Source: Malacoraja senta (lineage: Eukaryota). From it: a stretch of DNA of 64,000 nt. This document shows positions 1 to 64,000 of this stretch, in pieces. Numbering within the stretch: the stretch's first letter is position 1; every line of letters begins with the position of its first letter. The notes under the pieces are model-generated. The model was not told the DNA's origin. It ran no database searches and worked only from the letters and a program-made list of their open reading frames with translations. The stretch is from positions 2,666,001 to 2,730,000 of the forward strand of contig CM075989.1 of assembly GCA_038087875.1 (NCBI GenBank), in the 5' to 3' direction. Position numbers and translations under genes: made by a program.

Positions 1-195
1 GGACGTCCGGCGGCAGGCAGTAGATAGGACTATTCTGTGGACTTTTGTAACTTTGTTGGTACCAGATGCATGGTGACACTTGTATACCGCCTCGGTGAGG
101 TCTGCTGTATGATTTTACCGGGTTGTATGGAAAACACAGTGTTCCACTGTACCTAGGAACACGTGACAATAACGTATCATTGGATCAATGAATCA
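1..195 (+). mobile_element. 3' end of a retroelement with a Rex1/Babar-type tail, truncated by the window edge
   Basis: Ends in ttccactgtacctaggaacacgtgacaataa plus short repeats, the same tail motif as at 60706-60740 and 10730-10770 (reverse). Confidence 0.5.
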
Positions 196-1054
196 ATGTG
201 TTGTGAAATATCAGCCATTTCACTTCAAGCTGATACCATTTCTCGGCAATCTTAAGGTCCTGAGCCACTAGCCACTGGCGGCTCCCAGGCTGTTCAGGTG
301 CTGTGCCATTTATGGAACGAAGAGGCAGATTGTTGACTCAGAAGTTCATAAATTCATAAATTTTAGGATCAGAATTAGACCATTCAGCCCATCAAGTCTA
401 TTCCACCATTCAAACATGGCTGATCTATCTTTCCCTCTTAACGCCATTCTCCAGCCTTCTCCCCATAACCTCTGTCAGCCTTGCTAAACAAGAATCTGTC
501 AATCTCCGCCTTAAAGAAATCCCTTGGTCTCCACAGCCTTCTGTGGCAAAGAATTCCACAGATTCACCACCCTCTGACTAAAGAAATTCCTTCTTTCCAA
601 AGGTATGTCCTCTTATCCTAAGGCTCTGACCTCTAGTCCTAGACTCTCCCACTAGTGGAAACATCTTCTCAACATCCACTCTATCCAGTTCTTTCATTAT
701 TCTGTAAGTTTAAATGACACCCCTCATCCTTATACATTCCAGCAAGTGTCGGCATAATGCGATCTAACTGATATAAATGTGCCAGGCCATAGCTCGCTGG
801 AATTGGCACAGGAACAAGTTCCTTCACTTCAGTGGAGAAAAGTCACTGCTAGAAACCAAAGTGGTGTGTGAGTGACATTTGTTTTTTAAATTAATTGTGT
901 TTCCTTTAATCTCTATGTGTTTTACAGACACTTTACTTTTATATGTTTTATGATATCATTGATATTTTATAGTTTTTCTCTGCAACTGTTAAATACATTT
1001 ACCATGTTGGTGGTTAATTGTGCAGCAGAACTAGTTGTCAAATGATTTTCAGCT

Positions 1055-1352
1055 TGGCACGGTGGCTGAGCGGCAGAGTTGCTGCCTTACTGCGCCAGAG
1101 ACACGGGATCGATCCTGATTACGGAGCCGTCTGTACGTTCCCTCCTTGACTGCATGGGTTTTCTCCGGGTGCTCCGGTTTCCTCCCACACTCCAAAGACG
1201 TACAGGTTTGCAGGTTAATTGGGTTTTGATAAAATTGTAAAATGTCCCTTGTGTGTGTGCAGGATAATATTAGTGTGCGGGGATCGCTGGTCGGCACAGA
1301 TTCGGTGTGCCGGAAGGCCTGTTTCCGCCCTGTATCTCTAAACTAAACTAAA
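1055..1352 (+). mobile_element. tRNA-derived SINE (HE1/V-SINE-like)
   Basis: tRNA-like head, central ggtttcctcccacactccaaagac block, tail cctgtttccgccctgtatctc(taaac)n. Confidence 0.85.
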
Positions 1353-2277
1353 TCTAATCTCTCCCATGGCCCAGATGTCTTCTGGTCAGCCATGCAATGA
1401 CATCACAATATGCACGGCCCTTTCCTAGTGCAGGCTAGCATTTAGAGTTAGCGGGATTTTCACCAAGGGTTGATAATAGCAGGTAGCAAATTGAAAACAG
1501 AAAATGCCGGAATTGCTCCATAAGTCAGGCCTCATCTGTGGAAAGAGAACCGGAGTCATTGGTTCAGAACAAAGACCCTTGGTCAGAATATTTTCAGCAG
1601 ATCACAAGATGGTTGGGAAAGGTTAGAACGAAAGATAGACACAAAGTGCTGGAATAACTCAGCGGGGCAGGCGGCATCTCTGGATAGAAAGAATGGGACA
1701 TTTCAGGTCGAGACCCTTCTTCAGCTGAGTTACTCCGGCACTTTGTGTCTGTCATCGGAGTAAAGCAGCATCTGCATTTCAAGGGGAGGAGGTTTAAATG
1801 GGTATGGGCCAAACACAGGTAAAAATGGTCAGCATGGACAGGTGGGCCAAAGGGCCTGTTTCCGTGCTGTATGACTCTATGAGTGTTAGGTATGATAGCA
1901 AGCTCCAGTAAAATTGCAAAACAGGTGTACACGCATTGGATGGTGAACATTTGTAACGTTGATGCTGAATCAAAATTGTTTGTTTAAACTCTGAGTCGGA
2001 TATAACTTTGTTAACCCAGAATATTGAAGGATAAGGGGAACAGGAATGATCACGGAATTGTACGAACTGCCGGAGGAGATAGTTGAGGCAGGGACTATTG
2101 TAACGCGAAAGAAACATTTCGACAGGTACATATATAGGACACGTTACGAGGGATATGGGCAAATGCAGGCAGGTGGGACTAGTGTAGCTGGAGAAGGCAG
2201 GAGAATGGGGTTAACAAGAAGAGATAGATCAGCCATGATGGAATGGCAGAGTAGACTTGATGGGCCAAATAGCCTAA

Positions 2278-2953
2278 AGGGGCTGTCCCACTGCGGCGAC
2301 CTAATCCACCAGTTCTGAAGAGTGTCTTCGACCTGAAAACCACGAGCTGGATCGACCGACCGCACACACACACAAACACATCGCAAAGGCGGGAGCCAGG
2401 GAAAGCAGGGGAGCGCTGTCTGAAACTCACACCCGCGATGAAGAGGAAGGTAAAAGACGGCTGGCACAGTTACGGTAAGTCCTTTAGAGAGCACAGGGGG
2501 GGGCAGATAAGGGGAGAGAAGGGGAGAGAGGGGGAGAAGGGGGGGAGAAGGAGTGGAGACACTTTTAAGAAGTATAATAAAGTTTAGAGGGCATTTTACC
2601 TAATGGTAATTTTTCCTTGGTCCTGAAACCTCCAATGAGCCAATCAAAATGCCCGGTCAGCGAAGGAGATTGCCTAGGGCTGCCCTCGACTGCCTGTAAC
2701 TATATAGCGACCCCACTTCACTGCACTACGAGTTAAAAAGAACCATGCCGACCAATTCTTACTCGTGGAAAATGTTTCAACATGCTGACCTAGCTGGGGC
2801 CGCGAATATTCGGGAACTACCCTCGAGCATGAAGGAGAGTTCCAGTGACCTCATAGGAACTCCTCGGACCACGTGTCGACCATGCTGCGAGTTTGAGTCG
2901 AGGGCAAACTCTTCTAAACTTGCAGATTAGGTCGCCGCAGTGGGACAGCCCCT
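2278..2953. mobile_element. PIF/Harbinger-type MITE inserted in a CR1 3' fragment
   Basis: 29-bp perfect TIR aggggctgtcccactgcggcgacctaatc at both ends; TAA TSD at 2275-2277 and 2954-2956. Confidence 0.9.
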
Positions 2954-3929
2954 TAATTCAGCTCCTGGAACTTATGACCTTGTGAACATGTTAGCTAGTA
3001 TGGACAAGTTGGGCCGAAGGGCCTGTTTCCACCCTGTATGACTGTGGGTCTATGACTCCGAGTTCAATTGACTACTCTTTACACTGTTCCACCACCCACA
3101 ATATAGTTTCATGAGGCTTTGTACAGTTTGAGATCAAGTCACGAAAATGTCACAACAGCCTCAAACCATTCTGGGGAGCTGTCTCCAGTTTACACGCTAA
3201 CAGCAGCAGCAAGAGGGGAACGTTCGAGGGGCAGAGATGGGACCGTTTATCCTAGTCGGCAGCTGGAGACCCAGTGACATGCTGAGCGCACTTGACCAAC
3301 GCCACCCGACGGAAGAGTTGACCTGAAGGCATTTCCTCCTTGACATGCGGTGACGTTGCACAGCTGTGCCCTCACACATCACCAGCCCCGGCTGCCGAAC
3401 GGCAGAGATGCAGAGTGCCGCTGAATGCCCCAAGACTCTTATTCACTCAGAAATAAAACTAGCGAGACACCACGTGCAGCTGCAGAAGCAGGATGAGACA
3501 GAATGGTAATGAGGCAGGGAATAGCATGAGAAGGATGGAACAGCAGGGATCTTCGATACCACGCAATGCACTTGCTCTGCTGAACTTTAACTCAGTTGCT
3601 TCAGTATTCAGAAATAGCAACTGTATTTGCAACATGGTTGGAGTCTACTTTACACAGCCCCATCGAGCTTCACAAATTGCTTTACAACAAGAGAGCTCTT
3701 TGCATTTCAGAAACAAGACATGTGGGATGCACAGTGTGCACTCATTTGCAAAACCCCCAAGGATGAGGCACTGTGCACTGAAACTTAGACACAAGAAACT
3801 GCAGATGCCGGTTTGCAGAAAAAGACACAAACTGTTGGAGGGCAACTCAGCAGATCATGCAGCATCTTTGGTGAACGTGGATTGGTGATGTTCCTGTCGC
3901 AACCCTTTGGATTTTAGTTTATTTTACTT

Positions 3930-4205
3930 TAGACTTTAGAGATACGGTGTAAAAATAGGCCTTTTGGCCCACCGAGTTCGCACCGACCAGCGATCCTCGT
4001 ACCCTAGGCACAATTTACAATTTTACAGAGGCCAATTAACCTACATACCTGTTGGTCTTTGGGATGTGGGAGGAAACCGGAGCATCCGGGTAAAACCTAT
4101 GCGGTCACGGGGAGAACATACAATCTCCGTACAGACAGCACCCGTAGTCAGGGTTGAACCTGGGTTTCTGGCGCTGTGAGGCAGCGACTCTACTACAGCG
4201 CCAAC
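3930..4205 (-). mobile_element. tRNA-derived SINE (HE1/V-SINE-like)
   Basis: Reverse complement of the recurring SINE; head-to-head with the copy at 4243. Confidence 0.8.
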
Positions 4206-4242
4206 GTGCAGCCGTTCATCAGACGTCTTCACGAAAACTAAG

Positions 4243-4566
4243 GGCGTCACGGTGGCGCAGCGGTAGAGTTGCTGCCTTACAGCAAATGCAGCGCCAGAGA
4301 CCCGGGTTCGATCCCGACTACGGGTGCTGTCTGTACGGAGTTTGTACGTTCTCCCCGTGACCGAGTGGGTTTTCTCCCAGATCTTCGGTTTCCTCCCACA
4401 CTCCAAAGACGTACAGGTTTGTAGGTTAATTGGCTTGGTAAATGTAAAAATTGTCCCTAGTGTGTGTAGGATAGTGTTAATGTGTGGGGATCGCTGTTCG
4501 GCATGGACCCGGTGGGCCGGAGGGCCTGTTTCCACGCTGTATCTCTAAACTAAACTAAACTAAACT
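4243..4566 (+). mobile_element. Full-length tRNA-derived SINE (HE1/V-SINE-like)
   Basis: A box tggcgcagcgg, B box ggttcgatcc, central conserved block, (taaac)n tail. Confidence 0.9.
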
Positions 4567-5331
4567 TACCAGATCACTTCTGTGCTTCCTCATTTTAACT
4601 GTGATCGGCCAGAGAGAAAATGAAATATCACTAGAATTGAAGTAATGAAGATTAATCAAAGGGCGCCAGGGAACAATGGGAGTTAACAAAGACACAGCAC
4701 AAACAAATGTTCTGTTGAACAAACACCATTGAAGTTGAGGGAGGGGGTGGCAAAGGAGCTTCAATGTTGTGGATAACCCACATGAAATAAAAAGCAATCC
4801 TCTGATCTATTGTTGCTCAAGATCTTTACAGAGGTTAATCTTTGTGTGAACCTTGAACTGACTTTCCCTGGAACCCAATTACATTGGGATCAGACACCTT
4901 GTCTTGGACTGTGAGTGCCTGACCTGTGGACCTTAAAATGAAAGAATCCTCTACTTGGATGCATTCTGTGAGCATCCCAAGAAGTGCTTTTATACGGGGA
5001 ATAGACTGGCCTCGCTGGCAACTGCTGTTTAGTTCTCAGTAAAATGAATCATAAATGCTCAACTATTATTCAAGAAGTGAGTTAACATCACATCATTACA
5101 TTTATTTGATGCTAGAATTATTGCTGATGATAAATGTACTGCAGTTTTTCAAACATTCTTTTCAAAGGGCTGGAATTTAACAACTGTTTCTCTCATCCTC
5201 AGATTTACATCCAAAACTGGAGTATAAAACTAGTGTCCTAGTTTTGTCTGGGCGCTCCAGTTTTCTCCCGCACCCCACAGACATACAGGTTTGGAGGCTA
5301 ATTGGCTTAGTTAAATTGTCCCTCATGTGTA

Positions 5332-6284
5332 ATAATAATAATAATAATAATCATTTTATTTACTGGCGCCTTTCTAAAACCCAAGGACACCTTACAATGC
5401 ATAGAATCACAAAAAAAATACAAAGCACATAATCGGAATAAATTAAATATAAAAACACCACAGTACACAAATCAAGGACAGAATTCAAATTCAATTTCAA
5501 GAGCACCAAAAGAAAATAAGAAACACAATTCACGACCAATTCACGCCAGCATCCACTCTCCCCTCCGACCGCCATCTTGTACACGGACTGACAGGCACAG
5601 GCACAGTCACAGCACACAAAATCATCCCCCCACAATGACCACCACTGTGGGGGAAGGCACAATGTCCAGTCCCCAACCCAGTTCTCCCCAGAGTCAGGCC
5701 CAATGAGGCCTCCACAGTTGCCTCTACGGAGGCCCGATGTTCCTGGCCGTCGGGAGAGTCCTCGCAGCAGCTGGAGCGGCCGGTTTCCCAGCGGAGTCGA
5801 TGGCGCCTGAAGCCGACAGGGCCGCGCCGATTTGGAGCCACGAGGCTCCCGATGTTGGAGTCGGCGCCGCTGGTCGCTCCGCAGTCCCGCAGCCCGGAGG
5901 TGTTGATGTCAGCGGTCACCGCATACCGGAGCTCCAACGCGTCGATCCAGCGCAGCGACCCAGGCAAGGCATCGCCCGCTCCGCTCCACGATAGCGTTCC
6001 AGCGCTGTGCCGCCACCGAAGCTGAAGGTGCTGGGCGGTCCCCGTCAGGAAACGGCGCTCCATGCCCGCTGGTAGGCCACGAGGACGGGTCGACGAGGCA
6101 GCCTGGAGAAAAAGCTGCCTCACCGACCAGGTAGGGACCCAGAAATAGTTTCCCCCTTACCCCCCCACATTAAAAGTCAAAATCCCCCAAACAAACAAAG
6201 AAATAAAAAACACTAAAACTAAAGAAACAGTGAATTTGACGGACGGCTGCTGTTTGGCAGCCGTTCCTCCAAGATGGCGGCTCC
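5332..6284 (-). mobile_element. ~950-bp non-autonomous retroelement with L2-type tail, inserted in a SINE
   Basis: Reverse-complement paralogue of 21122-22083; (ATT)n tail; 12-bp TSD ccct[c/g]atgtgta at 5320-5331 and 6285-6296; SINE sequence continues on both sides. Confidence 0.8.
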
Positions 6285-6959
6285 CCCTGATGTGTAGGAA
6301 AGATCTAGTGTGCAGGGTGATCGTTGGTCGGTGCCAACTCGAAGGGCCTGTTTCCACTCTGTATTCCTCGACTATACTAAACCAAAGGTAGACAAAAGTG
6401 CTGGAGAAACTCAGCGGGTTCGGCAGCATCTATGGAGCGAAGGAAATGAACCAAACCTCTTTAACTCTGGCTACTATTTAACATAGAGAAGAGTCTATTA
6501 CTGGAGTATAAAAGTCTAGACTGACACTCCAATACTGAGAGAGGGCGGCATTCTCAGTAGTGCAATCTTTCGCTTGAGATTTTAAATCAATTCCCCTCAA
6601 GCGAATGCAAACGCCCCCACGACATGATTACAAAGAATGGGGGAGCAAACACAATGCCCCGACTAATGCCCCTCAATCAACAACAGTACGAACGAGATCT
6701 GACAATTATATTAACGTTTGTGTGAGTATGCTCCTTCATTCTAACAATATGATAACAACAAAATTGCTTCACCGTTTAGTTTAGTTCAGAGATATAACGG
6801 GGAAACAGGACCCTCGGCCCACCGAGTCCACACCGACCAGCGATCCCCGCACATTAACACTATCCTACACACAAGAGACAATTTACAAATTTACCGAAGC
6901 CAATTAACCTACAAACCCATGTGTCTTTGGAGTGTAGGAGGAAACCGAAGAAAACCGCA

Positions 6960-7297
6960 GGAAACATGTTCCCGATGTTGGGGGAGTCCAGAACCAGGGG
7001 CCACTGTTTAAGAATAAGGAGTAAGCCATTTAGAACGGAGATGAGGAAATACTTTTTCTCACAGAGAGTGGTGAGTCTGTGGAATTCTCTGCCTCAGAGA
7101 GCGGTGGAGGCAGGATCTCTGGATGCTTTCAAGAGAGAGCTAGATAGAGCTCTTAAAGATAACAGAGTCAGGGGATATGTGGAGAAGGCAGGAACGGGGT
7201 ACTGATTGGGAATGATCAGCCATGATCACATTGAATGGCGGTGCTGGCTGGAAGGGCCGAATGGCCTACTCCTGCACCTATTGTCTATTGTCTATTA
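6960..7297 (+). mobile_element. CR1 LINE 3' fragment nested in a reverse SINE (6775-7420)
   Basis: Translates to CR1 ORF2 C-terminus (RTRGH...FFSQRVVSLWNSLP...FKRELD), followed by 3' UTR and (attgtct)n tail. Confidence 0.85.
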
Positions 7298-7959
7298 TCT
7301 CGGAGAAAACCCACGTAGGTCACAGGGAGAACATGCAAAATCGATACAGACAAGCACCTTTAGTCAGGATCGAACCTGGGTCTCTGTAACGTGGCAGCCC
7401 TACCGCTGTGCCACTGTGCCACCCCAATATGTTTGGGAGTTTGCTCTGCACAATTTGCCTGCCATTTCCCCTTAATTCTGACAAGGTGATCACGGCAAAA
7501 TTGCTCAACTAGCTCCTAATTATTCAGGATGTGTTAAAAAGAATCCTGATGCCTGTAAACAAATGTGCGGGTCAGCTGGCAGAGATATTCACAGACCATT
7601 CTCACTCCTCCAGTCTAAGATACCCACCTGCTTCATGAAGACCACTATCCCAGTGCCTAAGAAAGTTAAGGTAGTGTGCTTTAATGGAAAGGAGGTAATG
7701 ATCGACATCAGGAAGCATGATGTAGTACATGCCCCAGTCGGCATCAATGGTGCCGTGGTGGAAATGGTTAAGTGCTTCACTTTCCTTGGTCAGTGTGGAC
7801 TCTGTGGGCTGAAGGGCCTGTCCTCATGCTGTATCTTTCAATCAATTCACTCGAGTTGTCAGTGGTTACACAAAGGGAAGCACTGATGTACAGCACGCAT
7901 TATCAAGTAAATGAACCATGGTGTATAGAGGATACGCCACCAGAGATCAAAGACCCGAT

Positions 7960-8284
7960 GGGCAGCATAGTGGTGCAGCGGTAGAATTGCTGCCATACAG
8001 CGCCAGAGACCCAGGTTCGATCCTGAATACGGATGCTGTCTGTACAGAGACTGTACGTTCTCCCCGTGTCCGCGTGGGTTTTCTCCGAGATCTTCTGTTT
8101 CCTCCCACACTCCAAAGACGCACAGGTTTGTAGGTTAATTGGCTTGGTTTAAAGATATAAATATAAAATTGTCCCTAGTGTTTGTAGCGTGGTGTATGAT
8201 AGTGTTAATATGCGGGGATCGCTAATCGGCACGGACTTGGAGGGCCGAAGGGCCTGTTTCCACACTCTATCTCTAAACTAAACT
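7960..8284 (+). mobile_element. tRNA-derived SINE (HE1/V-SINE-like)
   Basis: Full head, body and tail match to the other copies. Confidence 0.85.
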
Positions 8285-8304
8285 TCCTCGTGACATATCA
8301 CGGC

Positions 8305-9055
8305 ACCCACCCCACTTCTCCATGGATTGTCACCTTGTCGTGGTGGAGAAGCTTGTGTGGTCCTGAGATCCTGGGAGAGATGGCATCTGGAGCTATGCTG
8401 CTGGTAGGGCCACCCATGGCGGTAAGGTCTCTGACAAAGAGCAATCCAACCAAGACCTCTACGGTGTTGGCCATCAGCGAGTCACGGCGGCAGGCAGAAG
8501 AGGGCTCTGCCCGAGCCTGCTGCCTGCCTCTTTTCCGGGGGTACGTCCGCGCCCGGGTGGGGTTAGAGAGGGACTACGCCCTGTCCAGGGCACCCTGGGG
8601 GATTTCCGGGACCGCTGGGCACCGCGGAGGGCTGAATCTATCTTCAATAAGGATTGTGACATAGTTGTATAGTAGTTTATTTAGTACATGTGTTTGTCTT
8701 GTATTATGGTGGTGGGTTCTGGTTTGTTTTATTGTAGCGTAAATATTATTTTTTAATAATTTAATAATTTTTTTGATAAATTAAAAAAAATTAAAAAGAC
8801 CTCAACGGTGGAACAGGCGGAGGATGATGGCTGACCTTAGTGGACCGTCACAACGGCTGGGAAGGCGGATGAAGGCTGCAGCACAAAAGGGTCTCCGGTC
8901 GTCTTGGACTCCATGCTACTGGATCCTCACCCAGTTCTGTCAAGGACCGTGTGGGGGCTGTCTGTGCACCAGTCTCCCCACGTTAAACAATGTCACGCAC
9001 AGGCGTCCTCCAACCCTAGAGACACCCATGGTCAGCCGTGACCGAAGAAGAATAC
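8305..9055 (+). mobile_element. RTE-clade-like non-coding 5' region, interrupted by a Tx1 insertion
   Basis: gtcaccttgtcgtggtgg...gggccacccatggcggtaaggtc...ctgacaaagagcaatcc resembles RTE/BovB/Expander 5' UTRs as recalled; ends in gaagaagaa; no RT ORF. Confidence 0.5.
8467..8795 (+). mobile_element. 5'-truncated Tx1 (L1 group) LINE 3' end
   Basis: LAISESRRQAEEG...CLPLFRGYVRARVGLERDYA resembles Tx1 ORF2 C-terminus; A-rich tail; 15-bp TSD aagacctc[t/a]acggtg at 8452-8466 and 8796-8810. Confidence 0.8.
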
Positions 9056-9311
9056 TCCATCACAATGACGTTTATGCACATCACCACATCCTCCTAATGG
9101 AGCAAGGGAGAAGGCAGCTTGACGGATTTCTTAAAGACAGCCACCCAGCTTGTGTGACAGCAGCAGTCGAAAGGCTGAATGTAAAATGATAAATCACGGA
9201 CACATCTGTATTGCCGGCTTCACAGTTACCGGCTAATATGCAGAGGTAATTTCCTCCAAGGTCAGATGCATAGATTTCAAATGTCTGGACTGGACACAAC
9301 ATATTATAATG

Positions 9312-9516
9312 AGTAGGGAGGAACTGCAGAAACTGGATGATAGACACAAAACGCTGGAGTAACTCAGCGGGACAGGCAGCATCTCTGGAGATAAGGAATG
9401 GGTGACGTTTCGGGTCGAGACCCTTCTTCTTCACATCTCACACCTATTCCGTACACCCATTCCTTCTCTCCAGAGATGCTGCCTGTCCCGCTGAGTTACT
9501 ACATCATTTTGTGTCT
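9312..9516. mobile_element. Fold-back Penelope-derived mini-element
   Basis: Inverted arms (gctggagtaactcagcgggacaggcagcatctctggag and its reverse complement); flanked by atattataa at 9301-9309 and 9517-9525. Confidence 0.7.
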
Positions 9517-9732
9517 ATATTATAACAAGGTGCAAGGAGAAGCATTTGAATACTAGTTCGATTTGGAGAGTCATACAGCACGGAAACAGGCCCTTCGGCC
9601 CAACTCGTCCATGCCAACCATCAAAGCTGGTCCTATTTGCCCACGTTTAACCCATATCCCTCTCATCCTTTCCTATCCATGTACCTGTCCAGGTGTCGTT
9701 TCATGTTGTTGTAGTACCTGCCTCGACCTGAG

Positions 9733-10002
9733 AGCAGCACGGTGGGCAGCGGTAGAGTTGCTGCCTTACAGCGCCAGAGACCCGGGTTCCTTCCTGACTA
9801 CAGGTGCTGTCTGTACGGAGTTTGTATGTTGTCCCTGTGACCGCGTGGGTTTTCTCCGGGTGCTCCGGTTTCAACCCACACTCCAAAGACATGCAGGTTT
9901 GTAGGTTAATTGGCATCTGTAAAATTGCTGCAAGTGTGTAGAATAGAACTAGTTGATCAATGTGGATTCGGTGGGCCGAAGAGCACTGTATCTCTAAACT
10001 AA
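9733..10002 (+). mobile_element. tRNA-derived SINE nested in a reverse CR1 fragment (9570-10430)
   Basis: SINE match; CR1 3' sequence (ctacctcc/ctctggca) resumes on both sides. Confidence 0.75.
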
Positions 10003-10491
10003 ATGAAATTCAACTCCCTTCTCTGGCAACTCGTTCCATATACCCACTGCCCTCTGGGTGAACAGGTTGCTCCTTGGGTACTGTTCAATCTTTCCCCTCA
10101 CACCTTATACCAATCTCCTCTCGTTCTTGATTCCTCTACTTTGGGTAAAAATAATCTGCATTCATCTGAAGAAGTGTCTCGACCCGAAACGTCACCCATT
10201 CCTTCTCTCCAGAGATGCTGCCTGTCCCGCTGAGTTACTCCAGCTTTTTGTGTCTATCTGCATCCATCTTATGAATTCCCCTCACGAAATGATACACCTG
10301 TATAAGATCACCCCGCACCCCTGCGGTCCAAGGAATAAAGCCCTATCTTACCCAACCTTTCCCTGTAGCTCAGACCCTCAAGTCCTGGCAACATCCTCGT
10401 AAATCTTCTCCGCACCCTTTCCAGCTTAGTTGCAGAGTTAGAGTGTTTCATCAGTTGGGAGTTAGTTAGAGAGCTACATCACAGAAACAGG

Positions 10492-10559
10492 CCATTCAGC
10501 CCAGCAATTCCATACTGACCATCGACCATTCAGCCCAGCAATTCCATACTGACCATCGA
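10492..10559. repeat. Perfect 34-bp tandem duplication
   Basis: ccattcagcccagcaattccatactgaccatcga occurs twice. Confidence 0.9.
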
Positions 10560-10724
10560 TCACCTGTTTACCCAAATCCGACATCAATTGCAGTTTGTTT
10601 TTGTGTTATTTCCCCCATATGTCTCCAGTGCACCAGCATCCTGCAGCATCTGCTCATTCGGGGGTGATATTGTTTCTCAACAGTTTCACTATTTCATTTG
10701 TTGAGAACCCAGATTTTTTTGTTT

Positions 10725-11268
10725 AGTTTAGTTCAGTTTCTTGTCACGTGTACCGAGGTACAGTGAAAAGCTTTTGTTGCTCGCTAACCTGTCAACGGAA
10801 AGACAATACGTGATTACAATCGAGCCATTCACACTGTACAGATACACGATAAGGGAATAACGTTTCGTGCAAGATAAAGCCAATAAAGTAAAATCCGATC
10901 AAAGATAGTCCGAGGATCACCGATGAGGTGGATAGTAGTTCTGCTCTCTGGTTGTGGTAGGATGATTCAGTTGCCTGATAACAGCTGGGAAGAAACTGTC
11001 CCTGAATCTGGAGGTGTGCGTTTTCACACTTCTATACCTTTATCCTGATGGGAGAGGGGAGAAGAGGGAGTGGCCAGGGTGCGACTCGTCCTTGATTATG
11101 CTGCTGGCCTTGCCGAGGCAGCGTGAGGTGTAAATTGAGTCAATGGAAGAGAGGTTGGTTTGTGTGATGGTCTGGGCTGCGTCCACAATTTACTGCAATT
11201 TCTTGCGGTCTTGGATGGAGCTGTTCCCAAGCCAAGCTGTGATGTTTCCTGATAAAATGGTTTCTATG
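10725..11268 (-). mobile_element. Rex1/Babar LINE 3' fragment
   Basis: Reverse strand encodes the HPGHSLFSPL.SG.RYRSVKT..SRFRDSFFPAVIRQLN-type motif; tail cactgtacctcggtacacgtgacaa. Confidence 0.75.
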
Positions 11269-13611
11269 GATTTAGTCTGCACATCAGGAGCGATAATGAT
11301 CAGCGGGACTGAAGGAGCTCCGAGCTTGCAAGCATTTACTGCACTGGTTGAGGTTTACAATAGCATTGATCATACATTGTCATCTCCTCCACCCACTCCC
11401 ATTACAGCCCACCTACACTCCATCCTATTCTCTCCTCTTCCTTTCTACATCCTTTCCCCCTCCACCCACCTTGTCATCTTCTGTTTCATTCATGATTAAA
11501 ATGTGTTTTTTCCTATGAATTGATTCTGCATTTTATTGAGCCACTTCAGAGGCTCTGCGTGGGATGTGGAGTTCACACTCGGGCCAAACTGAGAAGGAAC
11601 AACAGGTTCTCTGTCTGTGGGCACTGACAGCAAACTGATGTCAATCTGTTTTCCTTGTTGCTGACCAACAATTTCATTCTATACTCTTTCCGCTTCCACA
11701 GCTACATCCCTGCCCTGTTCTCCAACTCTGTCTTCAAGAGGGGGCGCAGCGGTAGAGTTGCTGCCTCACAATGCTTTCAGCGCCAGAGAAGCAGGTTCGA
11801 TCCCGACTATGGGTGCTGTCTGTACGGTGTTTGTACGTTCTCCTCGTGACCTGTGTGGGTTTTCACCTGGTGCTCCGGTTTCCTCCCAAGCTCCAAATAT
11901 GTACAGGTTTGGAGGTTAATTGGCTTGGTAAAAATGTAAATTGTTCCTAGTGTGTACGGTAGTGTTAATGTGTGGGGATCGCTGGTCAGTGCGGATTTGA
12001 TGGGCTGAAGGGCCTTTTTCAGCACCTATATTCTTGACACATTTTTCTCGCCATATTTTCATAAATGTCCCCCTTATTACACCACTTGCCTTTGTACAGT
12101 GACAATCCACAGTGACTGACTAACCTACAAGCCCACATGTCTTTGGAATATGGGAGGAAACCCCAGCACCAGGGGAAACCCACCCATTCAGAGGGAGAAC
12201 ACACGTGTTAATCACAGAAGCACAACAGGATCTGGAACCAAAAGTTGCACAAAAATCCTTGTCTTTCATGGAATCATAATCATAGAGGCACACAACACGT
12301 AAACAGGCCCTTCGGCCCAACTTGCCCATGAACACCAAAGTGCCCCATCAGCACTAGTCCCACCTGTCCACATTTGGCCCATATCCCTCGAAGCCTTTCC
12401 TATCCATGGACCAGTCTAAATGTCTTTAAAATGTTCAATGCTTTATCTGATCTTGGGCTCTAAGCCACATTCCTACCAGTTCATTATTACGTTTAATTCT
12501 CTTATATTTCCATTTCTATCTTATTAGACCACCAAGAACTGTAGTATTCAATGAAGATCACCTCTCCTTCTACCAAACTTCATCGACAATATGCCCAATA
12601 TCCCCAATCATACCTTCGAAACACACCCTTCATTCCTGAACATTTTCCCGTTGGAGAAAATATACACCTCTTTAAGTAAAAGGATCAACATTTCCATGGA
12701 GTAATTTGGTTTAGGTTAGTGATACAGCGCAGAAACAGGCCTTTCAGTCCACCAGGCCTGCACTAACCAGCAATCCCCGCATTAACGCTATCCTACACAC
12801 ACCAGAGACAATTGTTACATTTTTACAATTATACCAAGCCAATTGACCTACAAACCTGGACGTCTTTGGAGTGTGGGAGGAAACCGAAGATCTCGGGGGA
12901 AAACCCACGCAGGTCACGTGGAGAACGTACAAACTCCGCACAGACAAGCACCCGTTGGTTGGCGCTGACTCGGTGGGCCGAAGGGCCTGTTTCTGCGCTG
13001 TATCTCTAAATTTAACTAAAAAACTGGAGATAAATTAGTGTCTGGTTGCTATGTGTGTGGGATTTACACTTGCTGCATCCACACAGTTTTGCTCCTTCAA
13101 GTCCATTGACTCAATGTGTGGAACAAGAGAATAGTTGGCAGCCAAAACCCTCAAGCACAGTTAATGTCCATGACACACATGAATATTCCTTGCCATTCCC
13201 CTTGCTCGCTGTACAGGCCTTGCATAACTACTTGGTATTGCAATCTGCACAACTTCAACGTGTTTAACAAAAACACAAAGAGCCTTTTGTGTCTCCTAAT
13301 TTGGCACAAACGCACATTCCATTCCTATTTCAATGTTGAATTGGCTGAATTAATTAGTTTACACTCCAATTATTTCAAGTAAATATTAAATATTTGGCTG
13401 CACATTCCTTTATAAGGCTTGAGACTGGCAGCGCTGATTTCCAATCTGTGTCCACTGTCGCCTTCGAAAGGGCAGGCAATGAACACATCGATATCTAATA
13501 AAAATAGGGATAAAAACTTCACCCAAAATCTCTGCCAGTCATCACAAGGCACATAAAAATAAAATGAAATCTTCAATTTTGCTGGCAATTCAACGTAACA
13601 TCAGCAACTTG

Positions 13612-13925
13612 GGACGGCGCGGTGGTTCAGCGGTAGAGTTGCTGCTTAACAGCGCCAGGGACCCGGGTTCGATCCTGAATACGGGTGCTTCCTGTACGGA
13701 GTTTGTACGTTCTCCCTGTGACCGTGTGGGTTTTCTTTGAGTTCTTCAGTTTCCTCCCACACTCCAAAGACGTACAGGTTGATAGGTTAATCGGCTTGGT
13801 ATCATTGTAAATTGTCCCTAGTGTGTGTAGGATAGTTTTAATGTGCGGGATTCGCTGCTCGGTGAGGAGTCGGTGGGCTGAAGGGCCTGTTTCCGCACTG
13901 TTTCTCTTAACTAAACTAAACTAAA
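13612..13925 (+). mobile_element. Full-length tRNA-derived SINE (HE1/V-SINE-like)
   Basis: A and B boxes, body, (taaac)n tail. Confidence 0.9.
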
Positions 13926-15002
13926 ACGCTCTCACAAGACAGACACAATGGGCCAGTGGAGGACAATAACAGTTTCGCACGACTCAGAGAGCATTTACCA
14001 TGCCCAGAACAACTGCAAATTATCTCATCAATTATTCACATCTCTTCATTCAGTCTACATCTGTTGCTCTCAGCCCTCGTGGGACCAGAGTCTTGACATG
14101 GAGCTAACGTTTATTATTTTCTGTAACTCGGTTTGGATAGGTCAGCGTTTAATTTCTTTGGAAATTAAACAGAACTATTTCAAGGCCCCGTCAACAAACA
14201 ATGGCATGGTGGCGCAGCGGTAGAGTTGCTGCCTTACAACGCCAGAGACCCGGGTTCGATCCAGACTACGGGTGCTGTCTGTACGGAGATCGTATGTTCT
14301 CCAGGATCTCCGGTTTCCTCCCACACTCCAAAGACGTACAGGTTTGTATTCTGAGCCTGTGCCCTCTGGTCCCAGACTCTCCCACATCCACTCTGTACAG
14401 ACCTTTCAGTAGTTGGTAAGTTTCAATGAGGTCCCTCTTCATCCTTCTAAACTCAGCGAGTACAGGCCCAGTGCCATCAAACACTCACCACACGTTAACC
14501 CAATCATCCCCAGAATCATTCTTGTAAACCTCCTCTGGACCCTATCCAATGTCAGCTCTGATATGGGGCGCAAAACTGCTCACAATACTCCAAATGCGAT
14601 CTGATTAGTGCCTTATAAAGCCTTAGCATTACATCCCTGTTTTTATATTCGAGCCCTCTCCCAATAAATGCTAACATTGCATTTGTCTGAAGAAGGGTCC
14701 TGAACTGAAACATCACCTATCGATGTTCTCCAGAGATGCTGCCTGACCCATTGAGTTACTTCAGCAGTTTGTAGCTCTGGTTTGATCCCATTATAAGGCT
14801 TTTAATATTTTGATTTAATTGCTGTAATTTATGAAAGTTTCAATACCTTATTTGTAACCACAATTCTCATCTTGAATTTCATTTAGTTTTTATCCTAATT
14901 TGATCCATTGGGATTACTTGCTTTGCTGGTAATGATCTTCACTGCGCACACACACTTGAGCTTATGGCCACCTTACCACATTACAAACAACCTACTGTTT
15001 AA

Positions 15003-15358
15003 CAAGGAATTGCAGATGCTGGAAAATCGAAGGTAGACAAAAATGCTGGAGAAACTCAGCGGGTGAGGCAGCATCTATGGAGCGAAGGAAATAGGCAACG
15101 TTTCAGGTCGAAACCCTTCTTCAGACTGATGTGAGGGTGCAGGGGGGGGGGGGCGGGAGGAAGAAAGGAAGAGGTGGAGTCAGAGGGCTGAGGGGGAGCT
15201 GAGAAGGGGAGGAGAAAGTAAGGACTACCTGAAATTAGAGAAGTCAATGTTCATACCACTGGGGTGTAAACTGCCCAAGCGAAATATGAGGTGCTGCTCC
15301 TCCAATTTACGGTGGTCCTCACTCTGCCCATGGAGGAGGCCCACGACAAAAGGTCGGC
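15003..15358 (-). mobile_element. Penelope-like element 3' end (GIY-YIG C-terminus plus pseudo-LTR)
   Basis: Reverse strand encodes GLLH...RKLEEQHLIFRLGSLHPSGMNIDFSNFR, followed by the ctgaaga...gaaacgtt hammerhead-like motif. Confidence 0.8.
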
Positions 15359-15365
15359 CACTCAC

Positions 15366-16078
15366 TATGCGAACCCTCGGCAGTCGGGGGTAATAATAAT
15401 AATAATAATGGATGGGATTTATATAGCGCCTTTCTAATACTCAAGGCGCTTTACATCGCATTATTCATTCACTCCTCAGTCACACTCGGTGGTGGTGAGC
15501 TACTTCTGTAGCCACAGCTGCCCTGGGGCAGACTGACGGAAGCGTGGCTGCTAATCTGCGCCTACGGCCCCTCCGACCACCACCAATCACTCACACGCAT
15601 TCACACACATTCACACGCAGGCAAAGGTGGGTGAAGTGTCTTGCCCAAGGACACAACGACAGTATGCACTCCAAGCGGGATTCGAACCGGCTACCTTACG
15701 GTTGCCAGCCGAACACTTAGCCCATTGCGCCATCTGTCGTCCACGGGGGTAGGGTCACGTGACTGGGTAATGGCGGGAAGGAGTTGTCATGTGGTTTAGG
15801 ATTGTGGCCTAGTAATAAGTATTGAGCCCCGGGTCAGCCTTCCCCCATTCGTGTGTGTATTGTTCTCTTTACTTCAACAATACAGATCTCTTTGATTCAC
15901 CACGCGTGGCTTGCTTATTCGCCCGCCATATTGGTGACACCGACGATCCAAAACGGTCATTTTGGATTTCAATAATGTTTGCAGACAACGATCAACTTCA
16001 ACAGCCCGTGGTCGCTGACAATCCGGCCCAGCAGAACGCTGTCTCCCTGAAGCTGCCCGTATTCTGGACATCGCAACA
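15366..16078 (+). mobile_element. Gypsy LTR, tRNA-Trp-like PBS and truncated gag start (LTR interrupted by a SINE)
   Basis: LTR-like ends tatg (15366) and cata (15930); PBS tggtgacaccgacg at 15932-15945; ATG at 15975 leads to NAVSLKLPVFWTSQ, a Gypsy gag N-terminal motif. Confidence 0.7.
15393..15743 (-). mobile_element. Second tRNA-derived SINE family, L2-tailed
   Basis: Reverse strand has A box tggcgcaatgg, B box ggttcgaatcc, gtgtccttgggcaagacactt body and tail tgtaaagcgccttgag...aggcgctatataaat(att)n; 8-bp TSD cgggggta at 15385-15392 and 15744-15751. Confidence 0.85.
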
Positions 16079-17171
16079 TTTAGTGCAACGTAAAGTCCAG
16101 TAAAGTCTAATCAGAAAATAGTCCAAGGGTCTCCAATGAGGTAGACAGTGGCTCAGGACTGCTCTCTAGTTTAGTTTAGGTTACTTCAGTGATACAGTGT
16201 AGAAGCAGATCCTTCACACTCTAGGGACAATGTTTTTACATTTTACACATATATATATACCTAGCCAATTAGCCTACAGACCTGTACGTCTTTGGAGTGT
16301 GGGAGGAAACCGAAGATTTTGGAGAAAACCACGGTGGGAACGTACAAACTCCGTGCAGACAAGCACCCGTGGTCAGGATCAGACCCGGGTCTGTGGCTGC
16401 AGCTCTACCATTGCGCCACCGTGCCGCACACATGTGATGGGCCTAAAGGTCTGTTACTGTGCTGTACAACTCTGACTAAAGATAGAACAGAGTGGATGTC
16501 AAGAGACTCAGAATTATGGCTGGAGACACATTTGGTAACGTTGTACTAAAGGGCAGCAAAACTAGGTGGACCACAAATTCTTCAGTTAAAATGGAAGACA
16601 GCCCAGGGTAAGGTCCGCACCTGTTCAATAACACTGAGACCAACTCGGGCTTTGATCTGAGCACCTCCACCTCCTGAGGCCATCACCCCTGATCTCCACG
16701 TCCTTCCAGCAAATCTCTTGAGACAACACACAAAGCGGATCCTTGCCCAACTCCAGATTAATCAGGAACCTTTTGTTTACCCATCTGTTGAATATCTCTG
16801 TGCCAATGATGTCCACATGAGCATATGTGCCTGTTTCCGTGCTGCATCACTCAGTCAGACCCAACTGCAAACTGTCTCCACAAACTCCATTTGTAAATGT
16901 GTGTGATATTCTGCCATACACCTTCACCTGGCCCAAGCTGACCGAGCACATGTTCACCGTTGTGTCTGTATGGGGGTCATTGTATTCATGTGTAGGAAGG
17001 AACTGCAGATGCTGGTTTACACAGTATAAAGTTGTGGGATATCTTCCTGACCCTGCCACAATGCAGAGTGATATTGTACAGAGTCTGGCGATCCACGAGC
17101 TGTAGTGAGATGGGTCCCCTATTTCTAATCTCTTCCCTTACCCGTTCTCCTTGTAGACCACCCCATATCGC

Positions 17172-17400
17172 TGATGAAAGATACAAAGAGCAGGAGTAAC
17201 TCAACGGGTCAGGCAGCATCTCCGGAGAGAAGGAATGAGTGACGTTTGGGGTCGAGACCCTTCGTCAGACTCAGACTTCTTGGTCTCGACCCGAAACATC
17301 ACCTATTCCTTCTCTCCAGAGATGCTGCCTGTCCCGCTGAGTTACAGCTTTTTGAGTCTATCTTTGGTTTAAACCAGCATCAGTAGTTCCTCCCTACACA
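17172..17400. mobile_element. Fold-back Penelope-derived mini-element
   Basis: Inverted arms meet at the hammerhead-like motif; flanked by ccatatcgc at 17163-17171 and 17401-17409. Confidence 0.75.
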
Positions 17401-18068
17401 CCATATCGCCAGCTCCACAGAGCAAGCTTTGTAAGAATGATCGCAAGCTAATCAGGCAATGGGCTGCAGGCTGAGTCCTGAGTAACCAGGAGGTTGTGTA
17501 TCCTGTCAGATGTCTCCCAGACCAGCTTGTTAAAAATATCACTAAAACCATCCAGCAAGCACCAGTACTTTGGCTGGTGGTGAGAAGGGTATATCCTTCA
17601 TACCCACTTGGAGATTCAACAACAATACCCTCAAGGCTGTAGGGAGGATCAGATAATCATCCATCTCCTTCTGGGATGTCCATCTGTCGACAAAGTCTAC
17701 AGCAGAATGCAGTGATCTTGGCCAAGCTTCATCTTGAGCAGTTGGATAGCACAGGACATTGATGAAGGGATAGAAAGCTACAGCATGGAAACAGGCCCGT
17801 CTATGCTAGCCCACATTTGCATCCACTCTCTGCACACTACAGGCAACTTTACTGAGGCCTTTGGGATGTGGGAGGAAAGTGGAGCAACCAGAGGAAAGCT
17901 ACACAGTCAGACAGGGAGAACATGCAAACTCCACACAGAGAACACCCAATGCAGGATCGAACCCGGGTATCTGGTGGTGTGAGGCAGCGGCTTTACCAGC
18001 TGTGCCACCCTGCTGCCTTCGTTCCATGGCCTTCTCCCAGCTACATACACTGACGGTTGCTGGAACAT

Positions 18069-18300
18069 GTGTATGAAGGAACTGCAGATGCTGGTTTATA
18101 CCAAAAATAAACACAAAAAACTGGAGTAACTCAGCAGGACAGGCAGCGTCTCTGGAGAGAAGGAATGAGTGACGTTTCGGGTTGAGATCCTTCTTCAGAC
18201 TAGTGGGAAGAAGGGTCTTGACCCGACACATCACCCATTCCTTCTCTCCAGGGATGCTGCCTGTCCCGCTGAGTTACTCCAGCTTTTGGTGCCTATCTTT
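18069..18300. mobile_element. Fold-back Penelope-derived mini-element
   Basis: Inverted arms; 14-bp TSD with 2 mismatches at 18055-18068 and 18301-18314. Confidence 0.8.
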
Positions 18301-18589
18301 GGCTGCTGAAACATTAGCATCTTGGTGCCAAGTCACACTTTGATCTGGCTGAAAGTAGTTTGTCTCTGAGCTGCCCTCGACTGAATTCAAAGGTTAAGGA
18401 CAATGTGCGGCGGGATGCCCTGCAAGTTGCAGCAGTGGCCACACTGGTCCATGGTGAAGAGACACAGTAGAACATCTCCCAACACGACATACAAGGCATT
18501 TGGAACGGGCGTAAGAACCCTGGGATACAGCTCTCATGGAATGAAGAATGTATATCATGCTAAAATATCACAAATCTTGCAAGCAAATG

Positions 18590-19011
18590 AAACATGCCCA
18601 GTCCATCATCGGCTCTGACCTCCCCACCATCGCAGGGATCTATCGCAGTCGCTGCCTCAAAAACCCTGCCAATATCAACAAAGACCCACACCATCCTGGC
18701 CACGCACTCATCTCTCCGCTGCCATCGGGAAGAAGGTACAGGAGCTTGAAATCTGGAACATCCAGGTTCAGGAACAGCTGCTTCCCCACAGCCATCAGGC
18801 TATTAAACTCGCCATCAAACAATCTCTATTGCACTTTATCTGGTTATTTATTGTGTATATACAGTATACGGTCTATGGTCTATAGACACACTGAACTTTT
18901 ATCTCCTGTTCTGTATTATGTTTACATATTCTGTTGTGTTGCAGCAAGTAAGAATGTCATTGTCCTATCTGGGACACATGACAATAAATACTCTCTTGAC
19001 TCTTGACTTGA
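18590..19011 (+). mobile_element. Rex1/Babar LINE 3' fragment
   Basis: AQSIIGSDLP...KDPHHPGHALISPLPSGRRYRSLKSGTSRFRNSCFPTAIRLLN; tail tgacaataaa(cttga)n. Confidence 0.85.
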
Positions 19012-19187
19012 ACATGTGTAATTATGTGAATGGTAGCATTGAATAATAGTGAGTGATAATCTTTACAAATTTTATGAATTAAGTATATTTTTGAAAAGAA
19101 CAGTCCTAGCCATACCAGGGTCAACCCAATTCTGCAAAGAAATAATGAACAACTTTACATGTTATCAGAACTACTGTGCTTCCTAAT

Positions 19188-19371
19188 GGGCCTGTCCCAC
19201 TTAGGCGATTTTTTTGGGTGACTACAGGCGACTGCCGAAAACATTTTCAATGTTGAAAATTTTTTGCCGACAGTGGCGACAATTTTTGCTGTCGTAGGTT
19301 GTCGCCAGGTGAATTCCATTAAAACTGGTCCCTGGCAGTCGCCTAAAGAGTCGCCTAAGTGGGACAGGCCC
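19188..19371. mobile_element. PIF/Harbinger-type MITE (184 bp)
   Basis: 21-bp perfect TIR gggcctgtcccacttaggcga; TSD not clean; a related copy lies at 49690-49870. Confidence 0.8.
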
Positions 19372-20295
19372 TAGATGTGTGTGTTCAGGGTGTGAGGATT
19401 GAGTTTGCAGTTCGGGGATAAGAATGAGATAATGGCTGGCCGAATACAAACAACATTTACATGGATGTTCCATATTCCACTGAGCCTGTCAGACCTCACA
19501 CCTCTAACGACACAATGCCTTGAGAAACCAGAGACTACTTCAATTTAGCAGAAACTGAACTTGCAGTGGAAACCCATTAGCCGGAATAATATTCCTCGAT
19601 ATCTTGTAATTGCGGCTTGCCTTAGGCTGCCTCCATTATTAACAAACACCTGCCCACTTCGGGCTCCGACTAAATTATTCAAATGCAGCATTTCTTTGCT
19701 GAAATAATCAGAGCCGCTGTCTTCCGCAGATGTTTCTGCTCCCGAGCCCAGTCTCAGCTTCCTGGTGAATTAGAAGGATAAAACGAGTTAAAGTCCTGTC
19801 CAGTCAGCAGAGGTGATGTGACAGCTCTGTAAACACGTGGCCCCCAGGATTTCCCTTGCCTGATCTTCCCATTGTGTTGCTCCACATTACAACAATAATA
19901 TGCATCGTGAACACCCGGCTTAAAGCTTCCTACAGCTCAACTCTACAGAGTTGTGGGAACACAAACTGAGGCTGGGTTGGCAGTGGGAGTGAAAGGGGGA
20001 GAGTGGGTGAGGACCAGTGATCACACCAGGAGGAACAGCACCTCAAATTTCACCTGGGCAGCTTACCACCCAGCAGTAATGAATATTGACTTCTTTAACC
20101 TCATCACCCTTGTTTTTCCATCTCTCTCCATCCCTCCCCCATCCTAGATCTTTGAACAATTTTATCTTTGTCTGCCTCGTTGTCCCCTTCCCCTAGCTAA
20201 CAATGATACGTTCTACATTTTCCCTGAACTTTGTCCCCTTTGATCTCTTGTTTTCACACCTTATCGCTGTGTCTCCCTCTTCCCTGACACTCAGT

Positions 20296-20323
20296 CTGAA
20301 GAAGGGTCTCGACCCGAAACGTC
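20296..20323 (+). ncRNA. Minimal hammerhead ribozyme-like motif in a Penelope pseudo-LTR
   Basis: CUGAAGA core, stem II GGGU-(CUCG)-ACCC, then GAAAC-GUC; located in Penelope remnant 19985-20390. Confidence 0.65.
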
Positions 20324-20816
20324 ACACATTCCTTCTCCCCAGAGATCCTGCCTGTCCCGCTGAGTTACTCCAGCATTCCGTGCCTATCTTAGGTGATCAC
20401 ACCCATCTATCTTGCAATGACAATACACAAGCTGATGGAATTAGAGGAAAAGGAACAACCATTCAGCTTCTCAAATCTAATCGAGAACACTTAGATCAAA
20501 GCCGGTCAGTGTAATATCACAATTCACTTGCCAGCTTTCATAACCTCCAGTACTCTTGATTATAAAATAAAGCTTTCAGTTATAGTTTTCAAATTTTCAA
20601 TTGAAGTAGAACGAGCATTTGTCGTAACTTCCATTTGATTTTCACTTGCTATACTGGAAACCTTTGGATGAAAGGGAATCCACAGGAAGCCAAGGGTTGA
20701 GCCAAATGCCTGGGGCTTGGAAAATTGGAGCCTTTCTGTCAATTCACGGAATTGAATGAGGTTCAATGAGGAGTGCAGGGCATTCAGAGGTAGCACACGG
20801 CACACCTAAACATGTG

Positions 20817-21089
20817 TTCAAGAAGGAACTGCAGATGCTGGAAAATCGAAGGTAGACAAAAGTGCTGGAGAAACTCAGCGGGTGCAGCAGCATCTATGGA
20901 GCGAAGGAAATAGGCAACGTTTCGGGCCGAAACCCTGAAGGAAATAGGCAACGTTTCGGGCCGAAACCCTGAAGGAAATAGGCAACGTTTCGGGACGAAA
21001 CCCGGAAGGGTTTCGGGCCGAAATGTTGCCTATTTCCTTCGCTCCATAGATGCTGCTGCACCCGCTGAGTTTCTCCAGCACTTTTGTCT
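20817..21089. mobile_element. Fold-back Penelope-derived mini-element with an internal triple 34-bp tandem
   Basis: 85-bp inverted arms at 20852-20936 and 21007-21091; 15-bp direct repeat acacctaaacatgtg at 20802-20816 and 21090-21104. Confidence 0.85.
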
Positions 21090-21121
21090 ACACCTAAACA
21101 TGTGACTAGCTGGTGAGGGTA

Positions 21122-22083
21122 GGAGCCGCCATCTTGGAGGAACGGCTGCTAAACAGAATAAACAGCAGCCGTCCGTCAAATTCACTTTTTCTTTAGTTTT
21201 AGCTTTTTTTATTTCTCTGTTTGTTTGGGGAATTTTGACTTTTAATGTGGGGGGGTAAGGGGGAAACTATTTCTGGGTCCCTACCTGGTCGGTGAGGCAG
21301 CTTTTTCTCCGGGCTGCCTCGTCGACCCGTCCTCGTGGCCTACCAGCGGGCATGGAGCGCCGTTTCCTGACGGGGACCGCCCAGCACCTTCAGCTTCGGT
21401 GGCGGCACAGCGCTGGGGCGCTATCGTGGAGCGTAGCGGGCGATGCCTTGCCTGGGTCACCGCGCTGGATCGACGCGCTGGAGCTCCGGTATGCGTTGAC
21501 CGCCGACACCAACACCTCCGGGCTGCGGGTCTGCGGAGCGACCAGCCGCGGGCGGCGGCGCCGACTTTAACATCGGGAACCTCGTGGCTCCAACTCGGCG
21601 CGGCCCTGTCGGCTTCAGGTGCCATGGACTCCGCTGGGAAACCGGCCGTTCCAGCCGCTGTGAGGACTCTCCCGACGGCCAGGAACATCGGGCCTCCGTA
21701 GAGGCAACTGTGGTGGCCTCGATGGGCCTGACTCTGGGGAGAACTGGCTTGGGGACTGGACATTGTGCCTTCCCCCACAGTGGTGGTCATTGTGGGGGGA
21801 TGATTTTGTGTGCTGTGCCTGTTAGTCTGTGTGCAAGATGGCGGTCGGAGGGGAGAGTGGACGTTGGCGCGGATTGGTCGCCGCTGCTCTCTCCTCAAAT
21901 TGTGTTTCTTATTTTCTTTTTGTGCTTTTGAAATTGAATTCTGTCCTTGATTTGTGTACTGTGGTGTTTTTATATTTGATTTATTCCGATTATGTGTTTT
22001 GTATGTTTGTGATTCTGTGCCTTGTAAGGTGTCCTTGGGTTTTAGAAAGGCGCCAGTAAATAAAATGAATTATTATTATTATT
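21122..22083 (+). mobile_element. ~960-bp non-autonomous retroelement with L2-type tail
   Basis: Starts ggagccgccatcttgg, GC-rich body, ends tgtaaggtgtccttggg...aaggcgccagtaaataaaatga(att)n; paralogue at 5332-6284. Confidence 0.8.
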
Positions 22084-22144
22084 AACTCCGGACCACATAA
22101 CAAACACGTGAGATCAAAGCTCTGCAGTCCTATCGCATCCTTAT

Positions 22145-22432
22145 AGTTCAGTTTAGTTTGGAGATACAGCATGGAAACAGGCCCTTCTGCCCAAAGAGTC
22201 CGTACTGACCAGCGATCCACGTACACTAGCACTATCCCTCAAACACTAGGGACAGTTTACAATTATACCAAGCTGATTATCCTACAAACATGTACATCTG
22301 TGGAGTGTGAGAGAAAATCTACGCAGGTTACAGGGAGAACGTGCAAACTCCACACAGACAGCAGCTGTAGTCAGGATCGAACCCGGGTCTCTGGCGCTGT
22401 GAGGCAGCAACTCTACCACTGCGCCGCCATGC
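22145..22432 (-). mobile_element. tRNA-derived SINE (HE1/V-SINE-like)
   Basis: Reverse-complement match over head, body and tail. Confidence 0.8.
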
Positions 22433-23019
22433 CTGTATATATGTATATGTATACGTATAGTATATGTATATGATGTATATACATATGTAATGTGTATGTA
22501 AATTATATCTAGTCATAGATGATGGTGGCAATTGAACAGCTGACCAGACGAGGAGTTTCCAAGGACATCCTCAACTTCAAAGATGGAAGGAGGGGACTAC
22601 AGCAGCAGAGAAGGTGAAGGGAGTGCCCCAGAAGATAGATCTTCCTGAATGAAGTCTGACAGTGACATTGGAAGCCCTTGAGTGGATGCAGGGAGAACCT
22701 TTCTATCTTGGGACAGACCATAATTCTACCAAGAAATATGATCAGGAGTTCAGAAGAATTTTTTTTTAACTAAAGACTGATAGGAAAGTGTAATCCACTC
22801 CACAAGGAATGGTTGACATGAATAGTGTAGAGACATTTAAGAGGAGATTTAGCAAGCATGTGAGATTAAAGGGAAGAGGGACACAGAGAAATGGAGGAAG
22901 ATAAATAGGAGACTGGAGTGAGGCGGAAATAGCAACTGATGCTGTATATGCTGTACTAGGAACAAAGCAGAGAAAGGCAGCAAACTGGTTTGAAGTAATG
23001 TGGAACATGTCATCAAACA

Positions 23020-23260
23020 GTATGGAAGGAACTGCAGATGCTGGTTTACACCGAAGAGACACAAAATGCTGGAGTAACTCAGCGGCACAGGCAGCATCTC
23101 TGGAGAGGAATAGGTGACGGTTTGGGTTGAGACCCTTCTTCAGTCTGAGAGTCTGACGAAGGGTCTCAGTCTGAAGAAAGGTCTTGACCCGAAATGTCAC
23201 CCATTCCTTCTCTCCAGAGATTCTGTTCTGTCCCGCTGAGTTACTCCAGCATTTTGTGCC
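23020..23260. mobile_element. Fold-back Penelope-derived mini-element
   Basis: Inverted arms with partly duplicated gtctga.gaa.ggtct hammerhead segments at the centre. Confidence 0.75.
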
Positions 23261-24009
23261 TAACATGGAAGGCTTTATCATTATGACCAACTCGGAAGAT
23301 GAAGGAGTAATGGGAGCACCACAAGTGAATGCCACCTTGGTGAAACAGCAGCAAAGGACCACACACTTGCAAGAACAATGTACAATGGGCAGGGCTGTGT
23401 AACCTCATGAGTAATGTTTCAGATCAAAGCTCTGCATCCAAATAGCCCTTCAGATCCCCTTTAACCCTTTTACTCCAGTTTCTGGGGGAGAGGTTCTTAC
23501 TACCTCTCCTGGGTCAATCGCCTAAACACAAAGGCAACACTGCAGGATTTCCCCAGGACTGTGCATCCCTGACTTCAGAGAGACACAAGAGATTGCAGAT
23601 GCTGGAATCTTGAACAAAACACAAAGTGGTGGTGGAACTCAACGGGTCAGACAGCATCTGCAGTGGGAATGAACAGAAGACGTTTTGGGTCGGGAACCTT
23701 CAAAAACTCTTCAATTCCGAACTTCATGTTGATTTAAAGGACAGTTACAGAACAGGACAAGCTTGATTAATATTTCATTGGTAAGCAATTAGTTTAAACT
23801 TCAGTAATGCAAGTTCATTGCAGGTAGTTGAATTAATGACATTCCATGCTGTCTCACTATTTTTCTAATACTGTGTGCACAGCAGCACTCAAACCGCACG
23901 GCAGAACATGGAGAATAATCGCTTCAAGCTCGGAGAAAGGACTCATCTTAAAGTCACACCAACGGCGTTAGATGGTGACTTTTAATGACCCTGAACAAAC
24001 ATGGTCTAA

Positions 24010-24730
24010 AAATACTAATCATGACACTAAGGTGGATGGCATCGTAGACAGTGAAGATGGTTATCAAAAATTACAGCTGGTTCTTGATCTGCTGGGCAAA
24101 TGGGCGGAGGAATGGCTAATGGAGTTTAATGCCTCAGATGAGAGCGAGGTTTGGCATTTTGGGAAGTCAAACAAGGTAGGACCTTCACAGTGAATGGCAG
24201 GGCCCTGGGGGAGTGTTGCAGAGCAGAGGGATGTAGGAGTACAAGTGCAGAGTTTTCTGAGGTGGTGTCAGAGGTAAATAGGATGATATAGGCATTTGGT
24301 ACATTGGTCCTTCTGTCCAGGTATTTAGAAGTTGGGATGCTTTATTCCAGTGGACAAGTTGTTGATGAGGCCACATTTGGAGTATTGTGTTCAGTTTCAG
24401 TCCCTCTGCTACTGTTCAGCTGGAAAAAGTGCAGAGATGATTTACGAGGATGCTGCCAGGACTGAACAATGGGGAAGGCCTGAGCTACAGGGAGAGGTTG
24501 GACATGATAGGACTTTATTCCATGGAGTGCAGGAGGATGAAGGATGATCTTATAGAGGTGCATAAAATCATGAGGCTAATAGGTAGGGTGAATACACAAA
24601 GTCTTTGACCCAGGGTAGGGAAATCAAGAACCAGAGGAGATAAGTTTAAAGGGAGAGGGCAGGATTTAATAGGCACCTGACGGGGCAAGCTTTTCATTCA
24701 GATGGTAGTGAGTATGTGGAATGAACTTCC
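24010..24730 (+). mobile_element. Degenerate CR1 ORF2 3' fragment
   Basis: DTKVDGIVDSEDGYQKLQ...KWAEEWLMEFN and RPHLEYCVQF, with frameshifts. Confidence 0.8.
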
Positions 24731-24804
24731 TTCTTCAGGCTGATTGTGATCAAGGGAGGAAAGCTGGAAGAGAGGAGGAACAGGACAAAGCCCCACCATA
24801 ATCA

Positions 24805-25112
24805 GGTTAGTTTAGTTTAGAGATACAGCGCATAAACAGGCCCTTCGGCCCACCGAGTCCGCACCGACCAGCGATCCCCGCACACTAACACTATCCTACA
24901 CACACTAGGGACAATTTACAATTATACCAAAGCCAATTAGCCAACAAACCTGTATGTCTTTGGAGTGTGGGAGGAAACCAGAGCACCCAGAGAAAACCCA
25001 CACAGGTCACGGGGAGAACGAACAAAATACGTACAGACAGCACCCATAGTCAGGATCGAACCTGGGTCTCTGGCGCTGTGAGGCAGCAACTCTTCTGCTG
25101 CACCACCGTGCC
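24805..25112 (-). mobile_element. Full-length tRNA-derived SINE (HE1/V-SINE-like)
   Basis: Reverse-complement match. Confidence 0.85.
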
Positions 25113-26043
25113 ACCTGCTTGAAGAAGGGTCCCAACCCAAAACGTTACCTATCCATGCTCACCGGAGAAGCGAAGTTACTCCCGTACTTTGTGTCCTTTT
25201 TCGTAAACCAGAATCTGCAGTTTCTTGTGTCTGTGATTCAGAGCAGGAGATGGCTGGGGCTCCTGAGAAGACCCCTGTATCCCGGGGGTGGGGGGGGGGG
25301 GGGGGACAGCCTGGGTGCAGTACACCTCCTCCCCCCTCCCCTCACAGCGACCAGAGGCTGCAGCAGTGAGGCCGAGAAATGGGGCGAGGAGCGTGTGAGC
25401 TGAGAGCTGTCTGTGATGAATGAAGAGGCAACGTCGGACAGAAAGTAATCACCGCTGTCAGCAGTCATTAAATTTTCAGCATGGCGCCAGAACTTATGGC
25501 TTGTGATAATAGCAGCCGGGTGGTTAATGTACAGTATTTACAACATTACTCGTTTTATTGAAGCTATTTAGGCTGGTAGATACCTCCATTTACAACAACT
25601 GATCACAGACATGTCACATTAAGCCTTTACCCGCCACCCTTGCTGTTGGACGTCAACCTGTTTCAGCCCTCATGGAGTGTAGTGTCATACAGCACGGAAA
25701 CAGGCCCTTCAGCCCATCTTGCCCATGACAACCAAGCTGCCCCACCTACACTAGTCCCAACTGCCTGCGTTTGGCGAATAACCCTCTAAACCTTTCCAAT
25801 CCATTAAACATTGCGATAGTCCCTGCCTCAACTACCTCCTCTGGCAGCTCGTTCCATAGACCCACCACCCTCTGTGTGGAAATAGTTGCCCCTCAGGCTC
25901 CTATTAAATCTTCCACCTTCAACAAATGCCCCCTCGTTCTAGATTCCCCTTCGCTGGGGAAAAAGCCCCGTACATCCACCCTATCTATTCCCCCATGATT
26001 TTATACACCTCGATAAGATCATCCCACATCCTCCTGCGCTCCT

Positions 26044-26958
26044 AATCATAGAGTCATAGAGTGATACAGTGTGGAAACAGGCCCTTCAACCCAACTTGCC
26101 CACACCAGCCAACAATGTCCCAGCTACACTAGTTCCACTTGCCTGTGCTTGGTCCATATCCTTCCAAACCTGTCCTATCCATGTACCTGTCTAACTGTTT
26201 CTTAAACGATGGGATAGTCCCAGCCTCATCTATCTCCTCTGGCAGCTTGTTCCATACACTCACCACCCTTTGTGTGAAAAAGTTACCCCTCGGAATCCTA
26301 TGAAATCTTTTCCCTTTCACCTTGAATCTATGTTCTCCGGTCCTCGATTCCCCTACTGGGCAGAAGATTCTGTGCATCTTCCCCATCTATTCCTCTCATA
26401 ATTTTCTACACCTCTATAAGATCTCCCCTTATCCTCCAGCGCTCCATGGAATAGAGACCCAGCCTACTCAACCTCTCCCTATAGCTCACACCCTCTAGTC
26501 CTGACAACATCCTCGTAAAAAAATGTCAGAACCCTTTCAAGCTTGACAATATCTTTCCTATAACATGGTGCCCAGAACTGAACACAATATTCTAAATGCG
26601 CTCACCAATGTCTTATACAACTGCAACATGACCTCCCAAAATCTATACTCAAAATTCTGACTGATGAAGGCCAATGTGCCAAAAGCCTTTTTGACCACCT
26701 TATCTACCTGCGACTCAACCTTCAAGGAACCATGCACCTGTACTCCTAGATCCCTCTGCTCTACAACGCTACCCAGCCTACCATTTACTGTGTAGATTCT
26801 GCCCTTGTTCAATGTCCAAAAATGCAACACCTCACACTTCTCTGTATTAAATTCCATCAACCATTCCTCCTCTCACCTGGCCAATCGATCCAGATCCTGC
26901 TGCGATTTTTCACAACCATCTTCACTATCTGTAAAACCGCTCACCTTTGTATCATCAA
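26044..26958 (-). mobile_element. CR1 3' fragment nested in another CR1 fragment (25671-27050)
   Basis: MEFNTEKCEVLHF...QRDLGVQVHGSLKV and FFTQRVVSVWNKLPEE; (actctatg)n tail; the outer CR1 resumes at 26959. Confidence 0.85.
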
Positions 26959-27257
26959 TAAAGTCCTAGCCTGCTCAACCTCTCACTATAGCTCAGGGCC
27001 TCAAGTCCTCGCGACATCCTCGTGAATCTTGTCTGCACCCTCTCCAGCTCCTTGAGCGCTGTTTATCTTGAGGAGTGTTGGGTGTTACAACAGCTGGTGA
27101 CAGTGGGAGGGTGGGTTCCAACCCAGTGACAAGTGGCCAGGCAGTGCAGACAACTCCTCATGACCGGGGCTGGGGAAGGGCCTGGAAACCGAGCACACCA
27201 GAGACTACAGGTACCACAATCCCATAGGTACGTGTAGGCCAAGGTGAACTACCTCCA

Positions 27258-28132
27258 GTCTGAAGAAGGGTCTGGACCCGAAACATCACCCATTCCTTCT
27301 CTCCAGAGATGGCGCCTGTCCCGCTGAGTTACACCAGCATTTTGTGGCTCTCCACCTCCATAACTTCTTGGTTCACTCATCCCTTCCCACCCGAACTACC
27401 CCCTCCCCAGGTACTTTCCCCAGCAACCGCAGGAGATACAACACCTGCCCTATGCCTCCTTGCTCGACTCCATCCAGGGACTCCAACAGCCATTTCACGT
27501 CAGGCAGAGGTTCATTTGCACCATCTACCGTATCTGTTCTCAGTGTGGACTCCGATATATCGGCGAGACCAAGCGCAGACTGGGCGATCGTTTGGCTGAA
27601 CAACTATGCTCAGTCCTCCTTGGCCGACGCGATCTCCTGGTTGCCAAACATTTGAACTCCCCTTCCCATTCCCACACTGACCTTCCTGTCCTGGGCCTCC
27701 TCCACTGTCAGAGTGAGGCCAAACGCAAATTGGAGGAACAGCACCTCATATTTTGCTTGGGCAGCTTACAACCCAGCAGTAAGAATATTGATTCCTCTAA
27801 GTTCAAGTAACCCTTGCATTCCCTCTCTCTCCATGTCTTGCCCACCCTAGTCATCCTGCCAGTTCCACTGTTCATACACCTTCGTTGTCTGCTCTTCCAC
27901 CACCAACAATGGACCATTGTGGGCTCCACCTTTCCAGGGTCGTCAGTGCGGGTTCTGATTTGTTCTGTACTTTTTCATACCTCTAATCTCCCTATCCCCT
28001 GACTCTCAGTCTAAAGATTGGCCTCGACCCGAAACGTCGCCTATTCCATTTCTCCAGGCTGACCCGCTGAGTTACTCCAGCGTTTTGTGTCTATCTTTGG
28101 TGTAAACCAGCATCTGCAGTTCCTTCCTACAC
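27258..28132 (+). mobile_element. Penelope-like element remnant: partial pseudo-LTR, GIY-YIG endonuclease region, pseudo-LTR
   Basis: ORF 27460-27810 has IYRICSQCGLRYIGETKRRLGDRLAE...RKLEEQHLIFCLGSLQP; hammerhead-like segments at ~27260 and ~28010. Confidence 0.85.
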
Positions 28133-28703
28133 GTCATGTTTCTGTTTCAGGTTTCCGGCATCTGCAATGTTTTGCTTTTCTAGTTCAGTCTAGAGAAACG
28201 CATTGGCTTTCTGCTGCACAATTCTTCCTTTCAATATTCTGACAACTCGAAACTTGTTTGTGAGAAAGCCAGCAGCGGGTAGTGTGACGATGAGTCAAAG
28301 TGGGGTCACAGGTCTCCCGCAGTGAAAAGACTTTTGTGTTGCAAAATATAAATAACTGATAGGCAGGAAAATTAACCTTGTGGCATTTATTGTTAAAGAT
28401 TCTCTAGCTTTCTGTAATTCAGTTCAACAACCATTAGTAGTGCAGGGCAAACGGTTAATTGAGGTTAATTGAGCAACGCTGCACAAGTGAGACAAGGGGC
28501 AAACACCAACAATACCAGGAGATTGTTTGTGGAAGCAAAATAATGCTGTTTTATTAATTAAATGAAGCCATTCCTTAGAAAATGATTGGAATAAAATGAA
28601 AAGCCTGAAATTATTGAAGCTCAACAAATATTTTCCCAATGTTTGATTTTTGCTCTTAATTATGTATTAGCCAATCCTATGAAAGTTCTGGAAAGTTCTG
28701 AAG

Positions 28704-29232
28704 GGGCGTCACGGTGGCGCAGCGGTAGAGTTGCTGCCCAAAGGGCCTGTCCCACTTTCACGACCTAATTCACAACCTTTTTTACTCGTGGACATTTTTC
28801 ATCATGTTGAAAAAACGCCCCGACCTACTTGATGCCACGAGTACCTACGACTAGCATCACGACCTACCTACGACCTCGAGACGACCACGCTGCGAGTATG
28901 AGTCAAGGGCAAACTCGGCAGAGGTTGTGAATCAGGTCGTGAAAGTGGGACAGGCCCTTTACAGCGTCAGAGACCCAGGTTCAATCCTGATTACGGGTGC
29001 TCTCTGTACGGAGTTTGCACGTCTTCCCCGTGACCTGCGTGGGTTTTCCCCGGGTGCTCCTGTCTCCCCCCACATTCCAAAGATGTACAGGTTTGTAGGT
29101 TAATTTGGCTTCGATAAAAATTGTAAATTGTCCCTAGTGTGTGTAAGGTAGTGTTAGTGTACGGGGATCGCTGGTCGGCACGGACTTGGTGGGCCGAAGG
29201 GCCTGTTTCCGCGCTGTATCTCTAAACTAAAC
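28704..29232 (+). mobile_element. tRNA-derived SINE interrupted by a Harbinger MITE
   Basis: Head to ...gttgctgcc, then MITE, then ttacagcgtcagagacc... through to the tail. Confidence 0.85.
28742..28958. mobile_element. PIF/Harbinger-type MITE (217 bp)
   Basis: TIR agggcctgtcccactttcacgacct; right flank TTA, left flank CAA (imperfect TSD). Confidence 0.85.
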
Positions 29233-30172
29233 AATAAACAAATCACAAAACATTATTTCAATTAATTGATCTGCACCAAATTTAGTTTATCAACATGTTT
29301 TCACCAGTGTAGCTATGTTTTCAAGCCCCCTTTATCTAATGATTGTGCCACGATTGTTAATGCCTTTGAAGTGAGACAGCATCAATGCTGATATCTAGCG
29401 TGCCAATTTCTCACTGAATCTCCACCCCTCCATGTTGAACATTGCCACATCAACTTCCCATTCTGCTTTCATCTGCTTGCCTAATAAACACTCCTTTTGT
29501 GCTCAGAAAACGGCCTGAAAACAGATCTAGAAAGGGTCTGAAAGAAATTAGTTTCAGTGAAGAAAAACTGTATTGAGAAAAATTTACCGGACAGAAAGTG
29601 GATAAGGCTCCCTGACCAGACGAAGGTAAAGCTTTGTTAGAGCTGGATAGGAAGATAATAACTGTGCAAACCATAACATCAGCTGCGGTGCAGACAAAAG
29701 AGTCTCGTATAAAAGGAAGTGGTAGATGGAAAATAACTAGAGGTCTGAACAGAATCAACGTGAAAGGAATTTGATGTTGGACATATGTGTGAAAGCTTTT
29801 AAAAACAGCTAGGATGGAGACCAGTGGAGGTGATGCATTGTGACCTTCAGAAGGACACACAAGCGACAAAATAAAATTGGAACTCATGTGATTGGGGATA
29901 ATGTTGACCCTCTGTGGGCCTTCTAGAGGGAGGGTGGTCTTTGAACTGTCCCTCTCACTGGAGAAGGGTCTCGACCCGAAACGTCATCTATTCCTTTACT
30001 CCAGAGATGCTGCCTGACCCGCTGAGTTACTCCAGCCTTTTATGTCTATCTTCGGTTTAAACCAGCATCTGCAGTTCCTTCCTACACTACTCAGTACTCA
30101 TTGCTCTGACTCTGCCCTGTGTGCTCAGCGATACTGCATGGAAACAGGCCCTCCGTCCCACTGAGTCCACGT

Positions 30173-30256
30173 TCCAGGGTAAGGCTTTGTATTATATCCA
30201 GGGTAAGGCTTTATATTGCATCCAGGGTAAGGCTTGGTATTGTATCCAGGGTAAGG
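30173..30256 (+). repeat. 24-bp tandem repeat (3.5 units) at the CR1 5' end
   Basis: tccagggtaaggctt..tatt..a at 30173, 30197 and 30221, partial at 30245. Confidence 0.9.
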
Positions 30257-30263
30257 GGGGAGA

Positions 30264-31199
30264 ATGAGGGCCAGGGCAGTTTACTGTTCTGGATGTCAGA
30301 TGTGGGAGGTCATGGAGTCTGATAGCCCTCCAGACGTCCACATCTGTGTCAGGTGCGTAGAGATGGGGTTCCTAAGGGACCGTGTTAGGAACCTGGAGCA
30401 GCAGCTCGATGACCTCTGTCTGATCAGGGAGAGTGAGGAGGTCATAGAAAAGAGTTATAGGGAGGTGGCCACTCCAAGACCACAGGAGGCAGACAAGTGG
30501 GTCACGGTTAGGAAGGGCAAGGGGCAGAGGCAGGGACTAGTGAGTACCCCGGTGGCTGTACACCTTGAAAATAAGTACTCCTGTTTGAGTACTGTTGGGG
30601 GGGACAGCCTTCCTGGGGGTAGCGACAGCGGCCGGGCCTCCGGCACAGAGACCGGCCCTGTTGCTCAGAAGGGTAGGGAAAAGAAGAGGAGGGCAATAGT
30701 AATAGGGGACTCTATGGTTAGGGGGTCGGATAGGCGATTCTGTGGACGCAGTCGGGAGACCCGGATGGTAGTTTGCCTCCCTGGTGCCAGGGTCAGGGAT
30801 GTGTCTGAACGCGTCCAAGATATCCTGAAATCGGAGAGAGAGGAACCTGAGGTTGTGGTACATATAGGTACCAATGACATAGGCAGAAAAAGAGAAGAGG
30901 TCCTGAAAGGAGAATTTAGGGAGTTGGGAGAAGAGTTAAGGAGAAGGACCGCAAAGGTAACAATCTCAGGATTACTACCTGTGCCACGCGACAGTGAGAG
31001 TAGGAATGAAATGAGGTGGAGGATAAATGCGTGGCTGAGGAACTGGTGCAGCGGGCAGGGATTCAAATTTCTGGATCATTGGGACCTCTTTTCGGGAAGG
31101 AGTGACCTGTACAGAAAGGACAGGTTGCACTTGAACCCGAGGGGAACCAATATCCTGGCGGGGAGATTTGCAAAGGCTACTGGGGAGACTTTAAACTAG
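30264..31199 (+). CDS. CR1 ORF1p: N-terminal zinc finger, coiled coil, SGNH/GDSL esterase
   Basis: Open 311-aa ORF; CSGC...CVRC; LRDRVRNLEQQLDDL; IVIGDSMVR, VHIGTNDIG, DRLHLNPRG. Confidence 0.9.
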   Translation: MRARAVYCSGCQMWEVMESDSPPDVHICVRCVEMGFLRDRVRNLEQQLDDLCLIRESEEVIEKSYREVATPRPQEADKWVTVRKGKGQRQGLVSTPVAVHLENKYSCLSTVGGDSLPGGSDSGRASGTETGPVAQKGREKKRRAIVIGDSMVRGSDRRFCGRSRETRMVVCLPGARVRDVSERVQDILKSEREEPEVVVHIGTNDIGRKREEVLKGEFRELGEELRRRTAKVTISGLLPVPRDSESRNEMRWRINAWLRNWCSGQGFKFLDHWDLFSGRSDLYRKDRLHLNPRGTNILAGRFAKATGETLN

Positions 31200-31339
31200 A
31201 ACGGTTGAGGGGAGGGACTCAAATAGAGAAAGATAGTAGAAACTGTGGGAGGCAGGAGGAAGAGAAGGGAAGCACTCGGACCCAAAATGTAGGGGAGAAA
31301 GAAGAAAAAGTTAATAAACAGAGAATAAGTGGTGGTGGG

Positions 31340-34008
31340 TTTCTTAAATGTGTATATTTTAATGCTAGGAGCATTGTAAGAAAGGTGGATGAGCTTAGAG
31401 CCTGGATTGACACCTGGAAGTATGATGTTGTGGCGATCAGTGAAACATGGTTGTAGGAGGGCTGTGATTGGAAACTAAATATTCCAGGATTTCGTTGCTT
31501 CAGGGGTGATAGAATTGGAGGGGCAAGAGGTGGGGGTGTTGCATTGCTTGTCAAGGAAGGTATTACAGCAGTGCTTTGGCAGGATAGATTAGAGGGCTCG
31601 TCTAGGGAGGCTATTTGGGTGGAGCTGAGAAATGGGAAAGGTGTAGCAACACTTATAGGGGTGTATTATAGACCGCCAAATGGGGAGCGAGAATTGGAAG
31701 AGCAAATATGTAAGGAGATAGCAGATATTAGTAGTAAGCACAAGGTAGTGATTGTGGGAGATTTCAATTTTCCACACATAGACTGGGAAAAACATTCTGT
31801 AAAAAGGCTGGATGGTTTGGAGTTTGTAAAATGTGTGCAGGATAGTTTTTGCAGCAATACATAGAGGTACCTACTAGAGAAGGGGCAGTGCTGGACCTCC
31901 TGTTAGGAAATGAGACAGGGCAGGTGGCGGAGGTAAGCGTCGGGGAGCACTTCGGGTCCAGTGATCACAATACCATTAGTATCAATATAATTATGGAGAG
32001 GGTCAGAACTGGACCTAGGGTTGAGATTTTTGATTGGAGAAAGGCTAACTTTGAGGAGATGCGAAAGGATTTAAAAGGAGTGAATTGGGACATGTTGTTT
32101 TATGGGAAGGATGTAGAAGAGAAATGGAGGACATTTAAAGGTGAAATTTTAAGAGTACAGAATCTTTATGTCCCTGTTCGGTTGAAAGGAAATAGTAAAA
32201 ATTGGAAAGAGCCATGGTTTTCAAGGGAAATTGGACACTTGGTTCGGAAAAAGAGAGAGATCTACAATAATTATAGGCAGCATGGATTAAATGAGGTGCT
32301 TGAGGAGTATAAAGAATGTAAAAAGAATATTAAGAAAGAAATTAGAAAAGCTAAAAGAAGATATGAGGTTGCTTTGGCAAGTAAGGTGAAAGTAAATCCA
32401 AAGGGTTTCTACAGCTATATTAATAGCAAAAGGATAACAAGGAATAAAATTGGTCCATTAGAGAGTCAGAGTGGACAGCTATCTGCAGAGCCAAAAGAGA
32501 TGGGGGAGATATTGAACAATTTCTTTTCTTCGGTATTCACGAAGGAGAAGGATATGGAATTAGGTGAGGTAAGGGAAACAAGCAGAGTAGCAATGGAAAC
32601 TATGAGATTCAAAGAAGAGGAGGAGCGGACACTTTTGAAAAATATGAAAACGGATAAGTCTCCAGGTCCTGACAGGATATTCCCGAGGACATTGAGGGAA
32701 GTTAGTGTAGAAATAGCAGGGGCTATGACAGAAATATTTCAAATGTCATTGGAAACGGGAATAGTGCCGGAGGATTGGCGTACTGTGCATGTTGTTCCGT
32801 TGTTTAAAAAGGGTTCTAAGAGTAAACCTAGCAATTATAGACCTGTTAGTTTGACGTCAGTGGTGGGCAAATTAATAGAAAGGATACTTAAAGATAATAT
32901 ATATAAGCATCTGGATAAGCAGGGTCTGATTAGGAACAGTCAACATGGATTTGTGCCTGGAAGGTCATGTTTGACTAATCTTCTAGAATTTTTCGAAGAG
33001 GTTACTAGGGAAATTGATGAGGGTAAAGCAGTGGATGTTGTCTATATGGACTTCAGTAAGGCCTTTGACAAGATTCCTCATGGAAGGTTGGTTAAGAAGA
33101 TTAAATTGTTGGGTATTAATGGTGGAGTAGCAAGATGGATTCAACAGTGGCTGAATGGGAGATGCCAGAGAGTAATGGTGGATGGTTGTTTGTCAGGTTG
33201 GAGGCCGGTGACTAGTGGGGTGCCTCAGGGGTCTGTGTTGGGTCCACTGTTGTTTGTCATGTACATCAATGATCTGGATGATGGTGTGGAAAATTGGATT
33301 AGTAAGTATGCAGATGATACTAAGATAGGTGGTGTGGTGGATGAAGTAGATTTTCAAAGTCTACAGAGAGATTTAGGCCATTTGGAAGAGTGGGCTGAAA
33401 GATGGCAGATGGAGTTTAATGCTGATAAATGTGAGGTACTACATCTCGGCAGGACAAATCAAAATAGGACGTACATGGTAAACGGTAGAGAATTGAGGAA
33501 TGCAGTTGAACAGAGGGATCTAGGAATAACTGTGCATAGTTCCCTGAAGGTGGAATCTCATGTAGATAGGGTGGTAAAGAAAGCTTTTGGTGTGCTGGCC
33601 TTTATAAATCAGAGCATTGAATATAGAAGTTGGGATGTAATGTTAAAATTGTACAAGGCATTGGTGAGGCCAATTCTGGAGTATGGAGTACAATTTTGGT
33701 CGCCTAATTATAGGAAGGATTTCAACAAAATAGAGAGAGTACAGAGGAGATTTACTAGAATGTTGCCTGGGTTTCAACAACTAAGTTACAGAGAAAGGTT
33801 GAACAAGTTAGGTCTTTATTCTTTGGAGCGCAGAAGGTTAAGAGGGGACTTGATAGAGGTCTTTAAAATTATGAGCGGGTTAGACAGAGTTGACGTGGAT
33901 AAGCTTTTTCCATTGAGAGTAGGGAAGATTCAAACAAGGGGACATGACTTGAGAATTAAGGGACAGAAGTTTAGGGGTAACATTAGGGGGAACTTCTGTG
34001 TGGAATGA
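31340..34008 (+). pseudogene. CR1 ORF2 (AP endonuclease plus reverse transcriptase), disrupted
   Basis: YFNARS, AISETWL, GDFN, LDLLL, SDH; RT motifs NYRPVSL, DFSKAFD, GVPQGSVLGP, YADD (33307-33318). Premature TAG at 31454-31456, frameshift near 31848, deletion near 33997. Confidence 0.93.
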
Positions 34009-36923
34009 GCTTCCAGTGGAAGTGGTGGAGGCTGGTTCAATTTTATCCTTTAAAAATAGATTGGATGGGTATATGGACGGGAAAGGAATTGAGGGTTATG
34101 GTCTGAGTGCAGGTAGATGGGACTAGGGGGAAGTATTTATTTAAAAAATATATATAATTTTAAAAAAAATGTTCGGCACGGACTTGAAGGGCCGAGATGG
34201 CCTGTTTCCGTGCTGTAATGGTTATATGGGTATATGGTTGCCCATCGATCACCCATTCACACTCATTTTATGATATCCCACTTTCTCATCCATTCCCTAC
34301 ACACTGAGGGGAATTTACAGAGGTCAATTTACCAACAAACCTGCATGTTGTTGCGATATGGGCGGAAACCAGAGCACCCGGGGAAAATCCACATAGTCAC
34401 AGAGAGATCATGTACACTCCACACAGACAGCCACCGAGATCAGGACCAAACCCTTGTCTCCTAGTAATATGAGGCAGCAGCTCAACCAGTTGTGCCACTG
34501 TGATCAGTGATCACCCCGTACACTAGCACCATCCTACACACTAGGGACAATTTACAATGAACAGAAGCCAATTAACCTACAAACCTGCATGACATTGGAG
34601 CGTGGGAGGAAACCGGAGCACCCGGAATAAACCTAGACAGGTCACGGGGAGAACGCAGACATTCCGTACAGACAACACCCGGAGTCAGATCAAACCTGGG
34701 TCTCTGGCGCCGTGAGGCAGCAACTCTATCGTTGCACCACCGTGCTGCCCAATTACATGAATTATCTAATTAACAGTTATCACTAATTATGCAGCACCAG
34801 ATTAGCCTGGGAATGTTTCCATTTCCCTCACATGTAAACACGTTATCAATACTACAGTCAACAGTGGTGTCCTGCTTTGTTCTTGCATTGATTAGTTTAT
34901 TGCCATTTACAACAGGGTGTAACAATACTCTGGAAGACCGATTTCACAACATTGGATCTAAGGCTTGAGGACCAGTTGCCCAGCTCTGTAATTTGTCATC
35001 TCCTTCATGTTCTGACCTCCCTGCTGTCGGCCTTCAAGGTTTCAGCACCAGTATGAGATCCCATCTTCTGAATGGATACATTAAAGCCCTCCGGATTCAT
35101 CATTGACTAAAACACAAACTGCTGGAGTAACTCAGCATGTGGAGGTAGTGGACAGGCGATGATTCGGGTCAGGATCCTTCTTCGGGCTGATTGTAGTGTA
35201 GATTCGGGGGTGGGGGGGGTGGGGGTGGGTGAGAGTTGGGAAAGAGGTGAGAGTGGGACAAGGCCTGCCAAGTGTGAGGGAGGAACTGCAAATGCTGGTT
35301 TACACCAAAGACTCAGAAGAAGGGTCTCGACCCAAAACATCACCCATTCCTTCTCTCCAGAGATCATAAGAACATAAGTGATAGCAGCAGAATTAGGCCA
35401 TTCGGCCCATCAAGTCTGCTCCGCCATTCAATCATGGCTGATCTATCTCTCCCTCCGAGCCCCATTCTCCTGCCTTCTCCCCATAACCCCTGACACCTGT
35501 ACCTATCAAGCAATGCTGCCTGACCCACTGAGTCACTCCAGCATTTTGTGTCTATCTTCCTGCCAATTGATAGGAGGATACAGGTGAGTGAGGGGTTTAA
35601 CTGTCAGATGGGTGGAATAAAGTGACAAAGGCTAGCAATGAAATTTAAATAACAGGGTGTCAAATAAGGAAATAAGAGGAGTGGTGGGAGGGATAAATGT
35701 GTGAGAGGACAGGGAGGGGGAGGGAAGGAGGGGCGGGATGGTGGGAGAAATGTGCTCAATCATTACAAAACATTCAAATTCCTGGCATATTTAGTTACAA
35801 TTTGCAAAACACTTTCCACATTCTTTTGATAATTTCAGCTAATTATTTTGCATTCACACCTCCCCCAGACATTTGTTGTCTCACATCCCTTTTGTCTTTT
35901 AATCTCTTGCGTTGTCACCTTATCACTGACATGCCTTCACTTCTCTCCTTCCCTCTCTGCATTTCTAACCGGCTTCATCTTCAATAATACCCAGGCACAA
36001 TGGAAGGTCACCAACCCGAAACATTCCAGTGTTTTCTGTTTCTATTTCAGATTTTCTACACCTACTGATTTTCACATTTGCATTCGCTTTATGACATATT
36101 ACTAATAACGAATTTCTTTAGTCAGAGGCCGGTGAATCGGTGGAATTCATTGCCACAGACGGCTGTGGAGGCCATGTCAATGGGTATTTTTAAGGCAGAG
36201 ATAGATAGATTCTTGATTAGTACGGGTGTCAGAGGTTATGGGGAGTAGCAGAAGAATGGGGTTAGGAGGGAGAGATAGATCAGCCATGATTGAACGGTGG
36301 AGTAGATTTGATGGGCCGAATGGCCTAATTCTGTTCCTATCACTTATGAACTTATGAACATATATTCACTGAATCCGAGTCTCGCAGGTTAATGGAGACA
36401 GAATATAACTTTGAGTTCTGCGGATATTGGATTTGTTGTCAAATGCTAACTTTTCACTAGCTCAATATATATAGCAAAGAGAGATGTTTCAACAAACACT
36501 TGAAGGTCAAAGAACATAATCTGTGTGTTGGTCTGGGTGAACAAAATCACCTATAAAGCACAAAAGCAACATTTACAGGTATAATTTATTACACCCCATG
36601 GGATTCACACTAAAACTTGCTTCACTGGAGATGGCAGTTCCGTCCAAGTTAACTTTTTTGAAAAAATTATGTGAGAATCCAATTGACCTTACAGCTCAAA
36701 TAAAATGAGAAATAACTCAATGGAAATAAAACTAAAATGTTCAGCCTTCCAAATTTGTACGCATATCCTTTTATAGACCCTTGTAAAAGGAGAAGCAGTT
36801 TAATGAAACTTGTATTTTTAAATGATTGCCCATATATTCCTTTGAAAAAAAATCATCTGCCCAATCAAATAATTCAACTCCCAGTGTATTCCTGTAGTGT
36901 TTGGCATCCCTTCAATACAATTC

Positions 36924-36925
<2 letters not shown>

Positions 36926-37014
<89 letters not shown>

Positions 37015-37051
37015 ACACACCCACACACACCCACACACACACACACACACA

Positions 37052-37084
<33 letters not shown>

Positions 37085-37118
37085 CACACCACACACACAC
37101 ACACACACACACGCACAC

Positions 37119-37175
<57 letters not shown>

Positions 37176-37205
37176 CACGCACACACGCACACGCACACAC
37201 ACACA

Positions 37206-37293
<88 letters not shown>
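36926..37293. repeat. (CA)n microsatellite, ~370 bp
   Basis: Directly visible. Confidence 0.98.
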
Positions 37294-37295
<2 letters not shown>

Positions 37296-37384
37296 ATATC
37301 TCAAGCTAAAACCAACTCCATATTAACGATAGTGAAGATGTCCGAATGACCTAGTTCTGTTCCTGAAGAAGGCACAGTGGTAGA

Positions 37385-37672
37385 GAGGTGACACAGCGGT
37401 AGAGTTGCTGCCTTACAGCACCAGAGACCAGGGTTCGATCATGACTACCGTTCCTGTCTGTACAGACTTTGTCCGTTCTCTCTGTGACCAGCGTGGATTT
37501 TCTCCCACACTCTAAAGACGTACAGGTTTCCAGGGTAATTGGCTTCAGTAAGATTGTAAATTGTCCCTCGTGTGTGTAGGATAGTGTTAGTGTGTGGGGA
37601 TCGCTGGTCGGCGCGGACCCAGTGGGCCGAAGGGCCTCTTTCCGCGCTGCATCTCTAAAATAAACTGAAATA
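37385..37672 (+). mobile_element. tRNA-derived SINE (HE1/V-SINE-like)
   Basis: Head, body and tail match. Confidence 0.85.
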
Positions 37673-37949
37673 AAGGTATGAATTTATGGCAGTTAATTTG
37701 TGTTAACTAAATCCCTGTATTCCTGGGATCCCAGCATTTCCCTCCACAGATGCAGCCTGACCTGCTGAGTTACTCCAGCACTTTGTTTTTGTTCATGATT
37801 CTGGTATCTGCTATTTCTTGTGTTTTCAAATCCCTCCATTAGAGCTGAAGACTCTACCACTCCTGGCACAGACTACTCCTTGATATGCCGTGTTCTCATC
37901 ACTTTTCATGTAGTGTTTGATTGTCAATTCACACAAGACAGCTAGCAGT

Positions 37950-38480
37950 AGAGGAAGGAAATGCAGATGCTGCTTTACACCGAAGAGAGACACAAAAAGC
38001 TGGAGTAACTCAGTGGGTTAAAGGCAGCATCTTTGGAGAAAAGGAATAGGTGACGTTTCGGGTCGAAACCCTTCTTCAGACTGAACATCAGGGGAGAGGG
38101 AAAGTAGAGGTATAAAGAGGTTCAGTACAAATCGGAACCAGCACCGATGACCCTGGAAAGGTGGAGCCCACAATGGTCCATTGTTGGCTGTGGAATAGGT
38201 GTAACGGAGGGATACATGGATGTGAACAGTGGAACTGGCAGGACCATGAGGGTGGGGGAGGGGCAGCAAGAGGGAATGCAGAAGTTACTTGAAATAAGAG
38301 AAATCAAAATTTATACCACTGGGGTGTAAGCTACCCAAGCAAAATATAAGGTGCTGTTGCTCCAATTTGTGTTGGGTCTCACTCTGACAGTGGAGGAGGC
38401 CCTGGACAGAAAGGTCAATGTGGGAATGGGAGGGGGAGTAAAAATGCTTGACAATAGGGAGATCGAGTAGGCTTAGGCAG
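37950..38480 (-). mobile_element. Penelope-like element 3' end
   Basis: KHFYSPSHSHIDLSVQGLLHCQSETQHKLEQQHLIFCLGSLHPSG, followed by the pseudo-LTR. Confidence 0.85.
38052..38079 (-). ncRNA. Minimal hammerhead ribozyme-like motif (intact core)
   Basis: Reverse strand reads CUGAAGA-A-GGGU-UUCG-ACCC-GAAAC-GUC. Confidence 0.7.
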
Positions 38481-39919
38481 ACGGAGTACACTTTGCTGTT
38501 GAGGGAAAATCTGGGCTTGTATTCCATCAGCAATTAAACGTGAGCACGGAATATTGAATCACAGCACGTGTGGAAAATGCCAGGTAACGTATAGAAGGTT
38601 TCAAACTCCTCACATGAAGTAACATTGCAACAATCTCCCTCTGAACAAAATTAACTCTTGCACATGGATGGGTTTTCCATGATGAAACCATGGAGGCATT
38701 GGAAACGGTTTTACTCACTTTCAACTATGAACTATAACAGCCTATTGCACTTTATCTGTTTATTTATGTGTATATAACACACTGATCTGTTCTGTATTTA
38801 TGCTTACAATATCTGTGGTGCTGCAGCAATGCAAGAATGTCATTGTCCTATCTGGGACTCATGACAATAAACTCTCTTGACCTGACTTGACTTGACATCC
38901 ACTGGTTATCTGACAAGGCTGCATTATGGTGGGCCTGATGCCTCCACTTATTCCAGTGAAGTTTACTGTCACGTGTACCGAGGTACAGTAGTGTGCCAAC
39001 CAGCCAGTGAAGAGAGAATACATGATTACAATCCAGCCATCCACAATGCACAGATACATTGATTGATTGATATTGTAGAGTGACATGTACTTGGTACAGT
39101 CAAATGCTTTGTTTCGTAAACAACACACAAGTATGCAAAGAGTCTCCACATATAGGGTGCCAACGAAGTTACAAAAGTATTCAATATAGTCCCTCTCCCT
39201 TCTCCCCCCCCCCACTTTGTTATCCGCAGCCCCCCCTTTGTCCTCTAGGTGGCCCCCCACGTCGGATGCTTATTCCTGTAGAGTTTGGCATCCCTTCAAT
39301 ACAATTCTACACACAAGCACACGCACCCAATATCTCAAGATATAACCAACTTCATATGAAAGATATTGAAGATGACTGAATGACCTAATTCTTCTCCTTG
39401 GACATGAACTTATGACTGTTTATTTGTGGTTTTCAGTGTTCTGGGGAGCCCAGCATTTCCCTCCACAGATGCTGCCTGACCTGCTGAGTTACTCCAGCAC
39501 TTTGTTTTTGCTCAAGATGTCAGCATCTGTGGTGTCTTGTGTCTGATAATGGGAATAACGTTTAGTGCAAGGTAAAGCCCATAAAGTCCAATCAAAGATA
39601 GACAGAGGGTCTCCCCTGAGATAGACAGTCGTTCAGGAATGCCCTCTGGTTGCAGTAGGGTGGTGCATTGATCACCTGCCTGAGGTACAGATCTGTACGA
39701 GGTCCACGTCTGAGTTACGGATGAAAAAAGGCCTAAGTTTTGTTTCTACCTGCCTGACCAATCCTGAATGGATCAAAAAAACTGTTTTGTTCAATTCTCC
39801 TTGCAATATTCATAAAATCAATTTGAATAACATTAACAGATTTTGTTATACTTTCACAGGGACAATAATCACATTCATAAACTAATCAAAATATGAATAC
39901 ATCCGTGCCCACATCCACC

Positions 39920-40180
39920 ATGACCCACCACCCACCCGCACACCCACCTACACGCACACCCACCCACCCACACACCTACCCACCCACACACCTACCCACC
40001 CACACACCCACACACACACACACACACACACAAACCTACACACCCCCACACACCCACACCCACGCACACACCCACACACACACACACACATACACACCCA
40101 CACACACACACACACACACGCACACACACACACACACACACACACCCACACATACCCACACACACACCCACACACATACC
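39920..40180. repeat. Degenerate (CA)/(CCCA)n microsatellite
   Basis: Directly visible. Confidence 0.95.
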
Positions 40181-40757
40181 TGCACAGATTGACCTTCAAT
40201 CAAGTACTGACAAAATGATTCTCATTTCTGCTCTCACTTTTAAATTAAGAAACTACTCTGTGCCCAGAAATGAACATGAAGACCAGTTGAGTTGAGTTGA
40301 GTTGAGTTTATTGTCACGTGTACCGAGGTACAGTGAAAAGCTTTTGTTGCGTGCTAACCAGTCAGTGGAAAGACAATGCCATTCCATTGCAATGCAAGTG
40401 AAGGGCTGTAGTTATAGACTACAGGAACTGGAAACAGGGGATCGGTGATGATTGGGTTTGCATGCACCATCTATCCAAACTAAGACAAAGTGCTAGAGTA
40501 ATCAGGCAGCATCTCTCGCTCCACCAACCCCTACAATTAGTCGGAGGAAAGGTCCCAACACGAAACGTCACCTATCCACATTCTCTAGAGGACGGCACGG
40601 TTACGCAGCAGTAGAGTTGCTGCCTTACGGCGTCAGAGACCAGGGATCAATCCTGACTATGGGTGCTGACTGTACAGAGTTCACACGTTCTCCCCATGAC
40701 CTGCGTGGGTTTTCTCCAGGTGCTTCGGTTTCATCCCACACTCCAAAGACGTACAGG

Positions 40758-41125
40758 TTTTTCATTGACTGATGAACAAGGACCCCCAGATCCCATTGTA
40801 CTTCCCTTTTTCCCAACTTGACACCATTTAGATAGTAATCTGCCTTCCTGTTTTTGCTACCATCTGCCATGCATCTGCCCACTCACCCAACCTGTCCAAG
40901 TCACCCTGCATTCTCATAGCATCATTGTTTCCTGTCTGCTAAACAATTTTCTATCCATGTCAGCACTCTACCCCCAATACCACGTGTCCTAATTATGCCC
41001 ACTAATCTCATATGTGAGACCTTATCAAATGCTTTCTGAAAGTCCATGTACACTACATCCACTGGCTCTCCCTTGTCCATTTTCCTAATTACATCCTCAA
41101 AAAATTCCAGAAGATTAGTCAAGCA
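40758..41125 (-). mobile_element. Internal CR1 RT fragments
   Basis: TNLLEFFEDV...VDVVYMDFQKAFDKV, joined by deletion to a later RT segment. Confidence 0.8.
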
Positions 41126-42934
41126 TTAGTCAAGATACCAATTTTTCAGCAATTCCTCCCATTATTTGTACATTTCCAAAATTGGTAGTTTTTCGTTGGT
41201 GCTGTGTTGATGGTGAGGTCAGATGTTGAGATCTACTTGGCTCCAGTGCCTGCATGGACAAGTTGTGTGTGTGTGTGTGTTTGTGTTTAGGATCGAGTCC
41301 CCTTGCCAGTGAAGTGAGGATTTTAATGCAAATACTGTTGGCTTTGCTCCCTTTCAGTTGTTGCAATCGATGTGTTGTTAAAATGGTATCTTTAATCCCA
41401 TTAACCCCGAGGCACTGGAATCATAAATGATTTGACCCAAGTGCACCTATTGTACACTTTTATCTTCTTCATCGCAAAAGAGCAGAACGGAATTGGCACG
41501 GCCATTTACTGTGTTTCAATGTTGCAAGAATCAATTAATATTTCATAGACCCCCTCTCTTCCTGGAAGGGATTTTGCTGAATTTTGCAGGAGACATGTTC
41601 CATTGTTACATAAGGACTTCAACTGTGCTTTGAAGCACTGATTTCATATGTGCGCATAGGTTTAACTGGAGACTAATGCAATTGCATGTAACAGCACAAC
41701 CTCCATGTCTCCTGGAAGTCCACATGGACAACATCTGTGGATTTTCCCTCATTGACCTTTATGGTTACTTCCTCAATAAAAGGAATCCGATTCATAAGAC
41801 CCAGTCTCCTATCGTTGACTATCTCTAATCAGTCCCTATCTATCTAAATGCATTAGTACCTTATCACTCAGAATCCTCTCCATTACTGTGCCTACCATAG
41901 GTGTTAGGCTCACTGATCCATAGTTCCCAGGCTTTTCCTTGCAGTCCTTCTTCAATAGAGGCACAATATTAGCCACCCTCCAGTCTTCCAGCATCTCACC
42001 TCACCACGTTCACTCCAACCAGGGATCACCCATACACTAGTTCTATCCTACACTAGGGACAATTTACAAAAGGCAATTCACCCACAAACCTGCACTTCTA
42101 TGGAATGTGGGAGGAAACCGGAGAACCCAGAGGAAACCCATGTGGTCACAGGGAGAACGTACACAGCTCAACCAGGGCTTCTGCAATTTCTTCTCCCGCT
42201 TCCCACAGTGTCCTCAGATATATCTGGAGATATTTGATATATCAGCAGATTAGTTTACCTACATATGCCTTAAGACGTTCAGTGCCTCCTCGACACCCCT
42301 CCAGACATCTCCATTAACTGTCCCAAGTGTACCTAGTCTTCATGTCCTTCTCTATGGTAAAACGGCAGCGAAATACTCATTGAATATCTTGCCCATTTCC
42401 TGTGGCTCCACACAGAAATGGCTACTTTGGTTTCTAAAGGGTCCTATTCTCTCTCTAGTCACCCTGTTTCCCTTGTGCAGGAAGGAACTGCAGATGCTGC
42501 TTTAAACCAAAGATAGACACAAAAAGCTGGAGTAATTCAGTGGGACAGGCAGCATCTCTGGAAAGAAGGAATGGGTGATGTTTCGGGTCGAGACCCTTCT
42601 CCAGTCTGATGATTGGTCCTCGATTCACCTAGTCTGGGCAAGAGACTCTGTGCAAGAGACTTGATCCCAGATGCTTATACTTATCCCATGCCACCTTCTT
42701 TTTCCTGACTAGAACCTCAATTTCTCTTGTCATCTAATCTTCCTTATGCCCACCTGCCTTGCCCTTCACTTTAACAAGAACATGAATGCCCTGAACTCAT
42801 ATTTAGTTTAGTTTAAGAAGGAACTGCAGATGCTGGAAAATCGAAGGTAGACAAATCCGAAACGTTGCTTATTTCCTTCGCTCCATAGATGCTGCTGCAC
42901 CCACTGAGTTTCTCCAGCATTTTTGTCTACCTTT

Positions 42935-43248
42935 AGTTTAGTTTAGTTTAGTTTAGTTTAGTTTAGAGATACAGCGCGGAAGCAGGTCCTTCGGCCCACC
43001 GAGTCCGTACCGACCAGTGATCCCCGCACGTTAACACTATTCTCCATACACTAGGGACAAATGACAATTTTACCAAGCCAATCAATCTGCAAACCTGTAC
43101 GTCTTTGGAGTGTGGGAGGAAACCGGAGCCACCGGAGAAAACCCACGCAGGTCACGGGGAGAACGTACAGACACGCACCCATAGTCAGGATCGAACCCGG
43201 GTCTCTGGTGCTGTAAGGCAGCACATGTACCACTGCGCCACCGTGCCG
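42935..43248 (-). mobile_element. Full-length tRNA-derived SINE (HE1/V-SINE-like)
   Basis: Reverse-complement match; a Penelope-derived fold-back unit (42815-42931) sits in its tail. Confidence 0.85.
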
Positions 43249-43739
43249 GCCAAGCTAGAGGCGCCGACTGTGGCGAGTTTCACACACTGTAAACACAACT
43301 GTTTATTCAACATACCCAAGCATTGACACAACTTGAATGTCACCGCTACAAGTTGGTTTCAGAGACAAATGAGCTCCCCACCCCTCCAGCCCAGTGTCCG
43401 TTGCTCAATTGAACTGCCCTGGTCATTTTCCTTTGGTGCTTTAGTGCCTTGGTTGGGTCTTTTAATTACAATAAAGCTAAATCCAGTTGAACTGGTGTCA
43501 ATAGATCAGGAAGCTCCATTTACTCAAGTGTCCAATAAAGTAGAATCCTTTTAATATCGATAGATTATTTTCCTCCTATCTTGAGTGGATGAACGATATG
43601 TTATTATCACATGGACATGTCACAGTGAAAACCTTTGTTTTGCACACCATACACAAAGTAGCAAAGAATCGCCGCGTATAGAGCGCAGACTAAGCTACAA
43701 AGTGTTCAATGTACTCCCAATAGTCCCTCTTTGTTCACT

Positions 43740-44578
43740 TTAGTTTAGAGATTCAGCGCAGAAACAGGCCCTTCGGCCCACCGAGTCCGCTCCGACCAGT
43801 CATCCCCGCACATTAACACTATCCTACACGCACTAGAGACAATTTACACAATCACCAAGCCAATTAACCTACTAACCTGTACATCTTTGGTGTGTGGGAG
43901 GAAACCGAAGATCTCAGAGAAAACCCACGCAGATCACGGGGGGAACGGACAGACAGCACCCGTAGTCAGGATCGAACCCGGGTCTCTGGCGCTGCAAGCG
44001 CTGTAAGGCAGCAACTCTACCACTGCACCACTGTTCCGTCCTTGTTCTCGACACCCCACCCCCCTCATGCCAGATCTCTCAGTGTTCTATTATCCATTAC
44101 CCATTATCCATTCGGTCCCTTTAAGGATGGCACAGCTCCGCAATAGTCCCCCTACAACCGTCACATTGCAATCTCACCAGGGCAACAACTGTGAAACTGA
44201 TTTGATTTTAACATTTTATTTTTGGGGTCATGGAAATATTAATTGAGAAGCGATCTTAAAGCATGGAATGCGTTTCCCTCAAATTCCTCACAACAGCAGG
44301 GCAGCACGGTGGCGCAGCGGTAGAGTTGCTGCCTTACATCGTCAGAGACCTGGGTTCGATCCTGACTACAGGTGCTGTCTGTTTGCATGTTCACCCTGTG
44401 ACCGCGTGGGTTTTCTCCGGGCGCTCCGCTTTCCTGCCACAAAGACGTGCAGGTTTGTAGGTTAATTGGTTTCTGTAAAACAATTGCCCTTAGTGTGTAG
44501 GATGCGAAACTGGGATAACGCAGAACTAGTGTGTGGGTGATCGTTGGTCAGCGCAGACTCGGTGGGCCGAAAGGCCTG
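43740..44578. mobile_element. Two divergently oriented SINE copies (43740-44035 minus; 44299-44578 plus)
   Basis: Both match the recurring SINE. Confidence 0.8.
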
Positions 44579-44864
44579 GAAAGATTGAATGTGGAGAGGA
44601 TGTTTCCACGAATGGGAGTGTCTAGGACCAGAGGCCATAGTTTCAGAATTAAAGGACGTACTTTAAGAAAGGTGATGAGAAGGAATTCCTTTCGTCAGAG
44701 GGTTGTGAACCTGCGGGATTCATTGCCACAGAAGGCTGTGGAGGCCTCGTCGATGAATATTTTTAAGGCGAAGATGGACAGATTCTTGATTAGTACGGGT
44801 GCCAGGGGTTACGGGGAGAAGGCAGTAGACTGGGGTTGAGAAGGAAAGATAGATTGAGGAAGTA

Positions 44865-45258
44865 ACCTTTATGGTTACTTCCTCAATAAAAGGAATCCGA
44901 TTCATAAGACCCAGTCTCCTATCGTTGACTATCTCTAATCAGTCCCTATCTATCTAAATGCATTAGTATCTTATCACTCAGAATCCTCTCCATTACTTTG
45001 CCTACCATATGTGTTAGGCTCACTGATCCATAGTTCCCAGGCTTTTCCTTGCAGTCCTTCTTAAATAGAGGCACAATATTAGCCACCCTCCAGTCTTCCA
45101 GCATCTCACCTCACCACGTTTACTCCAACCAGGGCTCACCCATACACTAGTTCTATCCTACACTAGGGACAATTTACAAAAGGCAATTCACCCACAAATC
45201 TGCACTTCTATGGAATGTGGGAGGAAACCGGAGAACCCAGAGGAAACCCATGTGGTCA
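44865..45258 (+). repeat. 394-bp direct duplicate of 41755-42148
   Basis: Colinear at offset 3110 with about 7 substitutions and no indels. Confidence 0.95.
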
Positions 45259-45365
45259 GTAGACTGGGGTTGAGAAGGAAAGATAGATCAGTCACATTTG
45301 AATGGCGGAGTAGCCTTGGTGGGCTGAATGGCCTAATTCTACTCCGAGAACTTATCAATAAGGGC

Positions 45366-45664
45366 AAAACCGATACTAGGGTGGGGTGAGCGGGTGTATG
45401 GAAGGGTAGTGGGATATATCTCCGCTTCTTGTACACCTTCATTTGTTCTGGGTTTTTTTTCTTCTTTTTGATTTTCTTGACATTTTTTCTTTTCTTTTTC
45501 TTTTCTTCTTTCTTTCCCTTTTTTTCCTTTTTCTTTTTTTCCGATCTAGTTATTAGTTCATCAAATGTCAAAACTGAAGCAGTACGAAAGTTGTATAACT
45601 GTTATGTCGATCATTTTCTTTTTGTACAATTGCTTCTAACAAAAATAAAATAAAAAAATAAAAA
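45366..45664 (+). mobile_element. 5'-truncated poly(A)-tailed retro-insertion (L1-like 3' UTR)
   Basis: G-rich then T-rich tract, aataaa and A tail; 17-bp TSD with 2 mismatches at 45349-45365 and 45665-45681. Confidence 0.7.
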
Positions 45665-46744
45665 AACTTCTGAATAAGGGCTTGTTTCCTTGTTGTATCA
45701 ATAAACTAAACTAAACTAAACATGTTGCATTTAGGTAACACCTGGGACACAGACCAATGTCAAACGGCACTTAGCCAAACACAATAAGACAAGATTAAAT
45801 ACCTACTACATACACAAACCCTAATTACCAATCTCAATGGTTAATAATAACCCCAATAAACCAGCTCCTGTGAGGAATATAATCACTCCGATCATTAAAT
45901 AATATTGCTGACTACCAGTGGCCTCATTGTTAAGCCGTCATTCTCTCAGTGCTGATCACTGCAAACAACACAGAAGCTTTGTAGCCACAGCTTTGTGGTA
46001 ATTTGTGGAGGCAGTTTTACAATCAGATGAAGCTGTACTCCGAGGCATGAAAGCATCTCCAGGATCTGAACAATGCCTGTCTATTAGGACAAAGGAAATA
46101 TGAGATTGTGCAGATTAAAAAGTAGAATTAATGATCGCAGTGATGTTCAGTAGGAGTTGGAGTCAACCTTCTTTTTCAAGAAGTGTGGTCAATGTGAAAT
46201 AAAATATAATAAAAAAAGGAACTGCAGATGCTGCTTTATACCAAAGATCGGCACAGAATGCTGGAGTAACTCAGCGGGTCAGACAGCATCTCTGGAGAAA
46301 ATGTTTTTATTCGGCACTCTGCTTCAGATGGCACCGTCTGACAAAGGATCCCAAGACGAAATGTCACATATCCATTTTCTTCAGTGATGCTGCCTGACCC
46401 GCTGAGTTACTCCAGCTTTTTGTGTCTTATCTGCTGTCCCTGTGAAGTTTGTATCAAGTCTTGGACCACTTGTGGAGCGTCAAAAAGCAATTTCAGCCGA
46501 CCATACTGATTAGTTGAAAGATACAGCAGGGAAACAGATCCTTGAGCCCGCCGAGTCCATTCTGACCATCGATCACCCGTTTGCACTAGTTCTATGCTAT
46601 TCCATTTTTCATGCACAAATGTTGTATTAGTCCCTGCCTCAACTACCTCCTCCAGCAGCTCATTCCATACACCCACCATCAGTATTAGTGGTTGTGCAAG
46701 AATGAATGGCTGGGTTACTTTGGTTCTGAACATAGAACATACGG

Positions 46745-47112
46745 TACGCAACATGAGCCGCCTTTCCGAGATGCCCAGCGTGCCGTTCCGTGACACGGAG
46801 AGGCACGTGTTATACAGGCTGCGCTTGCACACTCTCCACTTCCGCGCCCTTGTCTTCCGTCCAGACACACCCTGGTAACACCCATGTTACCACCTGATGA
46901 GGGAAGCAGTCCCCAGTGGAGGTCTCTCTGTAAAGGAGTCCTCCCCCTTTACATTGGGGACCTGGGGTGGAGAGTGTTGCACAAAGGTGTGGCCTGCAAC
47001 AGGTACTTGAGCTGGTTCACGGACTCGTCCGCCGCATGTCACTTCTGCGGCGAGGAAGAGACCATGTTCCACGTCTACATGGAGTGTTCGAGGTTGCAGC
47101 CCCTGTTTGAGC
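46745..47112 (+). mobile_element. Tx1 LINE ORF2 fragment (C-terminal zinc-binding region)
   Basis: PQWRSLCKGVLPLYIGDLGWRVLH...CHFCGEEETMFHVYMECSRLQPLF. Confidence 0.85.
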
Positions 47113-48989
47113 ATGGACGGTACCCGCCCACCAAAATGGCCGCAGCAAACATGAGCCAAATTAAACGAATCTCCTCTTCCTGCACATGATCCTCTCCCTC
47201 CACTCCCTGCACATTCATGTGCCAATGTAAAAGCCTCTTCCACGCCGTTATTGAATGTATACAACAAGTTAAACAGGTCATCTTTCTCAGCCTGGCCTGC
47301 AGACACTCCAATCACAATGACAGGTAACTCATTCAGTTGCAACAGTCACGGGCAGAACAGTAGCACCTTCCACAAGTATCTAGAGAAGCAATGAAGGTGA
47401 CCTTGGCAGCAGCATTCTCAGCCAGTACAAACAAAAACGTTTCTGAACATTAACCAAGTGTTTCACCAGCTGAGAACATTATGTTACGAGTTAACAAGGA
47501 TTGCCTTTGCAAATCTTTGCCAATAATAGACTCATACCCTGATGTGCTAATTCAAGCCCATGCTCCCAAAATGTTCAATTCAGTTGCCTATTGAACTAAT
47601 TGCTGGCCAGTTCCACTGCGAGCACTTTTACCCCTGAGGCATTGTGATTATGGCTTCAAATCCCACCACTGAAATGAGCAGAGAAATCCAGGCTCATGTT
47701 CCAACACAGCACTGTTAGAGGTCGGATCTAATGGGTTATCACCACTCTACTCCTTCTCTCAATGGTAAATAAGAGAGGGGAGGTAAAAATGTTCCAGCCT
47801 GAATAGTCATACAGTGGTGCAGTCACACAGCACGGAAACAGGCCCTTTGGCCCAACTTGCCCTTGCCGACCAAGCTGCCCCATCCATGCGTCCCACCTGC
47901 CCACATTTGCCCCCCTATCCCTCTAAACCTTTCTTATCCATGTACCTGTCCAAATGCCTTTTAAATCTGTTGAATTCTCTGCCACAGAAAGTAGTTGAGG
48001 CCAGTTCATTGGCTATATTTAAGAGGGAGTTAGATGTGGCCCTTGTGGCTAAAGGGATCAGGGGGTATGGAGAGAAGGCAGGTACAGGATACTGAGATGT
48101 TTGATCAGCCATGATCATATTGAATGGCAGTGCAGGCTCGAAGGGCCGAATGGCCTACTCCTGCACCTATTTTCTATGTTTCTATGTTTCTAAATGTTGT
48201 TATATAACATGCCTCAATGACCTTCTCTTGCAGTTTGTTCCATGCACCCACCACCCTCTGTGTGAAAAAGTTGCCCCTGAAGTTGCTATTAAATCTTTCC
48301 CTCTCACCTTAAACATATGTCCTGTTGTTCTTACTTCCCACTGCTCTGGATAAAAGACTGTGCATTCATCTTTTCTATTTCTCTCATGATCTTACACATC
48401 TCTATAAGATCATCCCTCAGACCCCTGTGCTCCAAGGTATAAGTAAGTAAGTACATTTATTGGCCAAGTATTCACATACAAGGAATTTGTCTCTCTCTTG
48501 CTCTCTTTCTTTCTCCCACACTCCAAAGACGTACAGCTTTGAAGGTTAATTGGCTTCGGTAAAGCTGATAAATTGTCCCTAGTGTGTAGGATGGTAGAAT
48601 AGAATCCGTGACTTCCCAACCTTTCCCTATAGCTCAGGCTCTTGTCCTGGCAACATTCTTGTAAATCCTCTCTGCATTCTGACAAGCTTAATGACACCCT
48701 TCCTAGAGCAGGGTAACAAAAACAACACAAATGCAGCCTCGCCAATGCAGGGCGGCACAGTGGCGCAGCGGTAGAGTTGCTGCCTTACAGCGCTCGCAGT
48801 GCCAGAGACCTGGGTTCGATCCTGACTACAGGTGCTGTCTGTACGGAGTTTGTGCGTTCTCCCCGTGACTGCGTGGGTTTTGCACCAAGATTTTCGGTTT
48901 CCTCTCGCACTCCAAAGACGTACAGGTTTGTAAGTAAAATTGGCTTGGTAAATGCAAAAAATGTCCCTAGTGTGTGCAGGACAGTGTTA

Positions 48990-49309
48990 AAGCCCTGTCC
49001 CATGGTACGAGTTCATTCCAAGAGCTCTCCCGAGTTTTAAAAAAATCAAACTCGTGGTAAGCACGGAGAATGAATGTAGCGGGTACGTCGGAGCTCGGTG
49101 ACGTCTCTTAGTGCTAACGGCAGGTACTCGGGAAGACTCGATAACGGCAGGTAAGCACGGGAAGACTCGTGAAGATTTTTCAACATGATGAAAAATGTCC
49201 ACGAGAGCCCCGAGTACCGACGAGCGGCCATTACCGTAACTCTCCGAGTTCGAATCAGGGCGAACTCGGGAGAGCTCTTGGAATGAACTCGTACCGTGGG
49301 ACAGGGCTT
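48990..49309. mobile_element. PIF/Harbinger-type MITE (320 bp) inserted in a SINE (48751-49365)
   Basis: ~47-bp TIR aagccctgtccca[t/c]ggtacgagttcattccaagagctctcccgagtt; TTA TSD at 48987-48989 and 49310-49312. Confidence 0.92.
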
Positions 49310-49689
49310 TTAATATGTGGGGATCGCTGGTCAGTGCAGACCCGGTGGGCCGAAGGGCCTGCATCTGTAAACTAGAAAAAATGTCTTGTACAACCGTAAC
49401 ATAATATCCCAATTTCTATTGTCAGTGCCTTGACTGATGAAGGCCAATGTACCGAAAGGCTTCTTAACCACACTATCTACCTGTGACACCACTTTCAGGG
49501 AATGATGTACCTGCTCTCCTGGACCCCTCTGCTCTACAACACTCCCCAGGGCTCTGCCATTCAATGTGAAGGCTCCAGAATACAACACCTCACACTGATC
49601 TGCGTTAAACTCCATTAATGATTACTCTGCCCACTTGCCCAACTGATCTAGAGCTTGCTGTCATTTTTGATAACCATCTTCATAGTTTA

Positions 49690-49870
49690 GGATACCACCC
49701 ACGTAGGCCATTTTTTGGGCAACTACAGGCGACTGCCACAAAGTTTTCAACATGTAGAAAATGTTTCGCCGACAGTGGCGACAATTTTTGCTGTCGTGGG
49801 TTGTGGGTGAATTCCATTAAAATTAATCCCTGGCAGTCGCCTAAAGAGTCGCCTAAGTGGGACAGGCCCT
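49690..49870. mobile_element. Degenerate copy of the 19188 Harbinger-type MITE
   Basis: Internal sequence and right TIR match 19188-19371; left TIR has decayed. Confidence 0.75.
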
Positions 49871-51179
49871 TTATTTAATGTCATTAGCAAACATTAATCA
49901 TTGCCTCTTTTTCTCTTGGCACTGATGCTGCCTAAATTGTTGAGTTTTTCAGCATTTCCTGTTTCCTGTTCTTGTAAATGATAACAATGCATTACATCAG
50001 AAAATAAAAGGCAGGGAAGCATTGCTTGTGACCTGCCACACCCCTCCTCACCATTTCTCCTGTCTGAAGAAGGGTCCCAACCATTACACTTACTTTAGAG
50101 ATACTGTGCAGAAACAGGCCCTACAGCCATGGAGTCAGCACCGACCAGCACAGTAGACCAGCACCATCCTACCCACTAGGGACAATTTATCAGCTTTACC
50201 GAAGCCAATTAACCTTCAAACCTGTACGTCTTTGGAGTGTGGGAGAAAGAAAGAGAGCGAGAGAGAGACTGAGAGAGATAGAAGAATGGAGAGACCGAGA
50301 TGGAGGGAGGAAGGGAGGGAGGGAGGGAGGGAGAGAAACTGGAGCACCCGGAGAAAACCCACAGGGTCAATAGACAATAGACAATAGGTGCAGGAGTAGG
50401 CCATTCGGCCCTTCGAGTCATGGCTGATCATCCCCAATCAGTACCCCGTTGCTGCCTTCTCTCCATATCCCTTAACTCCGCTATCCCTAAGAGCTCTATC
50501 TAACGGAGACAGAGTCAGACGGAGAACGGACAAACTCTGTACAGACAAGCTCCCGAAGTCAGGATCGAACCCGGGTCTCTGGCGCTGTAAGGCAGCAACT
50601 CGACCTGAAACATTGCCTGTTCATACCCTGCACAGATGCTGCCCGACCGGCTGAGTTACCCCAGTGCTTTGCGGTTTGCATAAGTAAAAGATTCCTGAGT
50701 CTGGATGCTTGCTGTACTGTGTGGCTGCGTTCCTTGTGTTACTGCAATGACTTATCCAATGCTTCACTGGCGGTGATGGAGTAGGGAAGGTGCGATGTAA
50801 ATGGAAATCTTCTCTCTTTGATAAGAAGTCATCAGGATAATGAAGGTGTTAGAGCAGGGAGATCACAAGAGTACGCGAGGCCGCAATATTAACCGTCCAA
50901 GGCCTGTGCTACGCTTTGTACCGTGGTTGAGGCAAACACGTATTTTTAGAGAAGTTCAACACTTATAGAAATGAAAGTGGGTCAGCTCCTCGTGGAGCGC
51001 GGCGTGCAGTGAGAGCCACGACCACAATCCAGAGCACTCCAGTGAAATACAAAGGAAGGTCAGCAGCCTGGGGAAGATATGATTCTCACATTTCAAATAT
51101 CCCAAGCTGACAAATTGCCCCAGTGTCACTTTCAGGACTGGTGTGTTCATAGACACTCTTCCCCCACCCCCACCCTCCT

Positions 51180-51183
51180 GCCC

Positions 51184-51226
<43 letters not shown>

Positions 51227-51333
51227 TCTCTTATCGTTCCATCCTTCCCTCTCTCTCTCTCTCTCTCTCTCTCCATCTTTCTCTCTCTCTCTCTATACCT
51301 GTCTATCTGTCCCTCTGTCTCTCTCTCCCCTAG

Positions 51334-51364
<31 letters not shown>

Positions 51365-51365
51365 G

Positions 51366-51405
<40 letters not shown>

Positions 51406-51432
51406 TAATATATATATATATATATATATAAA

Positions 51433-51479
<47 letters not shown>

Positions 51480-51585
51480 CTTTATCTCTCTTTGCCTCTC
51501 ACTCTCTCTTTCTCTTTCTTTCTCCATCAATTGTATGTGTCTCTCTTTCTGTCTCTGTCCGTCACCCTCTATCTCTCTCTCACAC
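51180..51585. repeat. Compound (CT)n/(TA)n/(CA)n microsatellite
   Basis: Directly visible; includes two (ta)n-aagga-(ta)n units. Confidence 0.95.
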
Positions 51586-53909
51586 ACTCAATGGCTGAAG
51601 TTTAGACTGTCTCAGTTTCTCAATACTGTCCCCAATCTCCTCATTTCTTTCACACAATCACTTAGAATTAACCAGTTCAGGTAATTAAATGGGAATGAAA
51701 TGCAACAATAATTGTTGCAACAATTCCTGGACCATATTCAAGTGTGACATGAAAGGGGACAAGTATCTCCAACGAGGGAGAGCCCAGCAACTCTCACTGG
51801 CACTAGCCAACTCTCACTAGCCAAACATGAACACCCTGAGGGCCATTCTTAGAAATGCCAGAGGAGGTAGTTGAGGCTGGGACTATCCCAACGTTCAAGA
51901 AACAGTTAGACAGGTGGTACATGGATAGGACAAGTTTGGAGGGATACGGACCAAGTGCAGGCACGTGGGACTAGTATAGCTGGGACATGTTGGCCGGTGT
52001 GGGCAAGTTGGGCCAAAGGGCCTGTTTCCACACTGTATTACTCTATGACTCTAAATATTGACCTGTCACGTAAATGCTGTCTGCATTGTAAATAAGGGAC
52101 TCAACCTATGACTGCCCACAAGCTCTCCACAATATAAGTACAAGCCGGAGTGTGATGGTACACTCTCAACTTCTGAACAAGGGTCTCGACCCGCAACGTT
52201 GCCTATTCCTTTTCTCCATAGATGCTGCCTCACCCGCTGAGTTTCCCCAGCATTTTACAATTTATATTTATACCAAGCCAATTAACCTACAAGCCTACAC
52301 GTCTTTGGAGAGTGGGAGGAAACTGATGATCTCGGAGAAAACCCACACGGTCACGGGAAGAACGCACAAACTTCGTACAGACAGCACCCATTGTCGGGAT
52401 CGAACCTGGGTCTCTGGTGCTGTAAGCGCTGTAAGACAGCAGTTCTACCGCTGCACCACCATGCCACCCCATTGTAATTGATTGACACCTTATCCACCGG
52501 CCAAAACATTCAGTCCGTCCACTAACGCACGTCAGCAGATCGCACTGCAGCTACTCACCCAGGCTCCTCCCAAACACCTCACACGTTGACCATGAAGGAC
52601 CAGGAAGGAGGCAGATGGGAAAGCAGGCTCCCCCCTGGATCACACATCAACTGTTCATCCATCGTCACTGGGCCAGTCCTCTGCTACTTGACCACAGCAC
52701 TGGGGAAGTGCATTCACCGCAAGAACCTCAGCGGTCAAGGGCGGAGGCTCACCCCACCCTCATTGGCAATTAGAGATGAATAGAAAATCCCAGCCTTGCC
52801 AACAATGCTGGCCCGCACAGTAAAATAAAGTGAGAGTCAAAAACATCTCTGTAGAAGGGCTTTAACCCGAAACGTCATCTATATCCGTTTTCTCCAGAGA
52901 TGCTGCCTGACCCGTTGAGTTACTCCAGCACTTTGTGTTGCAATATCTAAAACTGATTACAGACCCACGGCAATTTCATTTGTTTGGAATCTAATTGGAT
53001 TTTGATATATGATCAACTAGACATCCCTGCATGTGTAGCTGAGTCAGTTGATTCGTTTAGAGATGCAGCATGGATACAGGTTCTTTGGCCCATCATCCAC
53101 ACCGACCTTTGATTGATTCACACACTAGTTCTATGCTATCCCACTTTCTCCTCCACGCCCTGCACACTAGCGACAATAACTTACAAACCCACATGCCTTT
53201 GGTATGTGGGAGGAAACCGGAGCACCACGCGGTCACAGGGAGAACGTACAAACTCCACACAGACTGCACTTGAGGTCAGGATCAAACCTGGGTCTCTGGC
53301 ATTGTGAGGCAGCAGCTCTACCCGCTGCACCACCCGCTGTGCCGCCCATCCAACAGCAGCAACCATCACCTTCTCACCACATTACTTGGTTGCTCATTGC
53401 ATTTTTCTTTGTTTCTTTGCTTTCATTGAAAGGAACCAGACCTTGCTATTTCACAGACACTAGACCTGAGTTGCTCGAGCAACTTCTGCCTATTCCTGGA
53501 ATTATTGCAAATTTTAAGATAGTGACTATTGAATCAATCATCATTGGGTCTGTGACAGATCAGGGAAGATGTTTACGAATGGGTTGGTGATTGAGTGCAT
53601 TAAATATCAAGGGAGACCTGAGAGTAAATGAATCTCCATTCATTTGAAAGGGGCAAAGTTTAAAGAAGATGTGGGGCAAGTTTTTTTTACACAGAGGGTG
53701 GCGAGTGCCTAGAACGTGCTGCCGGGGTTGGTGGTGGAGGCAGCCCGGACCATCACACAAACCAACCTTCCTTCTATTGTTTAAGAAACAACTGCAGATG
53801 CTGGAAAAATCGACGGTAGACAAAAATGCTGGAGAAACTCAGCGGGTGAGGCAGCATCTATGGAGCGAAGGAATAGGCAACGTTTCAGGTCGTGAGCCTT
53901 GGGAGTCTT

Positions 53910-55007
53910 TAGAGATACAGCATGGAAACAGGCCCTTCGGCCCACTGAGTCCGCACCGACCAGCGATCCCCGCACACTAACGCTATCCTACACACTGGGG
54001 ACAATTTCCAATTTTAACAAAGCCAATTAACCTACAAACCTGTACATCTTTGGAGTGTCGGTGGAAACCGGAGCACCCGGAGAAAACCTACATGGTCACG
54101 GGGAGAATGTACAAACTCCATGCAACCAGCACCCGTAGTCAGGATGGAATCCGGGTCTCTGGCGCTGTAAGGCAGCAACTCTACCACTGTTCTGTGTTCT
54201 GCTCACTGACGGCTATGCAGCTGAGTTCAGGTTTTGGAGGGAGTGAGGGGTGAGTGGAGGAGGGGGTGCCACCCCCACTGTGTTTTCTGGCCTAACCCAT
54301 AAAAGCTGCAAACATGGTCTGGCTCAGGGGAATGGCACTATAAAATACAAAAGGACAGAGATGTCCCTGGCAAAGGCATGAAATGCTGCTGTATTGGAGA
54401 CAGCAAACTAATTGGGTCAGAATATTACTGAGGCCCAAAGGAGCGTACAAACCACACGACTTGTGCAACATTATACCTTCTCAGTATTGGTTCTAGTTTA
54501 GTTTAGTTTATAGATAGAGCAGAAACAGGCCCTTCGGCCCACCGCATCCATGCTGACAAGCGATCCCTGCACACTAACACTATCCTAAACACAATAGGAA
54601 CAGTTTCTCATGGATACTTTCAAGAGAGAGCTAGATAGAGCTCTTAAAGATAGCGGAGTCAGGGGATATGGGGAGAAGGCAGGAACGGGGTACTGATTGG
54701 GGATGATCAGCCATGATCACAGTGAATGGCGGTGCTGGCACGAAGGGCCGAATGGCCTCTACTCCTGCGCCTATTGTCTATTGTCTGATTTACGACTATA
54801 CCAATTAGCCTACAATCCTGTACGTCTTTGGAATGTGGCCTCCCAATAGACAATAGACAATAGCCAAAGAAACCGGAGCTCCTGGAGAAAACCCACGTGG
54901 TCACAGGGAGAAGGTACAAACTCCGTAAAGACAAGCACCCGTAGTCAGGATGGAACCCGGGTCTGTGGCGCTGTAAGGCAGCAACTCTACCGCTGCGTCA
55001 CCGTGCC
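53910..55007 (-). mobile_element. Two reverse SINE copies (53910-54190; 54495-55007, the second interrupted by CR1 tails)
   Basis: SINE match; CR1 3' UTR at 54607-54787. Confidence 0.75.
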
Positions 55008-55634
55008 TTCAATGGTTCAATGATACTTTGTTGTCACATGTACCTAGGTACATGCATTTATTTATTTTGCTTACGGTTGGGTGACAACCCTACTTGGCAC
55101 AATCATAAGTAGATGATAGTAGACTACACTGAGTCTATACACACGAGTCAATCTTAGCTGGGTGTTTATGTCCTCAGATTAATAACTGTCCAGTTCTAAA
55201 ATAAAAACAGAAAGTGCAGTAAATATTCAGCAGGTCAGGCAGCATCCGTGAAGGGAAAGAGCTTGCATGTTTCACCACTGACTGTGTGGGCTTCCCCACG
55301 GGTGCTCCATCATCATCATGCCCATTATAGACTTCTCCCATCCTAATTACATTATTGTGCTTAATACTCATTAACTGACTTTCCACTGCGTAATTATACA
55401 GCTCGTTTAACCCTCATCAATTCATTATCCATATTCTCATTACATTTATATCCTTAGTGCCCATATTCCTCATGTCAACTAATTTAATTCATATTCTGAT
55501 GAAGGATCATTGACTGGAAACATTAACTCAGTTTCTTCCTCCACAGAAGCTCCCTGACCCGATGACTGAAGCCAGTGCTTTCTGTTTTATTTCAGGTTTC
55601 CAGCACCTCTAACTCTATTTGCTCTTCATCCAGA

Positions 55635-55948
55635 GCAGCACGGCGGTGCAGCGGTAGAGTTGCTGCCCTACAGCGCCTGAGATCCGGATCCGATCCTGAC
55701 TACGGGTGCTGTCTGTATGGAGTTTGTCCGTTCTCCCCGTGACCTGTGTGGGTTTTCTCTGAGATCTTTAGTTTCCTCCCACACTCCAAAGACGTACAGG
55801 TTTGTAGGTTAATTGGCTCGGTACAAGTGTAAATTGTCCCTCGTCTGTGTGGAATAGTGCTAATGTGCGGCTATCGCTGGCTGGCACAGACTCAGTGGGC
55901 CGAAGGGCCTGTTTACGCGCTACATCTCTAAACTAAAACTAAACTAAC
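55635..55948 (+). mobile_element. Full-length tRNA-derived SINE (HE1/V-SINE-like)
   Basis: Head, body and tail match. Confidence 0.85.
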
Positions 55949-57311
55949 CTAAACTGAAGTATAGGACTAGTGAATATTACCAACTCCTCAGCATCCCTGT
56001 CTCACGCCTCCTAACCCTGACGGCTTTGATAAGAATTACTTTGAAAGATTTATGGGGCGGTTTCACCCTGTGTAAATATAACTCTTGCCGCTTGTTTCAA
56101 TTCTCACATGATAAAATATTCATCGTGGGGGTGCTCACCCCAGCCGTCACCACTCTCCTCACCTGCCTTTAATTTGTTCTCTGACAAGTTTGCTGCCTCG
56201 CAGCCAGGAGCTGCTAACATTGATGTTCAGCAAATGACTCCTTCACTGTTAGAAGGATAAAGTAGCATCACCACCAGTCGCCAACACACAATGTTAATGG
56301 CACTTGTCCCTGCATCCCGGTACCAATATTGTTGTCTACAGATGTCGGGGTAGCAAGATGGCGCAGCGGTAGAGTTGCTGCCTTACAGCGCCAAAGACCC
56401 GGGTTCGATCCTGACTCCGGCCATTGTCTGTACGGAGTTTTCTCCGGGTGTTCCGGTTTCCTCCCACTCTCCAAACACGTACAGGTTAATTGGCCTGGTA
56501 TAAGAGGTAAATGTCAGAGGTAAATGTAAACATTGTCAGGTGTCAGAGGTTTTGGGGAGAAGGCAGGGGAACGGGTTTAGGAGGGAGAGATAGATCAGCC
56601 ATGATTGAATGGCGGAGTAGACTTGATGGGCCGAATGGCCTAATTCTACTCCTATCACATATGACCTTATGACCTTTTCCCCAGTGTAGGATAGTGTCAT
56701 CGCATCTCCCTGTATACCACTGAAGGAGATGCAATGAAATGTTGTTGTACAGTTGTTGTGCAATGACAATAAACGTATTTGATTTGATTTAATGTGAGTG
56801 GGGAATGCTGGTTGGCGCTGACTCGCTGGCCCGCTGTATCTCTAAATGGAAATGATTTCAAACAAGCACAGTTGTCACTAATCAGATAATATTTCACCTT
56901 GGAGCTGACCATAATTTGATTCTCACGTGCCAGTTAACTTCCCTTTAAACCGCCCAGAGAGGCATTTAATTGCAACAACTTGCTGAAGCTAATGGCTTAT
57001 ATGCTGCTCAGAAGTGACAAGGCTTCACTATAGTCAGAGGAGGTTTGTGATGCATAGGATCGATTATAATAAACTCATTGGGCACCGAGGGTTTAGGCAC
57101 GAGAGATATCAAGGCATTACAGATCTGATCCAGGCAACTGCAGGTCCAATGCCCCGAGTGTGGTAGCAGTTAACAAGATTAGGAATCATCATAAGGACAA
57201 GGTTACTGGACAAGAATTGAATTACAGATGGAATAACTGGTTAAGCAGAGGGCCCTGCTGTGTCAGACCACCAACAAGCTTACCACAAGGGGACACGGGT
57301 AATGGAGTTGT

Positions 57312-57525
57312 GTAGGCAGGAACTGCAGATGCTGGTTTCAACCGAAGATAACCACAAATTGCTGGAGTAACTCAGCGGGACAGGCAGCATCTCTGGAGAG
57401 AAGGAATGGGTGACGTTTCGGGTTGAGACCCTTCTTCAGTCTGGACCCGAAACGTCAACCATTCCTTCTCTCCAGAGATGTTGCCTGTCCCGCTGAGATA
57501 CTCCAGCATTTTGTATCTATCTACC
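57312..57525. mobile_element. Fold-back Penelope-derived mini-element
   Basis: Inverted arms; perfect 14-bp TSD ggtaatggagttgt at 57298-57311 and 57526-57539. Confidence 0.85.
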
Positions 57526-58599
57526 GGTAATGGAGTTGTTACGGGCAGGTCAAAATCAGACGTACGCTGGGAAAATGACAAGGACATCAGCGTCGACAGT
57601 CCACAGTCCTCTGTCCCAGCTCAATGTCCTGTTCAACTGAACCATCCGACCAACAACTAGAGAGCAGTCCGCAACTACTACCCACCTCGTTGGAGACCCT
57701 TGGACTATCTTTCATCGAACGTTACTGGACTTTATCTTGCATTAGACATTATTGCACAGAGTCTATATGTTCCTCCTGTGATTACGTGCGTTTTCTCCAG
57801 GTGCTCCGGTTTCCTCCCACATGCGAAAGACATGCGGGTTTGTAGGTTAATTGGTTTCTGTAACTTGTCCCTGGAGTGCAGGATAGAACCATGTTTACGG
57901 GTTGATTGATGGACAGTGTGAACTCGTTGGGCCATGCTGTATGTCTAAACTAAACTAAACTAAACTAATCTGAAGTAGATGAGCTACCAGAGGACCTAGT
58001 TGAGGCAGGTACTATAACTGCATTTAAAAAGACATTTGGACAGGTACATGGATAGGAAAGGTTTAGAGGGATATGGGCCAAATGCAGACAGGTGGAACTA
58101 ATGTAGATTGTACATCATCGTTGACATGGGCAAGATGGGCTGAAGGGCCTTTTTCCATGCTGTATGTCCATGATATTGGTTACAAATACAAGGTGTGGTG
58201 TCCTATCCTTCATTGGGAGCACCAGATGAGGACAACACTTAAATGGAACAATCTGTGGTAATCTGTTAGAAACTGAGTCTGGATCGGAACCCCCCAAAAT
58301 CACAGGGGACAGAAAAATCACAAAATCTTACAGCACAGCAGGACAGCGAGTAGCCAGCATGCCTGAACCTGGCTCTGAAGATGGCTCGACCCGAAACGTC
58401 ACCCATTCCTTCTCTCTGTCCCGCTGAGTTACTCCAGCATTTGTGTCTACCTTGCCTGAACCTGGTGTCAGGCAGACTGGAGGTATTTTGGGGGGGCAGC
58501 TATGGACTGCCGGTGGTTTTCCACTCTGCATTCACATTCAACTCACAGCCTGATACATTTACAGACATTTTGTGATAATAAACAAAGCCAAGTATCTGT

Positions 58600-59130
58600 A
58601 GAAACAAAGAACCGCAGATGCTGGTTTATACTAAAGATAGACACAAAGTGTTGGAGTAACTCAGCAGGTCAGGCAGCATCTCTGGAGAAAAGGTATAGGT
58701 GACGTTTTGGGTCAGGACCCTTTTTCAGACTGAAAGTAGGGGGTGGGGGTGGGGAAGGGGGAGGTGAAGAGCTGGAGGCAAGAAAAGGCCAGGAACAGTC
58801 AGGGCCAGCCACCAATGACCACAGGTAGGGCAGTGCCTGGTTGGGCCATTGTTGGCTTGGGAAGCAGTGACCTCAAGAGATACAATGTAGAGAACCGTGG
58901 AACTGGTAAAAGGGTGAGGGTGGAGGAAGGGAGGAAGGAGGGAGGAGGGAGGAGGGAGGAGGGAGGAGGGAGGAGGGAGGAGGGAGGGTAGGGGAGGGGA
59001 TTGTGAGATGAAGTTACTTAAAATTAGAGAATTTGATGATCATACCTCTGGGTTGCAAGCTTACCACTTATTTGGCTTCTCTCTGGCAATGGAGGAGGCC
59101 CAGGACAGAAAGGTCAGTTAGGGAATGGGA
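58600..59130 (-). mobile_element. Degenerate Penelope-like 3' end containing a (GGAGGGA)n tract
   Basis: Similar to 37950-38480. Confidence 0.7.
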
Positions 59131-59861
59131 AGAGAAATATCTCCCCAGCAGTATTAACAACCATTTGGAATTACCCAACCTTCTCCAGAATTTAAATATT
59201 AAACTTCCAAGTATTAATTGCCTGGAGATGTTTTAATGAGATATGAAATCCTGTTGAACTAAATAGCGTTTATCCCTTGTCGAGATGAGGGTGGTCACAA
59301 AAGACTGTTTGAGAAACATTGTCTAATTCCTAGACAGACACAAAATGCTGGAATAACTCAGCGGGACAGGCAGCATCTCTGGAGAGAAGGAATGGGTGAC
59401 GTTTCGGGCCGAGACCCTTGTCTAGAATTACTCCTGTTCCAATTGGCCGGGCAAGTTTGCAACAGGTGGGTTTATGAGAATGTGAGAATACTTCCAAGAA
59501 TATCTCCACCGGGAGATGGAAAGACCAAGGTGTACCACGGGGATCCGTGTCCGTGTCTCTGCCTCTCATTTACACATCAGCAAAACCCATCTGCGAGCTG
59601 CATACACCTGCAGACAAGGTGACAACAGGGGTGTGAGGCTTGGAAGACGAGGCAGGTGATTCACTGAGTGTTCGACACAACTCATTGACAAATAGGCACT
59701 GGCACACACAACGCACCGTACAACGGGGGCAATGAGACACGCGGCACAAGAAAAACTACAAGATGAAGTGAGGGCAGTCGGTCCAGCACCTGGTACATTA
59801 CGTTTAATTATGTGCCGGCGGCACGGTGGCGCAGCGGTAGAGTTGCTGCCTTACAGCACTC

Positions 59862-60763
59862 AGTAACCACCTGGGGCGCCGTCGAGTATGGCTGCCCTGC
59901 CAGCAGCTGTTAGTTTTTGCACCCTTTTTTTAATTTTTAGTTAGTTAAAAGTGTTGGTTTTGGAGGTCTTTAGTCTTTTTATGTGGGGGGTGGGGGGGGG
60001 GGGGAAGGGGGAAACTATTTTCGCAGTCCCTACCTGGTCGGAGATGCGGCTTTTCTCCGAGCCGTATCTTCGCCCCTTCCTCGCGGCCTACGGGCAGACT
60101 GGAGCGGTGTTTTCCTGCCAGGACCGGCCAGGACTTCAGCTTCGGCGGCGGCACAGCGCTGAAGTACCATCGTGGAGCGGGCGATGCCTAACCCGGGTCG
60201 CTGTGCAGCAAGCTCCGGAGAGCTGTGGCCGCCGACACCAACATCGCGGAGCTGCGGTCACAGCTCTCCGGAGCTTGCTGCACGGCGACCCGGGTTAGCG
60301 GTCAGCGGTCAGTGGAGCTTCCAGCCGCGGGCGGCGCTGAGCTTCAAACACCGTGGAGCCTGGGATCTCACGACGAGGTCGCCAGAGTCGGAGCATCGAC
60401 CAGCGTGGCTCGTGGACTTCAGGAGCCGTGGTCTACTGGGAGGAGGCGGCCGCTCCAGACACTCCGGGCCGCCGAGAGTGTTCACCCGACGCCAGAGCTC
60501 CATCATCCGGCGAGAGGACCTGAGGCATCGTGCTGCCGTAGTGGCGACTGCAGAGGCCTCAATAGGCCCCGACTATCGGTGAACTGGGGATGGGACTGGA
60601 CTTTGCTGCCTTCCCCCACAGTGGGAACCATTGTGGGGGGTTGTTTGGATGTTGTTGTTAAATTCTTGGATGTTATCTTTATTTGTGTGCTGCATGGCGT
60701 CAAATTTCACTGCACCAATTGGTGTACGTGACAATAAATTTTTATCTATCTATCTATCTATCT
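59862..60763 (+). mobile_element. ~900-bp non-autonomous retroelement with Rex1-type tail, inserted in a SINE head
   Basis: Body blocks shared with 21122-22083; ends ttcactgcaccaattggtgtacgtgacaataaa(tatc)n; the SINE resumes with agcgccagag. Confidence 0.75.
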
Positions 60764-61610
60764 AGCGCCAGAGATCCGGGTTCAATCCTGACTATAGGTG
60801 CTGTCTGTACGGAGTTTGTACGTTCTCCCCTTGACCTGTGTGGGCTTTCTCCCGGATCTCCGGTTTCCTCCCACACTCCAAAGACGTACAGGATTGTAGG
60901 TTAATTTGGCTTCTGTAATCTGGGACACATGACAATAAACTCTCTTGACTTGTCTCGACTTGACCTCTCAACCTCTCTTTGCCTGCAAGACATTTGTTAA
61001 CACCCACCTCCAAATGACATGGATTTACAGAGAATTCCCTTTGTTCACTATATATGAAAGGCTCTGCATAAACACAGGACATAGAACAGCAGCACAGGAA
61101 CGCAGCCTTTGGCCCACAATGTCTGTGCCGAACATGATGCCAAGATAAGCTCTTACCCATACAATATCCAGATCACTCCATTTCCTGCATATCCATACGC
61201 CGATCCAAAAGTCTCTTAAACACCACTATCGTATCTGCCTCCACCACTGCCCCCAGCAACATGTTCCAGGCATTCGCCACCCTCTGTGTAAGTACTTGCC
61301 CCATACATCTCCATTAACCTATACCCCTTTTCCCCTTGCATGTTGTGTTGCTGAGTGTTACATGCATATTTGGTTATGCGCTGGCAAAACGAAGGTTTGC
61401 AGGGTGGAGAGTGTGCTGAAACAATCATGATACAATCAGCACTCAAAGAAGAAGAACAAGCAAAGTAAATTTAAATTCAGAAAAAGTACATTTGAAACTC
61501 ATACTTGTAAGTTATGTTTCCAAGTGTTTCTTGACTTTGTTTTTTTCGTGTGAGAAAGAAGCAGATGACTCTGGGTGACACAACATTGCAGCAGTAGAGT
61601 TGCTGCCTTA

Positions 61611-63421
61611 AAGGGCTGTCTCACTGTGCGAGTTGACCCACGTGTGACCCCGAGTTTAAAACAAATTTAACTCGTGGTAATCATGTACAATTAACGTAGC
61701 GGGAACGTCGGAACTCGTGGACGCAACTTAGCGACTCGTGGCGCTAACGGGAGGTACACGTGAAACTTGTTAACTCTTGAAAAAGTTCAAACATGTTTGT
61801 ACTTTTCCACGAGTAAAATGTACTCTTGTGGTTAAAAATTGAAACAGTTAAACTCGTTGTAAGAACGTAGTGGCCCGTGCGTTTACCTTTGTGACTCATG
61901 AGTCTACCGTGGGAACTCTTTTTAGAAACAATAATCAGGGACAGAAATATCAGTTACTTCGACTTTTTAAAGACAAATTCTGCTTAACAAAGTTAAGCAA
62001 GTTATTGATAAGGTGACAGAGTGGGTTGAAAAGAAAAAATTGCTTGAAGTTTATATATAAATTTGTGTTGTGTTGTGTTGAAAAGCTTTTTGCTGATCCG
62101 TTTGATTCTCACTGTTTGTTTACTTCATTGCACAATAAAAGAGAGTTCTTTGCTATCAAGATCAAATTGATGTCTGGAAGTCTTCATTTTAATATCACTA
62201 CAAAGTCTCATGACTTGAATGTAATATTCCTTTCATCATAAAACACAAAATAGAGGAAGGCAAAATATATTCACATCTTGATTCTCACAATCATTTGTGA
62301 GATTTAAGGACTCAGCTGCCTCATATGCTGTGCTTTTTAAATGTTTAAAATTGTCACCTCTCAGTAGATCAGAAAATAAGACAAAGTCTTATGTGAAACA
62401 AATGTCTTGAATGTGAAACAAAGTCTTTATTCTTGTTCAATATAAAAAACGCTTTTTTGCGCATATTGAGAAAAGTAGCACCACAGCAAACAACACAGTG
62501 GTCTGTAAAAGGGCTTCTCATACATGAAAATCAACAAATGAAGCACAAATAAAAGTATTTCCAATATATACTAATTCAGCTGAGAAATGCACTAGTCTAA
62601 ATTCAGGCAATAAAAGATACAATGCAATGCGCTAAATGACAAGTTTTGAGATCTACAATCAGATAAGCAGATGCATGATAACCACGTTTTAAAGGAAAGA
62701 CAGATGCAATGAAATTACTTTTACACCACAATAAAAAATAAAATCCACACTTAAAGTTAAACAATGAAAAGTCAGCAGGATTTAAACTAAACATGAAATT
62801 AACTGGATTTTTCTGCATGTGGGCTCTCCTCATGCAGTGATGTACCTGTGGTCGGCAGCCGCTCAAAATAAGCTGTCCTGCCACGGCACACTGCCCAATT
62901 CTGAATTATAGTAGGAGCAGAGATGGTCTCTCTGCTCTTTTGCACTGTTGGTCCCCGTGTTACCTCGAAAACACTGCAGTGGCACCAAAGTCTCGTCGTT
63001 TGTACCACTCCTCCACGCACCTAGTGTTATTCTCCCTGTTTGACTGTCCACTAAGTCACCGTCCTGCATGGCTGTTGCTGATTCTGAAGCTGCACCTCTG
63101 ATACGGATCAGGTTGTGCAGAACACATGCAACAAACACAATAGTCTCTACGTTCTTTGGCTGGCATGACATCATTTTTTTAACATGTGATGATTTTTCAA
63201 CACTTCGATATACATTGTTGCCTCAAGATTAACGGGAGAGGAGCTTGGTAACTCGGGAGAGGAACTTGGAACATCGCAGAAATGAGAAGTAAACAGGAAA
63301 CTTAGACATACCCGTGGGAACTCGGTTAAACTCTGGATCATAAACTTGTAGTCTCGTACGCAACCACGAGTCTTTCACTCGGGGTCACTCGTGGGTTAAC
63401 TCGCACAGTGAGACAGACCTT
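61611..63421 (-). mobile_element. Internally deleted PIF/Harbinger transposon (1.8 kb) inserted in a SINE head
   Basis: 45-bp TIRs with 3 mismatches; TTA TSD at 61608-61610 and 63422-63424; transposase remnant inside. Confidence 0.92.
62863..63174 (-). pseudogene. Harbinger transposase C-terminal remnant
   Basis: VETIVFVACVLHNLIR...AKEQRDHLCSYYNSELGSVPWQ is typical of PIF/Harbinger transposase C-termini; the catalytic core is absent. Confidence 0.85.
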
Positions 63422-63592
63422 TTACAACGCCAGAGACCCGGGTATGATCCTGACTACGGGTGCTGTCTGTACGGAGTTTGTACACTCCCCTTGTGACTGC
63501 GGGGGTTTACTCCGGGTGCTCCGGTTTCCTCCCACATCCCAAAGACGTGCAGGTTGTTAGATTAATTGGCTTTGGTAATGTGTAATTAAATA

Positions 63593-64000
63593 ATTTATTA
63601 GCCAAGTATGTAAACATACAAGGAATTAGATTTGCCGACAGTCAGACAAAAAGGCAACAAGATACCTAACCACATGAAAATTAAACATAGACTTAAACAG
63701 CCACCACAGCGGCGTGTGAGAATCCCCAGGGCACACAGCATAAGCGGTGACCCACAGCCAACAGTTCAATGTCCGGGCCACACACACGCTCCGTCACCGT
63801 GATGTGACCAGAGCTGTACCGACCGCTACCACTCTCTCTGCAGTCCCTGTCCGCCCGAACATTCAGAAAGCCGTCAGCACTTGCACCAGACTCCGGGATG
63901 TCCTCATGGAGCCATGTCCCTGCAAACACCGAGATCACTGCACTCACGGCACTCCCCCCGCGACCCCACCAGCACAGGCAGCACGTCCTGCGAAATCATG
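63593..64000 (-). mobile_element. Rex1/Babar-like remnant: degenerate endonuclease segment joined directly to a 3' tail
   Basis: VFAGTWLHEDIP...GFLNVRADRD...CGPDIELLAV resembles the Rex1 APE N-terminus; tail ttccttgtatgtttacatacttggctaataaa. Confidence 0.6.

What the first reader, a model, noticed from the sequence alone, without database searches (positions are those of the whole stretch)
20802..21104. TSD-flanked fold-back mini-elements centred on a Penelope hammerhead motif
Seen: at least six ~200-280-bp units (9312-9516, 17172-17400, 18069-18300, 20817-21089, 23020-23260, 57312-57525; weaker ones at 1630-1780, 42815-42931, 46215-46430) consist of two inverted copies of the Penelope pseudo-LTR end. 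Five have 9-15-bp direct flanking repeats, so each hairpin inserted as one unit. In the six main units the symmetry centre lies within ~30 nt of the CTGAAGA...GAAACGTC motif, yet the junction sequences differ. Known: Penelope-like elements carry minimal hammerheads and often have inverted truncated ends. Inference: the ribozyme region may define the end of the RNA template and promote fold-back or template switching, repeatedly creating non-coding hairpin elements that would form 80-120-bp dsRNA if transcribed.
Basis: partly seen in the sequence, partly recalled or inferred. Interest (0 to 1): 0.7.

Follow-up and report, generated by a model that had tools for sequence, protein, structure and literature searches.

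The report
Penelope stubs joined head to head
These 120-290-base hairpin inserts in shark- or skate-type DNA are two short end pieces of a Penelope-like jumping gene joined head to head, a known pattern in miniature; their joins crowd just in front of the hammerhead motif rather than at its cutting site, likely because the element's RNA starts there.

Summary
Six of 10 have 8-15-bp target duplications, against 2.3% of random spans reaching an effective 9 bp. They are the 3' end of a Neptune-type Penelope-like element (PLE), joined head to head with the ~35-nt 'tail' on one arm. That is the published PLE insertion pattern without the ORF.

The ribozyme-cut part of the inference fails. Inner ends fall at -10..+13 (C of CUGANGA = +1) in 15 of 20 arms, but also in 14 of 25 non-inverted copies. 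Only 1 of 45 lies at the cleavage site. Contigs of four public runs show the main ends at -2/-3, on an initiator-like TCAGT, so the RNA start is the likely stop (inferred). Four of 10 units cannot come from one snapped-back cDNA unless later trimmed; two cDNAs are likelier. Junctions differ, so this is not a MITE. Transcription is untested. This scan found the same pattern on other genomes (at least seven earlier notes).

The parts
20802..20816 (.). Left target-site duplication, 15 bp
   Evidence: Exact repeat at 21090-21104
20817..20936 (-). Tail-bearing arm of the focal unit: PLE end, subfamily B, element positions about +128 to +8; stops inside the hammerhead core
20937..21004 (-). Junction: two further copies of the last 34 nt of the left arm (+41 to +8/+9) plus one G; likely repeated template jumps
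   Evidence: Sequence; BLAST piece 20971-21003
21005..21089 (+). No-tail arm of the focal unit, +6 to about +91; 98% complementary to the left arm over 85 nt
21090..21104 (.). Right target-site duplication, 15 bp
9301..9525 (.). Fold-back: tail arm +3..+128, no-tail arm +28..+93, 24-nt filler with slipped copies, 9-bp TSD; the only arm that starts at the cleavage site
17163..17409 (.). Fold-back: no-tail arm to -3, tail arm from +10, 9-bp TSD
18058..18314 (.). Fold-back: tail arm to -3, no-tail arm from -3 or +3, 11-bp TSD with 1 mismatch
23020..23262 (.). Fold-back: arms to -10 and -7 with an internal duplication; TSD not established
35264..35566 (.).
57298..57539 (.). Fold-back: tail arm to -4/+1 with an intact core, no-tail arm from +11, 14-bp TSD
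1621..1780 (.). Asymmetric fold-back joined at a CTGAG microhomology (-6/+64); no TSD found
42815..42931 (.). Asymmetric fold-back, subfamily B (+86/+19), inside a TTTAG microsatellite
46216..46432 (.). Decayed fold-back (-1/-2) with a 7-nt filler; no TSD found
27256..28132 (+). Parent-type partial tandem: short no-tail copy (-4..+93), then a broken ORF 3' end (linker and GIY-YIG endonuclease), 3' UTR, hammerhead region and tail
37948..38490 (-). Long 5'-truncated PLE copy (end of endonuclease, 3' UTR, intact minimal hammerhead core at 38052-38079, tail); used as the reference for public contigs
58606..59419 (-). Second partial tandem: short no-tail copy (+7..+94) followed by a decayed long copy with tail

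Best explanation
Each unit is a minimal insertion of a Neptune-type Penelope-like retrotransposon, two short end pieces set head to head (six of ten between target duplications), likely made as two separate cDNAs primed from the two ends of a staggered cut. One cDNA would start at the tail end (about +130) and the other about 35 nt inside (+91 to +98), matching the two internal RT start sites shown in vitro for the anole PLE. Both would run toward the RNA's 5' end, which most likely lies at the A of TCAGT, 3 nt before the hammerhead core. On reaching or nearing that end the RT would slip, jump or add filler, and the two cDNA ends would be joined, often through the local CTGA/TCAG palindromes. 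One such cDNA alone would give the solo stubs; a jump from -3 back to +95 would give partial tandems. The ribozyme marks the place only because it sits at the start of the transcript; its cut is not the end point. Shown here: anatomy, TSDs, tail asymmetry, the end hotspot, junction variety, parent clade. Inferred: two cDNAs, staggered-cut priming, transcription start as the cause of the hotspot.
For: Parent: a broken ORF upstream of the motif matches GIY-YIG clusters (Atlas score 0.95, Pfam on 42% of members). It also matches four batoid/shark proteins at E 7e-28 to 3e-36; three of these carry the RT YIDD motif, and cysteine-linker remnants precede the endonuclease. Craig 2021 gives that linker for Neptune/Nematis. 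Tail on one arm only in 9 of 10 units clearly, the tenth (1621) less sharply; none has two full tails or none. In 4 of 10 units each arm holds sequence the other lacks (13-93 nt), two of them TSD-bounded. TSDs in 6 of 10 fold-backs against 3 of 20 non-inverted copies (Fisher p = 0.03), as expected if both outer ends are priming ends. End hotspot: 14 of 25 non-inverted copies end in -10..+13, none in -250..-11, 5 further up (equal-hazard p = 1e-10). In one search, heterogeneous long loose ends lie at -2 (1082, 1281, 1363, 168 contigs) and -3 (1044, 1270, 1463, 169) in all four runs, three coded organisms. A -3 to +95 tandem jump is seen in 6, 5 and 6 contigs of three runs. The first loose letter at -3 is C on the antisense strand in 4 of 4 runs, as a copied cap G would give (recalled signature; a transition would give A). 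Literature: two internal RT starts, both strands extended, a predicted dimer, ribozyme cleavage not needed and no RNA reads ending at the cut (PMC11167929); internal TATA-less promoter in the pLTR (PMC2377424); Inr-like TCACT in a rotifer pLTR (PMC3846280).
Against: No RNA data fix the start site. In D. virilis Penelope the start lies 46 nt before a 75-nt intron that ends at helix I, so about 120 nt upstream of the ribozyme, not beside it; the CAG at -4..-2 here could instead be a splice acceptor. The cap-G hint rests on majority letters only. In the window just two of the ends near -3 show the extra G (17172, middle of 23020), and slippage explains both equally. The in vitro paper saw no difference in start site between strands, so the one-tail coordination is not explained by it. 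Later deletions at palindrome centres could have made the four asymmetric units. Arms mostly share subfamily marks (both B units; 6 of 7 agree at a second variable site), which also fits one-cDNA models. The -5/-6 loose-end peaks partly reflect other subfamilies, and the depth profile depends on the one reference copy. One search showed 24 of 2681 loose-end rows and 15 of 505 joints, and undercounted two runs. No tail-bearing solo has a TSD, which I cannot explain.
Confidence: 0.68

Rival explanations
1. Same insertion products, but the hotspot is not the RNA start: RT stalls or is captured at the interleaved CTGA/TCAG palindromes and the pyrimidine tract just 5' of the core, or -1 is a splice acceptor.
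For: Junctions at 1621, 18069, 23020 and 57312 use these 4-5-mers. An inverted joint -5/+65 on CTGAG recurs in 4, 9, 13 and 2 contigs. The D. virilis intron ends at helix I.
Against: Solo copies with TSDs (10165, 58374) end at -1 directly against target DNA, with no exon 1. Loose ends at -2/-3 have 0.31-0.34 agreement, so no shared upstream exon; no GT-AG skip is among the 15 joints shown. The hotspot is present without any partner arm.
Confidence: 0.14
2. Self-priming: one cDNA, or an antisense RNA template (Arkhipova 2013), folds back at a palindrome and the endonuclease resolves the far end, leaving the tail on one side.
For: Proposed in PMC3846280 from palindromes at inverted junctions; the tail is ascribed to EN resolution in Craig 2021. 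Four of 10 units are compatible and 2 marginal. Arms share subfamily marks.
Against: Four of 10 units have mutually exclusive sequence in the two arms. No-tail arms end where no-tail solos end (+91 to +99). Two RT start sites were since shown in vitro.
Confidence: 0.09
3. A dedicated non-autonomous hairpin element (MITE-like or retrozyme-like) that spreads as a unit from a few master copies.
For: Similar unit size, TSDs, and one inverted joint that recurs across four runs. Non-autonomous PLE derivatives exist.
Against: All 10 junctions differ, two subfamilies each make their own, TSD length varies 8-15 bp, and solo and tandem forms share the same ends. The recurring joint is in at most 13 contigs per run, against more than 1000 loose ends at -2 and again at -3 in each DNA run. 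Symmetric junctions may be under-seen in contigs.
Confidence: 0.05
4. One reading: hammerhead self-cleavage creates the template end and promotes fold-back.
For: One arm (9454) starts at +28. The core is conserved in long copies, with 2-bp helix I covariation GU/AC to GU/GC.
Against: 1 of 45 ends at +24..+33. Most copies keep the whole core, which a 3' cleavage product would lack. The cut site is absent from the loose-end rows shown. Cleavage was dispensable in vitro and no reads ended there in the anole.
Confidence: 0.04

Closest known systems
Canonical EN+ Penelope-like insertions with an inverted 5'-truncated copy and a one-sided 30-40-bp tail (Craig et al. 2021, bioRxiv 10.1101/2021.04.23.441226 / PMC8557442, passages; Arkhipova et al. 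2013, PMC3846280, abstract and passages)
   Same: Head-to-head inverted pLTRs, tail on one end, 8-10-bp TSDs there against 8-15 here, palindromes at the inverted junction, partial tandems.
   Different: Here the ORF and second pLTR are missing, so the whole insertion is 120-290 bp. The inner ends pile up at one spot, which I did not find quantified in the passages read.
PAc (Poseidon, Anolis carolinensis) in vitro system (Frangieh et al. 2024, PMC11167929, parts 1-2 of 4 read; figures and supplements not seen)
   Same: Hammerhead at the start of the ORF region, two internal RT start sites bounding the tail, both DNA strands cut and extended, cleavage not needed.
   Different: Poseidon clade there, Neptune-type linker here. 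The core carries the ATG in PAc but reads AAG here. The tail ends about 127 nt after that codon against 111-118. The paper's text does not address where cDNAs stop or how inversions join.
Minimal hammerheads of metazoan PLEs (Cervera and De la Pena 2014, PMC4209133, parts 1-2 of 4 read)
   Same: Type I core, extra nucleotide before helix II, no loop III with palindromic ACGU; pairs of motifs 100-700 bp apart on opposite strands were already noted in Schistosoma.
   Different: Helix II is 4-5 bp and helix I only 2 bp here (7-8 and 4-5 in the Schistosoma families). The core is broken in 18 of 20 arms and would be tied up in the hairpin.
Non-LTR retrozymes (Li, Clavereau, Pollet 2026, bioRxiv 10.64898/2026.07.22.740005, part 1 of 5 and passages)
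   Same: Non-coding, PLE-pLTR-derived, hammerhead-bearing, reported in one chondrichthyan.
   Different: Defined as head-to-tail tandems with a complete ribozyme in at least two consecutive units; these are head-to-head with mostly broken cores.
L1 twin priming (recalled, no call)
   Same: Two primers from both target ends, inversion joined by microhomology, TSD kept.
   Different: L1 inversions copy two different parts of the RNA; here both arms copy the same part, giving a hairpin.

Membership tests
EN+ Penelope-like element, Neptune-type (parent) | C-terminal GIY-YIG endonuclease upstream of the pLTR | tested here: met
   Broken ORF 27364-27810: Atlas GIY-YIG clusters 0.94-0.95; no Pfam hit on its own; same frame before three other long copies
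EN+ Penelope-like element, Neptune-type (parent) | PLE RT domain in the same ORF | tested here: inconclusive
   Not present in the window; present (YIDD motif) in 3 of 4 aligned relatives at 47-54% identity over the shared part. No RT tree was built.
EN+ Penelope-like element, Neptune-type (parent) | CX2-5CxxC linker between RT and EN (Neptune or Nematis) | tested here: met
   Full in 3 of 4 relatives and partial in the fourth; decayed and frameshifted in the window (ORF 27248-27655). Neptune versus Nematis was not separated.
EN+ Penelope-like element insertion | pLTR in tandem or inverted arrangement with a one-sided 30-40-bp tail | tested here: met
   9 of 10 fold-backs clear and 1 less sharp; 2 partial tandems
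EN+ Penelope-like element insertion | Variable short target-site duplication | tested here: met
   6 of 10 fold-backs and 3 of 20 non-inverted copies; null 2.3% at effective 9 bp or more. No empty site seen.
Minimal type I hammerhead (min-HHR) | CUGANGA, helix II, GAAA, minimal helix III, UH | tested here: met
   5 intact cores in the window against 0 in 30 resamples; only 2 of them in fold-back arms, none in the focal unit
Minimal type I hammerhead (min-HHR) | Self-cleavage as a dimer | not testable with these tools
   Monomer folds of five stretches were no more stable than shuffles; no Rfam hammerhead match at E up to 1
Non-LTR retrozyme | Head-to-tail tandem with a complete HHR in at least two consecutive units | tested here: not met
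   Units are head-to-head; the 34-nt tandem in the focal unit lacks the core
MITE (class II non-autonomous) | Fixed ends, shared interior, fixed TSD length | tested here: not met
   10 different junctions, asymmetric ends, TSD 8-15 bp
Hairpin-RNA / endo-siRNA source | Transcription and small RNAs or A-to-I editing | not testable with these tools
   Focal unit predicted at -193.9 kcal/mol, z = -21; no raw RNA reads were available

The most novel reading that the evidence does not exclude
The sharp end at -3 is the capped start of the Penelope mRNA. A dimeric RT-endonuclease fires both 5'-proximal start sites on it, one per target end, so batoid genomes hold tens of thousands of fossil records of the step that builds the inverted and tandem pLTRs of all endonuclease-bearing Penelope-like elements. 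The hammerhead sequence would then double as the element's initiator region, and the still open question of how these structures form could be read from genome data alone.
Probability: 0.35. Interest if true: 0.55.

Novelty: new member of a known kind. Interest (0 to 1): 0.27.

Why it matters
As objects these are ordinary dead PLE insertions of a described pattern. Their value is as a test set. Craig 2021 calls the features that make PLE tandem and inverted structures 'still undefined', and the published explanation (self-priming, possibly on antisense RNA) is untested. Here the inner ends sit on a near single-base hotspot shared by solo, tandem and inverted forms in three organisms, and asymmetric units argue for two cDNAs. 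One genome-wide tabulation plus a 5'-RACE would decide between the models. Young hairpins such as the focal one might also yield dsRNA if they lie in transcribed DNA, which is untested.

Tried and rejected
No whole genome is held, so TSDs, empty sites and junctions could not be counted genome-wide from an assembly. Rfam at E up to 1 gave 17 matches, all below gathering and none a hammerhead family; the miRNA-type hits reflect hairpins. Metagenome scan with a 35-nt motif: 0 hits. With a 20-nt motif: 15 loci, none matching the element beyond 33 nt, taken as chance. Viral contigs: 0. Run search: no RNA holder listed; the guessed RNA run laid was flagged probably DNA, so nothing is said on expression. 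Paralogous empty sites inside the window: none for 10 units. Arm-versus-arm identity did not exceed identity to other copies in 7 of 8 units; only the young focal unit did, so no sign of arm homogenisation. Splicing at -1: skips of 63-92 nt have unknown letters between and no GT-AG ends, rejected as evidence. The open frame through the pLTR (about 43 codons) is chance-level. A DPE-like match at the recalled spacing is 4 of 5 letters, about 17% by my hand estimate, and was not used. Literature searches for this structure in cartilaginous fishes found nothing specific: 1 unrelated review; 0; 1, whale shark genome, listing only; listings only. The library lacks most subscription papers, and Repbase/Dfam could not be searched, so absence from print is not shown. 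The search for a cap-G reference gave 0; that signature, the Inr consensus, L1 twin priming, R2 template jumping and the HE1/HER1 names are recalled. Supplements of PMC11167929 (Figs S1-S2, insertion ends) and PMC4209133 were not opened and may bear on the hotspot claim.

Full report
Setting. The window is repeat-rich eukaryotic DNA of about 46% GC with a CR1-type LINE carrying an esterase ORF1. The best protein relatives of a broken ORF are from Mobula, Leucoraja, Stegostoma and Hypanus, so it is shark- or skate-type DNA. No whole genome is held. Positions below count along the element's sense strand with +1 = the C of CUGANGA; the predicted hammerhead cut follows +28.

The observation. A tenth lies at 35272-35558, and a decayed candidate near 40490-40575 was left out of counts. 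Direct repeats flank 6 of 10: 9, 9, 11 (1 mismatch), 15, 14 and 8 bp. Random 220-bp spans reach an effective 9 bp in 2.3% and 8 bp in 5.7% of 300 trials. Unit 23020 has no convincing duplication, 42815 sits in a microsatellite, 1630 and 46215 have none. The focal unit is: 15-bp TSD, a tail arm (about +128 to +8), two extra copies of that arm's last 34 nt, a no-tail arm (+6 to +91, 98% complementary over 85 nt), 15-bp TSD. As RNA it is predicted to fold at -193.9 kcal/mol (z = -21) with a 72-bp unbroken helix. Both arms stop inside the ribozyme core, so the motif of the title is not in this unit. Across the window the minimal core is intact five times (0 in 30 resamples), twice in the 20 fold-back arms.

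The parent. At 27256-28132 a short copy (-4..+93) is followed by a broken ORF end, a 3' UTR, the hammerhead region and the tail. The ORF piece has no Pfam hit. It does match GIY-YIG clusters in the Atlas (0.95) and four chondrichthyan proteins, three of which carry an RT YIDD motif; three show a full cysteine linker before the endonuclease and the fourth a partial one. Craig 2021 assigns that linker to Neptune and Nematis (passages). The same frame precedes three other long copies. The repeat is therefore the pseudo-LTR end of a Neptune-type PLE; I built no tree.

Outer ends. 3' ends fall in two groups, +91 to +99 and +123 to +130. In 9 of 10 fold-backs one arm is clearly of each kind; 1621 fits less sharply. 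This is the published pattern: an inverted 5'-truncated copy and a 30-40-bp tail on one end (Craig 2021, passages); head-to-head inverted pLTRs with 8-10-bp TSDs (Arkhipova 2013, passages). Frangieh 2024 (parts 1-2 of 4) showed in vitro that the tail is the stretch between two internal RT start sites near the beginning of the ORF, that both target strands are cut and extended, and that ribozyme cleavage is not needed. Cervera 2014 (parts 1-2 of 4) already noted paired minimal hammerheads 100-700 bp apart on opposite strands.

Inner ends. But 14 of 25 non-inverted copies end there too (Fisher p = 0.22), none ends between -11 and -250, and five run further (equal-hazard p = 1e-10). Only 1 of 45 ends lies within +24..+33. 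These ends were read from local alignments and are uncertain by a few bases; four of the 25 are old or very short pieces. To look beyond the window I laid contigs of four public runs (three coded organisms, four studies) on the single copy 37945-38495 at 80% likeness (113,380, 122,379, 123,282 and 11,123 contigs laid). Long, heterogeneous loose ends are listed at -2 (1082, 1281, 1363, 168) and -3 (1044, 1270, 1463, 169) in every run, with further rows at -4 to -6 that partly reflect other subfamilies. The cut site is not among the 24 rows shown; 2657 rows are hidden and two runs were undercounted, so this is not a full table. Summed depth over the core is about 9-14 times the best upstream bin in X1 and X8 and 5-6 times in X2, a rough figure that depends on the reference. 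Among the 15 joints shown are inverted joins from -2..-5 to about +62..+65 (up to 13 contigs per run, the CTGAG microhomology also used at 1621) and a tandem jump from -3 to +95 (6, 5, 6 contigs).

Why there. The hotspot is 5' of the core, so a 3' cleavage product cannot be the template. The letters at -5..+2 fit the initiator consensus with its A at -3 (recalled). PLE promoters are internal to the pLTR (Schostak 2008, abstract, passages and one part of the text), and a rotifer pLTR has an Inr-like TCACT. The majority first loose letter at -3 is C on the antisense strand in 4 of 4 runs, as a copied cap would give (recalled), whereas a transition would give A. Against this: in D. virilis the start lies about 120 nt upstream of the ribozyme with an intron ending at helix I; only two window ends show the extra G; and the region is rich in CTGA/TCAG palindromes that could capture cDNA ends. 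A spliced template is disfavoured because TSD-bounded solos end against target DNA and the loose ends share no sequence. I put the transcription-start reading at about even to somewhat better odds.

One cDNA or two. A snapped-back cDNA can only recopy itself, so its second arm must nest within the first. In 4 of 10 units the no-tail arm reaches 13-93 nt further 5' than the tail arm while lacking the tail; two of the four are TSD-bounded. Four units are compatible with snap-back and two are marginal. Later deletion could mimic the asymmetry. TSDs are commoner in fold-backs (6 of 10) than in non-inverted copies (3 of 20; p = 0.03), as expected if both outer ends are priming ends. Arms usually share subfamily marks, so both cDNAs probably come from one RNA or from sister RNAs. 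All ten junctions differ and show filler, slippage or microhomology, which excludes an ordinary MITE.

Verdict. These are real, well-preserved minimal PLE insertions of a described kind. The scan's notes list at least seven similar findings on other genomes with the same overall verdict. I saw them after forming my reading and they are not independent support. What I did not see in those summaries or in the passages read is the near single-base hotspot shared by solo, tandem and inverted forms, or the nesting test; these make an open mechanistic question testable. Transcription, editing and empty sites remain untested.

Noticed in passing
window 30255-34008 (+): CR1-type LINE with an SGNH/GDSL esterase ORF1 (314 aa) and a long RT frame (720 aa), broken by one stop-frameshift near 31850.
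   Followed up: partly
window 10165, 58374, 20029 versus 29952, 42475, 53779 and other tail-bearing solos: Among non-inverted copies, convincing TSDs occur only with no-tail copies (3); no tail-bearing solo has one. Unexplained; may bear on how the tail end is primed.
   Followed up: no
window 28740-28960 and 48989-49310: Two related small elements with 39-48-bp terminal inverted repeats inserted in SINEs; the second appears to have a TTA duplication, Harbinger-MITE-like (label recalled).
   Followed up: no
window 62863-63222 (-): Frame resembling the C-terminus of a Harbinger/ISL2EU-type transposase by eye; no Pfam hit.
   Followed up: partly
window 46794-47189 (+): LINE remnant with a zf-RVT match below the curated cut-off.
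   Followed up: no
window 60188-60298: GC-rich hairpin with 45-bp arms at 96%; Rfam MIR7526 hit of 56 bits, far below gathering.
   Followed up: no
window 16990-17022: Tail-only PLE piece of 33 bp, 150 bp from the 17172 unit but outside its TSD.
   Followed up: no
P0003 C-terminus and P0005 residues 1281-1308: A zebra-shark predicted protein reads through into the hammerhead region, where the core spells an ATG as in the anole element (AAG here). An Amblyraja DCC isoform model contains 28 residues 93% identical to the PLE endonuclease end, an exonised or mispredicted piece.
   Followed up: no
window 40490-40575: Decayed eleventh fold-back candidate of an older subfamily, cut by a SINE; not counted.
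   Followed up: partly
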